This document shows, in pieces, positions 1-64,000 of a stretch of DNA of 64,000 nt. Made by a program: the position numbers and the translations under genes. The DNA is from an uncultured virus (IMG/VR IMGVR_UViG_3300014526_000001) (lineage: Duplodnaviria > Heunggongvirae > Uroviricota > Caudoviricetes). The notes beneath the pieces were generated by a model. The model had not been told where the DNA came from and ran no database searches. It saw only the letters and a program-made list of their open reading frames with translations. Location of the stretch: the IMG/VR virus record IMGVR_UViG_3300014526_000001; one strand, written 5' to 3'. Position 1 is the first letter of the stretch; each line of letters begins with the position of its first letter.

Positions 1-2
1 AA

Positions 3-617
3 TTAAAGAAACACAAACAAAAGTCAGAGGTAAAAAAAGAAATCTACGATCGATTCAACTTTATCAAGGAAACTTATGGTTTTCTTGATGAAGAGGAAAT
101 TTTAATTGATTTACAAGTTATCTTTATGACAGTAGCGAGACGTTATCAGCAAATGGGACGTAGTTTCTGCGGCTATTTATATAATTGTTTCCGATATGAA
201 GTATATCGCCATATCAAAAAATTCTTAAAAAATCCAATTAATATTCCTTATCGTCATACACAATTCGAAGACTATATGAAGTTTATTGAAGAGCCTTCGT
301 TTGAAGAAAACTATGAGGATCACTTTTATGAATCCAATTTAGGAATCCCAGATTTAAATTGGATTCAAGGGGAAACTTGCAGTGACAATTTTAAAGGGCT
401 CAGTATTCAAGAGCGAAAAATTGTTGTTAAGTATTACTTAGAAGATTGGAATGACAGACAGATATCTGAAGAGTTTGGCATTCATATTAATACGGTCAAT
501 CAAAAACGCAGATGCGCAACAATGAAGATAGCGAAAGAGCTAGGCTTAGAAGTAAGTGAAATTAAACGAAATCGTAAGTCTGGGAAGAAGGCAACTATTC
601 TTGTAGCCAATAAATAG
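3..617 (+). CDS. Sigma-70-family RNA polymerase sigma factor (5' end outside window)
   Basis: Frame open from position 3. Region-2-like SFCGYLYNCFRYEV and region-4 HTH LSIQERKIVVKYYLEDWNDRQISEEFGIHINTVNQKRR. Confidence 0.7.
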   Translation, partial: LKKHKQKSEVKKEIYDRFNFIKETYGFLDEEEILIDLQVIFMTVARRYQQMGRSFCGYLYNCFRYEVYRHIKKFLKNPINIPYRHTQFEDYMKFIEEPSFEENYEDHFYESNLGIPDLNWIQGETCSDNFKGLSIQERKIVVKYYLEDWNDRQISEEFGIHINTVNQKRRCATMKIAKELGLEVSEIKRNRKSGKKATILVANK

Positions 618-788
618 GTATCAACTTTTAGAATCAATGGAAAGACACTTGAATTCTTCAATGTTATATATTTTTATTGAACTTGGTTCCAAAAGAAACG
701 TGCACACTCTATTCGACGCACCACACCATTTGGATTTTGAGGTGTTATCTACGCTCGGATTTTATAAGACAAATTGATATTTTAAATT

Positions 789-847
789 AAAAACACACTA
801 AGATGAATGGACTCATGGGAAGTTCAACAGATTTAGTGTGTTTTTTA
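789..847 (+). terminator. Inverted repeat followed by T-run (terminator/attenuator-like)
   Basis: AAAAACACACTAA (789-801) pairs with TTAGTGTGTTTTT (833-845); the 31-nt loop is unusually long. Confidence 0.45.
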
Positions 848-978
848 TTTTGAGGATGAAAGGTGATTATATCCTTTATGTAGGAAATAGCATCATGGTC
901 ATTTAGATTTTATTTTCATTTGAACAATCCTTAGACTTTGGATTGTTGCTTTTAATAATAGCTGAGGTGAAGAAATAA

Positions 979-1707
979 ATGGGAAAACTATGTATGTATT
1001 GTATGGAGGAATACAGGAACGATGATATCATGGTTCCTTATAAAATTAATGAGGTTGGGGTATATCAAGATTGTCCTAAACGTACTTGCGATGGCAAGAT
1101 ATACACTATCGATGACAGCATTATTTCTACGATCACGATATTAAATTCTAAAGGTTATCATACTTACAGTTCTTGTGCAGGGCATCATTTAGAACATAGT
1201 ACTGAATGTTATATAGAGTTTACAAATGAAGTTAAATCCATTCCTGTACTGCCAGTAGGCTTTAAATTACGCAAAAAAACGATAGAAGGAAAGACCCGTT
1301 TGGCCATCTACTGCAAGCCGAATTCAGAAGATCCTATTGATCAATTCACTGAGCTATTGGATTTTGCCCAAATTCTATATGAATGGGCCATTGAGTTGGA
1401 TTTCAATTTTTCAGGGCTAAATATCGCTGTTATCGACTTAGGTTCAGAATATATCTTCTCTCCACTTGTTGAATCAGCATTTCTAAATGTAGGTAAAACC
1501 GATGCAAAAGAGAAGATGGAGAAGCAGAATAAAGAAAAGCTAAAGCATACTTCTAATAAGTCTAATGGGCCAGATACAGGAGAGCTAAGATTAACAGAGG
1601 TTACTAAAGCTAAAAGAAAACGCTGCAATTCTTCTGCAATCGCAAAGAGTGAGAGTAAAAAGGAAAGTAAAAATAAGTCAGGTTATCCAAAGAAAAATAA
1701 AGACTAA
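979..1707 (+). CDS. Hypothetical protein (N-terminal Cys motifs, Lys-rich tail)
   Basis: 242-aa ORF with GAGGTG RBS; CxxC, CxxxxC and SSCAGH motifs. Confidence 0.7.
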   Translation: MGKLCMYCMEEYRNDDIMVPYKINEVGVYQDCPKRTCDGKIYTIDDSIISTITILNSKGYHTYSSCAGHHLEHSTECYIEFTNEVKSIPVLPVGFKLRKKTIEGKTRLAIYCKPNSEDPIDQFTELLDFAQILYEWAIELDFNFSGLNIAVIDLGSEYIFSPLVESAFLNVGKTDAKEKMEKQNKEKLKHTSNKSNGPDTGELRLTEVTKAKRKRCNSSAIAKSESKKESKNKSGYPKKNKD

Positions 1708-1769
1708 TATGTAATACTCTGTTGAGTCCAGTAATTAAACTTATAGAACTATATAAGGAGTTGATAACG

Positions 1770-2261
1770 TTGGCACAAACTATTCTTCACAAACGTGGAC
1801 TAAAAGCATCACTGCCTGAGCTTCTGGAGTCAGAGATTGCTTTTACTAAAGACACACGAGAAGTGTTTATTGGTACAAATGAAGGCAATAAACGCTTATT
1901 AACAGAAGACAATAACCACAAAATTGTTGTCTTTGTTGTGTCTGGAGATGTCGCCGAAGGCGTACAAGATCCACATATCGTTCTTCCTTATGATGTAGAA
2001 GTTCTAGACGTCAAAGCATATGTTGCGACTCAGCCAGGGGCGGATCTGCAGTTCCAATTGGAGTACTCAATTGATTATACCAATTGGAGCCCGTTGACAG
2101 TGGATCCTATTCAAATAAATTCAGGTTCATTCGGAAACAACGGTGGACACGAACTAAGTGTGAGAGACCTATTAGCTGAGACTATGCTGCGAATTAATGT
2201 GATTGCGAGCTCGGTCGAGGCTCGAAATTTAACAGTCAACATTAAAACTATAAGAAAGTAG
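1770..2261 (+). CDS. Phage structural protein with Mtd-N-like / tail-fibre N-terminal motif
   Basis: AAGGAG RBS before TTG at 1770. ILHKRGLKASLPELLESEIAFTKDTREVFIG resembles the major-tropism-determinant N-terminal motif. Confidence 0.6.
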   Translation: MAQTILHKRGLKASLPELLESEIAFTKDTREVFIGTNEGNKRLLTEDNNHKIVVFVVSGDVAEGVQDPHIVLPYDVEVLDVKAYVATQPGADLQFQLEYSIDYTNWSPLTVDPIQINSGSFGNNGGHELSVRDLLAETMLRINVIASSVEARNLTVNIKTIRK

Positions 2262-2272
2262 GAGATTAGATT

Positions 2273-3016
2273 ATGGCAAATGCACCTATTGTTTCTTGGT
2301 ACGAAGGCACTAACGAAACATCAAAAGAAGTAACAGGCGTAGTTAACTATGGCGTAGTAGACGCAGATAGTGCTTCTCCGGTTAAAACATTCTACATCTG
2401 GAACAACCGCGGTGGGAAAGAAGACTGCTCTAAGATGGAGGAAGTTGTATTTACGACTCGTGACCGTCAAGGCGGTACTGGAGATACTCCTGGGTCTGTC
2501 GTTGAAGCAGTTCGAGATAACTGGTTCCAAACTCGATGCGACAGCTTAAACGAAAATGACTTTATTCCAGTTGGTAAAGGCGGAGTCGAAAACGAATCTG
2601 GTGTTCATGCATTGGGTACATTAGGTTCTACTTATCACGCTGATGCTAAAACAGCAGTTGCTTGGGCTGCTCAAACTGTTGTGAGTTTAAATACTGCTAT
2701 CGCTCCTGCTACAGACAATGGATTCATTTACATTGTAACAAAGGCAGGAACTACCTCAACAACGGAACCAACATGGTTAACTGAAGAGGGAGCAGTTATC
2801 ATGGATGGTAACGTTGAGTTTACAGCGGTTGAAAAAATTAAGACTCCTGGAACTCAAGAGATTCTTGGTCTTAAAAATAACGTAGCAGCTAACGGCAGCG
2901 ATGCAGACGATGCCGCTGGTAACTTCGTTAAGATCTCTGTATTCGCAGAGGTGCCAATTACAGCCTCAGCAGGTAAAAATGAATTACTAAAACGTGTAAG
3001 TTACCGTTACGTATAA
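2273..3016 (+). CDS. Phage structural protein with inserted CBM5/12-like module
   Basis: AGGAG RBS. Internal WAAQT...GFIYIVTKAGTTSTTEPTW...DGNVEF motif is typical of small carbohydrate-binding inserts in phage proteins. Confidence 0.6.
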   Translation: MANAPIVSWYEGTNETSKEVTGVVNYGVVDADSASPVKTFYIWNNRGGKEDCSKMEEVVFTTRDRQGGTGDTPGSVVEAVRDNWFQTRCDSLNENDFIPVGKGGVENESGVHALGTLGSTYHADAKTAVAWAAQTVVSLNTAIAPATDNGFIYIVTKAGTTSTTEPTWLTEEGAVIMDGNVEFTAVEKIKTPGTQEILGLKNNVAANGSDADDAAGNFVKISVFAEVPITASAGKNELLKRVSYRYV

Positions 3017-3115
3017 TCATTATGGCAACTCAATAACTTTCCTAAAAGATTGTGTATAGTGGTTATCGCTATACACAATTTCTTTATTAGTGAACCTTTA
3101 TATGGAGGTAAACAG

Positions 3116-4033
3116 ATGCCTACTTCAAAATATATAGACACAGCAAGCTTTTATTGGAAGTTAGACGAAGAATCAGGAACTATCATTATAGATAGTACTG
3201 CCAATAAGGCAGACGGATACACAACTGGATCGCCAGCTATTGTAGATGGACAATGGGGAAAAGCAAGAAGCATAAAAAGTACAACAGATCGCATTCAAAA
3301 AAGAAATGCTGTTGTGTCAAACGCCAATATTACAATTATGGGATGGTACAAAATTAATCCGACAACAAGAGGCACAGCTGTATATCAAAACTATGTTGGC
3401 GGATTAACAAGCATGAGTGCTAATGGGATGGCATTAGGAATCTCAACAGATGGCTACTATTCATTAAATCATTACGGCACAACTGGTCATACAAATTCAA
3501 AGACGAATGTCCCAGTCGTAAATGATTGGGCTCATCTCGCTTTTACAAAAGAAGGTACAAGCTATAAGCTCTTTATCAATGGAGTACTCAAGCTAACTTT
3601 GACTGCAGGGCATAACATCGGAACAACATTCTCCACATCCTATGAGAACGCATCAACTGCGTTTGGAGTAGTAGACTTTTTAGTTGATGAGATTATTCTA
3701 TGGGAACAAACCTTAACAGATGATCAAGTCTATGAAATATATAGTGGCTATGTGATCTCTAACAAACACCTAATTAAAGTAGGATCAATCATAAAAGCCT
3801 ATATAAACGAAGAGTGGATCTCTGTAGGAGGAGAACCTGTAACACCAGCAATGTTTGAGGTTCTAAGGGCATCCAATTTGAACTTTACGGAGAGAATGGA
3901 AAAAGATTTAAGCGCCTATCCAATGGTCAACGTTGATCATTTATTCGTGAATGAGCCTGGAAGATTCTTCAGACAGTCTATTGACTTGAAAAACACGAAT
4001 TATATTACGGGTGTAAAGGTCTCACATAAATAA
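3116..4033 (+). CDS. LamG-like (concanavalin A fold) protein with shared C-terminal module A
   Basis: GGAGGT RBS before ATG 3116. YWKLDE...WAHLAFT...LFING...VDEIILWEQTLT motifs; C-terminus GRFFRQSIDLKNTNYITGVKV. Confidence 0.75.
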   Translation: MPTSKYIDTASFYWKLDEESGTIIIDSTANKADGYTTGSPAIVDGQWGKARSIKSTTDRIQKRNAVVSNANITIMGWYKINPTTRGTAVYQNYVGGLTSMSANGMALGISTDGYYSLNHYGTTGHTNSKTNVPVVNDWAHLAFTKEGTSYKLFINGVLKLTLTAGHNIGTTFSTSYENASTAFGVVDFLVDEIILWEQTLTDDQVYEIYSGYVISNKHLIKVGSIIKAYINEEWISVGGEPVTPAMFEVLRASNLNFTERMEKDLSAYPMVNVDHLFVNEPGRFFRQSIDLKNTNYITGVKVSHK

Positions 4034-4067
4034 GAGACCTAATACAGAAAAAGGGGAGGAACATTAA

Positions 4068-4655
4068 ATGTTTGAAAAGAGCCTGGACTTTAAAGCCATT
4101 AACATACCTTACAACTGGAATGTTGACTATTGGGATGGAACACATCTATCTGAGTATGACGAACAGACAAGAATTAAAAACGATTTCTATGAGATTAATA
4201 AAGATAGCATTGCGAGATTTGGACTGTTTGGCTGCGGTAGCAAGTATTTCTATGAAGACTCAGACGGATCATTTAACTTGAAAGGTAAGAGAGTGGAGAT
4301 TTTCTATGAGGTAGACGGAAGACAATATCGAGTAGGCTCCCATCAAAAAGATCCGATTACTTACAAGAGAGCATATGCTGACTACAACAATGTCCAAGGG
4401 CCTCAGCGCTCAAATATTGAATCCATTCATTTTGGATATAAGACACGAATTGAAAATGGTGACATAAAGCTGTTCTATCAATCTGTTGTTGCACTTCCAG
4501 CCTTTACTAGCATATTTATTGAAGTCAAGCTTTCTGCTAACAAGGATCTTAATGGAGATCTTGTATTTAAAGTTAAAGGGAAAGAGGTTGAGCGATACAG
4601 AGCCCCTTTAAAAGCAGGAAAAGCAGGTCAGATCAACTGGACAGTTAAGTACTGA
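4068..4655 (+). CDS. Hypothetical phage structural protein
   Basis: 195-aa ORF with GGGGAGG RBS inside the structural operon. Confidence 0.7.
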   Translation: MFEKSLDFKAINIPYNWNVDYWDGTHLSEYDEQTRIKNDFYEINKDSIARFGLFGCGSKYFYEDSDGSFNLKGKRVEIFYEVDGRQYRVGSHQKDPITYKRAYADYNNVQGPQRSNIESIHFGYKTRIENGDIKLFYQSVVALPAFTSIFIEVKLSANKDLNGDLVFKVKGKEVERYRAPLKAGKAGQINWTVKY

Positions 4656-4680
4656 CCAGATAAAGAACAGGAAGATTTTC

Positions 4681-5370
4681 TTGAATAAAAAAGAAATAAT
4701 GCTCTCTTCAATATTAAGAACTGAACAGATTGTTACATCTCCGGCCATATCAGATAACCAAAAATTAATTTTAATTGATGATAGCACCAGCACATCCGTC
4801 GGATTTAATAATAGAGACGCAAGAATCTATTACAACTTTAACGACCCTATCTTCGTTACTAAAATCAAAGTAGCTGTAGGATCAGGGGATAATAAATCCT
4901 ATGTAGTAACTTTGTATGGAAGAAATAACGGGAATGAACCATGGAGTCAAGTTATAAAAACAAATATGAATGAAAATGCTGTTACAACATTTAGTATAAA
5001 CAACAGCTACAAACATATTCAGTTGAGTGCTTATGGTAATGGTGGAAAAGGTTATGCTCCTAATAATTCATTAGTCAAACTATTGACTGTATATGGAGCG
5101 ACACTAGAGTACTCCCTAATTCGGAATAAAGATAACTATTTTGTTTACCAAAATAACAAATTTCTAAACCTCGGCCAGATCAATATAGGAGAAATCAAAA
5201 GTATTGGAATGACCGACTTATCTTTACTAGACAAAGTAACTACGCAGCTGGAACCTGCAGCTATGGCGAATGAAGCAAGCATCTTGTTGACTAATGGCAA
5301 AGTATATAAAAAAACAGTAAATTTACAGAAGCATTTAGATATTCGTAGTATGAAAGTTGAGGCGAAGTAA
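4681..5370 (+). CDS. Discoidin-like payload plus C-terminal module A
   Basis: LYGRNNGNEPW...YKHIQL motif; C-terminus GMTDLSLLDK...GKVYKKTVNLQKHLDIRSMKV. Confidence 0.7.
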   Translation: MNKKEIMLSSILRTEQIVTSPAISDNQKLILIDDSTSTSVGFNNRDARIYYNFNDPIFVTKIKVAVGSGDNKSYVVTLYGRNNGNEPWSQVIKTNMNENAVTTFSINNSYKHIQLSAYGNGGKGYAPNNSLVKLLTVYGATLEYSLIRNKDNYFVYQNNKFLNLGQINIGEIKSIGMTDLSLLDKVTTQLEPAAMANEASILLTNGKVYKKTVNLQKHLDIRSMKVEAK

Positions 5371-6451
5371 ATTGGCAGAGCTTATGAAAGTCGACTATGT
5401 CACGCATGACGAATCCTATTTTAAAAATACCATTCACTCTAAATTACGAAGAATCGCCTTATCATTATCAGGAGCAGTTGTAGGCATTCACTCTCCTGAC
5501 GATACGGACCTTTGGGATGACGGCACGGCAGTTGACTGGGGAGCCTATGAATCGAATGGATGGAATTGCATGGTGCAGATTCCTAAGTTCTACTACAAAG
5601 TAGAAAATGGCACCTTAGGAATGTTTAAAGATGTGTACCGTTGCGAAGTAAGTGAAATACAAAGAGAAGGTTTTAAGCTGCATCCCGTTTTTGAACGTAT
5701 AGATGGCGTAATTGAAAATTACCAATATGTTGCTGCATTTGAAGGGTGGGTAGATGGTAATGGAAGATTGAGAAGCTTACCGAATAAGACGATTACAATA
5801 GGCAGAACACGAGCCAGCTTCCGCGCTGCTGCTCAGCTTAATGGCTTAGATTTTCGACAAATAGACTACCTGTTACTCAGTGCCATTCAAATGCTATTTA
5901 TTACTGAATACGCTTCATTCAATAGTCAAAATGCACTGGGTAAAGGAATGTCGCTCACAGCAAATAACTTCCTTCGGACAGGTAAAAGCCTGAAAAATGG
6001 CAATAGGTCATATGGAGACAAAGAAACGAATTCAGCCCATATGACCTATCGCGGCTTAGAAAATCTGTGGGGTAACTACTACTCTTATGTGGATGGAGTA
6101 AATTTCTATAATTATGTAACTTATATAAGCAAGCGAATATTTGAAGATAATAAAACAAGCGGGAACTATAAAAATGCTGGTATTAGGGTTCCCAACAATT
6201 ATGGCTATATTAAGAACTTCATGAGGGTTGACGGATACTATGACTTTAATTTCTTACCTGTTGAAGTCGGAGCAGCTGAATTTAGCTACCTCGGAGATTA
6301 TCATTTCTATACATCTGGGCATTGTGGCCTTGCTTTTGGAGGTGCCACATCAATCCAAGGACAAACAGGAATCTTTCAAACAAACATACAAATAAGTTCT
6401 ACTTCAGCCCTATCAAACTGTGGTAGTCGACTTGCCTATATCTTGTCTTAG
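5357..6451 (+). CDS. Mtd-like C-type-lectin-fold receptor-binding protein
   Basis: MVQIPKFYYK, GFKLHPVF, YVAAFEG, YRGLENLWGN and terminal FGG...G..GIF...GSRLAY motifs of the CLec-fold tail-fibre / DGR-target family. Confidence 0.7.
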   Translation: MRRSKLAELMKVDYVTHDESYFKNTIHSKLRRIALSLSGAVVGIHSPDDTDLWDDGTAVDWGAYESNGWNCMVQIPKFYYKVENGTLGMFKDVYRCEVSEIQREGFKLHPVFERIDGVIENYQYVAAFEGWVDGNGRLRSLPNKTITIGRTRASFRAAAQLNGLDFRQIDYLLLSAIQMLFITEYASFNSQNALGKGMSLTANNFLRTGKSLKNGNRSYGDKETNSAHMTYRGLENLWGNYYSYVDGVNFYNYVTYISKRIFEDNKTSGNYKNAGIRVPNNYGYIKNFMRVDGYYDFNFLPVEVGAAEFSYLGDYHFYTSGHCGLAFGGATSIQGQTGIFQTNIQISSTSALSNCGSRLAYILS

Positions 6452-6485
6452 CCCTCTTTTCTAATATCAATGGAGGTGATGCACA

Positions 6486-7031
6486 TTGACAAGGGTAGCG
6501 AAGATGGAATGGGTATTTGATGTGGATGAATCAACGCATTATGCCGACACTTTAAATCCGGTGAATGACGTAACAACAGACATAAAAAAATCTATTGCCA
6601 ATCTTCAATGGATCGCTGATACAGATATGCCTGCTAGTTATGTTGAATGGGTAAATCCAAATAACGAGGTGCTCAAGCCTAAGATGGCTTCAACTGGCAT
6701 CGAGTTCCGAATAGACGAAGATACAACAGAGTGGTATAAATCCAGTGAATTTAATAGTTCTATTATTTTCCATGAAAAAGCCTTTAAGCTATGGAATAAA
6801 GGTACAGGAAGCTGGGAGACAACCCCTACATTACCTACCGATACGCAATTTATTGAGTTGGCGTGGACTTTAAGAGACTTAAATGCTTCGATTAAAGAGC
6901 ATTTGCTAAAAATGAATCAACAGGAGAACGCTGTGTCAGATGGTATCGACTATGAATTATTTAGCCAAATTATTGACCTAAACAAATGCTTATATATTGA
7001 GGATTTAAAAGTACAGGCGGTGATGAAATAA
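6486..7031 (+). CDS. Small payload plus C-terminal module A
   Basis: GGAGGTG RBS; C-terminus SIIFHEKAFKLW...WETTPTLPTDTQF...LFSQIIDLNKCLYIEDLKV. Confidence 0.7.
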   Translation: MTRVAKMEWVFDVDESTHYADTLNPVNDVTTDIKKSIANLQWIADTDMPASYVEWVNPNNEVLKPKMASTGIEFRIDEDTTEWYKSSEFNSSIIFHEKAFKLWNKGTGSWETTPTLPTDTQFIELAWTLRDLNASIKEHLLKMNQQENAVSDGIDYELFSQIIDLNKCLYIEDLKVQAVMK

Positions 7032-8221
7032 TGGCAGGAAGCGCCAAACCTGATCAAAAGATGAAAGAGGCTCAGTTTAAATATATTAGAGGATCAGGAT
7101 CGCAAGGCGCTCAAGCAAGTGGATTGTTTAATGGAGTTACTATCAATCAATGGAACACTGCTCATGTTATGTATTGGTCCGACTCCTCACATTATGTAGA
7201 GTTTCAAGTCTCTACTAGATTTAATATATGGCGAACAGGTACAACAACTTGGAGTAATTATACAGCTTCTTTGATAATAAAAAAGTATAACGAACAATCA
7301 AGCCAATACGACGATGTAACATCTAATTATCCACAAACGGTATCAGATATTCCACATAATAAGTGGGAGAAAACCATTTCAAATCTCCCAAGAGGTCAAT
7401 ATCGAATGGAATATGGAAATGGACTGAGACTGGATTCTGAATGGTTTTTAGAGTCTGTTAATAGTACTAAATCTCTGATCATTCATGATAGCGAATATAA
7501 GAAATTTAATCCAGCAGTACCAGGTAAAGATCCGACTATTAATACTATACCCCATATGACAAGCAATACTACTCCAACAGGTAACGTAACTGCTAGAGGG
7601 GCTTACACCCCTGCATGGCAAGCATTCGACAGGAATAATGGAACCTACTGGTACGACAATGGATCTAATGCAAGTAATCCGACCTGGCTTCAATATGAAT
7701 TTGATTCACCTAGAATCATCAATAAAATAACGCTGCAATGTGCTACCGTAATCACAAGTGGGGCATTTGGAATAAAAGAATTTACGTTATTGGGTAGTTA
7801 TGATGGTGTAAGTTATGACAAGCTTTTATCTGTTAATAACCACCCTAATAGCAGTGATAAATTAACTTACACATTTGATAATAACAACAAGTATTTTTTT
7901 TATAAGCTATTGTTCGGAGCAAGCTACTATGGTTATTATGCATTGGTGAGTTCCTTTGAAATGTATGAGGCAGCTACTGAAGACATCCCTGCTCATTGGT
8001 CAATCATTTCCCCTACTCTTCCTACTTCGGCTGAGTTCTTAAAGCAGGGGATGGATAATTTATCAATTCTATTTGAACAAAAACTTGTAACAGCAAAACC
8101 TAATCCGATGATTGAAAAAAACGGAATAATTAATGAAGGTGAAGAAGGTAAGGTATTTAGTTATAGTCTTAACCTAAAAAGACTAATAGATATTAGAAGT
8201 ATTAAGAACGAGGTGATGTGA
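7031..8221 (+). CDS. Two-payload protein; discoidin (F5/8 type C) domain inserted into module A
   Basis: MTSNTTP...AWQAFD...WLQYEF...KEFTLLGSYDG...FEMYE lies between KSLIIHDSEYKKF and W...PT...F...GMD...GKVFSYSLNLKRLIDIRSI. Confidence 0.8.
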   Translation: MAGSAKPDQKMKEAQFKYIRGSGSQGAQASGLFNGVTINQWNTAHVMYWSDSSHYVEFQVSTRFNIWRTGTTTWSNYTASLIIKKYNEQSSQYDDVTSNYPQTVSDIPHNKWEKTISNLPRGQYRMEYGNGLRLDSEWFLESVNSTKSLIIHDSEYKKFNPAVPGKDPTINTIPHMTSNTTPTGNVTARGAYTPAWQAFDRNNGTYWYDNGSNASNPTWLQYEFDSPRIINKITLQCATVITSGAFGIKEFTLLGSYDGVSYDKLLSVNNHPNSSDKLTYTFDNNNKYFFYKLLFGASYYGYYALVSSFEMYEAATEDIPAHWSIISPTLPTSAEFLKQGMDNLSILFEQKLVTAKPNPMIEKNGIINEGEEGKVFSYSLNLKRLIDIRSIKNEVM

Positions 8222-8222
8222 C

Positions 8223-9668
8223 ATGCCGACTATCATGATTAATAGTCAACAACTAACCTTTAATAATATCTACTATGTAGATTCTATCAATGGTTCTGAT
8301 CAAAATAGCGGGTCGGAAGACTCCCCCTTTTTAACGGTCAATTATGCTGTTTCAAGATGTGCTACAACGGGCGATGCCATTTACGCTAATAAAGGTACTC
8401 ATGACGTTACTAGGCTTGCAGGAACCTATGATTCAGGAGGTTTATGGGATGATAGCAAAGCAATTTCCTTTATTGGCGTAAAAGGACAAACCATTTTTGT
8501 TTGTGATGGAAGTAAGCATAGCGGTAGAGACACACACTGCATTATGTTCAGAAACGCAGGTACTAAAGCCTATCAAATAACTTTTGACTTCAGAGTTGGC
8601 AACCGAGCAATAAATTATTCGACCTCCATTTGTGGAGCAGGAGGTCCTGTTACAAGAGGGGAAATTATTAATTGCTTGTTTAAAGTTGATAGCCCTTCTC
8701 CTAGCTTTAGCTACTCCAATGATGGGACGACTACAACAAAATTTACTAATTGCGTGTTTGATGTTAAGGCAAACTTTGTAGGAAGCTATACAGGAGGTCC
8801 TGGAATTACACTAGAAAATTGTATTACAAATTTCACATTTCACACAGAGGGAACTAAGACAAACACTTTTGACAAAGGGAGTTTCGATTCTAAGTATCAC
8901 ATTACAAATTTTGATGAAATTGCTTTGAATGTTGGGATTTATTCAGGTAAATATGGCTGGACCTTTGATAAGATCTTGCTCCAGCATAATAACAATAAGA
9001 TATATACAATCGAGTCATCCGAGAATTGGTATCAGACTAAAATGACTTCCAATACCGCACCTGCCCCACTAGTGGCTAGTGCAAGCAGCTTCCACAGTTC
9101 AGGATATGAAGCATACAAAGCTTTTAATGGTGATCACATTACAGATAACTATTGGTGCACTACTAGCGCGGACAGTAAAAACTGTTGGCTTATGTTAGAC
9201 TTTAATGTTCCTAAAAGATTCAATAAAGTCGTTTTAAAATCAATGATTACGAGTAGGTTGGGCTATAACCCAAAAGAGTTTAAGATACAAGGCTCTAAAG
9301 ACAATCTTGTCTTTAAAGATTTGGCGACTGTAAATGAAGAATGGAATACAGAAACGGATAGGATAATCAACTTCCACAATTCCACTAAGTACCGGTATTA
9401 TAAGATATTTATTATTTCTAACAATGGGGCATCATGGTCAGGGATTAGAGAAGTTCAGTTTTATGAACGTAAAGATAAATTAATTAACTTGCCTTCTGCA
9501 AACCAAGCAAATTTTAAAAAATACGGAGGCTCCAATTTAAGGTTAGATACTATTTTTCCAATTATAAGCTTTGCTTTACAGGACAAATTCTCAAAAAATG
9601 AAGAAGGTCTTTGGGTAGTTACACTAGATAAGAAACCATTAGCAATAGAGTTCGGTAATAAAGAATAA
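8223..9668 (+). CDS. DUF1565-like / beta-helix protein with discoidin domain and C-terminal module B
   Basis: YYVDSINGSDQNSGSEDSPFLTV N-terminus, NC-rich beta-helix region, discoidin motifs, C-terminus NFKKYG...LDKKPLAIEF. Confidence 0.75.
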   Translation: MPTIMINSQQLTFNNIYYVDSINGSDQNSGSEDSPFLTVNYAVSRCATTGDAIYANKGTHDVTRLAGTYDSGGLWDDSKAISFIGVKGQTIFVCDGSKHSGRDTHCIMFRNAGTKAYQITFDFRVGNRAINYSTSICGAGGPVTRGEIINCLFKVDSPSPSFSYSNDGTTTTKFTNCVFDVKANFVGSYTGGPGITLENCITNFTFHTEGTKTNTFDKGSFDSKYHITNFDEIALNVGIYSGKYGWTFDKILLQHNNNKIYTIESSENWYQTKMTSNTAPAPLVASASSFHSSGYEAYKAFNGDHITDNYWCTTSADSKNCWLMLDFNVPKRFNKVVLKSMITSRLGYNPKEFKIQGSKDNLVFKDLATVNEEWNTETDRIINFHNSTKYRYYKIFIISNNGASWSGIREVQFYERKDKLINLPSANQANFKKYGGSNLRLDTIFPIISFALQDKFSKNEEGLWVVTLDKKPLAIEFGNKE

Positions 9669-9688
9669 AAGAATAGGAGTGTTAAGCA

Positions 9689-10411
9689 ATGACTGGATAT
9701 ATTTTGCTGCAAGCAAACAATAAGAAATACTCAATTGAATCAATCGACGCTTGGCATGAAACTAAAATGACAAGCAGCAATGAGCCTGCTCCATTGGCTG
9801 TAAGTGCTAGTAGTCAATACAGTGCAGACTATCCCGCCTGGAGAGCCTTTGATGGTTCAATAGCGAATGTCGGTAGTTTAAATAACTGCTGGATAACGGC
9901 TAATGGAGTGAAGGTGGGACACATCCAACTGGACTTTGGAAGGACTACTACTATTAGAGGATTCAGTTTAACGCCTAGGCAGAACAGTACTGCAGCCAGT
10001 GGTATCAACTGTATGCCAAAAAAATTTAATTTTTTAGGCTCTAATGACGGCATTAATTATTTTCTGATTAGCGAATATAAAAACGAAATTTGGTCTGCCT
10101 ACACTGAAGAAAGAAAATTCGTTTTATCAAAACCTGTAAAATACAGGTTTTATAAGTTCGAAATTCTAGAAAATAACGGTGGGACATATGTCTCAATAGG
10201 AGAAATTAAATTCTTAAAGGGCGTTGTGATGAGTGAATTACCAACAGGATCATTACAAAATTTTATTGATTACGGGAAAGGTTTATTGTCTAACCTGGAT
10301 CAATCGATCAATATAAAAACCTATGTCACACAGGATGAAGTTTCGAAAAACGACAAAGGTCTTCGGACATCTAAACTAGACAGGAAGCCACTTTATATTG
10401 AGATGATTTAA
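9689..10411 (+). CDS. Discoidin domain protein with module B
   Basis: Paralogous to the C-terminal half of 8223-9668 (ILLQ.NN.K.Y.IES...KMTS...NF.DYG...LDRKPLYIEM). Confidence 0.8.
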   Translation: MTGYILLQANNKKYSIESIDAWHETKMTSSNEPAPLAVSASSQYSADYPAWRAFDGSIANVGSLNNCWITANGVKVGHIQLDFGRTTTIRGFSLTPRQNSTAASGINCMPKKFNFLGSNDGINYFLISEYKNEIWSAYTEERKFVLSKPVKYRFYKFEILENNGGTYVSIGEIKFLKGVVMSELPTGSLQNFIDYGKGLLSNLDQSINIKTYVTQDEVSKNDKGLRTSKLDRKPLYIEMI

Positions 10412-10483
10412 AGCAGGCACAGGTTATCCGCTTGCTCGATGAGTAATAACAATTAATGAAAGCAAAAACGTTAAAAGGAGTGA

Positions 10484-11098
10484 ATGGTAATGGCAGTTGG
10501 AGGAATTATTGAAGAAAAAGACATAGGGCTTTCCATTGGTACGAATGGTACTTTTAATAATACAGAATTAACAGAGGATGGGAAGGTTCGTCTAAAAATT
10601 GTTGGAGTAACGGAATCTGGTGAACCGCATTATGTCACAGAAGGCGAATGGGTTTCTGAGATTATCAATATTGGAGATAACTTTAAAGAGTTCGGTAAGC
10701 TGCTTACATCCCACACTTCAGCAGGAACTTCATCTATTAAGGCTTATTCTCGTACAAGCAACAACGGAAGAGCATTCGATCCATGGATAGAGGTCCTTGA
10801 GGACGGTACAATCCAATCTGAAAAACGCCTCTTCATTCAAGTTAAGATTGTCTTTAAAGCTGGTAAAATAGTGAACACATTAAATGTAGGAAACATTACT
10901 GTGCCAACTGGCGTAGATTTATTCTCTGAAAACGAATACATTGAAACACAAGGGAGCCTTAAGCTAAAAAGAAATCATCAACGAGACATGACTATTGATC
11001 ATACATGGACAGGCGAAGGCAGTTTACACCGGATTAAAGTTAAGCGTGATGAATGGGTACGTATTGATAATCTAAACATATCTTCAAAAGAAATTTAA
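10484..11098 (+). CDS. Phage structural protein
   Basis: AAGGAG RBS; GTFNNTEL...GEWVSEII motif; C-terminus loosely resembles the end of module A. Confidence 0.65.
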   Translation: MVMAVGGIIEEKDIGLSIGTNGTFNNTELTEDGKVRLKIVGVTESGEPHYVTEGEWVSEIINIGDNFKEFGKLLTSHTSAGTSSIKAYSRTSNNGRAFDPWIEVLEDGTIQSEKRLFIQVKIVFKAGKIVNTLNVGNITVPTGVDLFSENEYIETQGSLKLKRNHQRDMTIDHTWTGEGSLHRIKVKRDEWVRIDNLNISSKEI

Positions 11099-11157
11099 GA
11101 TTCAAAAGGAATCTTTCATATAAGGCAAATAAGAATATCAAGATAAGGAGTGTAACA

Positions 11158-12723
11158 ATGACTAGTTTTTTAATTTTTAGAAACGATAAGACAGGAAATC
11201 ACTTTTCTGTTTCAGAAGGTGTCTTGACTCATTTGCCTGCTACAGTAGATGCAGCTATGATTCAAAAGTACGGCCTACCTCAAGGAAATGAAGTGCAGCT
11301 AGACGTGCCGTTTACAAAACATGTTTACGTTACTTATGATAGTTCCCAATACTTAGAAACATCTGAAGACTTTCTAGAAGGGTTTAGTGTGTATGATTAT
11401 ATCTCTGAAACTCCTACAGTCTTAGTCGATACAGACAGCACGGAAGATGTAATCGTATCTACAGTAACTGATCCATTTACGATTTATGACGAATTCGGAG
11501 ACTCGGTAGAAGTTCTTTACTACACAGACGATGAAACAGTGACAGAAGCAAATCTTATTGTGACTGCTAATTGGTCCCCTCTAGATGAGCTAGAAGGAGA
11601 CTTCGAAATTGTTACATGGACTGACGAGTCACCAGAGACAGCCAAGCGTGTCTTAGAAATCACTGCGGTTCCAAAACCCCAATTCATCTATCTATTAAAT
11701 AGTGTAGGCGTTTTCGGTGAGCTAGGCAAAGTGTTGATCGCAAACACATCTATTGCGTATCGTGATGAACTTCGAATCTTATTTACACCAAACCAAACAG
11801 ATTGGTATCGCTGGGACGGAGCAACTTTTATAAAGGTAAATATTACTTCTGCTGCAGATGCGAAAACTTATGGAATGAAGCATGCAGAAGTAGCAGCCAT
11901 GACAGAAAAACAATTAACTTTATGGCCATTCGATAAAATTAGTGTAGGACTGTACTTAGAAGATAATGTTCAAGATACAATCATTACTTCAGTAAACTCT
12001 ATAGCTTATGAAGACTTAATCGCAAAACACTCGTCTAGTCTAAATGAAGCAAATCTTTATATCCTAAACACTACAGCTGTAATTGACTTAGAATTTGTAG
12101 GATCTACTGTTTTCGGCGTGCTCAATGATGCGGACTTATCTCGAGTTCAATATCGTGTTGTCTTAAATGATGAACCATATTTCCCTCAAAACGGAAAATA
12201 CACTGAGCTTGCTCCAGCCCCAATGAATATCCAGTTGGAATTAAGGAGCTCTGACATTAAAATCAATGATTGGAACACAATCAAAGTCGAGTTCAGAGAT
12301 TCATTCGGCACAGTTGACTACTGGGCAAAAAGCTTTGTAGGTACTTATAACGGGTTAATGTTTAAAGATTTAGAGGGCGAGTTTTACTCTGATGAAATTG
12401 GTCAAGTATTAAAGTATTTAGACTTTGGTGTTATCTATGCGGGCCAGACTACAATTGAGCATGAGATTATTCTCCGCAATCAATATGGCTATGCAGTAAA
12501 AGATGTTCAAATATCAGTAAACCAAAGTCAAATGCTCCCTGGCATGCAATATGAACTGAGTAAAACATCTGCTCCATTCGTACCAACAGAGGAATTGCTC
12601 TTTGAAGAAACATTAGATGATCAAAATCAACTGTCATTCTTTATCCGATTAAAAACAGACTTAGCAATGACACCTGAAACAAATGGTCAATTCAAAATCG
12701 TTGCTAAAGCGAATAAAGCATGA
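11158..12723 (+). CDS. Acidic phage structural (tail/baseplate-like) protein
   Basis: 521-aa acidic, beta-rich ORF with AAGGAG RBS; its N-terminus resembles module B. Confidence 0.65.
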   Translation: MTSFLIFRNDKTGNHFSVSEGVLTHLPATVDAAMIQKYGLPQGNEVQLDVPFTKHVYVTYDSSQYLETSEDFLEGFSVYDYISETPTVLVDTDSTEDVIVSTVTDPFTIYDEFGDSVEVLYYTDDETVTEANLIVTANWSPLDELEGDFEIVTWTDESPETAKRVLEITAVPKPQFIYLLNSVGVFGELGKVLIANTSIAYRDELRILFTPNQTDWYRWDGATFIKVNITSAADAKTYGMKHAEVAAMTEKQLTLWPFDKISVGLYLEDNVQDTIITSVNSIAYEDLIAKHSSSLNEANLYILNTTAVIDLEFVGSTVFGVLNDADLSRVQYRVVLNDEPYFPQNGKYTELAPAPMNIQLELRSSDIKINDWNTIKVEFRDSFGTVDYWAKSFVGTYNGLMFKDLEGEFYSDEIGQVLKYLDFGVIYAGQTTIEHEIILRNQYGYAVKDVQISVNQSQMLPGMQYELSKTSAPFVPTEELLFEETLDDQNQLSFFIRLKTDLAMTPETNGQFKIVAKANKA

Positions 12724-12753
12724 TCACAATACAATGTGATGGGAGTGTAGAAA

Positions 12754-14700
12754 ATGTCTAATACAATAGATGTTTTTACAGAGATCCAGGCTCACACGGG
12801 TGCTACCGTTCATACAGAAATTATAGCACAGCATTCCGAAAACTCTGCTGTGTATGCCGAGATCACTGTACCAGAAGTAATAGAAAACACAATGCAAGCC
12901 AAGTTCTTTTTATATGGAACAGGCAGAAATGATATTTTAGTAGACATTCAGTCTAGAGCAATCAGAACAAGGTCGATTGACAGTGAAATCCACGCTAGGG
13001 CAATAAGAAGTAAAGATATTTACTCAGAAATTAATGCAGTCTATCGTGGAAACTCAGACATTTTTGTTGAAATTCAGCCAATGGGATTTGTTCAAGTACC
13101 AGCTGAAATCGAAGTACGTCCGCATACAAATATGCAGGCAATCTATGAAACGAAGAAGCCTCCTATTCTTACGGATAGTTACTTCCCAATACAGGATGCT
13201 TTCACTAAGAAAGAAACAGGATTCCAAACAATCAACTATGGTAAATCCTCTACAATGGTGATTGGAAATAATGATGAGTTCGAATCTTTTATTAGATTTG
13301 AAACAAAGAGAATGGACAGTCGATATGTAATCACGAATGTAAAATTAGAGCTAACATATCTTGGAGAAGTTGTTGATGGTTACAAAATTAATCTTCATAC
13401 GGCTGCCCGAGCATGGTATGAGACAGGTATCACCTATCAAAACAAACCACCTAAATTAGATTTAATTTCTCATAATTATGTAAACGATAAAGCTCGAAAA
13501 GTTATTATCTTCGATGTAACAGATATAGCATCTGCGTGGCTATTTAAACAAGCAGAAAACAATGGTCTTGTCATGTCTACAATGGAAAAAGATTCTCTGT
13601 ACTTTAGAACTAATAACTCTAGTGAAAAATATTCACCAAGATTAGTCGTAAGCTATTACGATAGTGTAGTTCCAAGTACAGGAAGAAGTCAAATACGCTC
13701 TGAGATCTTTATCTACAATAGAGAAACCAAGGACGTTCGTGCAGAGATTGAAGTTGCTTCCACATTTAGCTTTGAAAGAATTCTAACAGAAATTTATGTT
13801 CACCAACCAGATGTTCCTTTGGACAATAATATCTTTACAGAAATCACAGTAAATAAGGCGGTTGTCGAAGCAGAAATAACAGCAATCCGAAGTGAGCAAT
13901 CCGAAGTATTTGCAGTTGTAACGGCGCGAAGTGAGCAATTTAGTCGAAGTATAGATGCATCTATTACTGTATCTAGGAAATTTACATTAGCAGAAGTCAC
14001 AGCCAGACTCCAGGATAAATTAGAAATTGATTCTGAAGTCTATGCATCAAGAAACAAAGTATTGAGCGAAATTTCCGTATCTTTAGAAGGCCAAGACAGT
14101 ATCTATGCGGAGATTACAGCAAACGATATTCATGTTCGCTACATTGAAGCCGAGATCACGCCAAGAATTGCTAAATTAAGCGATATTTTTGTGGAGATCG
14201 AACCGAACATCAAATCAGATATCCTAAGCGAGATCACTTCTACACGGGAAATCATTTTATCCGAAATCATGGCAGCTAGACGCGATGATAGCGAGACCTT
14301 TGCGGAATTAATTGTTCGTGCAATAGATAATAGCGATACTGAATGTATTGTCCTCGCATCCAAGGACAAAATCTTCACTGAAATCACGGTGAACATTTGG
14401 AAAGATGAAGACATTACTTTAGAGATTACTCCTAGAATTAAGCGAGAATCCGAGGTGCTTGCTAATATCTACGTAAGCAATATTTCTGAGGTCCTTACAG
14501 TAATTGATGTAGTTGGTTCAAGCTTAAAACCTGCTGAGGTCACTATTTCGAGGCAGATAGCCCAGGCTGAAATTTATGTTCCTTTCTACGAAGATGCCGA
14601 TATCTTAATAGAAATTAAACCTCGTATTCTATTTGCAAACGACATTAATTGTGAAATCACGATGGGTAAAGTTTCAAAAGGATATGCGTTTATCATGTAA
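12754..14700 (+). CDS. Repeat-rich fibre-like protein with central DNRLRE-type domain
   Basis: QDAF...NYG...FIRF...FDVT...NNGL...PRLVVSY domain flanked by many short 'DI.aEI.v' repeats. Confidence 0.7.
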   Translation: MSNTIDVFTEIQAHTGATVHTEIIAQHSENSAVYAEITVPEVIENTMQAKFFLYGTGRNDILVDIQSRAIRTRSIDSEIHARAIRSKDIYSEINAVYRGNSDIFVEIQPMGFVQVPAEIEVRPHTNMQAIYETKKPPILTDSYFPIQDAFTKKETGFQTINYGKSSTMVIGNNDEFESFIRFETKRMDSRYVITNVKLELTYLGEVVDGYKINLHTAARAWYETGITYQNKPPKLDLISHNYVNDKARKVIIFDVTDIASAWLFKQAENNGLVMSTMEKDSLYFRTNNSSEKYSPRLVVSYYDSVVPSTGRSQIRSEIFIYNRETKDVRAEIEVASTFSFERILTEIYVHQPDVPLDNNIFTEITVNKAVVEAEITAIRSEQSEVFAVVTARSEQFSRSIDASITVSRKFTLAEVTARLQDKLEIDSEVYASRNKVLSEISVSLEGQDSIYAEITANDIHVRYIEAEITPRIAKLSDIFVEIEPNIKSDILSEITSTREIILSEIMAARRDDSETFAELIVRAIDNSDTECIVLASKDKIFTEITVNIWKDEDITLEITPRIKRESEVLANIYVSNISEVLTVIDVVGSSLKPAEVTISRQIAQAEIYVPFYEDADILIEIKPRILFANDINCEITMGKVSKGYAFIM

Positions 14701-14701
14701 T

Positions 14702-14738
14702 AATAACAGGTGGATGATTCTGTCGTCCGCCTGTTATT
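14702..14738 (+). terminator. Hairpin after first structural operon
   Basis: AATAACAGGTGGA pairs with TCCGCCTGTTATT immediately after the stop. Confidence 0.6.
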
Positions 14739-14762
14739 TATATAAATAAGGAAGGTGTAAAT

Positions 14763-14929
14763 ATGACTGTCAAAAAAATTGTCATAAGCAACTTATTGCA
14801 GTATCACTACGCCCGCTGTATCAGAATTAAAACCAATGAGTATGGAATACACTATTCAAGACAGGATTCAGTAAGTCATTGAACCTGAAAAAGTATTCAA
14901 ATATAAAAAAAGTAGCGACAAAGTTATAA
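14763..14929 (+). pseudogene. Collapsed relic of a module-A gene
   Basis: GGAAGGTG RBS and ATG at 14763; shifted frames read SELKPMSM and FSKSLNLKKYSNIKKVATKL-stop (14867-14929). Confidence 0.6.
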
Positions 14930-15006
14930 CAGCAGATTGTCATGTGTAGGTTATATCTTTTTTTAGGTAATTCAATTATAGAACAAACAATGGAGGAGAG
15001 ATTATT

Positions 15007-15414
15007 ATGGCAGTTCATTATACAGATCCGAAGGAATTACAAGGCGAGCAAGCCGATATATTATGGGAATCCCTTACGACCAACCCTTTATTGGTAAGGC
15101 GGACTCCCATATCAGTTAACCAACAACTAAATACAAAGAATTCGAGAATCATATCTGGGATTAATGAAATTAAGTCTCAGGCCGACACAGCTAAGAACTC
15201 CGTTATTGAAGCAATGAATTACGTAAACCATGTTGTTGGTGACGCTGGCGATCCAGAGGTTCAAGCTAAGCTAAATGAATTAGGAGGAAATATGATCGAT
15301 GCTGTATACGCTTTAAGAGACAAGGCTAACAGCATTCTGGAAGAAGCAAAAACATATACTGATGAAAAATTTTCCTCTGTTGATATTAAAATAATTGATG
15401 GTGGAAACTTTTAA
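15007..15414 (+). CDS. Tail-fibre-associated coiled-coil protein
   Basis: GGAGG RBS; LNTKNSRIISGINEI motif and IDGGNF C-terminus common in phage tail proteins. Confidence 0.65.
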   Translation: MAVHYTDPKELQGEQADILWESLTTNPLLVRRTPISVNQQLNTKNSRIISGINEIKSQADTAKNSVIEAMNYVNHVVGDAGDPEVQAKLNELGGNMIDAVYALRDKANSILEEAKTYTDEKFSSVDIKIIDGGNF

Positions 15415-15538
15415 AGGGTATAAAATTTTTCTCTATTTTTGACGGTAGAAGAACTAATTAAATCCCTAAGTGCCACTTAACGACGGAGGATATATTGATC
15501 TCACATCAATTTCTCTCAGAAAGTATTTATTCGATTAA

Positions 15539-15663
15539 CAAAATGTCCTTGTAGCACCGAATGACTTCAAGCTGCAAGGAAGTCATGAAGGGGCGTACTG
15601 GATGACAATCCATAGTATTACAAAAGATGTGATCATGTCTTCTCTTCAAATCGGTGTCTTTTA
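15539..15663 (+). pseudogene. Discoidin-domain gene fragment
   Basis: Stop-bounded frame reads APNDFKLQGSHEGAYWMTIHSI, matching the PKxFxxQGSxDGxxW discoidin motif of neighbouring genes. Confidence 0.5.
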
Positions 15664-16150
15664 AAAACATATTACTGTAAACAATACAGCATTAGATTTT
15701 GTTAATGCACCTTAAATAATGATTTAAAGACAACTGATTTGTAGAAAACATCTTTTTTTCGACCTACACGGGAAAATAGAATCATGGAAGGAGATTTAAA
15801 AGAAGACAGCATCTATCATCATGTATTCAAAAAGCTCCTTCCTGTGTTTATGGGAAAATTTTAAGTTGTAGATCGAATTGTGTTGGATCATTAAGAAATA
15901 TTCAGTCAATTCAAAATTTTAACAAACACCTTAATAACTTGAATTAAAAATTGAAACAAAATAGCATACCAGTTTAATTAAGTAGAACATCGAATTTACA
16001 AAAATAAAACGCTTAGAATCTAATGTCGTGGAATACTAATTCTACGACATTTTTTTATTGCTTAAACCTTTGATATCATAGGGTTTATAAAAGTTTTATA
16101 AAGTTCCTATCGATTTAAGATAGCAAAATTAATATGACAAAAGAAAATAC

Positions 16151-17008
16151 TTGGATTATACTAAAAAAGGAGAAGGGGGTGGTCACTTGGATGCGAAGTT
16201 AGATAGCTTGAGGGTAGAATTTAAAGAGCATTTACTTAAATACCGATCTAAGACAACGGCTAAGACATACGAGTACAATGTCCGATGCTTTTTGAGTTAT
16301 CTTGAAGACAACAATATTCCTTATGAGCAGGAAAGTGTCCAGGCTTACTTAGACTCCTGCACGTCAAGAGGACTTGCAGCGTCTACTGTAAATAAAATAT
16401 ATAGAGCACTTCGTTCTTTTGCTGTATTTACTGGAGAAGAAAATGTAGTAGAGAACATAAGAGTTGTTAAAATGCCAGACTATAAGAACCAAGCTCCGAA
16501 AGCTCTCCGAAAGCTAGAGAGAGTCAGCTTAATCGAGAAAGCAGAGAAAGACATCTTACGAAACTTCGCAATAGTAATAACATTATTAAATACAGGAGTT
16601 CGTGTAAGCGAACTAGTTTCTATAAATCGAGAAGATCTAATAATTGTAAAAAATGAAGGAGAGGTGAGAATCAGACAAGGAAAAGGTAACAAAGAGAGAA
16701 CGTTGCCACTAAACAAGGAAACCAGAGACGCTATTGCTGAGTATCTAGAAACGAGAACAGATTCTAATCCCGCATTATTCTTAGGATCCAAGGGTAGATT
16801 AGGCGTAAGAGGTGTTCAGCATGTTTTAAAAAAATATGGAATCCATCCGCATCAACTACGTCATACATTTATTACTGATCTAGTACGTAAGCATGATTTA
16901 ATACTTGTTCAATTCCTTTCTGGTCACTCATCTACAGATATTCTTGCTAGATATAGTAAGCCATCTAAAGACGACTTACAAATAGCTGTAGAGAACGTTT
17001 ATAGTTAA
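16151..17008 (+). CDS. Tyrosine recombinase (XerC/XerD-like)
   Basis: LLNTGVRVSE (R), GKGNKER (K), HQLRH, LSGH and ARYS (Y) catalytic motifs. Real start may be TTG 16187. Confidence 0.9.
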   Translation: MDYTKKGEGGGHLDAKLDSLRVEFKEHLLKYRSKTTAKTYEYNVRCFLSYLEDNNIPYEQESVQAYLDSCTSRGLAASTVNKIYRALRSFAVFTGEENVVENIRVVKMPDYKNQAPKALRKLERVSLIEKAEKDILRNFAIVITLLNTGVRVSELVSINREDLIIVKNEGEVRIRQGKGNKERTLPLNKETRDAIAEYLETRTDSNPALFLGSKGRLGVRGVQHVLKKYGIHPHQLRHTFITDLVRKHDLILVQFLSGHSSTDILARYSKPSKDDLQIAVENVYS

Positions 17009-17131
17009 GGATGGGGATTAGAATGAGCTATAGTATAGGTAAAGAAATTGGAATGCAGAGAAAAATATGGTGTAATTTACAAATGTCTTTCCTATAAAGA
17101 AAACTTTAAGCAAGGTGTATGAAAGGGGGAT

Positions 17132-17491
17132 TTGTCTATGAACCTTACTGCACTAGAAATTCTAGACAATTTCGAGGTAAAGAAAGTAATCCCATTTAAG
17201 AGTCATAACTTAGAAGGTTATTCTTCTAGTATTTCTGTTAAAAACCCAGTGATTAACGGCGTTATTTATTATGACTCCATAATGGAGAACAATGTTGTCA
17301 ACTTAGAAATGACTAAGAATATAAATAATAATTTAGTCACTATTATAGAAAAAAATTCTAAAGATATATTTGCAGAAAAGCCGCTATCACTAATAGAAAA
17401 GAAATTTAGATATGACACTAAAATGGAGGTTCTTCGTGGCCTATACCGAAAAACTCTTGATAAAGTTAAAGGTGAGGAGGTCAATGAATGA
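17132..17491 (+). CDS. Hypothetical protein
   Basis: 119-aa ORF with GGGGG RBS; overlaps next gene by 4 nt. Confidence 0.6.
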   Translation: MSMNLTALEILDNFEVKKVIPFKSHNLEGYSSSISVKNPVINGVIYYDSIMENNVVNLEMTKNINNNLVTIIEKNSKDIFAEKPLSLIEKKFRYDTKMEVLRGLYRKTLDKVKGEEVNE

Positions 17492-17961
17492 TAAACGAAT
17501 TACTAATGGATAATGAAATTTATATTGCTAGAAAAGATTCTCATAAAATTAAAGTAGAAGAAATGGACCCTAAAATAGAATATCATCCATGTGATGATAA
17601 CGAAGGCTCTTGTATAATCATTAATGGTTATAAGTATTCCATAGTATTAAAAAAAGATAAATTGGAGATTTGCGTTAATGAAGACGTTTCGCCTAAATAC
17701 TGGAACCACGAATTTATTTCAGCAAAACTTTGGTTTGACTCATTTGCAAAAGCTGTAGAAAGACATAAACTTTGTACATCGGTATACAAAGATGTAGACC
17801 CACATCAGCTGATGAGTTTATTATTCTTTTTTGACTTAGAAACAAAAGATTATAATAATTTAAAAGATGTAATTGATGCTGCGGACGCAGTCATAACAGA
17901 GATTAGTGAAGAAACGGAAAATTTCGCTAAACGCTCACTAATAAAATTTTTTAGTAAATAA
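17488..17961 (+). CDS. Hypothetical protein
   Basis: 157-aa ORF with GAGGAGG RBS, followed by a hairpin. Confidence 0.65.
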   Translation: MINELLMDNEIYIARKDSHKIKVEEMDPKIEYHPCDDNEGSCIIINGYKYSIVLKKDKLEICVNEDVSPKYWNHEFISAKLWFDSFAKAVERHKLCTSVYKDVDPHQLMSLLFFFDLETKDYNNLKDVIDAADAVITEISEETENFAKRSLIKFFSK

Positions 17962-17971
17962 AACCCCTCAC

Positions 17972-18000
17972 ATCCCACTTTCAAATTATGAAAGTGGGAT
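17972..18000. terminator. Hairpin
   Basis: ATCCCACTTTCA / TGAAAGTGGGAT perfect 12-bp stem. Confidence 0.65.
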
Positions 18001-18017
18001 ATTTATTGGTCATTACA

Positions 18018-18055
18018 CGAACCTATGTTCTTATAATAACACAAACAAATGTTCT
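18018..18055. promoter_or_regulatory. Two LexA (SOS/Cheo) box-like sites
   Basis: CGAACCTATGTTCT (18018-18031) and CAAACAAATGTTCT (18042-18055) versus Bacillus GAAC-N4-GTTC. Confidence 0.6.
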
Positions 18056-18148
18056 TTTCTATATATTTTAAAAAAAATATAATTAGGCTTCTTCTTCTCA
18101 GTAATAAGTATTTAAAACTAAGGCTTACTGTCGAAGGAGATAATATTT

Positions 18149-19264
18149 ATGAATACAAAAGAAGAAGTCTTATCTGCATTAGAAACCAATGATAAATCTG
18201 GTATTATCCCAGCTATAAATGAAATATTCAGAAAAAACGTAGCAATGGTTGATAAACACTATGAAACGAAAAGTTATCAGATCGAAGGAGAAGACACCAT
18301 TGTTTATCGCATAAAGAGAGATGAAACTGATGGTGTTCCTTATACTGTGCTTGAAGTAGCATCACCTATTAATAGTAATAATGGTTACTCTTCAAACGAT
18401 ACAGAGGCAACTTTAACATTAATGCGAGAAATTGATGGGGATTCTGGAGGGGCGGAGTTTGTAGATTTTTTTAATAATGGATATGAGGATTCAAGAAAAA
18501 TGGGCGTACGAATTCAATCTAGGGGTGCAGGAGCACTAAGGGATTTCGTATTTGAATTTAATGATGGGAACTTTATAAAAGAAGTTTTTAAAATTGCTAC
18601 AAACTATGTGGAACTACAAAATGATTTAAAAATAAAAAAAGATGGCAGGAAAATTATAAATTTTCTTGATGGTAACGGAGCGCTTGAGTATCAAGTAGGA
18701 AAAGTTTCTGACAGGTTTATGGTTTCAAATGCTAATAATGATGCATCAATTGAAATCTTTGATAATGGTTATATTAAAGTATATACGCCTACTTCTGTAG
18801 GTTTATATACAGATGATATGGTCTATATAAATGATCTACCAATATCCACAATAAATAGTGGCTCAATACGACCTGCCAATCCAATAATAGGACAACAATT
18901 TTTTGATACCACTATCTCAAAGACAATTAGCTGGAATGGCTCAACATGGTTGGATAACAGCGAAGTAGTAGAGCCGTGGAAAGAAGCTTCACTGGCAGAA
19001 GGTGTTACGGGGTCTTTAAAATATAGAAAAGTAGGGGGCCATAGGGTTGATATGTGCTTTGAAAAGTATACAATGACTCATGATATGGGAGATGATGCGT
19101 TACCGTTGTTACCAGAAGAATATAGACCTGGTTACACAGTCTATATTTGGGGTGACAAGAACTCCGATATCTCTGTTCTTGCCAAACTATCAGCCGATGG
19201 CCGTGTTGTGATGGCAAATGGCCCATTTTCTTATACAGGCATAGTAACGTTCGCTTTAAAGTAA
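18149..19264 (+). CDS. Tail fibre / receptor-binding protein
   Basis: N-terminal LETNDKSGIIPAINE; RPANPIIGQQFFDTT...WNG..W repeat; C-terminal YRKVG...LPEEYRP...ADGRV receptor-head motif. Confidence 0.7.
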   Translation: MNTKEEVLSALETNDKSGIIPAINEIFRKNVAMVDKHYETKSYQIEGEDTIVYRIKRDETDGVPYTVLEVASPINSNNGYSSNDTEATLTLMREIDGDSGGAEFVDFFNNGYEDSRKMGVRIQSRGAGALRDFVFEFNDGNFIKEVFKIATNYVELQNDLKIKKDGRKIINFLDGNGALEYQVGKVSDRFMVSNANNDASIEIFDNGYIKVYTPTSVGLYTDDMVYINDLPISTINSGSIRPANPIIGQQFFDTTISKTISWNGSTWLDNSEVVEPWKEASLAEGVTGSLKYRKVGGHRVDMCFEKYTMTHDMGDDALPLLPEEYRPGYTVYIWGDKNSDISVLAKLSADGRVVMANGPFSYTGIVTFALK

Positions 19265-19429
19265 ATATATAAATAATGCAATCAATAATTACTGAGAAGA
19301 TCAAGGAATAGTTTCAAGAAACTATAATAAAAGGCGCACAGGAACCAAACCTTTTTATTAACACACTAAATATAAGTATCCTAATGGTAATAAGTAAAAT
19401 GAAGAATTATTAAGGAAGGGTGTCTTATT

Positions 19430-20032
19430 ATGAATACAAGAGAAGAAATTTTAGAAACTCTGGAAACCGAAGATAAAACAGGTATTATTCCTGCTATTAA
19501 CGAAGTACACAGGAAAAATAATGAGATTGACAGTAAAATAGGCGATACAACCCTAATTGAAATTCCAGATGTAGAAAATCTTGTAGCAGCGGTTAACAAA
19601 TCTTTTCAATTAGCCGATGATGGAAAAACAGCGATCGCCAATGCGGTAGATGCAAAATACGTATCTGCTAGTCCATCAGATACATTTCCAACATTGGCTA
19701 ATAAAATTGGACAAATTAAAACGGCAGCTACTGTTCAAACTTTTAATCAAGATCATATAAGTATTATGGATCATAACGAATGTGGATTTCAGTTTACACC
19801 AGAAATAAGTGGTCAAGTAGCACCTATTCAAGCAGTTACTTTAATAGACCCTCAAAATAAAGAAGTATTAGTAATGGCTACAAGAGAAAGTCAAGGTCCT
19901 TTCATACTTGCAAAAGGGGATAGAATAGAAGAATCTTACATTTCAGCTACAGGTAAATGGCAAATTACTTTACAAGCTGATTCAAGTGTAAATCTAGTAC
20001 AGAAAGATTTATTAATCACGGTTGTTTATTAA
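19430..20032 (+). CDS. Tail-fibre-like protein sharing its N-terminus with 18149-19264
   Basis: MNTREEILETLETEDKTGIIPAINEV; FQLADDGKTAIANAV...DTFPTLANKIGQI phage tail motif. Confidence 0.7.
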   Translation: MNTREEILETLETEDKTGIIPAINEVHRKNNEIDSKIGDTTLIEIPDVENLVAAVNKSFQLADDGKTAIANAVDAKYVSASPSDTFPTLANKIGQIKTAATVQTFNQDHISIMDHNECGFQFTPEISGQVAPIQAVTLIDPQNKEVLVMATRESQGPFILAKGDRIEESYISATGKWQITLQADSSVNLVQKDLLITVVY

Positions 20033-20106
20033 ATATAGCACACAAAATGAAAACACTTGAGTAGTAATAAGTAACTGGAAGACTTATTAAGAAAGGGTGT
20101 TTTATT

Positions 20107-21141
20107 GTGGCTTTTAAGATGAAATATTCAATTGGTACTGATTATTTACCTAAAGGAACAAGTAGACGTTCAGGTATAAAAGTTAACAAGGTTCACTTTA
20201 TTGTGCTTCATGATGTTGGTAATGATGGCTACAATAAAACAACAGAACACCGTAACGGAACGACAGCCCGAGGTAATATTAATTACTATAAAAATTCTCC
20301 GAACGAATTTGCGAGTGCTCATACTTTTATTGATGACAAAGAGATTCTAGAGTGTATCCCAGTTATCACAGGTACTCCTGAAAAAGCATGGCACGTTCTT
20401 TACAATAAGACAGTAGATAATCAGATTTATGGTGTTGATGCGAATGACGCAGCCATCGGTGTAGAACTTTGCTATTATCCAGAGGATAAGGCACGATCTA
20501 TCAAAGCATATCAGAAATACATCTGGTATTGTGCCTATCTTGCTTTCTACTTCGGTCTAGATCCACTTAAGTGTTTCTCAGGACACGAGAAGCTGGATCC
20601 AGGACGTAAGGCAGATCCGTCTAATGGACTAAAATGGATTAATAAGACAACAGAGCAATGCATTAAAGACATCATTGCTGAGTACAACGAATGTACGGGT
20701 AAAAGTGACAGCATAGCGCAATCTAGCCCTCAAACAGCTCCATCTTCTGAGGTGATTGGAATAGCTACTGTAAAAGTCGCCTCGTTAAATGTCCGGACAG
20801 AAGCTAGATTCAATGCTCCTATTGTAAAAACAATTAGGAAAGGACAGGCTTATAAAGTTTTCGAGAAGAAGAACGGACTTTACCGAATTGGACAAAGTCA
20901 ATGGTGTTCAGCTGGAGAAGCTTTTGTTACATTTAAATCTATTAGTCATATTGGTGTTATTGAAATTTTGGTTGATTCCCTTAATGTAAGAAATGCTCCA
21001 GACTTCCATGCTCCAATCCTCAAGACAGTAAGTAAGAACACGGAATTGAAAGTGTTTAAAAAAGAAAATGGTATGTACAACTTAGGTGGGAATCATTGGT
21101 GCTCAGCAGGTGAGAAATACGTAAAATTTATTAGGGCGTAA
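20107..21141 (+). CDS. N-acetylmuramoyl-L-alanine amidase (amidase_2) with two SH3b-like domains; probable endolysin
   Basis: IVLHD, ASAHTFID, AWHV, IGVELC, GHEKLDPGRKADP motifs; two LNVR...Y..G...WCSAGE repeats. Confidence 0.85.
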   Translation: MAFKMKYSIGTDYLPKGTSRRSGIKVNKVHFIVLHDVGNDGYNKTTEHRNGTTARGNINYYKNSPNEFASAHTFIDDKEILECIPVITGTPEKAWHVLYNKTVDNQIYGVDANDAAIGVELCYYPEDKARSIKAYQKYIWYCAYLAFYFGLDPLKCFSGHEKLDPGRKADPSNGLKWINKTTEQCIKDIIAEYNECTGKSDSIAQSSPQTAPSSEVIGIATVKVASLNVRTEARFNAPIVKTIRKGQAYKVFEKKNGLYRIGQSQWCSAGEAFVTFKSISHIGVIEILVDSLNVRNAPDFHAPILKTVSKNTELKVFKKENGMYNLGGNHWCSAGEKYVKFIRA

Positions 21142-21160
21142 GTAAAAAATTCCATCAAGT

Positions 21161-21192
21161 TCCTGTAGGCATTTAGCTTGCAGGATTTTTTA
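21161..21192 (+). terminator. Rho-independent terminator
   Basis: TCCTGTAGGC / GCTTGCAGGA stem followed by T-run. Confidence 0.7.
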
Positions 21193-21212
21193 TTAGGAGG
21201 GGAAGGATACGT

Positions 21213-21451
21213 ATGGACTATAGTAAATCAGTAGCTACAAGAGAAATGCTGAAGCACTGCGAATCACGGTTTACATTTGATGAGGCTTCCCTAAATCCTT
21301 TCGATTCGAATAGAAAAGTTAGAGCGGAACCACCAGGTCAAAAGGATGGAATAGCATAAATCCTAATGGTGGAAATCAAGTGTTATTTAATCAAAGAGTG
21401 ATCCTAGATGGAAAGAAAAGCATGAGAATGAAATTAACAATAAAAAAATAA
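21213..21451 (+). pseudogene. Truncated LamG-payload gene
   Basis: RBS and ATG; FTFDEASLNPFDS, then in a shifted frame NGGNQVLFNQRVILDGKKSMRMKL, homologous by eye to the N-terminus of 31902-33317. Confidence 0.55.
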
Positions 21452-21469
21452 AGATCGAGGTGAAATAAC

Positions 21470-22780
21470 TTGGCTTATTTTGCAGGACAAACAACCCTTT
21501 ATGATTACATTAATAAAGTAAACATTCCAAATGGTGATCACACGTTGAATGTTAACGGCGTGGATATTGACATTGAGATGTTTAACTTCGAAGAGGATAT
21601 TATTTACAATGAAAGCCCGATCTTAGGTAGTAATGTATCTGACTCAAAAATGTTGATCTTAAACTATAAAGGGAGTTTGACAATTAACACTGGAGTCATA
21701 ATAACTCCACAAGTTAGAAAGAAAGGTATGACCATAGCAGTCCGCTATAACTTAATCAATCATGGGAAAATATCCATGACGGCCAGAGGTGCTATCTCAG
21801 AAGGGCAGGATATCTATCTATATAAAAACAGAGATGGGACTTTTGAATACATTCCTGCAGTCGGGGGTTCTGGAGGAGTTGCTACATCAGGGGGAGGAAA
21901 CTCACACGGCAATGCCGGCAAAGTAGGTATAAGACGAGGAACTGGTGGAGGAGGTTCAGGTAGTAATTGGGGCACAAATTCAAGACCAAGTGGTCGAGGA
22001 GGATCTGGAACTTCTTACTCTGGTGGTTCTGGCGGTGGAGGTGTTTACAATACATCTGGCACAGGTAGTTATAATGGAGGTTCAGGTAGCGACACGGGAG
22101 GATCTGGCGGTAATGGAACTGCAAAAGGATCTGGAACAGGAGCTTATGGGACCGGCGGTGTCGGTAATGAGCCAGGCAAATCTGGATGGTCTACTACAAG
22201 TACATCCTACATTGGAAACGTTAATAACTCGTATGCGCAAATAGGCACTGGCGGATTGCTTATTGTGTACGCAAAAAATATATTAAATAATGGGAAAATA
22301 GAATCAAATGGTTCTGATACTATCGTGAACTCAAGATATTCTTCAAGCCATACTCGATTCTCAGGGGGAGGAAACTCTGGGGGAGGCTCTATAAACCTCT
22401 TCTACAAAAAAAATTATGAGAGCAATGGTGAGATAATAGCATATGGTGGGACTACTTCAGTTAATATCAAATTTGATTGGGCAGCAATAGGTGGAGATGG
22501 CGGAACAGGATCTATCACCGTACAAAATATACTTCGTTCAGAGAATGTTGTTTTGCATGAAGGTAAATACAAGACGTACAAAGGTAAATGGATAACTGTC
22601 TCAGAAAAAATAGATCAGATTGATTTTGAGACAAACGGAGTTCTATCCGAGGAGTTAAATAGAACAGCCGCAGCTAAAAGCATTGCAATGACAGATAAAG
22701 CGCCTGCTATTCTCTTTGCTGCATTGGAGCTATGCGAATTAAAAAAAATCTTAAATATGAGGGTAGATAGCTATTCCTGA
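21470..22780 (+). CDS. Glycine-rich tail protein plus module A
   Basis: Long GGxGG tract with GGTGGLL / GGGSINL motifs; C-terminus VVLHEGKYKTYKGKWITVS...LNR. Confidence 0.75.
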   Translation: MAYFAGQTTLYDYINKVNIPNGDHTLNVNGVDIDIEMFNFEEDIIYNESPILGSNVSDSKMLILNYKGSLTINTGVIITPQVRKKGMTIAVRYNLINHGKISMTARGAISEGQDIYLYKNRDGTFEYIPAVGGSGGVATSGGGNSHGNAGKVGIRRGTGGGGSGSNWGTNSRPSGRGGSGTSYSGGSGGGGVYNTSGTGSYNGGSGSDTGGSGGNGTAKGSGTGAYGTGGVGNEPGKSGWSTTSTSYIGNVNNSYAQIGTGGLLIVYAKNILNNGKIESNGSDTIVNSRYSSSHTRFSGGGNSGGGSINLFYKKNYESNGEIIAYGGTTSVNIKFDWAAIGGDGGTGSITVQNILRSENVVLHEGKYKTYKGKWITVSEKIDQIDFETNGVLSEELNRTAAAKSIAMTDKAPAILFAALELCELKKILNMRVDSYS

Positions 22781-22891
22781 AGCTCCTTCCTATTAGGAAG
22801 ATTGCATTGAAAATTATTTCCTGTCAATTAAAAATATGTCCCTGAATATAGGTTTTCTATGATAGAAAAATAAAGGATTGAGGTAAAGTAA

Positions 22892-23815
22892 ATGGCGAAT
22901 AAATCTCTCTTTAAAGACTTGGAAGGAATTAAGTCGTACATGCCAACAAGCGAGGAGGATAACTATATTACTGTTAATGGGACAGTTTCATCCTACGCAA
23001 TAAAAACAGGATACACAGCCCCAACCAAAGAGATTACTATTGAACAGTGGCTAAAACCTGATGTCTCTTCAAAAACCATGTCAAGCTTTTCTTATGCTCA
23101 TTCATCATCAGACAATTCAGTTTTACTCTACAATGTAAATAAGAATATTACCCCTCATGTTAACAATTCGACAGCAACAACGGGCTTAAGCCTTCCTTCA
23201 GGAGTTTTTTCACACCTAGCTTTAACATGGAGAAGCTCCGATGGACTGCTTCAAGTATTTATTAATGGCATAAAAAGATATGAGACAAAAAATATTTCTA
23301 AGGGCTTTATAATTCCTTCCGGCGGAGCTGTTGTTTTAGGACAAGAACAAGATAGTGTAGGAGGAAGTTTCCAAGCCACACAGGCCTTTCTTGGAGGTAT
23401 TAGCGAGACAAGAGTGTGGAACAAAGTATTAACAGAAGGAGAAATTAAACAAATGATGCCTGTAAGTTTAACCGGATTAGAAGGAGGCCTTGTTAGTTGC
23501 TGGAGCTTTTCAGAAGGAATAGGAAGTAAGGTATCAGATAAAACGCTAAAAGCTCAAGACTTAACCTTAATAGGAGCTAGCTGGAAAACAGAAGGCGTGC
23601 CGCTAAAAGGGCACTTTAGATGGGGAACGATTGATGATTCTCCTATCTCTAAAGACATGTTTGATGACTATGGTATTCACAGTATGGGTGTATTTAATCG
23701 TAAGCCAATAGCGCAGAAGATTACTGTAAAAAAAGGCGAAGACAAAAAGTTTTTAAGTACCTTAAATTTTAGTGAAATCAATAATGTCTTAGCCATTAAA
23801 ATTGAGGTGAAATAA
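22892..23815 (+). CDS. LamG/pentraxin domain inserted into module A
   Basis: ITIEQW, HLALTWRS, VLGQEQD, ISETRVWN motifs lie between NKSLFKD..GIKSY and WGTIDDSPISKDMFDDYGI. Confidence 0.8.
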   Translation: MANKSLFKDLEGIKSYMPTSEEDNYITVNGTVSSYAIKTGYTAPTKEITIEQWLKPDVSSKTMSSFSYAHSSSDNSVLLYNVNKNITPHVNNSTATTGLSLPSGVFSHLALTWRSSDGLLQVFINGIKRYETKNISKGFIIPSGGAVVLGQEQDSVGGSFQATQAFLGGISETRVWNKVLTEGEIKQMMPVSLTGLEGGLVSCWSFSEGIGSKVSDKTLKAQDLTLIGASWKTEGVPLKGHFRWGTIDDSPISKDMFDDYGIHSMGVFNRKPIAQKITVKKGEDKKFLSTLNFSEINNVLAIKIEVK

Positions 23816-24573
23816 TGAGAGCTCGATATGTATTAATAGAAGTGTATGACTTTTATAGTTCAAATGGTGCCACCATATCAGAAATTGAGTTATTTGACGC
23901 AAATAATAAAAAGATAAATTATAGACCAATCGATGTTTATGATTCTCATACTGGCGGATTACCTAGCTACTGGAACAATGCATCTTTATGGGGCAAAACA
24001 AATCTGAATGACAGTGAGATATCTTATACCGATAACTGGTCAGGTGCATACAGTACTACATTGTTTTTATGGAATGGGTCACCGAACAGAGGCAATTGGG
24101 CAAGGTTTGTTCTAGACTTAGGCGGTTTTATAGATGTTACTCTTATTAATATGTGGGTAGGATCTCCTGAAGGGCGAATTCCTCATAATATTAAAGTCTT
24201 TTTGTCAGAACAATATGATTCCACAAATGTATCTGGAAGACAAAATACAAAACTCAGCTTCATTCAGCAAATAAATTTCACAATGAATAATAAGGCCGTA
24301 AAGCTTTATCAAATTGAAATAGATCCTGAATTGAAGTTTCTTATTGTAAACCAAGAAAAAATAAATACATTCAATACAGAATGGATCACATTAGATGCAT
24401 CAGAAATAACAAAAGATCTAATAGATTCATCTGGTTTTTCAGGATTAAATAAAGTAGATAGAAAATTGGTGGAAATTAACAGTTCAATGATCCAAGATGA
24501 AATTACAAGTACGTATAATACGTTCATTGACCTAAACGAATTTCATAGTGTAATGTCCATAAGAATCAAATAA
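23815..24573 (+). CDS. Circularly permuted discoidin-like payload plus module A
   Basis: Starts ARYVLIEV...ISEIELFD; C-terminus KFLIVNQEKINTFNTEW...FIDLNEFHSVMSIRIK. Confidence 0.7.
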   Translation: MRARYVLIEVYDFYSSNGATISEIELFDANNKKINYRPIDVYDSHTGGLPSYWNNASLWGKTNLNDSEISYTDNWSGAYSTTLFLWNGSPNRGNWARFVLDLGGFIDVTLINMWVGSPEGRIPHNIKVFLSEQYDSTNVSGRQNTKLSFIQQINFTMNNKAVKLYQIEIDPELKFLIVNQEKINTFNTEWITLDASEITKDLIDSSGFSGLNKVDRKLVEINSSMIQDEITSTYNTFIDLNEFHSVMSIRIK

Positions 24574-24758
24574 GAAAAAGAAAAAGACATATCAAGGCTT
24601 CAGAACCCGAAGAGAATAGCAATACAATTAAGCCATAAGACAAATCCACTTTAAATCATGATAAATCAATAAGTAGTATTAAAAATAAGAAAACTACAAT
24701 TCGTCTCACTATTAAAAGCATGCATGTAATAGTGAGATATAATTTAATCCAATATCTA

Positions 24759-24786
24759 ACTACCTATAATATATGTTATGTAAACT
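24759..24786 (+). other. dif: dif-like Xer recombination site
   Basis: ACTACCTATAA-TATATG-TTATGTAAACT versus B. subtilis dif ACTTCCTAGAA-TATATA-TTATGTAAACT as recalled (25/28). Confidence 0.85.
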
Positions 24787-24954
24787 AAAAAAACAAATCT
24801 ATACTTATACATCTTTGTTTTAGAGATCTTTAGATTATTCTTTTGAAATGTTTTTTAGCATCCATTATTAAAGCTATTGTTGCATATAGTCCATCCAGCA
24901 CTAGCCATTGTCCTTGATTATTATGATTATTTGTAATAAAATAAGGTTAAAATA

Positions 24955-25082
24955 ACAAAGATGCAGGTGTTAGCACCACCCACATCTTCGATAGTCGCTC
25001 GCTTGATAAAGCGGCCAGCTTTATGAATGATAAAAGTAATCACCCAATTAGCCGGGACAGCTTACGGGGTGATTACTTTTTT
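24955..25082 (+). ncRNA. Putative antisense antitoxin RNA of a type I TA locus
   Basis: Convergent with the toxin 3' end. Upstream TTGATT...TAAAAT promoter-like sequence; ends in AAAAGTAATCACCC / GGGTGATTACTTTT hairpin. Boundaries approximate. Confidence 0.55.
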
Positions 25083-25171
25083 AATTGAACGATCATGATT
25101 ACAACCATAACTAGTGTTAAGACAAACATGCCGAACCCTAGAATAACGTTTGCTACTTCTATTGTAATCAT
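25073..25171 (-). CDS. Type I toxin, holin-like small hydrophobic peptide (TxpA/BsrG/BsrE-like)
   Basis: MITIEVANVILGFGMFVLTLVMVVIMIVQLKK (32 aa); AAGGAGGTGA RBS overlapped by a CCTTCC/GGAAGG hairpin. Absent from the ORF track. Confidence 0.8.
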   Translation of the reverse strand: MITIEVANVILGFGMFVLTLVMVVIMIVQLKK

Positions 25172-25380
25172 TGGCCTCACCTCCTTCCCTTTCCGGTTGG
25201 AAGGCTTGGCCGCTCACCCCGCTGTATGCAACTATGCTAATAATTATATCAGTTTATAGAAGATTTTTCATCAACTTAATAGACACTATTAACATTACTG
25301 TTATCCTTAATTTCTACAGGTTGACTAGATCGCCTCTAATTTCCAAGAGCTAGTCTATCATTAGCGAAATCCCATATCCT

Positions 25381-25734
25381 TCAGAAATTGTCTTTCAAAG
25401 CTCTATTGAGTAAGGCTACAGATCGATCCAAGTCGTTTTTTACTAGTGCCTTATATGCTTTTACTTTTTCCATATCGCTAATCTGATAAACTGCAACTTC
25501 TTGCATCTCTGTACCCTCTTTGTCTATCCATTTACGTTTAATAAGCCCTTCTTTCAGTAGTTCATGTAAAGACTTGTAAACTTCGGATTTTGTCGGTTTG
25601 TACCCAAGATCATCGAAATAATCGATGAGATCACCTAGGATTTGAAGCCCATAAAGATTACCATGCTCTGCCTTCTGCAACATATAAAGTTTCAGATAAG
25701 CCCTCTGACGTAGAATGAAAGTTGTTCGCCCCAA
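25381..25734 (-). CDS. rtp: Replication terminator protein homologue
   Basis: QRAYLKLYM...LYGL...KP..SEVYKSLHELL...QEVAVYQ...LDR...AL.DNF is collinear with B. subtilis RTP; AAGGAGG RBS. Confidence 0.85.
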   Translation of the reverse strand: MGRTTFILRQRAYLKLYMLQKAEHGNLYGLQILGDLIDYFDDLGYKPTKSEVYKSLHELLKEGLIKRKWIDKEGTEMQEVAVYQISDMEKVKAYKALVKNDLDRSVALLNRALKDNF

Positions 25735-25836
25735 AACAAAACCTCCTTAAAAGCCTGTTCGTGTATATTCTTCAGTTTACCAGATAGTATAGAGCGAGTG
25801 CTATTCTTATTAATAAAGGATTATTTAGAACCATGT

Positions 25837-26748
25837 TCAAGTTGATGACTTAAAAATAATACCTTGGACTTGCTGATACTTTATCAGGTTAATAGATCGA
25901 AAAAATACCTTTCCTTGTTCATCTGTTTTTTTATTTTCCATCTTTAAGGCTATAACAACAGGCCTTCTTTTCAACTCCACTAATATTGATTTACCGTATG
26001 TTTCAATCTTCTCTTTCGTTAAGTCGTTACCTATGTCAATCCACTTCGAATCTAAATATGTCTTATAAGTATCCTTATTAAGAAAAAAGACTTTGTCATC
26101 ATCTATTTCTCCATATGCTTTTATTGCTGCCATTTCCATGTAACCCTTGCTTCTGACCTTTGCATGAACTTTAATAAAGGTAAACTTAAAAGACCTCTCC
26201 AATACAGTTTGTTGCAAAACTTTATCAGCTGTTACTCTTCCTACGGCAACGAGTTTCCAGCTTGGGTCATTTGGCTTGTATTGAACACTCATATCAGTGC
26301 TTTCTGTTGCGTATATTTCATAATCTCCAACGTCTCCATCAGAACTAGCAGAAGCAATATATAGTTCGTTTACAAGAAAGATGATAGCTTCCTTTTGATA
26401 CGCCCGTGGATTAATAATAAAACGGGCAAATCCATTTACTGTATAGTAAGTGCTGATTGTCGTAGATGAGGAGCCAGCTTTTATTGTGCCAGTGTGAGTA
26501 TGTGCGACATCTTTGTCATCATCATTCTCAACTGATCCCTGTACGTGCCAGTGGTTGTTAGGAGTCCACCATGAATCTCCGCTAGTTGGATCTAAATTTG
26601 ATGGTTTATATGAACCTTTAATGTCACCTTCAGCAGTGAACGTTGTATAGTGTGAAGCACCATAAGGATAATCCGCCCAGGTGACTCTTGCTCCATATTC
26701 ATAGTTCAATATGTTCCTATCCATATAGCTTGTCAGTGTCGTAACCAT
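25837..26748 (-). CDS. Jelly-roll-like payload plus module A
   Basis: C-terminus KVFFLNKDTYKTYLDSKW...YG...GKVFFRSINLIKYQQVQGI. Confidence 0.7.
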   Translation of the reverse strand: MVTTLTSYMDRNILNYEYGARVTWADYPYGASHYTTFTAEGDIKGSYKPSNLDPTSGDSWWTPNNHWHVQGSVENDDDKDVAHTHTGTIKAGSSSTTISTYYTVNGFARFIINPRAYQKEAIIFLVNELYIASASSDGDVGDYEIYATESTDMSVQYKPNDPSWKLVAVGRVTADKVLQQTVLERSFKFTFIKVHAKVRSKGYMEMAAIKAYGEIDDDKVFFLNKDTYKTYLDSKWIDIGNDLTKEKIETYGKSILVELKRRPVVIALKMENKKTDEQGKVFFRSINLIKYQQVQGIIFKSST

Positions 26749-26822
26749 TCCTACACCTCTATTTCCAGAATATAATCCGTATTATTAAGAAGCTCGAGGA
26801 ACAATTAACCTCGAACTTCTTT

Positions 26823-27860
26823 TTACATTAGACCTAAATCAGTCAAGTGATAATATTTTTTTAAGTTAATCTTTGTATTGAACAGTTTATCGCTCACAGA
26901 AGATACTCTGTCAATCATTACGACATCACTAACTGTGGATAATCGATTCAATAAATGATGACCATCCATACCATCAGATTTAAATAGAATTTCGTTGGGT
27001 GGCTCATCTGAAACTGACTCCCATTTACAGTTAGTGAGTTTAAGATACTCCCCGTTTAAGTAAATAAAAGACTTATACATTAGCGCAATAAATCCCCATC
27101 CATAAGGGCCACCGCAAACCCCAATGTTCGACCTAGTGTTGTCAGGATCAAGTATAGTGGGACTACCTGTATCAATCAGATTAACTGGCAATGACTTCAA
27201 GACGGAATCATTTTCCGTGATGGTTCGCTGAAGTGAATTTGTAAATGTTCCACCCCCATGAGAATAATCAAACACGCAATTAAGCCATACTCCTTTTCCT
27301 GAGTAGTTTGATGTATACCTTCCATTGCATTTAAAGATGCAGTTGGTTGCTTTTGGGCCGGCAACCAGTTGGTCATTGTAATAGCAAGTAGACCATTTTA
27401 TTGTTCCTTTGTTCTCAATAAACAAATTACGGAAGTTTCCGTTACACCAGCGAAATATAGCATTAGAATAACTGACTGATTTTCCTGGAATAAAATTAAT
27501 CTTCATATTGGATATGACTGTCCCTGCATTAGGTATTTCAAACAAGTTGGCATCCCGACGAATGCCTTTTGTGCCATCAAAATTAATTACAGTGTTTTCA
27601 TTTTCACCCCATATCGCCAATTTCTTGTTATAGTCGTAAAAACAAACACTTCGATAATACGTATCGAGTACGAGATGAGGTGCTTCATAAACACCAGCTT
27701 GAATAAATATTCCATCCCCACTAGCAGCCATTTGAATAGCTTTAATATGGGAATTATAAGGCGCCATCTTGCTTCCATCCCCAGTAGAGTCGTCTCCATC
27801 AGGACTTACATACCAGACTTTATTAAAATCTTTTGGATTTGGTAAGACGTAATTTGGCAA
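26823..27860 (-). CDS. DUF1565-like / beta-helix payload plus module A
   Basis: WYVSPDGDDSTGDGSKMAPY N-terminus; SNIGVCGGPYGW; C-terminus KSFIYLNGEYLK...W...GMD...KLFNTKINLKKY. Confidence 0.75.
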   Translation of the reverse strand: MPNYVLPNPKDFNKVWYVSPDGDDSTGDGSKMAPYNSHIKAIQMAASGDGIFIQAGVYEAPHLVLDTYYRSVCFYDYNKKLAIWGENENTVINFDGTKGIRRDANLFEIPNAGTVISNMKINFIPGKSVSYSNAIFRWCNGNFRNLFIENKGTIKWSTCYYNDQLVAGPKATNCIFKCNGRYTSNYSGKGVWLNCVFDYSHGGGTFTNSLQRTITENDSVLKSLPVNLIDTGSPTILDPDNTRSNIGVCGGPYGWGFIALMYKSFIYLNGEYLKLTNCKWESVSDEPPNEILFKSDGMDGHHLLNRLSTVSDVVMIDRVSSVSDKLFNTKINLKKYYHLTDLGLM

Positions 27861-27927
27861 TAGATTTAACCTCCTTTATTTATGGTTATACGGATTATAT
27901 TTAGTGCTATAGATAACGGGGAATGGC

Positions 27928-28713
27928 TTACTTCAAAATACCGTCAACTTCTAAATTTTTGATGTCAACATATCTGGTAAAATCTATTGTTTTACTAAAT
28001 AGTCTTCCAGAACAAATAGCAAAATCTGAATCGGTCACTTGCTCCCTAAGAGTCTCAACCACTCGATTGTATGATTGCAAATCAAACATGGTAATTCCGT
28101 AACTGTCAAACATATATTTTGAGACAGGAGCAATCCCAGCTACTCGCCAAGAGGAATCGTTATAAGTCTTTATCACTTTTCCCTCTTGAAAAAGAACCCT
28201 CTGACCGATTAAAGTAGTAGACAAAATAATAATAGGTACTGCATCAACAGCCCATGGCCTAAGAGTTTCACTTACAAAAGTTACATTTTTATATATGCTG
28301 TATTTAAATCCTATGGTTCCATCTCCTGTAACTAGTGCAACATCGCTAAAATCATTAAATGACCTAGTGTAGGATGTAGTTGTTCCTAATTTTAATGGAT
28401 AGTCAATTGCTAGATTTACATCTTGCGCTCCTCTAAAGAGCCAATATCTCAGTGTGAACAATGTATTGTTTGCTGGGAAAGCGCTTGTAATCGAAAAGCT
28501 TCCACTTGCTGTTAGTCGTCTATAATATAAATAAACGCCATTTCCAGCTCTACTGCCTATTTTTATATACCCCGACGGCAAAGATGGATCCTTACTTCCC
28601 GCTCCATTTATATAAACCCCTACTACAATAAAATCATCTTTTAGTCCATTGTTTACCACGACAGTTCTTGTTAATCCAGAGATTGATGAAGATTCTATTA
28701 GTTTAATTGCCAT
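27928..28713 (-). CDS. Beta-rich payload plus module A
   Basis: C-terminus RVLFQEGKVIKTYNDSSW...PVSKYMFDSYGI...GRLFSKTIDFTRYVDIKNLEV. Confidence 0.7.
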   Translation of the reverse strand: MAIKLIESSSISGLTRTVVVNNGLKDDFIVVGVYINGAGSKDPSLPSGYIKIGSRAGNGVYLYYRRLTASGSFSITSAFPANNTLFTLRYWLFRGAQDVNLAIDYPLKLGTTTSYTRSFNDFSDVALVTGDGTIGFKYSIYKNVTFVSETLRPWAVDAVPIIILSTTLIGQRVLFQEGKVIKTYNDSSWRVAGIAPVSKYMFDSYGITMFDLQSYNRVVETLREQVTDSDFAICSGRLFSKTIDFTRYVDIKNLEVDGILK

Positions 28714-28739
28714 CGTTTCACTCCCATTTTAATTGTGTG

Positions 28740-28914
28740 TTAAGTTCTTTCAGATGGATTGCTTTTATATTTGGACAGATTCAAAGATTGTGAGGAAGCC
28801 GATCTTGCATAGAATCGAAAATAGGAGTTATATCAGTTAACGGAATAGGGGGCATTTCCGAGATTCTTTTGAATTAATTCCTTACAACGATAATCGTGGT
28901 CCAACTGCCGCTAT
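28740..28914 (-). pseudogene. Internally deleted paralogue of 30719-31900
   Basis: Same AAGGAAGTGAAGT RBS, start mutated to ATA, (I)AAVGPRLS ~ MATIGQQLT, then SEMPPIPLTDIT and SQSLNLSKYKS. Confidence 0.75.
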
Positions 28915-29042
28915 TTTAACTTCACTTCCTTTTAGTACTTTATTACTTAAAAAATAAAAATTAAGCACACCTAAGTTTTGCTGTGCTCCCCAAATGGACT
29001 ACAAAAAAACACGGAGTAGAAAACCGTGTTAGTTTACCAATA

Positions 29043-29903
29043 TTATTTAGTCGCTATTTCCAGATTCTTAATGTTTGAGTATTTATTCAAGATTAATGTT
29101 CCACGAAAGATATTGTCATCAATAAGTAATGACTTGGGATTACCAGACACAACCTGCGCTTTTCGATCTAAAATTGAAGCGATTTCAAAGCCGTTCTCAA
29201 TAATAAAATCAGTGGAAGGCATTGATGGTCCTGAAGCATCCACAACAAAAATTGAATCATCTATTTTTGTTATGAATTTGTATGTTCCGTTGTAATGTAC
29301 AAACGTTTTTTCTCGAATGAGTAAACTTTTATGATAATACGAAATTCCAGAGGAAACTAAAGGAGACATTTTAACTTCATTGACAATTAACCGACTAGGA
29401 TCAAAGGAGCTCCAAAATATCAAACCTATAGAATCTTCTGCTGGAGCCGATCTTGCTTTAAATATTTCTTTTATCTCAGATTGAGGTAGTTGCCTGTTCC
29501 AGAATTTTGGTAGCTGGATAGTAACTATGTCAAAAAAGTTCCCTATTGAGCCAAAGACCTTGCCGCAACTTGTTGTAGCTCCTAATGAAGACACAAGTTC
29601 TCCATTTACATAAATTATTGTAGAGGACCCAAAAACAACTGCAACATGATATGTCTCTCCCTTAGTAAGCGAAAAGTTGGAGTATTGAACTCTTCCAGGG
29701 CCACCATAACAATTACCACCTGTTCTTACACCAATTGTATTATTGGCTGACAGTTCAATAGTTGCTTCCTCGTTCGTGGATCGTCCTGTGAACAATTTTA
29801 CAGAGCTACTACTTGATTTCAATACTTTGATCCAAAAATCAACAGTGAGAACACTAGTCTTAGGGAAACTAAGTGTACCGTTTTGTATAGGATAGCTTAT
29901 CAA
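29043..29903 (-). CDS. LamG-like payload plus module A
   Basis: LTVDFWIK, YHVAVVF, IYVNGEL, KFWNRQL; C-terminus ILDRK...IFRGTLILNKYSNIKNLEI. Confidence 0.7.
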   Translation of the reverse strand: MISYPIQNGTLSFPKTSVLTVDFWIKVLKSSSSSVKLFTGRSTNEEATIELSANNTIGVRTGGNCYGGPGRVQYSNFSLTKGETYHVAVVFGSSTIIYVNGELVSSLGATTSCGKVFGSIGNFFDIVTIQLPKFWNRQLPQSEIKEIFKARSAPAEDSIGLIFWSSFDPSRLIVNEVKMSPLVSSGISYYHKSLLIREKTFVHYNGTYKFITKIDDSIFVVDASGPSMPSTDFIIENGFEIASILDRKAQVVSGNPKSLLIDDNIFRGTLILNKYSNIKNLEIATK

Positions 29904-29917
29904 ATTAGAATACCTCC

Positions 29918-30715
29918 TTACTTTTTTTGCTCTACTTTCGTAAATGGATGGTTTTTTGAATCAATAATGTCTATATTATCTATATCTAAATAATCATTAA
30001 GTGACACCATTTTCCTAAAAGTATTGCCTGAATCAAAAGTGATATTTGTGAGAATCATTGTATCCTCTTTTATTCTTGTCGCTCTGTCAAAAACAGAAAG
30101 TGAGCCTAGACCATGAAGATCAAACAAGGCACGTGTAGGAGAAGTAGAGTCAGTAATTGACCATGTATCATCTTTAAAAGTCATAAGATTTTCCCCACTC
30201 TGTACAAGAAACTTTTCAGTAGCTATGATCTTTCCATAAATTCTGAATACTGTTGATTGATAATAAGTTCCTTGATAAGCACTCGAAGTGTAAATTCGTA
30301 TTTTCCAGCAAGAAAAATCTACGTTTATGTTCACAATCCCGCTCTTGTGACTCCAACTTGTATAGGATTTTACCGTTTCCCATCGACTATCAGTTCTCGG
30401 ATCATTGTAAGAAGCTGTGTGATCATCGGTGTATTGAATAGCAAAATTAGACGGTGAAGTATTGCCATTCCAGCTTGAGACACCAAATGCAACCTCAATT
30501 TTTTGAACTTGCATTTTTTCGGTGTTGTTGATAGGAAATATAGCGACAACACTTGGAGAACCAAAACTTACTATGTGACTTCTATAAACTCCATCTGGTC
30601 CATTCCCGTCATCAATCTTGCCCCATGTCCGACGAAGCAATGTTGTCATATTACTATTGTTAGACTGAATGCTTGCTCCTAGATTTATCATACTAAAACT
30701 CCTTTTAAAAGCCAC
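29918..30715 (-). CDS. Discoidin-like payload plus module A
   Basis: PSNFAIQYTDD...W motif; C-terminus KFLVQSG...W...PTRALFDLHGL...FRKMVSLNDYLDIDNI. Confidence 0.7.
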   Translation of the reverse strand: MAFKRSFSMINLGASIQSNNSNMTTLLRRTWGKIDDGNGPDGVYRSHIVSFGSPSVVAIFPINNTEKMQVQKIEVAFGVSSWNGNTSPSNFAIQYTDDHTASYNDPRTDSRWETVKSYTSWSHKSGIVNINVDFSCWKIRIYTSSAYQGTYYQSTVFRIYGKIIATEKFLVQSGENLMTFKDDTWSITDSTSPTRALFDLHGLGSLSVFDRATRIKEDTMILTNITFDSGNTFRKMVSLNDYLDIDNIDIIDSKNHPFTKVEQKK

Positions 30716-30718
30716 AGC

Positions 30719-31900
30719 CTAGATTTTTAGAGATTGAATGCTTGTATATTTAGACAAATTTAAGGATTGTGAGTAAGCAGATTCCTGCTCATGACTGGTG
30801 ATATTTTGAGTAATATTAATCAATGGAATAGGAGGAAGCTCTGAGGATTTTCTTTCAAATATACTTCTGTCTTCCATCCCCCACTCTAAGAAGTCGTGGA
30901 AAGTAGATATGGTTTCTGTATCATAAGCGCTCCAGTGAGCCGACGATTCTATTACCGACTCTAGGAAATCAATTTCTGTAATCGCAAAAGCTGATGTCCC
31001 ATAGGTCGATTTAATAAACAATCCGTACTTTTGGTAATGCTTGCTGTTTTTAAAGTCAAAAGTTCTTGTTTCGCCAGCCGCCCATGGAGTTGTATTGAAC
31101 TCTGCTAAGTCTACATATGCACCATTTTCATATGCTTGAACAATAAAATTCTTCACTCCTTGTGTCGTGACATAACTATCTACTCTGGCTGTAATGGCAA
31201 CTCGAACAACTCTTTTAAGCTTCCCAATGTCATAAGAAATCCATTGTGGCACTGCACCATTTGTTTGTCCTGTGTGCCAAGCGCCATTAGCATGGACATT
31301 GAGTTTTTTATCGAAAGCTCTAAAGCCTTCATATCCGCTTCCCCATATGCTGCTTTGCTCAACTATACCTGTAGGTGTTGTTGCTGAAGTCATTGCTGGG
31401 ACTACACTAAAGTAGCCACCTTTAACTTCAGGATTCCATTTTTTATATTTATCATTGTGCAAAATAAGAGTCCTGTCTTTTTTTACAACAGATTCGTCAT
31501 AAGTAGATATTCCAAGGCCATTACTTTGCACATCAACAGCTCTTAAGGTTCCTAAAGATGACAATACCGTAATAATTACCGTATGCCATCTGTCGGTTAG
31601 TCCAGTGGCAACGAATCCTACGTAATTATTAGCATTAGCAGAATGGTATCCTTTATAAGCTAAAGGCTCCTGTCCATCAATGGAGATGCTCATGTTTCCT
31701 CTGTTTGACCATGAATACACTAAGACAGTCAAAGAAGTCCCATAAAAGTTAAAACGGACTGTTGAGCCTTCTGTATAAGAAATCATGTCGGAACCAGAAT
31801 TATTTAACCATCCATTACTATAGTTAAAATTAGAATCCATAAATAAGTATCTTTTATATCCATTTTCTGCGGCGGTTAATTGCTGTCCAATAGTTGCCAT
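30719..31900 (-). CDS. Two-payload protein; discoidin inserted into module A
   Basis: N-terminal FNFYGT...ISIDG...HTV jelly roll; MTSATTP discoidin; C-terminus YSQSLNLSKYTSIQSLKI. Confidence 0.8.
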   Translation of the reverse strand: MATIGQQLTAAENGYKRYLFMDSNFNYSNGWLNNSGSDMISYTEGSTVRFNFYGTSLTVLVYSWSNRGNMSISIDGQEPLAYKGYHSANANNYVGFVATGLTDRWHTVIITVLSSLGTLRAVDVQSNGLGISTYDESVVKKDRTLILHNDKYKKWNPEVKGGYFSVVPAMTSATTPTGIVEQSSIWGSGYEGFRAFDKKLNVHANGAWHTGQTNGAVPQWISYDIGKLKRVVRVAITARVDSYVTTQGVKNFIVQAYENGAYVDLAEFNTTPWAAGETRTFDFKNSKHYQKYGLFIKSTYGTSAFAITEIDFLESVIESSAHWSAYDTETISTFHDFLEWGMEDRSIFERKSSELPPIPLINITQNITSHEQESAYSQSLNLSKYTSIQSLKI

Positions 31901-31901
31901 T

Positions 31902-33317
31902 TTACTTCACTTCCTTGGTGTCAAATCTAGCGGTTCTTATATCTTTATATGTCTTTAAGTTAATATCATAATAGTGAACGTTACTGATTTTTGTAGCGAC
32001 CGACAAGTTAAACTCTAAGAGTGTGTTACTTAGCGCTTTCGATAGGTTATCTTCGCCATGTGTACTTATTAAGCCTAAGTCATCAGTAAATTCTTCCCAT
32101 ACTGGAGAGGAAATCTCTTCATCCATCCCAATAAACTCTAGCTTTGTAAGTACAAAGTAATTTCTATTAACAGTTCGAACATTGTAGATTCGATAAGCGA
32201 GGTACCTTTGATCGTTTTTAAAAGAGAATGTCTTTGTCTCGAATATTCCCCAGTTATTGATACTTGCAAACTCTGCAAGGGTTGTCCAGTTGGTCATATC
32301 GTCGCTTGCTTGTACACGAAAAATCATTGGGGCATCTGAGGAAGCATATGAATTATTTCTTGTTCTTATTGTTACCTTAGTAATCTTTCTAGGTATGCTA
32401 AATTGATATCCGATATATTCATTCTCTGCATAAGTTCCTGATTTTGCTGAATGTCCTTCTCTAGCATCATCTACAAAAACAAAATAAGCTTGTGTATTAG
32501 AGTAAACTGATTTTGAGAAAGCTAACCCTTCAGGTTCAGTGTTGCTAGTCATTGTAGGAACAAGATTTCTCTCTACTAGATAGTTGGGATTTGGAAGAAA
32601 TTTCTTATGCTTATTTTCATGAAGAACAAAACTTTTATTCTGATAAATAAAGTTTTTGTCATTAATCATGGTTGATATATCCATATCAAAGACAATTAAA
32701 TTTGCTATATTTCCTTTAAATGGGTTTGCATTGCCACCTGAATTCCATTGTCCTAACCTGGCATTCATTCCCGTCCATTGCCTAGCAAGCTTCCCATTAG
32801 ATACTGCCTTTGGTTTTGAAAAATCATCAATGTATAGCTTTACATTATTATTCCCTACTTTTCCGTCCCAGGTAAAAAGCACATCATGAAAATTCCCATC
32901 ACATATGTTAAAAGTCGTATATGGAACAGTAACCCTTGGAAAGCAAGCATTCCAAGCGTTATGATAAAAATCAACAAATAATCCTGTAGATGATAAACAA
33001 AACTGAATTCCATTAGTTGATGATGTTGCCTGAGTACCACCTATTATTTCTCCCCACGATGAAGGCTTAAAAGCTTTAAGTCTCATATAAATACTCATAG
33101 CTCCAATAGGCGTCAAACGTGTATTAAGCAATACTGAATCATTTACTCCATCAAAATACAATCCTTCATTCACAACCCACGTTGCACCAGATATTGTACC
33201 AACATAGCTGTTTTTGCAGTCTCTAATAATGGATCCGGCGCCTTCGTCAAACTTATACCAACAGATCGAATATTTTTCAGCTAAGTGTTCGATTATGTCT
33301 TGACGATTAACAGTCAT
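31902..33317 (-). CDS. LamG plus discoidin inserted into module A
   Basis: WYKFDEG...FDGVND...HDVLFTWDG; KSFVLHENKHKKF, MTSNTEP discoidin, then INLKTYKDIRT. Confidence 0.8.
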   Translation of the reverse strand: MTVNRQDIIEHLAEKYSICWYKFDEGAGSIIRDCKNSYVGTISGATWVVNEGLYFDGVNDSVLLNTRLTPIGAMSIYMRLKAFKPSSWGEIIGGTQATSSTNGIQFCLSSTGLFVDFYHNAWNACFPRVTVPYTTFNICDGNFHDVLFTWDGKVGNNNVKLYIDDFSKPKAVSNGKLARQWTGMNARLGQWNSGGNANPFKGNIANLIVFDMDISTMINDKNFIYQNKSFVLHENKHKKFLPNPNYLVERNLVPTMTSNTEPEGLAFSKSVYSNTQAYFVFVDDAREGHSAKSGTYAENEYIGYQFSIPRKITKVTIRTRNNSYASSDAPMIFRVQASDDMTNWTTLAEFASINNWGIFETKTFSFKNDQRYLAYRIYNVRTVNRNYFVLTKLEFIGMDEEISSPVWEEFTDDLGLISTHGEDNLSKALSNTLLEFNLSVATKISNVHYYDINLKTYKDIRTARFDTKEVK

Positions 33318-33497
33318 AAAAACAACACCTCGATATAATTAGTCCTTCTCTTATTACTAATAACTTTAGATCTTAAGCACATCAAAGGATTGATTGCACT
33401 CGAAACAAACTTAAAGGTTGTGAGAAAATTAACGAAGCCATCTTATTTTTACAATAGGATAAATAGAACTTAAGGAAAAGAAACAAGAATAAATAGT

Positions 33498-33524
33498 AAA
33501 AGACCAACCAAAATGGTTGGTCTT
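33498..33524 (-). terminator. Terminator after the large lysin
   Basis: AAGACCAACCA / TGGTTGGTCTT stem. Confidence 0.6.
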
Positions 33525-33611
33525 ATTATAGGGTGAGGGGGAGGGGTCTTTTAGAGAACCAGGTTCTCATAGTTTTTATTACGACTTATCATTCCTTATA
33601 TAACCATCAAA

Positions 33612-36600
33612 TCAAACTTTTATCTTTTTATGCAACTGACCTTTTAGATATGGTAATGCGACTTTTGGATCAATCGTTTTGTTCTGTGCATCTCTTATTT
33701 CAAAGTGTAAATGGAAGCCTGTTTTACCATAGACCCTTCCTGTGTTGCCTTCTTTGGCAATCACTGTGCCAGGATTCACTGAGTCTCCAACAGAAACTTG
33801 CATGCTTTTATCTTGTAAGTGCATGTAGATTGTTCTGACTCCGCCCTCATGTGTAATTTCAACCACATTCCCCATTCCCCCATTATATCCTGGAGATACC
33901 TTTGTTACCTTGCCCTTGGCTGCTGCAACAATTGGCGAACCGCTACCGCCTTGTAGGTCGATACCATTGTGGAACTCTGTTCCGCCGTTAATACTACGAT
34001 TACCATAGTCACTTGTGAATGTAACCTTATTATCATAGTAATCGCTTGAATAAGGGAATGTCATTGCGAATCCAATCTCTTTAGCAGCTGGAGCTGTAGA
34101 TAAACTCTCCGCAATGTCTTTAGACATTAAAGCCTTATAGATGTAGTGTATTTTAGGGTAATACTCTAGCTTTTCCTTATGCCTACTTGTATCTCCAGGC
34201 CATTGTCCTTTTAAGTTTCGGTAAAAGTTCGTCCAAATTTGATCATACGTCCAAGTGCTGTGCTGATTTTTATCTAGTCCTGGAGTATAGACAGGGCCAT
34301 ATCCTTTAGAACTATTACCAATTATTAAAGCCTCGCCGGAATTATAGGCAATGCTTAAGTTTACAATATTGCTTGATTCCCAAACAGCTTTGCGTTTGCT
34401 TACAAGATGCGCACAGCCTTTTTCTATGTTTGTCTTTATTTTATCCGAAATAGACATGCTTAAATAATTACTTGGCAAATTGTTTATATGCATCTGCATT
34501 AGTCCTACAAATCCGTCAGGTTCACCATTATTATATCTCCCTGTCGATTCTACTATAATGACCGATAGCACAAGCAGAGGATCTAGTCCATATTTAGTAG
34601 CAGCATCCTTAATATACTGTTCGAAGTTAGAGTCTGCATCTTTTAAAGCTTTGAGTGCAGAGTCTACGTTTTTAGCGTATGCTTTACCGTTGTTCACGTA
34701 CTGCGTCATTGCATTGTTTGTTGCTAAGCTATCAAAGACAGCATCATTCATCTCAATTTGCTTCCGTACTTCTTCTGTCGATTGGATAGAAGTTGTCTCT
34801 GTTCCTCCCGTGTAGCCGCCACTACCCGAAGGTGAGAATCCTCCTCCGTATCCTAACTTACTGTAGAATGTAGAACCAGTTGGCCCATAGAAGATACCGA
34901 TCCCTTCAAAGCCTGCGCCAGTAGGATCGTTGTGATGCTCGATATTTTTGTAGTTACTAGCTAAGCGTTCTGATTCACGTCCGTCGTCATAACGAACATG
35001 TGGTGTTTGCTTCTCGATAGGAACTAAATCCCAATTCATTTTAAAGCCCTCTGGCCATACTTCCTTGAAGTCTTTATCCCCGTCTTCACGCTTGTTCTTC
35101 TTGATCTGCTCAAGATCAAGGAACATCTTTTCTATCTTGTCTGGCTTCTCCTCAATCTTTGTCTGGTCGATGGAGTCTTGCATTTGCTGATAAGCCATTT
35201 GATTATCATCATTAATTAACTGCAGAGAGCGCCCCAGTTCATTCTCGATCTCATAAACCTTACCAAGTATTGGTTCATATCTTGTACAGCTTAGACATTG
35301 ATCCAACGTCATAACCTGACCATCGTTTATGCGATCATGATGGAGGCAACGAATTGATTTGTATTTATGGAATTCACTTTGTCCGCCATAATACACACAG
35401 TTGATATTAATGCGCGAACCTAATCGGAATGTATTTCGGTAAAGCGTTGCAAGGTTGTTCTCTACCTGAACCATCCGCTTCTCAACTTTATCTGACAAAT
35501 CCATAACGATCTTGGCCAGCTGCACTGTATGTTGATGTGGTTGATAGAATGATAATCGATGAATCTTCATAAACGGAAGATGCTGCTCAAGTTCTTCAAT
35601 CTTTTCATCTACTGGGAGCGGATCATTGTTATTAGCTGGCTTTCCGAAGTTTGGGACTTTCTTTTTGTACCTGTGTTCTTTATTATCATAAACAAGTGAC
35701 CGCTTCTTGTAATCTTCATAATCAAAAAAGATTTTCGCAATGTCGATCCCTTTTTTAATGAATGACTCGAAATTAACTTCGTTAGCCATATCATACTTCT
35801 GTTCAGTTTCCTTCTTTTCCTCTTCGTTTTTCCATAAAGGAGACAATGGCTGTACGTATTCCTTTGGAGTCTTTTGAGGAGCCACTAAGTCAGGGTAAAC
35901 CGGTTCTCCTGGTGTCTCTTCTAAGGGCTGCTTATCAATAACAACAAGGCCGCCACTTGTCGTTACTCTGAAGCCACCTTCTGAGTTAGGAGCTGTTGAA
36001 ACAGAAGAATTTGCAAAAGCATCTTGTAATCCGTCAACCGAACTGCCGATCGAGTCTCCCGCTTCTGCTGGAGTCTGTCCCTCAATATCAGCCTGATTAA
36101 CAGACAACTTTATGTCAGCCACTTGCTGAGAAATATCGCCTTTCCAGTTATCAAGGTCAGCCTTTTTGCCAACACATTTAACTAGCGTGAAAGCAATAGC
36201 CTGGCAGATTTTCTCAAAGTTCTGCTTGTACAAAGTCATGTCAGTAGAGCTATTCATAAAGCAAATTTCTAATAATAACGAGTTCGCTTTACAGCCATTA
36301 GTAAATGCTAGCGACTTTGACTTTGGACCGCGGTCCTTAAATCCACCAGCAAGGGCCATAGCAGCTGATACTGCCGCCGCCATTTTATGCGTAGTAGAAT
36401 CTCCACTTTTATAAAACGCCTCTGATCCAATTCCACTAGAGGTGGACGTACCAGAGCTATTAAAATGGACACTCACATCCAATTTACGTGTTTGCTTATT
36501 GTGGTAATTTACAAGATGCGTTAAGTTAGCATTTTGCGTTGTACTGACGTCATCATAATAGAATTCGGCTGCTAAGCTATTCTCTTTAAGAATTTCTACA

Positions 36601-36704
36601 ACACGTTTAGAAACGTTACGGGCCTCCCCTACCTCAGTCATTCCATTTCCGGATGTTCCCGCAACATGTGTCCCGTGTCCTGCTGAAATAATAATATCTG
36701 CCAT
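33612..36704 (-). CDS. Tri-catalytic peptidoglycan hydrolase (amidase_3 + SLT transglycosylase + M23 peptidase)
   Basis: SAGHG / SVHFN / LLEICF; AATKYGLDP...IVES...GLMQ...AYNSG; HNGIDL / YMHL / HLHFE. Confidence 0.85.
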   Translation of the reverse strand: MADIIISAGHGTHVAGTSGNGMTEVGEARNVSKRVVEILKENSLAAEFYYDDVSTTQNANLTHLVNYHNKQTRKLDVSVHFNSSGTSTSSGIGSEAFYKSGDSTTHKMAAAVSAAMALAGGFKDRGPKSKSLAFTNGCKANSLLLEICFMNSSTDMTLYKQNFEKICQAIAFTLVKCVGKKADLDNWKGDISQQVADIKLSVNQADIEGQTPAEAGDSIGSSVDGLQDAFANSSVSTAPNSEGGFRVTTSGGLVVIDKQPLEETPGEPVYPDLVAPQKTPKEYVQPLSPLWKNEEEKKETEQKYDMANEVNFESFIKKGIDIAKIFFDYEDYKKRSLVYDNKEHRYKKKVPNFGKPANNNDPLPVDEKIEELEQHLPFMKIHRLSFYQPHQHTVQLAKIVMDLSDKVEKRMVQVENNLATLYRNTFRLGSRININCVYYGGQSEFHKYKSIRCLHHDRINDGQVMTLDQCLSCTRYEPILGKVYEIENELGRSLQLINDDNQMAYQQMQDSIDQTKIEEKPDKIEKMFLDLEQIKKNKREDGDKDFKEVWPEGFKMNWDLVPIEKQTPHVRYDDGRESERLASNYKNIEHHNDPTGAGFEGIGIFYGPTGSTFYSKLGYGGGFSPSGSGGYTGGTETTSIQSTEEVRKQIEMNDAVFDSLATNNAMTQYVNNGKAYAKNVDSALKALKDADSNFEQYIKDAATKYGLDPLLVLSVIIVESTGRYNNGEPDGFVGLMQMHINNLPSNYLSMSISDKIKTNIEKGCAHLVSKRKAVWESSNIVNLSIAYNSGEALIIGNSSKGYGPVYTPGLDKNQHSTWTYDQIWTNFYRNLKGQWPGDTSRHKEKLEYYPKIHYIYKALMSKDIAESLSTAPAAKEIGFAMTFPYSSDYYDNKVTFTSDYGNRSINGGTEFHNGIDLQGGSGSPIVAAAKGKVTKVSPGYNGGMGNVVEITHEGGVRTIYMHLQDKSMQVSVGDSVNPGTVIAKEGNTGRVYGKTGFHLHFEIRDAQNKTIDPKVALPYLKGQLHKKIKV

Positions 36705-36955
36705 CAGAATCCCTCCTGATATGTAATTACCTTACTTCCAGAAAGGGGCAGCTTAGAAACTCGTTGTTCGTATTCTAGCTGCATGACATGATAGTAATCA
36801 CGAAAAGCTTGATGTAATTTTGTGTTATCAAATTCTTTTTTTCTTTTCCTCTTACTCATTTTGTTATTTACTCTACTCTTAAAAAAATTCGTAAAGTACT
36901 GTACACTCTTTGAATGCAACATTATCGAATCACGCTCCTTGATATATACCTTCAT
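36704..36955 (-). CDS. Hypothetical protein (possibly truncated)
   Basis: 83-aa ORF coupled to the lysin start; no clear RBS. Confidence 0.35.
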   Translation of the reverse strand: MKVYIKERDSIMLHSKSVQYFTNFFKSRVNNKMSKRKRKKEFDNTKLHQAFRDYYHVMQLEYEQRVSKLPLSGSKVITYQEGF

Positions 36956-37333
36956 TCAGAGAAGTCCTTTGTACAGCGACATCAGTGCCTATCGGAATGA
37001 AAGGAAATGATACTTATCTTAGATGTGACTTTAATGTTCATTTATCATGAGTGTTTTAGCTGTAAAGTTTCAAACTAATGGGGTTAATTACAAAGTAGTA
37101 CTTCATGAGATCTCTTTTCACCCTGTAACTATCCTGTCTTTAATTATACAAGACAATGTCAGAAGTGTCATTATGTTACCACGGTTTTTACAAAGCGTAA
37201 AAGTAATCATTTAAAACAGAATCTTGGTATTTGCAGATACTTTTTATAAAAAGGTTACCTAGAATTGTAATAATGAGTCAAACCATTTCATTGAACAAAT
37301 AAAAAAGTTTATTACTTTATTTCTACAAATTTG

Positions 37334-37378
37334 CTTACATCAATTTATATAAGCTTATATAAGCTTAAAGAAACTTAC
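37334..37378. repeat. 10-bp phased direct repeats upstream of the par operon
   Basis: CTTACATCAA TTTATATAAG CTTATATAAG CTTAAAGAAA CTTAC. Confidence 0.6.
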
Positions 37379-37435
37379 TTTATTATAAATAAATTATGTG
37401 GTAAACTATGGACAAAATAAGGAGGTGGAAATCGA

Positions 37436-37678
37436 TTGGGAGGCGAATTAAAAAATAGAAAGAGAATTTCTGCTTCAATTAGTTTAACAAATTATGAGGT
37501 TTTCAAAGAGTTATCGGACATTACACGCATTCCTCAATCTCGATTGTTAGACGAGGCCCTTAATGACTTATTTGCCAAATACGAAAATGAATTAGCAACA
37601 GCCTATACTAGAAGCATTAAGGATGAAATTACTCACTACAAAAAGCATTCTAAGATACTGGAGGAGAAAAGACGATGA
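37436..37678 (+). CDS. Ribbon-helix-helix DNA-binding protein
   Basis: LKNRKRISASI...LSDITRIPQSRLLDEALNDLFAKY; AAGGAGGTG RBS. Confidence 0.75.
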   Translation: MGGELKNRKRISASISLTNYEVFKELSDITRIPQSRLLDEALNDLFAKYENELATAYTRSIKDEITHYKKHSKILEEKRR

Positions 37679-38502
37679 AAAAAGCGAAAATCATCTCCGT
37701 CCACATCCAAAAAGGCGGAGCAGGAAAAACCACTACAACCTCTTTCCTCGGTGGAGAGTTGGCCGCAAGAGGTTTTAAAGTTCTGCTACTGGATACGGAC
37801 AAACAAAAGAATTTAACAGTTAACTATCGATTAAAATTTGAAGAGGATGATCCCGAGAAAAAAAGGAAAAACGTATACAACTTTATCATCAATTCAAAAA
37901 AGAAGGATTTTAATCCGTTTGATTACATCATTCCTACTGAGTTCGAAAACATTGATATGGTGCCTGCAGTATCAGATCAACCTTCAATCAGCAAGGAATT
38001 GGACAGCACAAATTTAGGCAGATTAGAGTTTGTAAAAAGTGCACTTCAAGGCTTGCAGAACGCTTATGATTTTATAATCATAGATTGTGGCCTTGATTTG
38101 GATGTTCTTTCCTACAATTGTTATCAAGCATCTGACTTTGTTATCGTTCCAGTTAATCCAGAACCAAACACAAAAGAGTGTATACCGCCTACTTATGCGT
38201 TCTTAGAAGAAAACATGGAACACAATCCAAACTTAAAAGCTGGAGTCGTATTTGTAAACGTCGATGCCAGAGAGTCTATCTCTAGAACAACTATTGCTTC
38301 AGTAGCTGAAGGGATGAAAGATCTTTGCAAAATTTTTGACATTCAAATACGAAGAGACACAAACGTGAAGCAAGCACAAGACTATCGCGTCCCTATTAAT
38401 CTATTTGCGCCTAAATCTAAAGCCGCAATAGATGTTAGTATGTTAATTGATGAACTACTACTTGAATTGAAGGAAGTATGTCCTGAAAAAATGGGGGTAT
38501 GA
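37675..38502 (+). CDS. parA: ParA-family partition ATPase
   Basis: KGGAGKTTTT deviant Walker A, LLLDTDKQ, YDFIIIDC. Confidence 0.9.
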   Translation: MKKAKIISVHIQKGGAGKTTTTSFLGGELAARGFKVLLLDTDKQKNLTVNYRLKFEEDDPEKKRKNVYNFIINSKKKDFNPFDYIIPTEFENIDMVPAVSDQPSISKELDSTNLGRLEFVKSALQGLQNAYDFIIIDCGLDLDVLSYNCYQASDFVIVPVNPEPNTKECIPPTYAFLEENMEHNPNLKAGVVFVNVDARESISRTTIASVAEGMKDLCKIFDIQIRRDTNVKQAQDYRVPINLFAPKSKAAIDVSMLIDELLLELKEVCPEKMGV

Positions 38503-38508
38503 TGTTAA

Positions 38509-39492
38509 ATGGCTAGAACTAAATGGCAAAAACCAGCTGGTGATAACTTTGTATCAGATATGAGAAAAGCGGCTCAAAAGGCTGCCGAAAAAACAGAGAT
38601 ACAATTAAAAGATATTGTAGAAGAAGATACTGGTATTCGCGTACAAAAAATCCGTCTAAGTGACCTTCATGATGCTCCAAATGGCTGGAACGTCTATCGT
38701 GACATCAAGGAAGATAAGGATCTCTTTGAACGCATGCGCAAATCTATTCTAAATGTAGGTCTACTTTCTCCAATTATTGTTTGGGAAAGAGAGAAGGGTA
38801 ACGGCTTTTATATCCTAATGGGCCATAGCCGTAAACGTGTATTTGAATATCTTTATAAAGAAGAAGGTTTTGAAGAATACGGCGAAATCTTTGCATTTGT
38901 TCGACCTCATGATTCCCTTACAAAAGCTGAAGCGATAGGAATTATCACAGACTCAAATATTTCACGAGGCAACTTAACAGAAGCTGAAAGGATTTTAGAA
39001 ACGGGCTTACACATCGAAGCATTCGAAGAAGAAGCTCAAAAGATTTTCGTAGAATCTGGTAAGTATGCACGATTAAGAGATGTTATAGGTGAAATGATTG
39101 GCCGAAAAGATGGAAAAGACGTAGATAATATCCGTGCATTGTGTAGCCTCCCAAGAGAAGTTTTGGACCTCATTAACACTACACCAATCACTAAAACGCA
39201 CCTACTAAATGTAGCCGTGCGTAACGAAGAAGTGCAGCAACTTCTAATAAATCATAAAGAAAAAATTACAAAGGAATTTGTGGCTATGTTAAAGCCAGGG
39301 CTTTCTGTCGAAGATATTAGAAAAGCGTTGGAAGAGAATTATATCAAACCTGAGCCAGATACAATTACAATTACTGTACCAGATGGTGAAGGATACCGTT
39401 TAACGAAAGTCTTCAGTAGTATTTTAGAAAACGAAGGAATAGAAGATTTCAAAGTAAAATTGAAGCGAAAAAGAAAAAAGACTACAGATTAA
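38509..39492 (+). CDS. parB: ParB-family partition protein
   Basis: SILNVGLLSPIIV...ILMGHSRKR ParB N-domain, directly after parA. Confidence 0.8.
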   Translation: MARTKWQKPAGDNFVSDMRKAAQKAAEKTEIQLKDIVEEDTGIRVQKIRLSDLHDAPNGWNVYRDIKEDKDLFERMRKSILNVGLLSPIIVWEREKGNGFYILMGHSRKRVFEYLYKEEGFEEYGEIFAFVRPHDSLTKAEAIGIITDSNISRGNLTEAERILETGLHIEAFEEEAQKIFVESGKYARLRDVIGEMIGRKDGKDVDNIRALCSLPREVLDLINTTPITKTHLLNVAVRNEEVQQLLINHKEKITKEFVAMLKPGLSVEDIRKALEENYIKPEPDTITITVPDGEGYRLTKVFSSILENEGIEDFKVKLKRKRKKTTD

Positions 39493-39564
39493 TGTAGCCC
39501 ATTTTTATACTCATATCGATATGATATTTTGACCATCCCTCAAAGGCAAAATAATTATCGAAAG

Positions 39565-39602
39565 GCTCTAGTGGTTTTAATCCAGAACTGCTAGAGCTTT
39601 TT
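39565..39602 (+). terminator. Terminator after parB
   Basis: GCTCTAGTGGTT / AACTGCTAGAGC stem plus T-run. Confidence 0.6.
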
Positions 39603-39771
39603 AATCCAATGGCTTTTTGTTTTAGATATTATTACATAAACTTTAAAGCAAAAGCTGTAGGACACTGCTTATTTCGAATTGTACCAACAAATTGAGTCTC
39701 AGACAATGGCTAATCGTCATAGGTGATTTTAGATATATTCATATTCAATAAAAATGGAGTAGGGTCAAATC

Positions 39772-41613
39772 CTACTCCCTTATTAGTTTGATATCAAATG
39801 CTTCTTTCTTTGAAACAATTTTTAAAGCAACTTCATCCCAACTATCGTTACAGATAAGTTGGTAAACGAAAACAGTATCATGAATAGAATCAGAACGTTC
39901 AAGGCGACCATGTCTTTGAGTCTGAATCGCGTAACTCTCAGCAGGCTCTATTTCAATTAAGTACTTACAATGTGATAAATTGATGCCTTCAGCTCCCGCA
40001 TTGGAAGCCAATAGAACCTTGAAATTGTCATTGTCACGGAATTTTGTATAGGCTTCTTCATAACGTTCTTCACTGGTAAACCCACCATGAATTTGTGCTA
40101 TTTTTACGTCAGGGAACTCTTTCGCAAATCTTTTAATAATAATATCCTGCATCTTCTTGAAACGAGAATAGATTGCGACTTTTTCTCCCGACGAAATAAT
40201 TTCCTCGACCAATTCTACAAGGATTTCCATCTTGTTTGACTTTGCACCTGTAATAAATTGAGAAGCCATCTCTGATTCACTAAGGGTAAATAGTTCCTCA
40301 GAATTAGCCAACTGTTGTGCAAACGTCTGATGTGCCAATATTAAGGCCTCGACTTTTGCCAATTCCGGATTATTAAGGGAATCTCCTTCAGTCTTAAAAT
40401 TGGCTCGAATGGCTTTCTCCTGCTCTTTAAGCTCATCTATCTTTTGTGTAATATTGATGTACATCTTACGTTGAGCAGGTTCAAACTCACAGTATCGTTG
40501 CATTACAACGAGTTTTGGGAGAAAATTTGCGACCTCTTCTTTTGATTTTATAAAAAGACTAGGAGCAATTTTTTCACGTAACTTATCTAAATTTTTAAAA
40601 CCTACAACTTTTCCATAACCAGCATATTTAATATAAAGCGCAGAGAAGTTACCCCATTTAGGAAATGTTTCTGGAGAAACAAATCGAAAAATCCCATATA
40701 AGTCTTCAGGGTTTTTTCCTACCGGTGTGGCTGTAGCCCCTACTTTATATGGCACATCTGAAAATTCACTGACAGCCTTAGAACGTTTAGAATCTTTGGA
40801 TTTAATGTATTGAACCTCATCAGCAAAAATGTACTCAACATTTGCTTGTCGAAGCTCCTGACTGACATCTTTTTCTCTTAATGTCTCATAATTAAGAACA
40901 AACAAATCTGCCTCTTTAAATTGATCTTTAAACACTTTTATAGATTCTTTTTTTAGATTGATGATCTCTTTTTGAATTTCTGTAACTTTCGAATCTTTCG
41001 GGTTATTCTTCAGTAGTTTTTTTAGAGTATTCTCACGTCTCTTTATCTTTGTTAAAATAGGCGCAGCTACTTCTTTTGAAGACAAGACTACTTTTGATTT
41101 TAAGTCAGAGAATTTCTCTACCTCTTTGTGCCACTGGTATTTTAAAGATGCTTTCACAATAATCATCCCAGGGCCACTCACTTTACCTCTTTCTTTTAAT
41201 TCTAAGTAAGCGCCAATACCTGTACAGCTTTTTCCTGCGCCACAAGGAAGAATTAAGAGAGTTTCATGTGTGTCTACTATATATTTAATCGCCTCTTTTT
41301 GATATTCATAAGGTTGAAGTTTCAAGTTTTTGCCCATGCTCTCGTAGCCGGACACTTCTTTTTTTATAGAGACAGGAATTGCCGTTGGTTTTTCTGGTAC
41401 CTTGAATAAACTCTTGATAACTTTAATACCATCTTCATCAAAAAACCAGGCTTTATTTTCAATATCGTAGTCTTTCTCTTCGACCATCATCACTTTATTA
41501 ATATACTCATTGAATTGGTGACGCTTACCAGCAAACGTCACCTTGTATCGGTCGTCGACTTTTTCAATGTTGATTAAGCTCAAAGCCGGTTTCACCTCTA
41601 TTTTATTTTTCAA
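39772..41613 (-). CDS. SNF2-like SF2 helicase
   Basis: PCGAGKS, DEVQ, ATATP, AGAEGINL, QRHGRLER motifs. Confidence 0.85.
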   Translation of the reverse strand: MKNKIEVKPALSLINIEKVDDRYKVTFAGKRHQFNEYINKVMMVEEKDYDIENKAWFFDEDGIKVIKSLFKVPEKPTAIPVSIKKEVSGYESMGKNLKLQPYEYQKEAIKYIVDTHETLLILPCGAGKSCTGIGAYLELKERGKVSGPGMIIVKASLKYQWHKEVEKFSDLKSKVVLSSKEVAAPILTKIKRRENTLKKLLKNNPKDSKVTEIQKEIINLKKESIKVFKDQFKEADLFVLNYETLREKDVSQELRQANVEYIFADEVQYIKSKDSKRSKAVSEFSDVPYKVGATATPVGKNPEDLYGIFRFVSPETFPKWGNFSALYIKYAGYGKVVGFKNLDKLREKIAPSLFIKSKEEVANFLPKLVVMQRYCEFEPAQRKMYINITQKIDELKEQEKAIRANFKTEGDSLNNPELAKVEALILAHQTFAQQLANSEELFTLSESEMASQFITGAKSNKMEILVELVEEIISSGEKVAIYSRFKKMQDIIIKRFAKEFPDVKIAQIHGGFTSEERYEEAYTKFRDNDNFKVLLASNAGAEGINLSHCKYLIEIEPAESYAIQTQRHGRLERSDSIHDTVFVYQLICNDSWDEVALKIVSKKEAFDIKLIRE

Positions 41614-42103
41614 ATATAAACTTACTCATTAGTCGTAGTATTTTAATTACTGCAACTTCCTCACCATAATAGGCCACGATTTCAGCATCAGATTTATCAT
41701 AAGAATAGATAAGATCATCAACGAGAGATTTAGATCTCCAGAAACATTCTTGGATATCTTCATAATTAAACGTTTCAAGTAGTTCGTGTGCAGCATTGTT
41801 TATACAACGCAAACTTTGGTCAATTTTTGCTTCATTCAATGAAGTTACTGTAACTGTTGCGCGTATGTCCATTTTTTTCATCATATGATAAAAGATAATT
41901 TGACTTGATCGGTCTAGGGACTGTATCAAATCCCTCACGAACATCATAAAGCAATATCTTTTGTAGTCCATTTGGTTAATATGTACAGACCCTACCTTAC
42001 GATAAAATAATCCTTTTAATTCTATAATGTTGTCATAAAACATCGTAAACCTTTGATCCTGAGTTGTTGATATAAAATTTGGCTGTCGAAGAATACTAGA
42101 CAA
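41603..42103 (-). CDS. Hypothetical protein
   Basis: 166-aa ORF with GGGGAGGG RBS; overlaps the helicase start. Confidence 0.65.
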   Translation of the reverse strand: MSSILRQPNFISTTQDQRFTMFYDNIIELKGLFYRKVGSVHINQMDYKRYCFMMFVRDLIQSLDRSSQIIFYHMMKKMDIRATVTVTSLNEAKIDQSLRCINNAAHELLETFNYEDIQECFWRSKSLVDDLIYSYDKSDAEIVAYYGEEVAVIKILRLMSKFIFEK

Positions 42104-42152
42104 ATGATAGCCCCTCCCCTATCGAAGTTACTGAAAAGAGAAGACAATCTTG

Positions 42153-43247
42153 TTAACTCTTCGTGAAATCAATAATGCTTTGGTAGAACTCTTGTCCAAC
42201 ATCAATATATTGTTGAAATAAATTTGCACGATAAGCTTTAGAATTTTTCGCTTCGGCACTCATATTGCTATCTTTCAACGCTATTTGTTGCACCTGCCAA
42301 TTGAAAATTTGCAAAAATTCTTGCGTGGCATGAATTAAGTCGTCTTTAAATCGCACTGATCGATCGAGATTAGCTTCTAGTTTCCCATTTAATAATATTA
42401 ATTCATGGTTCTTGTCTTGAAGTTCTTGACTCTCTACCAGTACTTTTTGAAGCATAGTATGACCTTGATCTAGTTGCTCTTTCAGCTTTTCAATCTCATC
42501 CATTTGGTTCAGGACCTTTTGCTCAATGTAAAGTCTCATAGTAGATTGGTCTTGTTCTAATCTTCCTAAAAGAATTGAAATGGCTTCCGATGGCGACTTG
42601 TCGTTCAATTGCTGCAAGTTAATTGTCACGGATAAATCCTTTGGCTGTTCGTCTACTGTACTATTATTCCCTTTAGAATCTACAATAGTTCTCGTTTCAG
42701 TCTCTTTTAAGAATATCCTAAATTTGTTACCACCGTCAATAAGTAGTTTGTTATTTAGCAAAAAATTGGTTATATCTTCTATGTCATTTTCAAGAAGTAA
42801 AAGAGTGTCAGACATTTCTTCTGCCGAAGGTAGATCAAAAGGCTCAGTTCCGTACATAGTTTTTAAGTAATTCAAATATGACAGAATATTGTAAAGCTCA
42901 GAATGATCTCTATATCCTAATTTTTGTTTAATAAATTCAACCTCTTCTTCGGTTAAATTACTGTACCTCTTATTATCAATTGCCTTAAACTTTGTCTCTT
43001 TATCTACAAATCTAAATTGTAATGGTTTTTTACTTTTCGATGGATCTAAATTCAGTTTGAAAAGTATGTTTTCATGAACCTTTAAATTTTCCATTAATCG
43101 CTTTGTTACGGAAGATCCTGGTGTTGTACCAACAAGTTTTGCAATATCACGATACGTTAAAGTAACCCAGCTGCCCTCCTTCGTGTTCTCTAAAATATAG
43201 TCAACCAAAATACTTAATTCATCCGTGAGGTCCTTTTTAATTGCCAT
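42153..43247 (-). CDS. Hypothetical protein (putative winged-helix N-terminus, coiled-coil C-terminus)
   Basis: GGGAGG RBS before ATG 43247; TLTYRDIAKLVGT motif; heptad-rich C-terminus. Confidence 0.65.
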   Translation of the reverse strand: MAIKKDLTDELSILVDYILENTKEGSWVTLTYRDIAKLVGTTPGSSVTKRLMENLKVHENILFKLNLDPSKSKKPLQFRFVDKETKFKAIDNKRYSNLTEEEVEFIKQKLGYRDHSELYNILSYLNYLKTMYGTEPFDLPSAEEMSDTLLLLENDIEDITNFLLNNKLLIDGGNKFRIFLKETETRTIVDSKGNNSTVDEQPKDLSVTINLQQLNDKSPSEAISILLGRLEQDQSTMRLYIEQKVLNQMDEIEKLKEQLDQGHTMLQKVLVESQELQDKNHELILLNGKLEANLDRSVRFKDDLIHATQEFLQIFNWQVQQIALKDSNMSAEAKNSKAYRANLFQQYIDVGQEFYQSIIDFTKS

Positions 43248-43259
43248 ACTTTTAATCCT

Positions 43260-43720
43260 CCCTAATGTCCATAATCGCATTAGGTAGACTTCGTCTATCT
43301 CGTCTATAAATCGCGAGGCAGTTGTTCTCATTGTTTGTCATATATAGAAACATTTTTCGGTCGTGTAATAAACAATATTATTCTGCTCGTGAAATGGCTA
43401 CGTAGAATAGTCGCCTCTCCTCGTCTACCTACTTTGAAGTAGTCGCCCTGTGATGTGGCGTAGTTCCTTCTTTGGCACCTATTATAATCACGACAAGGGA
43501 TTCTAAACCTTTCGAAGCATGTACCATTAAGAAGCTTCCCTTGATTTTTTTCTACAAAATTCAAAGACATGCTGAAGTCATAGAATGTCTCATTTCGTTC
43601 TGCGATTCTCTTAAATCCCGTAAATTCTGTAGACAATCTTCAACGTCCTGTTCTACTGAAAGATAACCTTCATAATCAATTAACCTGGTTATATCTTCGA
43701 TTAGCCCTTAAAACGAAATA
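43260..43720 (-). pseudogene. UvrD/PcrA helicase C-terminal remnant
   Basis: VHASKGLESLVVIIIGAKEGTTPH, stop, DEERRLFYVAISRA, stop, then SRFIDEI in a shifted frame. Confidence 0.85.
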
Positions 43721-43947
43721 CCCTTCTCGGATTTTTGCTGAAATAGCGCCATTATTTATTGAAGTTGTCTAGGCCTTCTATTGCTTTTCCTTTAATACTT
43801 TCCCTTTTCATACTCCAATTAAACTCATTTTAGCACTTTTTTATTCATTTGCAACTATCACAATGTTTGAAAATACGTTTCAGGACTTTCTTCTTTAGGC
43901 ACATTAACGACACGCTAGAATACTTGTTAATGCTAATAATTATGCAA

Positions 43948-43984
43948 AAAAAGAACCTAAGACATAGTGTCTTAGGTTCTTTTT
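43948..43984. terminator. Bidirectional terminator
   Basis: AAAAAGAACCTAAGACA / TGTCTTAGGTTCTTTTT perfect stem. Confidence 0.75.
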
Positions 43985-44130
43985 AATTAGAAAAATAAGC
44001 CTCTAAAATCACCAAGTATTGAGACAAGGTGAAGATTTATTTGGCCATATGATATAAAGAAGATTCTCTTGTCTTTTGGTAAATTAAAAACAAATAATTT
44101 TTGCATTCCTCTGCTAACATATTATTATTA

Positions 44131-44478
44131 TTAGCCAGCAAAGAATACGTAACCGCTTCTTATATCAAAGTATTGCTTATGCTTGCTTACTATATACTCA
44201 GCAAGTGTTTTATGTGCTTTAGATATTTGGGAAAGATCATATGATACCAACATTTCTGCAATTTCACTATAATCTTTACCCTCATGCATATACCAGAATG
44301 CTTGGTCAGCTGAGTCAAATATTGCAATAGCGGAAGCCAAATCATCTAGCAGCCAACCATTAGGTATATCTTCAGAATACATTTCAAGGAACACCTTAAA
44401 ACGTTCTAAATTTTCTTCTCCCCAGTAATGATTTTCTTTTATATCTAACAATTCTTCTGGCGTAAATTGGATAGTCAT
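44131..44478 (-). CDS. Hypothetical protein
   Basis: 115-aa ORF with AAGGAGG RBS. Confidence 0.7.
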   Translation of the reverse strand: MTIQFTPEELLDIKENHYWGEENLERFKVFLEMYSEDIPNGWLLDDLASAIAIFDSADQAFWYMHEGKDYSEIAEMLVSYDLSQISKAHKTLAEYIVSKHKQYFDIRSGYVFFAG

Positions 44479-44712
44479 AGAACTTCCTCCTTATAACACA
44501 TTAGTATATTTACCATAATTTACTTGTATAACTACACTTATGCAATTAAGGCCTTTCAGCATTTCGTTTACATGTAATGTATTTTCCGAAAAATTTCAGG
44601 AGCTTTATTTATCTTATATATTTTTATAATGAACTAAATAAAGTTATTCAGAATTTTTAGTAAAGCATGGGAAATTACTTCCCAACGGAAAAGTTTTAGC
44701 TGTATAAACCCT

Positions 44713-44922
44713 TCAATTACTTTTTGTAATGCTTACTTGCACAGTAACAAATATGATCAATTGTAAAACAAAAATGAAACCTGAACTATTTAGCACTTCA
44801 AAGAATTCCTTTTTCGTGAATGAATAAAAGAGGATTATCAATGATAAAACCATAAATGAATGAGAAGTAAGCCCCAAAATTTTATTTTCATCCTTTAATA
44901 AATCTTTAATTATCTTTTTCAT
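44713..44922 (-). CDS. Small membrane protein
   Basis: 69 aa, two hydrophobic segments, AGGTGG RBS. Confidence 0.5.
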   Translation of the reverse strand: MKKIIKDLLKDENKILGLTSHSFMVLSLIILFYSFTKKEFFEVLNSSGFIFVLQLIIFVTVQVSITKSN

Positions 44923-44997
44923 ATTCCACCTACTTACATTAAAAGAGGATAAATATTTAATTGTATGCCACTGAAGATCTCTTCTTAGACTATATCT

Positions 44998-45696
44998 TCA
45001 TCCAATATTAATGGAATTAGTATTTTGGTATTTATAGTAAACTTGATATGTATTAGGAAGAGAGTGAATAATTTGTTTCATCGCTTTTAAAAGGTTTTCT
45101 TTGTATTCAGCGTTTATTAAGATAACGTCTTGTAATTTTTCATGTTTTAGAATGTATGTCTCATATCCTAGGCATGCATGTATCCATTCATTTAAATGAT
45201 CTGACTCTCGACTATTACTGAATCCCGTGTAGATACAAATATGGTCAGCAACAAAGTTTAAGCCTTGTTCTAAGATGTACATAGTGAGAAAGAACGGAGA
45301 GTTCATGTAATTTAGTACATACTCTAAGGTAAAGTTTTGTGCCTTATTAAGCCAATCATAAAAAATACGTAACTTACTTGTGTCAGTCCATTCAGCAACT
45401 AGTATGTCACGCTTCCTATAAACATGTAGGTTTTTAAGCCATCCTGTCTCTTCGATTATTTGTAGTTTGAAATCAAACAACTCTTTGTTACGTATATGAT
45501 GGCTAATCGTCAATTTTGTTAAATTCGCATCATGCCAACTCATATCACTACGCTTCATTTCAGCTGGTGTTGGATGAACATGACGAAGGTCAGTATTTCC
45601 AGATTGATATCCTGAAGTAATAATAGATAGGATTTTCTCTAGTTTTTTTATACACATTATTTGGTCAGACATTAAATATTCCTGATATATTGGCAT
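44998..45696 (-). CDS. Degenerate LAGLIDADG-2-like protein
   Basis: LTISHHIRNKELFDFK and LNYMNSPFFLTMYILEQG...IYTGFS pattern; the expected DDG reads EQG. Confidence 0.45.
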   Translation of the reverse strand: MPIYQEYLMSDQIMCIKKLEKILSIITSGYQSGNTDLRHVHPTPAEMKRSDMSWHDANLTKLTISHHIRNKELFDFKLQIIEETGWLKNLHVYRKRDILVAEWTDTSKLRIFYDWLNKAQNFTLEYVLNYMNSPFFLTMYILEQGLNFVADHICIYTGFSNSRESDHLNEWIHACLGYETYILKHEKLQDVILINAEYKENLLKAMKQIIHSLPNTYQVYYKYQNTNSINIG

Positions 45697-45710
45697 TTTC
45701 TTACCCCCAA

Positions 45711-45899
45711 TTACTTCATGTTGTTGATAGATAATGTTAATAGATTCTTAAATTCAATGATTTTCGTAATACTAGCAATGTCTTCTTTTACATAGTGAGA
45801 GAAGACTGATTCCAGTTCATCTAAAAACTGGTTCAATTCTCCCTGTGAAATAGAAAGGTTTACATTAAATTCTGAAGTCGTAATGACTGAAACGTCCAT
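45711..45899 (-). CDS. Hypothetical protein
   Basis: 62-aa ORF with AAGGAG RBS. Confidence 0.55.
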   Translation of the reverse strand: MDVSVITTSEFNVNLSISQGELNQFLDELESVFSHYVKEDIASITKIIEFKNLLTLSINNMK

Positions 45900-45997
45900 T
45901 TATCAACATCTCCTTATTTTATAGTTAGAATTATAGCTTAGACCCTTACTCAATTTGGGTATTTCTGTTTTGAACTAAAAAATGATGAATGTCGTCA

Positions 45998-46339
45998 TTA
46001 TGTTTGGATAAGTTTTATAAAATCGTCCAATTGTTTCGCAAGCTGTTCATATTCAGCCATTTTAGCAATGACCTCTGGATTACGAGGTATTTTTTCTAAC
46101 TCTGCCTTACGTTGCTTCATTACTAAGGAAGTAGCACGTAGCATCGGCTTTAAAATATAAAGATCAAATGCGTCTCCTTCTTTTCCCTGAGACATCTTTA
46201 AAGCTTCTTCCATCATAATTGATACAACGCCATGACGGGCCGCTCTCCCTTCAAATGGGGAAGCAACCACGCAAGCGCCAAGATAATTAATTAATCCAGC
46301 ACGGATTTGTGTTAAATCATTTGAATACAAGGCTATCAC
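45998..46339 (-). CDS. Hypothetical protein
   Basis: 113-aa helical ORF co-oriented with neighbours. Confidence 0.55.
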   Translation of the reverse strand: MIALYSNDLTQIRAGLINYLGACVVASPFEGRAARHGVVSIMMEEALKMSQGKEGDAFDLYILKPMLRATSLVMKQRKAELEKIPRNPEVIAKMAEYEQLAKQLDDFIKLIQT

Positions 46340-46882
46340 CTTTCCTGGCTAATTCTTTATTTGTTTGAATCTTCCACATTATCTGTATCAGACAGGTTAA
46401 TCAGTTTCATGCAAACTACCCCGATGAAAAGAATTAGCCCGAAAGTAACTATAATAATGGGTAACAGTGATAAATGAATCATCATTTATTGCAATGTAAA
46501 CTGAAACGACCCTGTCTGGACATTTTTATTATTGAATTACTATAACTAGTTGGCAACGCTCTAACTAAACAGCGAATATGTCAAAGGAAACACGTTTACT
46601 AAAGCTTTTAGTTGCATTAAGAAAGCCTACTGAAGTCTATCATGCTTTCGTAACTTCCCACATCATCTTTAGTGCATCCTAAACAAACGTGATTTCATAC
46701 ATTTCATTATATCTACTGGATAACCGTCAAAAGATTCAAAATTCCATGGTTCCTCAAGTATAGTATTTATGGCACGCCTCCCGTTGTGCATTCATATAAT
46801 TATTTTCTCTAATCCGCTCAGTTCTAATTCATGTATAACAAGATAGTAAAACAAGTTACTAGTAGAACCTTTCTATCCTTAC

Positions 46883-47485
46883 TTATTCTTCAACAATAGA
46901 CATAGAATTAACTGAAAGTTCGTAGACCGTCTTAATATCACCTGTTTTTGAGCGATAATTACGAGATTGAAATCGTCCGTGAATCGAAACACATTCCCCT
47001 ACTTTTAAATTTTTTGCTAAAGTAGCGTCAATACCCCAAGCAATTGTAGGAATATACGATTCTTTTCCGAAGGAACGATTATGAGCCACTAATAGATCAG
47101 CAATCCGACGTCCCTGGCCAGTTTCACGATAAACTGGTTTTTTCACTACAAACCCTTGCAAGTCAATAACATTTTTGTCACCGATTTTAGCTAATTTTTC
47201 TTTAGAGATCTCCTCGATTTCTTGTAGATAATTAAACACGATTAAGCGACTTTTACCATCAATTTCTCTATTAATTGTTCGTATTTCTCCAATAGAACTT
47301 ACATAATCACCGATCTTTATAGGATTATTATGTAGTAACTTATGAGACACGACAAAGGGTATAGTGTCAAAGGCACCGCTTTTACGTGGCACTTCTACAA
47401 GAAACTCATAAAAGTTATTGTCCTGTAAACTATGTGACTCTCTAATTTCTAGTACTTTTCCTGATAGTAATGTTTTATTTTTCAT
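46883..47485 (-). CDS. ssb: Single-stranded DNA-binding protein (tandem OB folds)
   Basis: VPRKSGAFDTIP; PVYRETGQGRRIADLLVAHNR...YIPTIAWG...GRFQSRNY...YELSV. Confidence 0.85.
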   Translation of the reverse strand: MKNKTLLSGKVLEIRESHSLQDNNFYEFLVEVPRKSGAFDTIPFVVSHKLLHNNPIKIGDYVSSIGEIRTINREIDGKSRLIVFNYLQEIEEISKEKLAKIGDKNVIDLQGFVVKKPVYRETGQGRRIADLLVAHNRSFGKESYIPTIAWGIDATLAKNLKVGECVSIHGRFQSRNYRSKTGDIKTVYELSVNSMSIVEE

Positions 47486-49090
47486 ATTTATAACCTCTCT
47501 CTAATATGTTTCAAGTTCATCTCTTAAACAGAGATAAACAATACTATACCTTTGTTACTTTGAATAAAGGTATATACAAGTAACCACTTCTATTATTATT
47601 TAATTAGCAATAGAAGAAGGTTATGTACAGGGTAATGATATGAGGTCATCGTCGATCTGGATGTAGCTAAGGTGAAAAGTTTATGATATCAACCATTTTT
47701 AATACCAAATGAATACGAGATGCACAACTCAATACCTTCAGGATTTACCAAATTTAAGGCTGTCTAGCTTTCTCCACATTTAGAGTTTTATCGAATATAG
47801 GCAATATAGCTTGTGTCTTGTACTAGTCGCTCATGCACTACTTAACAATCCTTGCTAAATCACCTTTCTCAGATATAGTTCTCCTTCGTTTACTTTGACA
47901 AAGTGCCAGCTTACCAGGCAATCCAGTAAACTTCATTGTTTTGCCTCATGTCATATCTTCTCTTTTTCTAACGATGCGGGCTTTTGAGGTTAGCCATAAA
48001 TATTATTAATATTTTTCCTCAGTTGAATCGTGTCTTGCTCCAATAAGTCATATAGTTGATTTTCTATTAAGCTTCGAAACGTTTGGCCTAAGGTCAAAGG
48101 CAAAAATAACTACAACCTTCTCATTAAAATACATTCTATCTTGGGCTAAACCCATTGAAATTATTGTATTTTATCAATCGCTCCACAAAAAATTTAAGAT
48201 CACAGAGAAGCAAACGTGGTCCTTTGAATTTATTGGATTGCCATTAGCATCCATTGTATCAAACTAGGTATAGATTAATAGACCTGGAATTAAGTCGGTA
48301 CGGAGACTAGATGTTCTTTTACTTTATAATATCTAAAGTCCCTATTAAATATGTAAAAAAGTAATTCTTGTTCTTCCACATTGTTGTCTACCCGTCTACT
48401 AAGGTTCAATCAATTATCTTGTCACTTCAAAAGCTATATTAGTAGACAGAGACATGAATCATAGATAATACTTTTAATAAAATTTGAACATTACTATCCT
48501 TCAAATCATCCAGCAGGATTAATGTCATTGAATTACCACTTAAGATACTATTAAAGCCTCTTGTCTTTATTGAAAGGTATCAGAAATCTCTATCTTTTCT
48601 CTATTGTTATCTTCTTACCCACAATTTAAGAAAGGCAATGGAATTGCATATTCTTTCTATAGTTACTGCCCAGCTAACCTTTAGCAGAAACTAATAACAT
48701 ATGAGCTTTGTATAATAAACTATTCCACACCAATTCTTCTACTTCTAAAAGGTTGCTGCTGGTGACAGCCTTTGTTAAGAGATGACATTCGCATTTTTTG
48801 TGCTTGCTATTAAGACAAGAATATATAGATTGAGCTTTTAATGTACCAAACCCTACTACATAAGCTTGACAAGAATCTCCTTAACAGCACCGGATACTTG
48901 GTTGATGTTCCTAATCACATTTTGTAGATATATATTTATTATATCGTCATTTATTTCTCTATAAATAAGACAAGACCATCCTGTATAATCTTGTCTCTAT
49001 TCTAACAATAGAAGACTAGTTGAATCAATACTGATTATGATAATGGTCTTATTGCAAGTATTATCATAATGTAGATTTATAGTTGAACAA

Positions 49091-49285
49091 TTATTGCATC
49101 TTTTTCTGTAAGAGTATTTTCCCTTCCCCCAATTCTCGAATAAACTCATCGTCAATAATATCAATACAATTAATACTTTGTATTGTATCAATAACAGAAG
49201 GAACTGAAATATAAGCCACTGAAAGGGCTCCCATACTAAAAAAATAGTGTTCAACTTCTTTTAAATATACTTGCAAGTTCCTCAT
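49091..49285 (-). CDS. Hypothetical protein
   Basis: 64-aa ORF with GGGGG RBS. Confidence 0.4.
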   Translation of the reverse strand: MRNLQVYLKEVEHYFFSMGALSVAYISVPSVIDTIQSINCIDIIDDEFIRELGEGKILLQKKMQ

Positions 49286-49335
49286 TCCCCCAGCCCTATA
49301 CTATAATCTTAAATAATTTCTTTATCATAACTGAC

Positions 49336-49698
49336 TTACGCTATCTCTAAAACCATTTCACCATCTTTATAAATCAATGTTCCCTTCTCATTTAATAAAA
49401 GACACGTATAGTTTAGATGAGTTTCGAACTGGGGATTATCAGTAGAAAATTTCTTAAACCAATGATCAATTAACCCACGAGATCCAATACATACATTTAC
49501 ACAGGTACCGTCTTCATCTTCATAGTGTTCTGTTGTACAGGATGGTGCTCCCCAAACTTCTATAGGATCCTTGCCTTCAAGTGGTGCAGCAACTTCCAAT
49601 TTAATATTATTATTGTCATCTAAATGTTTCACTTTAAATTGTTCAATATCTTCTGCTGTTCCAATAACAGTCACAATTGTATGATAAGTATTTATCAT
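49336..49698 (-). CDS. Hypothetical protein (DUF1281/YubB-like by eye)
   Basis: TVIGTAEDIEQFK...WG motif; AGGAG RBS. Confidence 0.55.
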   Translation of the reverse strand: MINTYHTIVTVIGTAEDIEQFKVKHLDDNNNIKLEVAAPLEGKDPIEVWGAPSCTTEHYEDEDGTCVNVCIGSRGLIDHWFKKFSTDNPQFETHLNYTCLLLNEKGTLIYKDGEMVLEIA

Positions 49699-49856
49699 GT
49701 TATCTCTCTCCTATCTTAATGAATCTACTGTCTTTTATCTTTATCTTATATGTACTTATGATTAAGTCAATAACTAAAATTCTTTTACCGCGGATATAAG
49801 ATTATATTAATAATAAATGATATTAATATCAATACCCAAGACAAGCTTTTTCCATT

Positions 49857-50000
49857 TCAGCTTAACTTAGTGTCAGCTTCCTTCAAAATAGAACGAACAA
49901 TTTGTTGAAGCCTATTTTTTGTATCTGGATCTTTACATTTTTCAGATGTCATAGCGATTTTAGTTGCAATTTTTAGTAAGAATTCTCTATCTAGCTGCAT
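49857..50000 (-). CDS. Small hypothetical protein (47 aa)
   Basis: GAGGTG RBS; MQLDREFLLKIATKIAMTSEKCKDPDTKNRLQQIVRSILKEADTKLS; below the ORF-track cutoff. Confidence 0.5.
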   Translation of the reverse strand: MQLDREFLLKIATKIAMTSEKCKDPDTKNRLQQIVRSILKEADTKLS

Positions 50001-50286
50001 GATTATACACCTCTAAAAACAAGTAAAAGTCGAGAAGAATTTAAGGCTCCGTCTCGACTTCTTTTATCTGTATATTTTTTCTCCTCACATGATGTGGTAT
50101 TGTGAAACCGTTATGGCATGTCAATTGGCCAAAAAACTACATAAACCTTTCTTACTAAGCATCTTTAATTTTATTAACTAAACAATCAATTTCCTTGATA
50201 ATACGTTTTCAACTCTAGATAACTTTACTCAAGACTTTTATATTTATAAAATTAATAGATCTTTATCATCTTACAGTTTAACGCTA

Positions 50287-50360
50287 CGCCCCCAGAGAGA
50301 CTTGAACTCCCGACTCACGACTTAGAAGGTCGTTGCTCTATCCTACTGAGCTATAGGGGC
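50287..50360 (-). tRNA. tRNA-Arg (anticodon UCU)
   Basis: GCCCCTATAGCTCAGTAGGATAGAGCAACGACCTTCTAAGTCGTGAGTCGGGAGTTCAAGTCTCTCTGGGGGCG folds as a cloverleaf; CCA not encoded. Confidence 0.95.
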
Positions 50361-50674
50361 ATGAGAACAAACACTTACTAAAAGTCACAAGGCATTTAAT
50401 AGCATCATTAACTACTACTAAAGCTATTGTTTGTATAATATAAACACCCCTCCAGCTGATAAGGATATCCTTATATGACCTTTGTCTAGATAAAATAATA
50501 AAGACACGTTTGTTGTCTTTATTATAATGGCATTAGTTTACATATTGCAAGCTTTTAAATTTACATAAATTTCTGCCCTGCCTAAACAGTCGGAAAGTTG
50601 ACGATTACTAGCATAATTTAATGCAGTACTATTTGTTTTGAATTAGCGCTCAAGAGGCAAATTGCCTCCTTATT

Positions 50675-50950
50675 TTATTTGAGCTTATCTTGAAATACAC
50701 TAAGCTCTTTTAATTTATCCTCTAATGTGGTGAGTCTAGATTGCAATAAATTAACTGACTCATGAAGTTCTCCAATGTATTTGTCTTTCTCTTTATCAGA
50801 AAGCTTTGCTTCATCTAGATTTTTATTAAGCATTTCAATTCGTTCTTGTTTAACAAAAATAATATCTTGGTATTCATTGATCTTGTAAAATAAAATTAGG
50901 ATTGTACTAAGTAACAAAACATAAATCGTTATTTTTATGATTTTCATCAT
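50675..50950 (-). CDS. Membrane-anchored coiled-coil protein
   Basis: N-terminal hydrophobic segment followed by heptads; coupled to the glucosaminidase gene. Confidence 0.6.
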   Translation of the reverse strand: MMKIIKITIYVLLLSTILILFYKINEYQDIIFVKQERIEMLNKNLDEAKLSDKEKDKYIGELHESVNLLQSRLTTLEDKLKELSVFQDKLK

Positions 50951-51723
50951 TTCACCTCATATCCTGTATTTTGATTAGCCAAGATAAAAGCGTCAATCTG
51001 ATTCATAGTTGTAGCTATCTTAAATCCCCATTTTGAATCACTAGAATATCGCTTATTTACACCAGCAAGCGTTGGACCAGCATAGTACTGTCCAGAAGTC
51101 AAAAGATAATTGGCTTTTAATTTATTTGCTACAAAGACAACCCCATCTTCAATTGAGCTAAAATGAACGGCTGACTCATAAGGGGATTTATCATAAGCTC
51201 CATAGCCAAATAAGTTGCTTTTATTTCTAGCTATAGCTGAATTCCCCCAACCAGATTCATGAATAGCTAGTGATGTTAAAAAGATTGCATTTACCCCAGT
51301 CTCTAGTTCCGCATTTACAAATGTAGCTCCTAATCCAGCCATATTTGTCCCCTTTAAAAACTGATTTAACTCGTAAGTTGTGACTGCTGAGGGTGTCAAG
51401 AGATTTAAAGAATAAGCGTTATTACTTGGGTATCCGACTGCTTTACTAGAATATAAAAGCTTACCTCTATTTAAGACAAGACGGGAAGAAAATGTTACAT
51501 GATTTTCTTGTAGTCTAAATTTTGATGTGAAGGCTTCAAAATATGCATGCTCTGCTAATTCTAATTGTCTTTCAGATACAGTAATTAATTGCTCCGTTTT
51601 TGCTTCCAGTTCAGCTATCAATGCAAGCTTATTTTCATAATCCTCTAAAACCCTTGGATTAGCTGATGCAGGTAACACTGTTAGTGATAATCCAACTCCA
51701 GCTGCAAATAATGCTTTTTTCAA
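50947..51723 (-). CDS. Secreted N-acetylglucosaminidase (GH73-like)
   Basis: Signal peptide; GVNAIFLTSLAIHESGWG, NLFGYGAYD, YSSDSKW motifs. Confidence 0.85.
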   Translation of the reverse strand: MKKALFAAGVGLSLTVLPASANPRVLEDYENKLALIAELEAKTEQLITVSERQLELAEHAYFEAFTSKFRLQENHVTFSSRLVLNRGKLLYSSKAVGYPSNNAYSLNLLTPSAVTTYELNQFLKGTNMAGLGATFVNAELETGVNAIFLTSLAIHESGWGNSAIARNKSNLFGYGAYDKSPYESAVHFSSIEDGVVFVANKLKANYLLTSGQYYAGPTLAGVNKRYSSDSKWGFKIATTMNQIDAFILANQNTGYEVK

Positions 51724-51918
51724 GTTTCCTCATCCTTTCAATCTTACGCATTGTCTTAAAGATAAGGCGAATGCTTGGGTTTACTTGGCTTTGTACGCTT
51801 TTTTATATGCTTCTTTACACATGGTGAGTGCTTATATATATTACATAAAATATATACTTTATTCCCTAGATACACACGAATTTCGCCATAATGTTAATAG
51901 AAAAACAAGAGCAAAATG

Positions 51919-54138
51919 TTACTTGCTCTTGTTTTTATCTTCGATCTCTAATCGACGGTATATCTTAGTTCTCCCAGGTTTTAACTCTTGTAATTTTCCT
52001 TGCTTTATCTTGTATAAGTCTTTATAATGAGACCTATAATATGTGTATTCAATTTCTGAGGTTTTGAGGAGCTCCGGCGTTACGATCGCTAGGAGTTCCT
52101 TTTTCTTTTTCAACTGTCTGATTCGTTTATGCGAGAGTAAATCCTTCTGAGTAAAATACCCTTGCCTCTCTAACAAATCTTCAGCTGCTGCTTTGAATCT
52201 CTCAAAAGCTTTCATCGTTTCTGTGGATTTTTTGTTCTCTTTTGTGTCCTGTACATAATGAGTTGATGCTTCCTCTTCAGAAGTCCCCCACACATATGTC
52301 TCACGTTTATCTGCATGTGAAAATGAAAAATTTTTATCCTCCAAATCTTTCAATCTCTTTTCCGCATCCAAAAAGACCCTTTTCGTAAGAATTGGAATTC
52401 TAATAATATTTGTTCTGTACTGATGGAGTAATCCTTTAAATCGAATTTTATCCCTCTTTCGTGCTCGAGCCTCATGCACAAACAGAACATCAGAGTTTTC
52501 TGGTAAATACTCAATAAGACCAAGCGTTGCTGCTAAGTGCATTTTTTTGTGAATAGTCTTCACACTACTTCCCGCAACTGCTCTATCTTGCATCCATTTA
52601 GAAATATTCCTTACTTCCGCAATGTAAATTGCTTCTTCTTGACTCGTTATAGAAATATCTGGTAGATATATTTTAGCATCCAGCATCATCATTTCAAGTA
52701 ATAACAATAACCGAGAAGTTCTAAGTCGTTTATAAAGCCTAGGAGCAAATGCCGCAATTCTTTTATCTGCATATCTATACATTTCTGCAAAATCATCAAG
52801 CTCTCGACGTTTTTCTTTTTGCCATTCAGTCTCTAAAGTAAGATTGAATATATATGCAATATGATGACGTACCGAAGTACTGGATAACCCAGATAAAGCT
52901 TCAAATAAATCAAATATGTCTAAAGAATAATCTTCACAGCAAGCATAACATTTATATTTCGATTTACCTTCAGAAGTATATTCAAATCTAGCAGAGGGAT
53001 TTTTATCCTCATGATCTGGCAAAATACAAGATATACTTTCATAAGCTTCGCATCCAAATAGAATCTCCATCGGAAAAACAGAAGCAGAATGATAAAAATC
53101 TCTGCGACCCCTTATCACCATTGGCTTTAGCTCATCCAACCAAAATGGGAACATTATATCCTTAGTTATATATATATTATTAGTTAATCTATGTACTAAG
53201 GAGATAAATGTTTCTAGTTTGGTCAAGCTACCTTCATGCCTTGTGGCAGTAGGGCTAAAGGCAGTTTGGATTCGTTCTGCTACTATATTTTTGATTTCAT
53301 CCCAATCATGATTAGCTATTAATTTAACCATTTGATTAGTAGACTTCTTAGCAGCATTTCTAATTTGGTCTTTTCGTTCTGCAGCTGGACCTTTCGATCT
53401 TACTGCTGCTTTGTACGTGATTGGAACATCTAATAAGTGTTTAATAGAATTAACAACATCGTAATTCTCGTAAACTATTTGCTTACCGCCAAAAAATAGT
53501 CTTGCAGCATCTGTACAGCTTGTATCTGATAGTTTATAGCCTTTATAGAAAAAGGATTCCACTAGAGACATAGTAAGTCGTTCTCGGAGACTTTCATTGG
53601 TTACGAGATTATCTACTACAAAGAAGACTCGGTATTTTCTATGATTCTTTTCTGAGGATAGAGTTTCATAGATTACTGATGGATAAATTTCTCTGGAACT
53701 ACAGATATCGAGAATATCTTGTATTTCTAGATAGAGTTCACCTTCATATTTTACTTTGTCGAACTTACCTGTTTCCTTGTTCCTCACTTTGTATTCATTG
53801 TCGATATCAATAGCAAAGATTTGTTGGGACTTCCAGGTTCCTTTCGATGCAGTAGGACGTATCTTTTCTCCCTTGGCAATGGCTTTTAGGTGTTTATCAC
53901 TTAAGCCAAGTTCACCCAAAATTACTGTTTGCCCTCGCATAATATATGTCATTATTTCGGGAAGTGTAGCTGTAACAGGATGGTTCATAATTCGAACTTT
54001 TACAAGACCAGCACATTTTAATGCCTGTTCTTTAGTAGAAAAGCTTTGCGGATCCACCATGATGCTATATTCAGTTGTGTTAGACATGTCTAGGTATGTC
54101 CCCTCCCTCGCCCTATAATGTGGACAACTATTCGACAA
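51919..54138 (-). CDS. Primase-like replication protein (AEP-like N-domain plus CHC2 zinc finger)
   Basis: FAIDID, YETLSS...KYRVFF, D..RLFFG; CILPDHEDKNPS...KCYAC. Start may be ATG 54087. Confidence 0.7.
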   Translation of the reverse strand: MSNSCPHYRAREGTYLDMSNTTEYSIMVDPQSFSTKEQALKCAGLVKVRIMNHPVTATLPEIMTYIMRGQTVILGELGLSDKHLKAIAKGEKIRPTASKGTWKSQQIFAIDIDNEYKVRNKETGKFDKVKYEGELYLEIQDILDICSSREIYPSVIYETLSSEKNHRKYRVFFVVDNLVTNESLRERLTMSLVESFFYKGYKLSDTSCTDAARLFFGGKQIVYENYDVVNSIKHLLDVPITYKAAVRSKGPAAERKDQIRNAAKKSTNQMVKLIANHDWDEIKNIVAERIQTAFSPTATRHEGSLTKLETFISLVHRLTNNIYITKDIMFPFWLDELKPMVIRGRRDFYHSASVFPMEILFGCEAYESISCILPDHEDKNPSARFEYTSEGKSKYKCYACCEDYSLDIFDLFEALSGLSSTSVRHHIAYIFNLTLETEWQKEKRRELDDFAEMYRYADKRIAAFAPRLYKRLRTSRLLLLLEMMMLDAKIYLPDISITSQEEAIYIAEVRNISKWMQDRAVAGSSVKTIHKKMHLAATLGLIEYLPENSDVLFVHEARARKRDKIRFKGLLHQYRTNIIRIPILTKRVFLDAEKRLKDLEDKNFSFSHADKRETYVWGTSEEEASTHYVQDTKENKKSTETMKAFERFKAAAEDLLERQGYFTQKDLLSHKRIRQLKKKKELLAIVTPELLKTSEIEYTYYRSHYKDLYKIKQGKLQELKPGRTKIYRRLEIEDKNKSK

Positions 54139-54334
54139 TTAATAGCTCGTCCATAGCTACATTATACAGCTTTGCCAAACGAAATAAAATATCCACAGAT
54201 ACTTTTCTTTCTCCGTGCTCAACTAGCCAATAGCCAGTTGGAGTTTTATAGCCAAGTTCATTTGAAACGAAACTTATGCTGAATTTTGCATCTTCACGCA
54301 AATTCTTGAGCTTTTCTAAATTAATATGTACCAC
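54128..54334 (-). CDS. XRE-family HTH regulator
   Basis: LKNLRE...VSNELG...YWLVEHGERKVSVDILFRLAKLYNVAMDELL; GGAGGTG RBS. Confidence 0.85.
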   Translation of the reverse strand: MVHINLEKLKNLREDAKFSISFVSNELGYKTPTGYWLVEHGERKVSVDILFRLAKLYNVAMDELLIVE

Positions 54335-54435
54335 CTCGTCACCTCCATAGACGCCCCCTACAGAAACTTTATTACTCTGTAGAAGGAGTCATTTAAGGTT
54401 ACTGGCTTTGGCTTTAAGATGATTTCTTAAATATG

Positions 54436-54497
54436 TTATCCACAAAAATTATAATTTGCCTTAAGATTTCGTAGCTTAGATTCGTCATTTATCCACA
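54436..54497 (+). promoter_or_regulatory. Two perfect DnaA boxes (candidate origin region)
   Basis: TTATCCACA at 54436-54444 and 54489-54497, upstream of xre-rep and next to AT-rich DNA. Confidence 0.65.
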
Positions 54498-54827
54498 AGT
54501 AGAGAAGTTTTTAAAAAGCCTTTGTGTTGAAATGATTTCAATAGCACTTTAAAATTACCAGAATGACGTTAAAAAGCTCTTACTGCTTAGGATGAATAAA
54601 ACTATTAAAAAGTTTATAGAACTCTTCTGGGAGCTTCTAAAGCCTATTCTACGACATTCCGAGTGTAAATCTAAATCTTAAAACATAACAATATACTCTT
54701 TTTTTATTCTGAAGCTTAAGAATATCACCTAAGTACCCTTAAAATATACATTTTTAAGCGCGTCACTTAAATTTAGATTAATGTAAAATCTTTAATAGCA
54801 AATCTGAGTATATAGATTCTCTTAAAT

Positions 54828-55631
54828 TTAATTGTCAGATAACATTTCTATCGTGTATTTCTCTACAAGATGTTTTTTAATCTCTACTTTAATTTGATCT
54901 AGTGCTATTTGGGCATTAGGCGATTTGATATACTGAATTAATTCAAATGGCTTTTTGTCTTGCCAATTAGTGTCTTCAGCTAATCGATGCTCAAGGATGT
55001 TTTTAGAGAACATTTCGACACGCTGATTTACAGAATAGCGTTGATTAACAATTTCTTTTAACTTATTCGGCATTAGTGGTTTTAAACCAGTATAAAGCTC
55101 TCTTGTATAGCCAGATTGGGCCCATGTTATGTTTTGATTTACTTCATTCCAAACGATCGAACGATGTTCCCATTCTTCCTGTGATATATGAGGAGGTTTA
55201 CTAGTATCATCCCAATAGTCGTATTCTTGGAACCTAGAATTAGTACGGAGAATATCTAAATAACGTCTTTGTGAGGAAAAAAACTTTAAAAGAAATTGAT
55301 TTTGGTAAGGATAGATAACGACGTCACAAGTAAAATCAAATTGAGGTAAAGAAAGACCTGTTTTCTTATTTTTTTTTTCGGCATCCCAAATTTTATAATA
55401 AAGGCCTGTTAATATACTAAAACCACCCTTAAGATAATTTTGAAGAGGACTAGAATGCTCTATGCTAAGTTTTCTTGCGATAGTACTGTATTCATGAGCA
55501 GCTAATAGATCCGAATAACGTTCATGTGTTATTTCTACAGCCGCGTCGTTTACTAACTCCTGGAATTCATTTAATAGTTCATGCAGTTCTCCCATAGAAG
55601 CTGTGATTTTAAACGAGTTGTATATTTTCAT
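54828..55631 (-). CDS. Hypothetical protein
   Basis: 267-aa ORF with GGAGG RBS; YDYWDDTSKPPHISQEEWEHR..VW motif. Confidence 0.7.
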   Translation of the reverse strand: MKIYNSFKITASMGELHELLNEFQELVNDAAVEITHERYSDLLAAHEYSTIARKLSIEHSSPLQNYLKGGFSILTGLYYKIWDAEKKNKKTGLSLPQFDFTCDVVIYPYQNQFLLKFFSSQRRYLDILRTNSRFQEYDYWDDTSKPPHISQEEWEHRSIVWNEVNQNITWAQSGYTRELYTGLKPLMPNKLKEIVNQRYSVNQRVEMFSKNILEHRLAEDTNWQDKKPFELIQYIKSPNAQIALDQIKVEIKKHLVEKYTIEMLSDN

Positions 55632-56568
55632 TGCTTTTCTCCTCCATTAAAGGGCTATCCACTTACTTAGACAACCTTACATTATTAATCATTGCTTGAA
55701 TGAGTATGTGTTAGTTAAACAGATATTCAGATGAATTCCTCTCCCCTCTAAAGCCAATAAAGCGAACGGAAAATTGAATATTCTATGTACCACTATCATA
55801 GTAACATTAATAAGACATGACGGTGTTCTACACCTTGTCTTAATGCTAGAGTAAAAGATGAGAGACTTTGATACTTAAATGTATACTAAAATTAAACAAA
55901 GTAAAATCTAAAAATCGACTAAATTCGACATTTATAACTTTTTTATGGAGACTATAAGAAGTGTAGAATCTTGCTCAAATAATTTGAGTAAGTTTTATAA
56001 CATCAATTATCGGAATAATTAGATAATAAAGGGAATTTAATTCCCACTATTGGATATATATTTTTAATATGAAATACTTCCTAATATATGTGAAGTAGAA
56101 TCGAAGCTTTCGTATCTAATGAAAGTGTCCATAAAAAATGTTACAAAAGGGTTTATCTATCTTCTAATAAGATGTCCCTATATAAGTTTAAATTAAAACT
56201 GCCTTTAAAAAAGAATTTCCAGGCCATAGTTCTATGATTATGTTCATTGTAAAAATATTAACATCCTGACTATTGAAATTAAGAGCAATCGTTGCTACTG
56301 TAATTCAATAGTTTGTTTAACTATCCTTGTAAAGAATATTTTATATTTTAATTTAAAAAGCCTTTAAAAATGATCAATAATATGACGAGTAGTATCCTTG
56401 TTTCAACATACAAAGGGTATAAAAATTAGAGACAGTATGTAAAGATTATTTATTAACCCAAATATGGGAGTTATTATAGTTTCTATCAGAGGAGATAGTA
56501 GTATCTTTTTTATAATTACCAATAAGGAACTCCTATAAGATAGGGGATTGATTTATATTCTCTTTTAC

Positions 56569-57090
56569 TTATTCAGCTTTATTGACAAATTGAATCTCAA
56601 CCTTTGTTATACTTTCTCCCCAACCAGGTATTTCTTCCATAGTAGCGAAGACTGGATATAAACCATCACCAACACCACTGCGGAATGCAACTGCAAATCC
56701 TTCATGACCTTTACTATATGCAATAGGGCCACCTTGTTTTTTGTTATCATTAGTAACATTACAAATCTTTTCATAAGTTGAATCAGTTTCTTTATCAAAG
56801 ACGATTTTTTTACCAAGCGAAAGGGATTGCATATATGCATAACTAAGTATTTCATTAGCTAAATTTTCATCCTTTACTGCAGCTTTAATAATATGATTTT
56901 GGTAAGTAAAATGCAACTTCGGATACTTTAATAAAAGAAAATTATAAATTTCATGGTGAGCTTCGCCCCATAGCTTAACGCCGATTATATTGTCATTATA
57001 GCCTTTCCACTGACTATTAATATAGCAGGGATCCATAATAATTAACTGACCTGAATCTACACCAACGTGACCTAATAATACTTTTTTCAT
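56569..57090 (-). CDS. DUF4241-like protein
   Basis: GVDSGQLIIMDP and FRSGVGDGLYPVF motifs; GGGAGG RBS. Confidence 0.6.
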   Translation of the reverse strand: MKKVLLGHVGVDSGQLIIMDPCYINSQWKGYNDNIIGVKLWGEAHHEIYNFLLLKYPKLHFTYQNHIIKAAVKDENLANEILSYAYMQSLSLGKKIVFDKETDSTYEKICNVTNDNKKQGGPIAYSKGHEGFAVAFRSGVGDGLYPVFATMEEIPGWGESITKVEIQFVNKAE

Positions 57091-59609
57091 AAATGTGCCT
57101 CCCGTATATATTTTATAATTTCTAGGTATTTATTAGTTGCATTGTTATAAAAAAATATTTTTCTTTGTTGACATACGAAATACCTCCAAAAGTAAGTATA
57201 GAATAGGCACTCATTAGTAGCACATAAATCAAATCAATATTTATATATTAAAGCACTATACATCCTTGAAACTTCATAAATTATCACCTGCATAAAATAC
57301 AATTCCTAGTATAACCTAGATCAGATATTATTTGAAACCCTGTCTTCTATTTTTCGGAAGACAAAGTCAATTTAAGTAAGATACGGTTATTCGTTTATCA
57401 ATGAACCTAAGTAAAAAAGAAGATATATGTTTTTCGTATATAAAGGTATAGAGATTTATGTTTGTTTTATCCATTTAAATATTTACAAAAAAATTTTCAC
57501 TCCTGATGTATAAAATCATTCAAAATGGTTACTATAATAGTAAATAGATAACTTCTCACAAAACAAAGAAATTAGAGTTGTATTTGTATGTATAAATGAC
57601 TATCTTTTTTTAAGGTTGGATTCTAAAAAAGAATGGATAAATTATTATTTGGAAAAACCAGTACTAGTTTTATAGGATATAGATACTTTTAAGAACTAAT
57701 ATTTTTTGATCCGTCATTAATGAAATATTTCACCAATAACAAGACCTTAGTTAAAAGCATCATCATTTAGTTGTAAACTTAATATAGATGAGAGGGTGGC
57801 ATAGGATGTTGTTTTTTAGAGTAGGGGAGAACTGCGAAGATCTACAACAATATCGCTTTAAGTAACCCTTTATAGAATCTTTAAAAAATCTCGTTTATCA
57901 ACGTTAACAGACAAATTATAAGTTTAGAATTTTGCATATGTATTCTGGTTTACTAAATTTTGTTCTTAAGAAGAAGGGCTTAAATTGGGAGTAGACAATT
58001 TTTTAAATGCTGTTTTTGAAACAATTAGTATATAACAAGAATAGCCAAAACATTACTTCATAAATATTGTTCAAACTAAATTACAATCATTATTCTATAT
58101 TTCTAATACAGAATCCAGAATTCCTTAAAAAGATTAAAATCTAATTAATAATAAAGAAGACATTCATTTTGCGTCCAGGGTGGAATGTAGTTTTATTTTT
58201 TCATTTGCCATATCATAGGGGCTGAGCATAATGTCACTCTTATTAATTCTTACTAAAAACCTTATCGTTTAAAGAACCTGAGGAATTTTCAAACTATCTA
58301 TAATAGTAAAATCAACCTTATAAATCAAAGAGATTCATTTGTTTATGTGTCTAGAACATATTCAATGCCTAAAAAATCATAAGTTTTAAATATAAGACTA
58401 AAGCTTACTTGTTGTAACAAACATAATTTTGCAAGCATTAGTGATTAAAATTTCTCTTATTAAACTTTTACAATTCAATCGAAAATTTATAATTCCACTT
58501 CAAAATCTTTTAAATTAACAAAAATACGATTTAATGCATTGAACGTTGATAATTTTACGAATAGATACTACCTTATCTAATCTATTTGCTGCCTCAAAGA
58601 ATTGGTTTCAGAAGTAATCTCTTTTTTAGTAAAATCTTAATAAAATTTAGTCTTCATTTTATGTGCTATTAAAATCCTCCTATTAATTTATGATTTAAAA
58701 CGAGCTTACCTCCCCTTCTTATAAGTATAAAAAAACATTATTGTCTTGTTTAATAATTTTATATTTTGGAGATAATGATATTAGAAGAGTAATTAGAGTG
58801 GTATATACTAAAACAGCAATATATCTGAGAATGGCTTTTCGGTCAAATAAATTTCATAATGCAAAAGGAGCGTATAAGTACATTATTTGTACCATACTAT
58901 ATAAATAATGTAGTCATAGTTTAAAATCAAGTATAAGAATTTTTCATTGGCTATAGATATGTAAGAAGTGAGCCTGTTAATCTGTTTTTCTATTAACTAG
59001 TCAGATATTCAATAAATTTAATGATTTCGGCGTAAGTTACGATTTATCTTGTTTTCATTACTCTTAAAATTGGATAAAGATTTATTGTAATTTCGTTTCA
59101 ATAAGCTTTTCACATAAATTTTTTCTGACTCGCTATAACCGTCTGTATTTTAGATGTTTCGCGATTTTATATTTATAATTCTAGTGGGAAATTAATTCCC
59201 TTAATTAATAGAATATTCAGTTATTAAAGGGAATTAATTTCCCATTTAAAGAATACTCCTAGCTATTATTCTTGTGCAATCTTAGTATAAATTTTTTTAT
59301 TTCAATATCCTTCTAGCTAACCGGTTGGTTTTAACATATTGATTGCTCGTTGAAAAGAAGGAAACCTATACAGCATCAGGTAAACTTTATAAAAATAGCA
59401 TTAAACTATTTTTTCTAAATGATTTATAGACCACCCAAATCGTTAAAAAAAGAAACAACAAGTATAAAATCACAACAAAAGTAATACCAATAACATTTCT
59501 TGGTACAAACTTCAAAGACCAAATAGCAGCCATAATAGTAGCAAAAACAAAACGATCTTTTTTTGTTTCTGCATCCATTTTTTTAGACGCAATTGCTGGA
59601 GGGAGAGTA

Positions 59610-59804
59610 TTGCTGAAAAGATTTTTTAAAAATAAAAATGATGAGAAATGGCAAGGTGGAAATCCAAATGGTCGCCCTAAGTTAACCATCAATGAATTAA
59701 AATTGCTGCATTTAAAAGATGCTGGGAAAAGTAATCGAGAAATTGCTCGATTACTAGGTGTTTCTGAAGCAACTATTAGGAGACCGTTGAAAGAACTAAA
59801 ATGA
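59610..59804 (+). pseudogene. Resolvase-type C-terminal HTH fragment
   Basis: GRPKL...GKSNREIARLLGVSEATIRR with no catalytic domain upstream. Confidence 0.55.
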
Positions 59805-60065
59805 CTGGATACTCTATGTAGAAAACATATAGAAACGAATAAATGTTTGTATAGAAAACATGTAGAAATGCACTTTTTTATGGGGACACCGAAACACTAG
59901 GTTCTGCCTAGCCTATCACCCCAAGTGATAGCAGATTTCCCTTATGCTCTTTCACTCCCTTTTAATTTTTCTTCCACCTTATATTACTCATCACTTTTTT
60001 CTTTAAGATTCAAGATAAGAAAGATCCTAATTTTACAAAGCAAAATAAAAAAAGGACACCTTTTA

Positions 60066-60266
60066 TCAGGTGTCTTTTCTCAGAAATTCCACGGCTACTA
60101 AATTAATCAAGAAACCAAAACCTAGCACAATGTATATATGTTTTGGCCAATCAAAGATAAATGTCAAAACCCCAAGCAATAAACATATCAAAACAATCAC
60201 TACATAATTTCGTAATCTACTTTGTTTCTTTTTCAAAAAGATAATAGATAATAAGCGCTCCCTCAT
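60066..60266 (-). CDS. Small membrane protein
   Basis: 66 aa with two hydrophobic segments. Confidence 0.5.
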   Translation of the reverse strand: MRERLLSIIFLKKKQSRLRNYVVIVLICLLLGVLTFIFDWPKHIYIVLGFGFLINLVAVEFLRKDT

Positions 60267-60951
60267 CGTTTCATTCCCTTAGCTTACCTTCAAATAAGAA
60301 TTTATAGCATATACATTCATAAAGCCAATAACGTTCCCAAATGTAAGTTTGGAAACACATCGAAAAGCCATGAACATTGTTAAATCAACGTTTTATGGCT
60401 TTTCTTATGAACATATGAACATTGTTTATACATCTTTTTATACAAACAGCGTAAACGTTGGTATAACAGTTACTTGTTTGTTTTGTTTTTCGTTTTGCAT
60501 AAAATCGTGTATATTTCATATGACAAATGTGGCTATTTCTTATTAGTACTGATTGATCTAAAATTGCAGCTATACACTCATATCCTCTTTCCTCGGTGCT
60601 TTCTCTAAAAGCCGAATAACTCTTTCGTATCGCTTACCTATCTCTTCAAACTCTTCTCGAAAAACTTTTGTGACCAAAAATGGCGCCAATGTTTTCCCTA
60701 CAGCCACAATATCACCTGGTTGAAGATATTGACATCACGTAAATGTTTAGGATTATGCCAAGTATAGGGTTTAGGATATAGTTTCAATATGTCACTATCT
60801 TTTTTACTTTTGATATGAAATCCTGAAAGTGTATTATCATTTTTAGTCATACATAATTCCTCTTTTGATTAAAGTCTCGAAATTCATTTTAAAAACTTCA
60901 TGAGAGACGTAAAAACTTTTATATATACCCTCCAAGATATTTTTTCTACTA

Positions 60952-61344
60952 TTATTTACTATCCAATTTAATAGTTTCCGTTTTCCCGTCCCACTCTAAT
61001 GTTGCTTTGATTTTATCATTTTCAGTTGTGTAAACTTTACAGCCAGTACATTCGACATTACCTATGTGTACATTGTCTTTTTGGTTAAAAGTGTCTTCAG
61101 CAATACCAATATTCAACGCTGTACTCTCTATTTTATATACAAATACTTCAGGTGCAGGTTCTTTTCCAATATATTTAAATATATATTCTCCAAATTCTCT
61201 TTCTTTAGTAACTTCAGTGTTGTACGTAACACTCCAATTGTCACTTTCTCCATAAAAATTATATTTTTTACTATTATCTAGACAAGCGCTTAAAATCAAG
61301 ATTACAAAAAGAAATATAGCACCTAAGATTTTATATCTTTTCAC
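60952..61344 (-). CDS. Lipoprotein
   Basis: Lipobox ILSAC after a hydrophobic leader; FYGESDNW motif; AAGGAGG RBS. Confidence 0.75.
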   Translation of the reverse strand: MKRYKILGAIFLFVILILSACLDNSKKYNFYGESDNWSVTYNTEVTKEREFGEYIFKYIGKEPAPEVFVYKIESTALNIGIAEDTFNQKDNVHIGNVECTGCKVYTTENDKIKATLEWDGKTETIKLDSK

Positions 61345-61443
61345 TATTTACCTCCTTAATTCCAAAAAATACAAATTATATATTTATTTCCCTTGTTTTT
61401 TAGTATATCATTATGGTAATAAATAGAAAAGGAGAAAGATATT

Positions 61444-62010
61444 TTGAAAATAAAACATATTTTGGCGATTTTTATTACCCTAATTGGACTGACTTATTTT
61501 ACATCACAAGAGGCTTCTGCAAATACTCTTGACACAAGTGATACTTCTGCAGACATTATTGACACAAGTGATAAATTTTTCTCTAAGATAAAAATATTTG
61601 ATGCAAATGGTGAGCACATTTCTTATACAACCGAAGAATTACAACAAATGTTCACATTTATCCCTTATGATTCTACTGCTAAAAAAGATTTGAATTTAAT
61701 AATTCCATTTGCAAGTACTTATAACTCTAAGGCATTCAGCTTCAAAAGTAATATCTGGCTCAATGGTGGAATTGGATTTTATAATCCTACTAATATCACA
61801 ATAACTCCAGCAGGATCAAAAGCTTTTTCATTTTTTATCTATAATAAGGATCATGGAACAGAAGTATTCAGATTAGATGTCCCTGAAGGTTTGGTGGGCG
61901 GATTCCATTATGGATTAAGTCATTATGCAAGAGGATACGATTATAGTTTTAAATTTGAAAACTTCTTTTCAGGTACAGTATATATGACTAATGTTGCTGT
62001 TACTTATTAG
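61444..62010 (+). CDS. Secreted protein
   Basis: Signal peptide ending ASA; AAGGAG RBS; GGCTAGC/GCTAGCC terminator at about 62033-62057. Confidence 0.7.
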   Translation: MKIKHILAIFITLIGLTYFTSQEASANTLDTSDTSADIIDTSDKFFSKIKIFDANGEHISYTTEELQQMFTFIPYDSTAKKDLNLIIPFASTYNSKAFSFKSNIWLNGGIGFYNPTNITITPAGSKAFSFFIYNKDHGTEVFRLDVPEGLVGGFHYGLSHYARGYDYSFKFENFFSGTVYMTNVAVTY

Positions 62011-62188
62011 TAAATATAATGGATTAACTCTTGGCTAGCTTAAGCTAGCCTTTTTTGTTTTTAATATCGAACAAATGATAATAAATATAGCTGCTTGATA
62101 TTTATTTTTTTGAAAGTGAAGGAACGCTTTTTATGCTTGCTATACTTATAATTAAGTGCTTTGCATAAAGATTTAAAAATAAGCATAG

Positions 62189-62430
62189 CAAACTAGAGGT
62201 ATGATTTTTCATCATTCTTCATTTGATTAAAGATCACGTAACTTGGCCAAGATTCTCTCACGTTCTTGTGCAAAATAGGCATTCTTTTCTTCGGTTACTT
62301 CTTCTTCTGGCTCATGACGCGTCGCAAACCACGCTGGAACTACTTCTACTTTTCTAGATTTCTCTTTTTCTGACCCTGTAGATGCATTCGAAACCGTTAA
62401 ATCGTTGATTTTGTTGCGAATAATAGCACT
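62189..62430 (-). repeat. Copy 1 of ~235-bp repeat encoding a Rep/DnaB-like C-terminal fragment
   Basis: Minus strand reads EKEKSRKVEVVPAWFATRHEPEEEVTEEKNAYFAQERERILAKLRDL-stop; upstream frame has stops. Confidence 0.75.
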
Positions 62431-62579
62431 TCACTCTTAATCCTGCACGTTGTACTTAGCCTTTTAACACATTACATGAAAAAAAACGATTTGTTCACAA
62501 TAGGCGGCTCTTTTTTATCAAACAACATTTACTTATATAACACTTTAATGTATTATATTGGAATAGGAGGTATATTAAT

Positions 62580-63263
62580 ATGAATTTGAAAAAATTATAC
62601 AAAACTCAATTTAGTAATAAAAAAATTACAATCATGGCTTTACTTTTATCAATTTTACTATTCGGAATGGCTAATAAAACAGCATTTGCAGCCTCAGAAG
62701 AATTAACATTGGTACAAAAACAATCATACTACGAACAATATGAAACTATTATTGAAGAAGCAAAAGTAAAATACCCAGAAGCTGCTTTATCCCTTAAACC
62801 TTTTGAAGATTTTAAAACTGAGGAATGGGTAGAAGCTGCGGAATTTGCGGAAATTGTAGAAGATATGGTTAATGCTGAATTTGTGATAGATATGGGTAAT
62901 AACGACTTTGTTGCAGATCAGCCAAAACTTGGAATTATGCCTTTGTCTTCTCATGGGACAGTTATACCTACCAAAAACGTAACTACAAAGATTAATGACT
63001 CAGATGTTACAATATGGGTTACAGGTTCTTTTAATACAACACTTTCTGGAGGGGTACAGAAATTTGACGGTACAATTAATTCTGTAGTATCTTCTTCTAA
63101 CAAAGGACATTGGACACAAACAGGATACAGTCCAACATTAAAAAATAGTAATAAAACATGGAGCATCGAAGTTACTGGAAAATGGGAGTACGGTGGAGCT
63201 CAACAAGGTGTTAAAAATGTAACTATACAATTTACTATTAGTTCAACTGGAGTTGTTAGTTAA
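62580..63263 (+). CDS. Secreted protein
   Basis: Signal peptide ending AFA; acidic N-half and Thr/Ser-rich C-half; AGGAGGT RBS. Confidence 0.7.
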   Translation: MNLKKLYKTQFSNKKITIMALLLSILLFGMANKTAFAASEELTLVQKQSYYEQYETIIEEAKVKYPEAALSLKPFEDFKTEEWVEAAEFAEIVEDMVNAEFVIDMGNNDFVADQPKLGIMPLSSHGTVIPTKNVTTKINDSDVTIWVTGSFNTTLSGGVQKFDGTINSVVSSSNKGHWTQTGYSPTLKNSNKTWSIEVTGKWEYGGAQQGVKNVTIQFTISSTGVVS

Positions 63264-63307
63264 TTTTAAGTAAATGAGAAAAGAGAGTAGCTTTAGTTAA
63301 TCTCTTT

Positions 63308-63552
63308 AGACTATAGACAAAAGCTATCGCGAAGTTCACTCTCGATGGCTTTTGTCATTTTTCTTCTATGTCATTTTTAATATTTGGTAATATACTATCA
63401 AATACAACATACTCTTCGAAAATAGATACTCTGCTCTGGACAATTTTTTAAAACCTATTAAGGTTGTTCATCGCATACCTTGCTTTTCCTTTGCATAGAT
63501 TTGTTTAATGTTATAGGAATGGCGTAAATGTTCAGCTTCCTCTACATACGTT
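63308..63552 (-). mobile_element. IS1182-family transposase 3' remnant
   Basis: YVEEAEHLRHSYNIKQIYAK, then GMR-stop-TTLIGFKKLS; TTTGTCTATAGTC end-like sequence and a hairpin near 63308-63356. Confidence 0.65.
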
Positions 63553-63576
63553 TCCAAAATATTTAAATGAGCACAA

Positions 63577-63807
63577 CAAACTAGAGGTATGTTTTTTTCC
63601 ATTCCTCTTTTGATTAGAGATCCCGTAACTTAGCTAATATTTGCTCACGCTCTTGAGCAAAATAGGCTTTCTTTTCTTCTGTTAATTCTTCTTCTTGCTC
63701 ATGACGAGTCGCAAACCATGCCGGTACTATTTCTACTTTTCTAGATTTCTCTTTTTCTGGCGCTACAGAAACCGTTAAATCGTTGATTTATTGCGAATAA
63801 TGGCATT
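63577..63807 (-). repeat. Copy 2 of ~235-bp repeat
   Basis: EKEKSRKVEIVPAWFATRHEQEEELTEEKKAYFAQEREQILAKLRDL-stop. Confidence 0.75.
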
Positions 63808-64000
63808 ATACACCATATAGAACTTATTTTTTATATTTTATTCCGAGACTAAAAAGAACATTTAGATGAAAATGTGTATTTTTTGAATCCTACCAAAAAG
63901 CCGATATTTCTAATTTAAATTACTCATTTTACTTCTAGTCCTTAATTATTAAAGATTTTTTTAAGAATTTCTTTGACCTGAGTAAACCTTGTATTTATAT

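Follow-up and report, generated by a model that had tools for sequence, protein, structure and literature searches.

The window, a stretch of 64,000 nucleotides, holds a gene for a replication terminator protein (RTP) homologue and a dif-type recombination site at the point where two opposed gene arms meet (Table 1). Open reading frames of at least 80 aa, unless nested inside a longer one, run on the + strand over 3-24573 and on the - strand over 25381-36955, which agrees with the strand switch described in the first-pass annotation. The distance from dif to the rtp stop codon is 594 bp, and the reported proximity of a dif-like site and an RTP homologue holds. In total, a cassette of 1.15 kb comprises, in this order, a repeat resembling a dif accessory element, dif, a small toxin gene candidate, rtp, a promoter-like site for rtp and a Ter-like site. 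The Ter-like site, a skew peak at dif on the whole circle, separate contigs at higher depth and nearby ParA/ParB-like genes are additions to the earlier annotation.

Table 1. Features of the terminus cassette and related features in the window
Feature	Position	Strand	Details
Weak candidate opposed Ter site	679-699	+	15.8 bits, within shuffle range
Weak candidate opposed Ter site	13214-13234	+	15.9 bits; inside coding sequence; 12.6 kb from strong site; orientation fits
Xer-like tyrosine recombinase, 285 aa	16151-17008	+	PF00589, E 8e-25
Inverted repeat TCTCA-N24-TGAGA	24704-24737		21 nt from XerC-side arm of dif
dif-type site	24759-24786	+	ACTACCTATAATATATGTTATGTAAACT; 28-mer: 11-nt arm, 6-nt centre, 11-nt arm
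Terminator-like hairpins, dif to toxin gene	24956-25086	-	Sites 24990-24956 and 25056-25043
Hydrophobic peptide, 32 aa, Hol_Tox-like toxin candidate	25073-25171	-	PF16935
rtp, RTP homologue, 117 aa	25381-25734	-	PF02334, E 1.1e-39
rtp promoter-like site (TTAATA, 16 nt, TATACT)	25786-25813	-	-10 region lines up with a block conserved ahead of chromosomal rtp genes
Ter-like putative RTP site	25818-25838	-	4 nt upstream of rtp -35 hexamer
Partition module: RHH protein, ParA ATPase, ParB-like protein	37436-39492	+	12 kb from terminus cassette

RTP homologue and Ter-like site

The rtp product scores 135.9 bits with the Pfam family PF02334, whose cut-off is 26.7, and the match covers positions 2-113 of 113 (112 of 113). 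Its PadR score of 26.1 stays under the cut-off of 27. A PHROG match was obtained to phrog_38489, annotated as replication terminator (E 3.5e-29). Residues 3-117 align with residues 8-122 of the B. subtilis RTP (PDB 1F4K, E 5.7e-31). In a phylogenetic tree, the protein is placed on a long end branch (0.65) within a 10-row clade of chromosomal RTPs from Caryophanaceae (support 99/96), while plasmid and phage RTPs fall elsewhere, outside that clade. Its identity to chromosomal RTPs is 66-71%. The assignment to the RTPs, and not to the PadR regulators, is thus confirmed by the Pfam scores, the tree and the alignment with the B. subtilis RTP. Tyr33 of the B. subtilis RTP has a role in the polar arrest of the replicative helicase; the tyrosine aligned with it is invariant in the RTP alignment (A2).

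A Ter matrix was built from 10 chromosomal sites, with a maximum of 34.2 bits. The site upstream of rtp reaches 30.2 bits; the second-best match in the window scores 15.9 bits, and the best matches in 20 shuffles range from 10.0 to 19.4 bits. The Ter motif occurs upstream of rtp in 14/14 aligned loci of Ureibacillus and Sporosarcina. In two Sporosarcina genomes, rtp is enclosed by two copies that face inward, 11-12 kb from each other. Like chromosomal Ter sites, the element site is bipartite and asymmetric, and its better conserved half-site points to rtp. The polarity was inferred from the inward-facing Sporosarcina pairs together with this half-site facing rtp, according to the B-site rule for RTP sites given in the available text of PMC13220808. 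Among four relatives, the site varies at 2/21 positions; one change affects a C that is invariant in chromosomal sites. It is presumed to serve both as an operator for rtp autoregulation and as a polar fork barrier. An inverted partner adjoining the site was not found. Throughout the 138 kb of the complete record, no strong opposed Ter site was detected: three candidates on the + strand score 15.8-17.3 bits, and shuffles reach 16.7-19.4 bits.

The Ter motif of B. subtilis was rejected as the motif of this element. A 13-nt core of this motif matched the window seven times at up to 2 mismatches, versus 6.5 expected matches. The core is not enriched, and therefore the B. subtilis motif is not used here.

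The position of the only strong site beside the rtp promoter also accords with a reading of RTP as mainly a DNA-binding regulator or an anti-host tool. The protein would repress its own operon and may bind Ter-like sites of the host, disturbing or supplying chromosome termination. According to the accessible part of PMC10331603, RTP is known to regulate its own gene via a ter site near the promoter, and for pBtic235 the available text of PMC8116677 speculates about an involvement in terminating chromosome replication. Cross-binding is plausible, because the element site fits the motif found on Ureibacillus and Sporosarcina chromosomes. However, the retained Ter layout argues for a fork barrier, and the cassette is located precisely at the arm junction beside dif, here and in phage Jenst. 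Most sampled genomes of the host family have no RTP, PF02334 being present in 4/101. A mainly regulatory or anti-host role is considered unlikely.

The dif site and its surroundings

With up to 3 mismatches allowed, the dif 28-mer matched once in the window; none of 100 shuffles had any match. The site is also single-copy in the complete circle, where the runner-up has 8 mismatches. At 33/80 Bacillales loci, a single site less than 10 kb from the chromosomal rtp differs from it by 2-5 mismatches. Exactly one match at 2-3 mismatches was present in 92/301 genomes of the family of Ureibacillus, located near mid-chromosome where the genome is complete. Measured against the commonest chromosomal dif of the family, one arm agrees at 10/11 positions, the other at 11/11 and the centre at 4/6. 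Plasmids of B. mycoides carry a site that shares 27/28 positions with the element dif. Across four related assemblies, dif varies at 0/28 positions and rtp at 1/354, compared with 3-6% in the flanking spacers. Judged by these matches, the element dif is an XerCD-type site of the kind present on host-lineage chromosomes. It is presumed to be a target of host XerC/XerD (CodV/RipX), which would resolve dimers of the element.

On the XerC side of dif, an inverted repeat of the form TCTCA-N22-24-TGAGA was found within 100 nt at 28/40 distinct dif loci and on the other side at 0/40, while the background rate of this repeat is 0.0028 per 100 nt. Both arms of the element copy are constant in four related assemblies, and substitutions are confined to the spacer. 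The repeat, which the element shares with chromosomal dif loci, looks like a dif accessory element, and it may be an accessory part that was missing from the picture of Bacillales dif sites.

Between dif and rtp, a small hydrophobic peptide is encoded. Its match to PF16935 (Hol_Tox) covers 31 of 34 positions with E 8.6e-5; the score of 22.8 bits stays under the cut-off of 23.3. The peptide is possibly part of a type I toxin-antitoxin or addiction module. A promoter-like site for the toxin candidate lies at 25271-25243. On plasmid pBpOF4-01 of A. pseudofirmus, the gene and its flanks recur with 71-78% conservation. An inverted repeat (25026-25052/25060-25086) is located between dif and the toxin gene, and the stretch 24912-25072 varies at 0/161 positions in four assemblies.

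The first-pass annotation called for a survey of rtp-dif linkage in plasmids and phages. The linkage recurs in phage Jenst, which has a dif-like site near rtp. In two rtp-bearing plasmids, a search of the whole sequence with a 24-nt pattern and up to 3 mismatches found no XerCD-type dif, and the pairing of rtp and dif is therefore not general. Scans of viral contigs with the RTP protein and with a dif pattern gave no match in a set from which the window's own record may be absent. A scan of metagenomes yielded five loci, all resembling Ureibacillus-type chromosomes; at these loci, no other window gene was found except for one lysin-domain match. A DNA search of 23500-27000 against phages gave no match.

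A circular phage-plasmid

Sequence identity of about 99.6-99.9% links the window to an IMG/VR virus record of 137,994 bp. A terminal repeat of 77 bp on this record closes a circle of 137,917 bp, and the window spans the ends of the record. CheckV graded the record as a complete virus. Tail sheath, tail proteins and an endolysin represent the phage side of the gene content, and a ParA and a ParB-like protein the plasmid side (Pfam, PHROGs). In the partition module, matches were obtained to PF12651 (E 2.5e-12), PF13614 (E 3e-34), phrog_164 (ParA-like) and phrog_4715 (ParB-like). In three isolate sequencing runs from three studies, the element forms its own contig of 137,998, 135,317 and 135,240 bases, respectively. 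Its word depth is 20.7, 28.1 and 429.5 in these runs, compared with 5.1, 7.3 and 120.6 for the contig with a host-type dif. This corresponds to a 3.6- to 4.1-fold depth, which is a rough guide and does not equal a copy number. The window is part of a myovirus-like circular phage-plasmid of about 138 kb and not a chromosomal terminus. The earlier view of a phage-like replicon, here one apart from the chromosome, is supported by the separate contigs, the circle closure and the phage genes. Its host is best explained as a member of Caryophanaceae, the family of Ureibacillus and Sporosarcina.

A bacterial chromosome terminus, with rtp and dif flanked by two prophages, would account for the identity of the RTP to chromosomal RTPs and for an rtp-dif spacing as in U. 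thermosphaericus. The circle closure and the CheckV-complete record contradict this assignment. Besides RTP, 0/58 window proteins have a homologue beside the chromosomal rtp in the closest genomes, and the element assembles at a different depth on its own contig in three assemblies. The chromosomal reading is regarded as extremely improbable.

A second alternative, already raised in the first-pass annotation, takes the dif-like site as an attachment site for integration into the host dif by XerCD or by the element's own recombinase, as in IMEX. The element encodes an Xer-like recombinase, whose best NCBIfam models are XerA, XerC and XerD (E 1e-46 to 1e-33, all under the cut-offs). A recombinase gene near rtp is likewise present in phage Jenst and in pBTHD789-2. 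The close agreement of the dif arms with the family's chromosomal dif would suit such an exchange. In each of the isolate assemblies X19, X8 and X9, a host-type dif is also present, differing at 3 positions over 33-34 nt; in run X6, dif was matched by four short contigs showing 1-5 differences. Nevertheless, the element dif is flanked by element DNA on both sides in 4/4 runs, while the host-type dif resides on other contigs of different depth. No element-host joints were reported in the compared contigs of the four runs, a comparison which rare forms can escape. Exchange by Xer recombinases needs homology between the centres of both sites. The element centre differs at 2/6 positions from the commonest dif of the family, which would hinder exchange, and the ParA/ParB-like genes favor a plasmid maintenance. 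Integration into the host dif is unsupported in the four assemblies and appears very unlikely.

On the whole circle of the phage-plasmid, a + arm of 98 kb meets a - arm of 40 kb at the terminus cassette. The long arm carries 75 genes on the + strand and 1 on the - strand, the short arm 26 on the - strand and 6 on the + strand. The inflection of GC skew expected in the first-pass annotation was observed: a skew of +0.063 in bin 23001-25000 turns into -0.084 in bin 24001-26000, and the cumulative curve of the window peaks at this change of sign. On the circle of 137,917 bp, the global cumulative G-C maximum lies at 119 kb and dif at 119,743. The skew tracks the coding strand, being positive over the + strand par genes within the - arm, and is therefore no independent witness of fork direction.

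The skew minimum is located at approximately 18-22 kb of the 138-kb record, in an AT-rich region. With bidirectional replication from this minimum, the long-arm fork would arrive last, and the single site alone would therefore not set termination at dif; this speaks against the explanation given in the last section.

DNA polymerase, terminase, portal and initiator genes were not recognised with Pfam and PHROGs among 57 ORFs of the window and 47 ORFs from the remainder of the record. Outside the window, the scan left out three ORFs on piece borders, the two short ORFs L096:18810-19241 (-) and L098:12991-13212 (+), and ORFs below 70 aa. DnaA boxes are not enriched, with 49 in the record versus 40-61 in shuffles and 21 in the window versus 20.8 expected. 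A local cluster of four DnaA-box-like 9-mers occurs at 54119-54497.

The terminus cassette and known termination systems

The explanation held to be probable is that a phage-plasmid took over its terminus cassette from a Caryophanaceae chromosome and that the cassette provides an RTP/Ter barrier and dimer resolution at dif. The capture from a chromosome is deduced from the place of the element RTP within the clade of chromosomal RTPs. The chromosome of U. thermosphaericus has a matching arrangement: dif follows the 3' end of rtp at a distance of about 610 bp, and the two are oriented to each other as they are in the window. In the proposed mechanism, RTP dimers would bind the Ter site, repressing rtp and forming a polar barrier. 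The barrier would halt the fork of the long arm once it has passed dif and rtp. The halted fork would be kept from the - arm, where a head-on clash with transcription and over-replication of the circle could occur. Host XerC/XerD would then resolve dimers of the low-copy replicon at dif, followed by ParAB-driven partition. By capture of the cassette from the chromosome of its host lineage, the element may have become self-sufficient in hosts that mostly have no rtp. The mini-chromosome with its own fork trap, suggested in the first-pass annotation, stands in part: RTP, dif and a skew maximum at the arm junction are present, but a two-sided fork trap stays conjectural, with one strong Ter-like site found and no comparably strong opposed one.

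A wider proposal is more speculative and, taken as a whole, rather unlikely. The cassette would be a portable 'terminus in a box', captured repeatedly by large phage-plasmids from chromosomes of their host lineages, with the one-sided Ter site as a switch rather than a trap and the TCTCA...TGAGA repeat as an undescribed accessory part of Bacillales dif sites. RTP made in the plasmid state would stop the fork running in the direction of the late genes just beyond dif; replication would be of the theta type, and dimers would be resolved. Upon induction, RTP would fall and the fork would continue round the circle, producing concatemers for packaging.

To our knowledge, fork arrest by RTP/Ter has been studied almost solely on the B. 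subtilis chromosome, where its deletion has little effect. With rtp, one Ter-like site and dif within about 1.2 kb on a 138-kb replicon, the phage-plasmid offers a small, dispensable system for clean tests of fork arrest, dimer resolution and the link between both. Element-borne RTPs are rare but already on record, in 26/72,556 plasmid records and 3/50,697 phage records. The first-pass annotation had called an element-encoded RTP unusual; the rarity is confirmed, whereas such proteins have a PHROG of their own and pBtic235 is in print (PMC8116677, as far as its text is available). The RTP tree shows that large phage-plasmids have acquired chromosomal termination genes several times independently. 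This repeated uptake is relevant to the view that fork traps can pass between plasmids and chromosomes.

The terminus of B. subtilis shares with the element a full-length protein of the RTP family, a Ter-like site in the rtp promoter region, the location of rtp between dif and this site, and the 28-nt dif type. In B. subtilis, however, dif lies tens of kb from rtp, compared with 0.6 kb on the 138-kb phage-plasmid. A terI/terII pair is present upstream of the B. subtilis rtp, whereas the element Ter follows the motif of Ureibacillus and Sporosarcina. The B. subtilis chromosome has nine Ter sites in two opposed groups, as given in the available part of PMC13220808, versus one strong site in the element.

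The circular jumbo prophage pBtic235/pBTHD789-2 (235 kb) of B. thuringiensis israelensis is likewise a phage-plasmid with its own RTP, encoded beside an Xer-type recombinase (PMC8116677, accessible text). It also encodes an SNF2 helicase distantly related to that of the element (26% identity) and has a weak Ter-like match of 12.6 bits upstream of its rtp. Its RTP is only 43% identical and derives from a different chromosomal lineage in the tree. In contrast to the element, xerS adjoins rtp, an XerCD-type dif is absent at up to 3 mismatches, and rtp is located about 15 kb off the skew maximum.

The Brevibacillus phages Jenst and SecTim467 (126-130 kb) exhibit the same order of recombinase, lysis genes and rtp, and an endolysin with 53.5% identity. 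In Jenst, rtp and the dif-like site are placed at the global skew maximum, as in the element. The group possesses the plasmid segregation gene ParM, and the word termination does not occur in the available part of the Jenst paper (PMC4909266). The Jenst RTP is 44.6% identical to that of the element, and its dif-like site differs at 8/28 positions. A perfect inverted pair of Ter-like sites precedes rtp in Jenst, in contrast to the single site of the element.

The Tus/ter systems of the plasmids R1 and R6K employ an unrelated protein and unrelated sites, which in R1 are located beside the origin. They resemble the proposed barrier of the element in function, being plasmid-borne and polar, limiting the movement of forks and averting over-replication and multimers (PMC10331603, in the part of the text available).

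Arm junction, dif site and cassette layout

The ORF map of the window shows two gene blocks that converge at 24574-25836. The strand switch of the first-pass annotation was borne out, with sizeable ORFs all on the + strand at 3-24573 and all on the - strand at 25381-36955. A dif-like site and an RTP homologue had been placed about 600 bp apart, and the gap measures 594 bp. In the Ureibacillus thermosphaericus chromosome, dif lies ~610 bp beyond the rtp 3' end, in the same relative orientation.

Features of the terminus cassette (window positions)
Feature	Position	Strand	Basis or remark
Inverted repeat TCTCA-N24-TGAGA	24704-24737		Sequence
28-nt dif-type site	24759-24786	+	Unique; 0/100 shuffles with a match at <=3 mismatches
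Terminator-like hairpins	24956-25086	-	
32-aa hydrophobic peptide	25073-25171	-	Hol_Tox PF16935, E 8.6e-5, slightly below cut-off
rtp	25381-25734	-	PF02334
Promoter-like site	25813-25786	-	
Ter-like site	25818-25838	-	Matrix score; 4 nt farther upstream than the promoter-like site

Chromosomal counterparts identify the 28-nt site as a real dif-type site. Of 80 chromosomal rtp loci (GTDB species), 33 have in their 10-kb flanks a single site that differs from the window 28-mer at 2-5 positions. Exactly one match at 2-3 mismatches occurs in 92 of 301 sampled genomes of the Ureibacillus family (Caryophanaceae), and none holds a match to a reversed-pattern control. The family dif lies near mid-chromosome in closed genomes. 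Compared with the commonest family site, the arms of the window dif are alike at 10/11 and 11/11 positions and the centre at 4/6. Among four relatives, 0 of 28 positions vary. The homology to chromosomal dif extends beyond the 28 nt to a flanking TCTCA-N22-24-TGAGA repeat. Of 40 distinct dif loci, 28 have it within 100 nt of the same (XerC-side) arm and none on the other side; the background rate is 0.0028 per 100 nt. Its distance from that arm is 4-23 nt, and an inner AAGTTTACTT is often present; it occurs on chromosomes of several Bacillales families, on a B. mycoides plasmid and on the element (compared loci including L004, L008, L016, L022, L031, L032 and L035). It may represent an undescribed dif accessory element.

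At four chromosomal loci of Parageobacillus, Geobacillus and Bhargavaea (L039, L048, L050, L062), a tyrosine recombinase gene starts ~270 nt from dif. The product, 26-29% identical to the recombinase of the window, may be a dif-linked recombinase or part of an element inserted at dif. Between dif and rtp of the window lies a candidate small toxin module (24912-25271), comprising the Hol_Tox-like gene (32 aa), its own promoter-like site and terminators. Plasmid pBpOF4-01 of Alkalihalophilus pseudofirmus carries this module too, and 24912-25072 is invariant across four relatives. The gene with its flanks may form a type I toxin-antitoxin pair.

A separate circular phage-plasmid

A 137,994-bp IMG/VR record (G001) with a direct terminal repeat of 77 bp and 100% CheckV completeness is the near twin of the window. 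Window 1-43009 corresponds to record 94985-137994 (99.6% identity) and window 42933-64000 to record 1-21067 (99.9%). The window spans the ends of the record, and the molecule is therefore a circle. The skew inflection expected near 24.8 kb was found: the cumulative G-C maximum lies at 119 kb and dif at 119,743 on the 137,917-bp circle. The minimum is located at ~22 kb of the circle, in DNA of 25-29% G+C just past the right end of the window. The arms measure ~98 kb and ~40 kb, with 75 + and 1 - ORFs on the long arm and 26 - and 6 + on the short arm, and the cassette coincides with their junction. The skew goes positive over the + strand par genes; it thus follows the coding strand and is no proof of fork direction.

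By gene content, the element is a phage that also carries plasmid maintenance functions. It encodes a tail sheath, tail and tail-fibre-like proteins, an endolysin and, at 37436-39492, an RHH protein with ParA and a ParB-like protein, besides SNF2 helicase, SSB and tRNA-Arg genes. Of the 104 ORFs scanned, none was recognisable as a polymerase, terminase or initiator gene. Four DnaA-box-like 9-mers (two perfect and separated by 53 nt) cluster at 54119-54497, in and just ahead of a 690-bp intergenic gap. The window total of such boxes equals chance, so the cluster hints only weakly at an origin or at a promoter under DnaA control. The AT-rich region 55000-64000 (26-31% G+C) contains repeats ~1.39 kb apart (60852, 62210, 63597) and short tandem repeats within the + strand ORFs 61444-62010 and 62580-63263. 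In L096, a piece of G001, two adjacent giant ORFs (2673-10748 and 10777-18843; 2,691 and 2,688 aa) gave no Pfam match; the product of the second matches phrog_20474 (called endolysin, E 1.5e-177). Paralogous pairs of tail-fibre-like genes with F5/8 type C (carbohydrate-binding) domains are present on both arms (7031-9668 and 30719-33317; mutually 24-30% identical), and thus form two mirror-oriented sets of likely receptor-binding genes.

At least half of the sampled words of the 10-kb terminus stretch were present in 20 public runs from 14 studies, four of which (isolate runs X19, X8 and X9, and a fourth, X6) were examined as contigs.

Element and dif contigs in four sequencing runs (contig depth does not equal copy number)
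Run	Element contig (bases)	Depth	Contigs with dif
X19	137,998	20.7	Second, host-type dif, depth 5.1
X8	135,317	28.1	Second, host-type dif, depth 7.3
X9	135,240	429.5	Second, host-type dif, depth 120.6
X6	6,145	8.89	Four short contigs on dif, depth 8.3-138.8

The second dif of X19, X8 and X9 showed 3 differences over 33-34 nt, the short dif contigs of X6 1-5 differences. These data show the element as a separate molecule, which excludes a reading of the window as a chromosomal terminus. Integration into a host dif, the alternative of the first-pass annotation, found no support, as the contigs were separate and no joints were reported for any of the four runs.

RTP and the Ter-like site

The identification of the 25381-25734 product as RTP is solid. 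The protein covers the entire PF02334 model (E 1.1e-39), matches phrog_38489 'replication terminator' in PHROGs and aligns end to end with the crystallised B. subtilis RTP (E 5.7e-31). In a maximum likelihood tree of 63 distinct rows, it falls, on a long branch, among the chromosomal RTPs of a Caryophanaceae clade (99/96 support). A generic PadR regulator, considered earlier, is contradicted by this placement and by a PadR score under the Pfam cut-off. The RTPs of plasmid pBTHD789-2 (pBtic235), a B. velezensis plasmid and phage Jenst stand elsewhere, each near other chromosomal lineages. From these scattered positions, element-borne rtp genes look like several independent captures. The rtp gene varies at 1 of 354 positions among four relatives. 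Of 101 genomes sampled from the Ureibacillus family, only 4 gave a PF02334 match, and several of those that gave none carry the dif commonest in the family. Hosts of the element may well be devoid of a chromosomal rtp. The lack of a chromosomal rtp has been stated for the B. cereus group and pBtic235 (PMC8116677).

The 250 nt upstream of rtp were aligned for 14 Ureibacillus, Sporosarcina and metagenome loci together with the window. A conserved bipartite element occurs ~105-110 nt ahead of the start codon, with a strongly conserved gene-proximal half and a weaker distal half. Twelve of the 14 relatives also share with the window a second conserved block (25754-25766; core CACGTACAG, window form CACGAACAG) that separates the -10 region of rtp from its ribosome binding site, possibly another operator or part of the leader. 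On a matrix from 10 distinct chromosomal sites (maximum 34.2 bits), the Ter-like site scores 30.2 bits, the next window match 15.9 and the best matches of 20 shuffles 10.0-19.4. It varies at 2 of 21 positions among four relatives, one change affecting an otherwise invariant C.

Whole-genome searches of two Sporosarcina genomes support a role as terminator site beyond that of a promoter element. In G003, two sites with 0-1 mismatch stand directly upstream of rtp, at 147728 (+) and 147964 (+), and two more at 159516 (-) and 159851 (-); those of G004 are at 126464 (+), 138087 (-) and 138475 (-). The groups face inward across 11-12 kb, and neither genome has a further site of that quality. A fork trap must admit forks, not release them. 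A site so oriented therefore stops forks arriving from the rtp side, in agreement with the rule that a fork is arrested when it is faced by the strong B half-site (PMC13220808). By this polarity, the Ter-like site would stop a left-to-right fork after dif and rtp have been crossed. A matrix scan of the whole 138-kb record yielded only this one strong site. Three weak + strand candidates of the expected orientation (15.8-17.3 bits; record 85414, 95663 and 108198, the latter two being window 679 and 13214) are within the shuffle range. Of the fork trap proposed in the first-pass annotation, RTP and one strong Ter-like site hold, whereas the opposed candidates reach only shuffle level.

Proposed working and known systems

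RTP would bind the Ter-like site, repress rtp there and block the long-arm fork once past dif. Dimers would be resolved at dif by host XerC/XerD before partition. With bidirectional replication from the skew minimum, the short-arm fork would be the first to arrive and, by the polarity proposed above, would pass. A one-sided barrier against run-on, rolling-circle-like replication would fit no less well than a classical trap; Tus prevents such replication in plasmid R1 (PMC10331603).

RTP homologues were found in 26 of 72,556 PLSDB plasmid records, mostly non-mobilisable Bacillus, Paenibacillus or Brevibacillus replicons of ~200-240 kb. Homologues of the window SNF2 helicase occur in 20 plasmid records, 15 of which are also among the rtp-bearing plasmids. 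The 50,697 phage records contained three RTP homologues (Jenst twice, SecTim467). Sites resembling dif occur without rtp on B. mycoides and B. toyonensis plasmids, and in unannotated DNA of large Bacillus phages such as FADO, PJN02, 2S-4 and PK-3. In the phage records OM236516, OM634653, ON133270 and ON881243 (large Bacillus phages, 142-166 kb), the dif-like sites lie in unannotated intergenic DNA, with 26/28 to 31/33 nt identical to the window site; the protein search gave no rtp match in these records.

Element-encoded Rtp has been discussed for pBtic235 (PMC8116677), and a 41-kb Bacillus phage is a second case, where it is mentioned briefly (PMC12786184). Beyond these two, no further case in print and no published Ter-rtp-dif cassette on a phage-plasmid were found in the available texts, subscription journals lying outside the coverage. 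In pBTHD789-2, rtp is followed by xerS and lies ~15 kb from the skew maximum. Jenst has the gene order recombinase, holin, endolysin, rtp, with an endolysin 53.5% identical to that of the window. In this phage, rtp occupies 61.0-61.4 kb and a dif-like site stands at 64.2 kb, with the maximum of cumulative G-C at 62 kb. Just upstream of rtp (L110, the Jenst locus, about 60880-60960), a perfect 17-nt inverted pair, ~50 nt apart, has the terI/terII layout of B. subtilis. The pair is without annotation in the Jenst record, and the Jenst paper mentions neither it nor termination (PMC4909266). The system of the element is the known RTP/Ter plus Xer/dif, in a new carrier.
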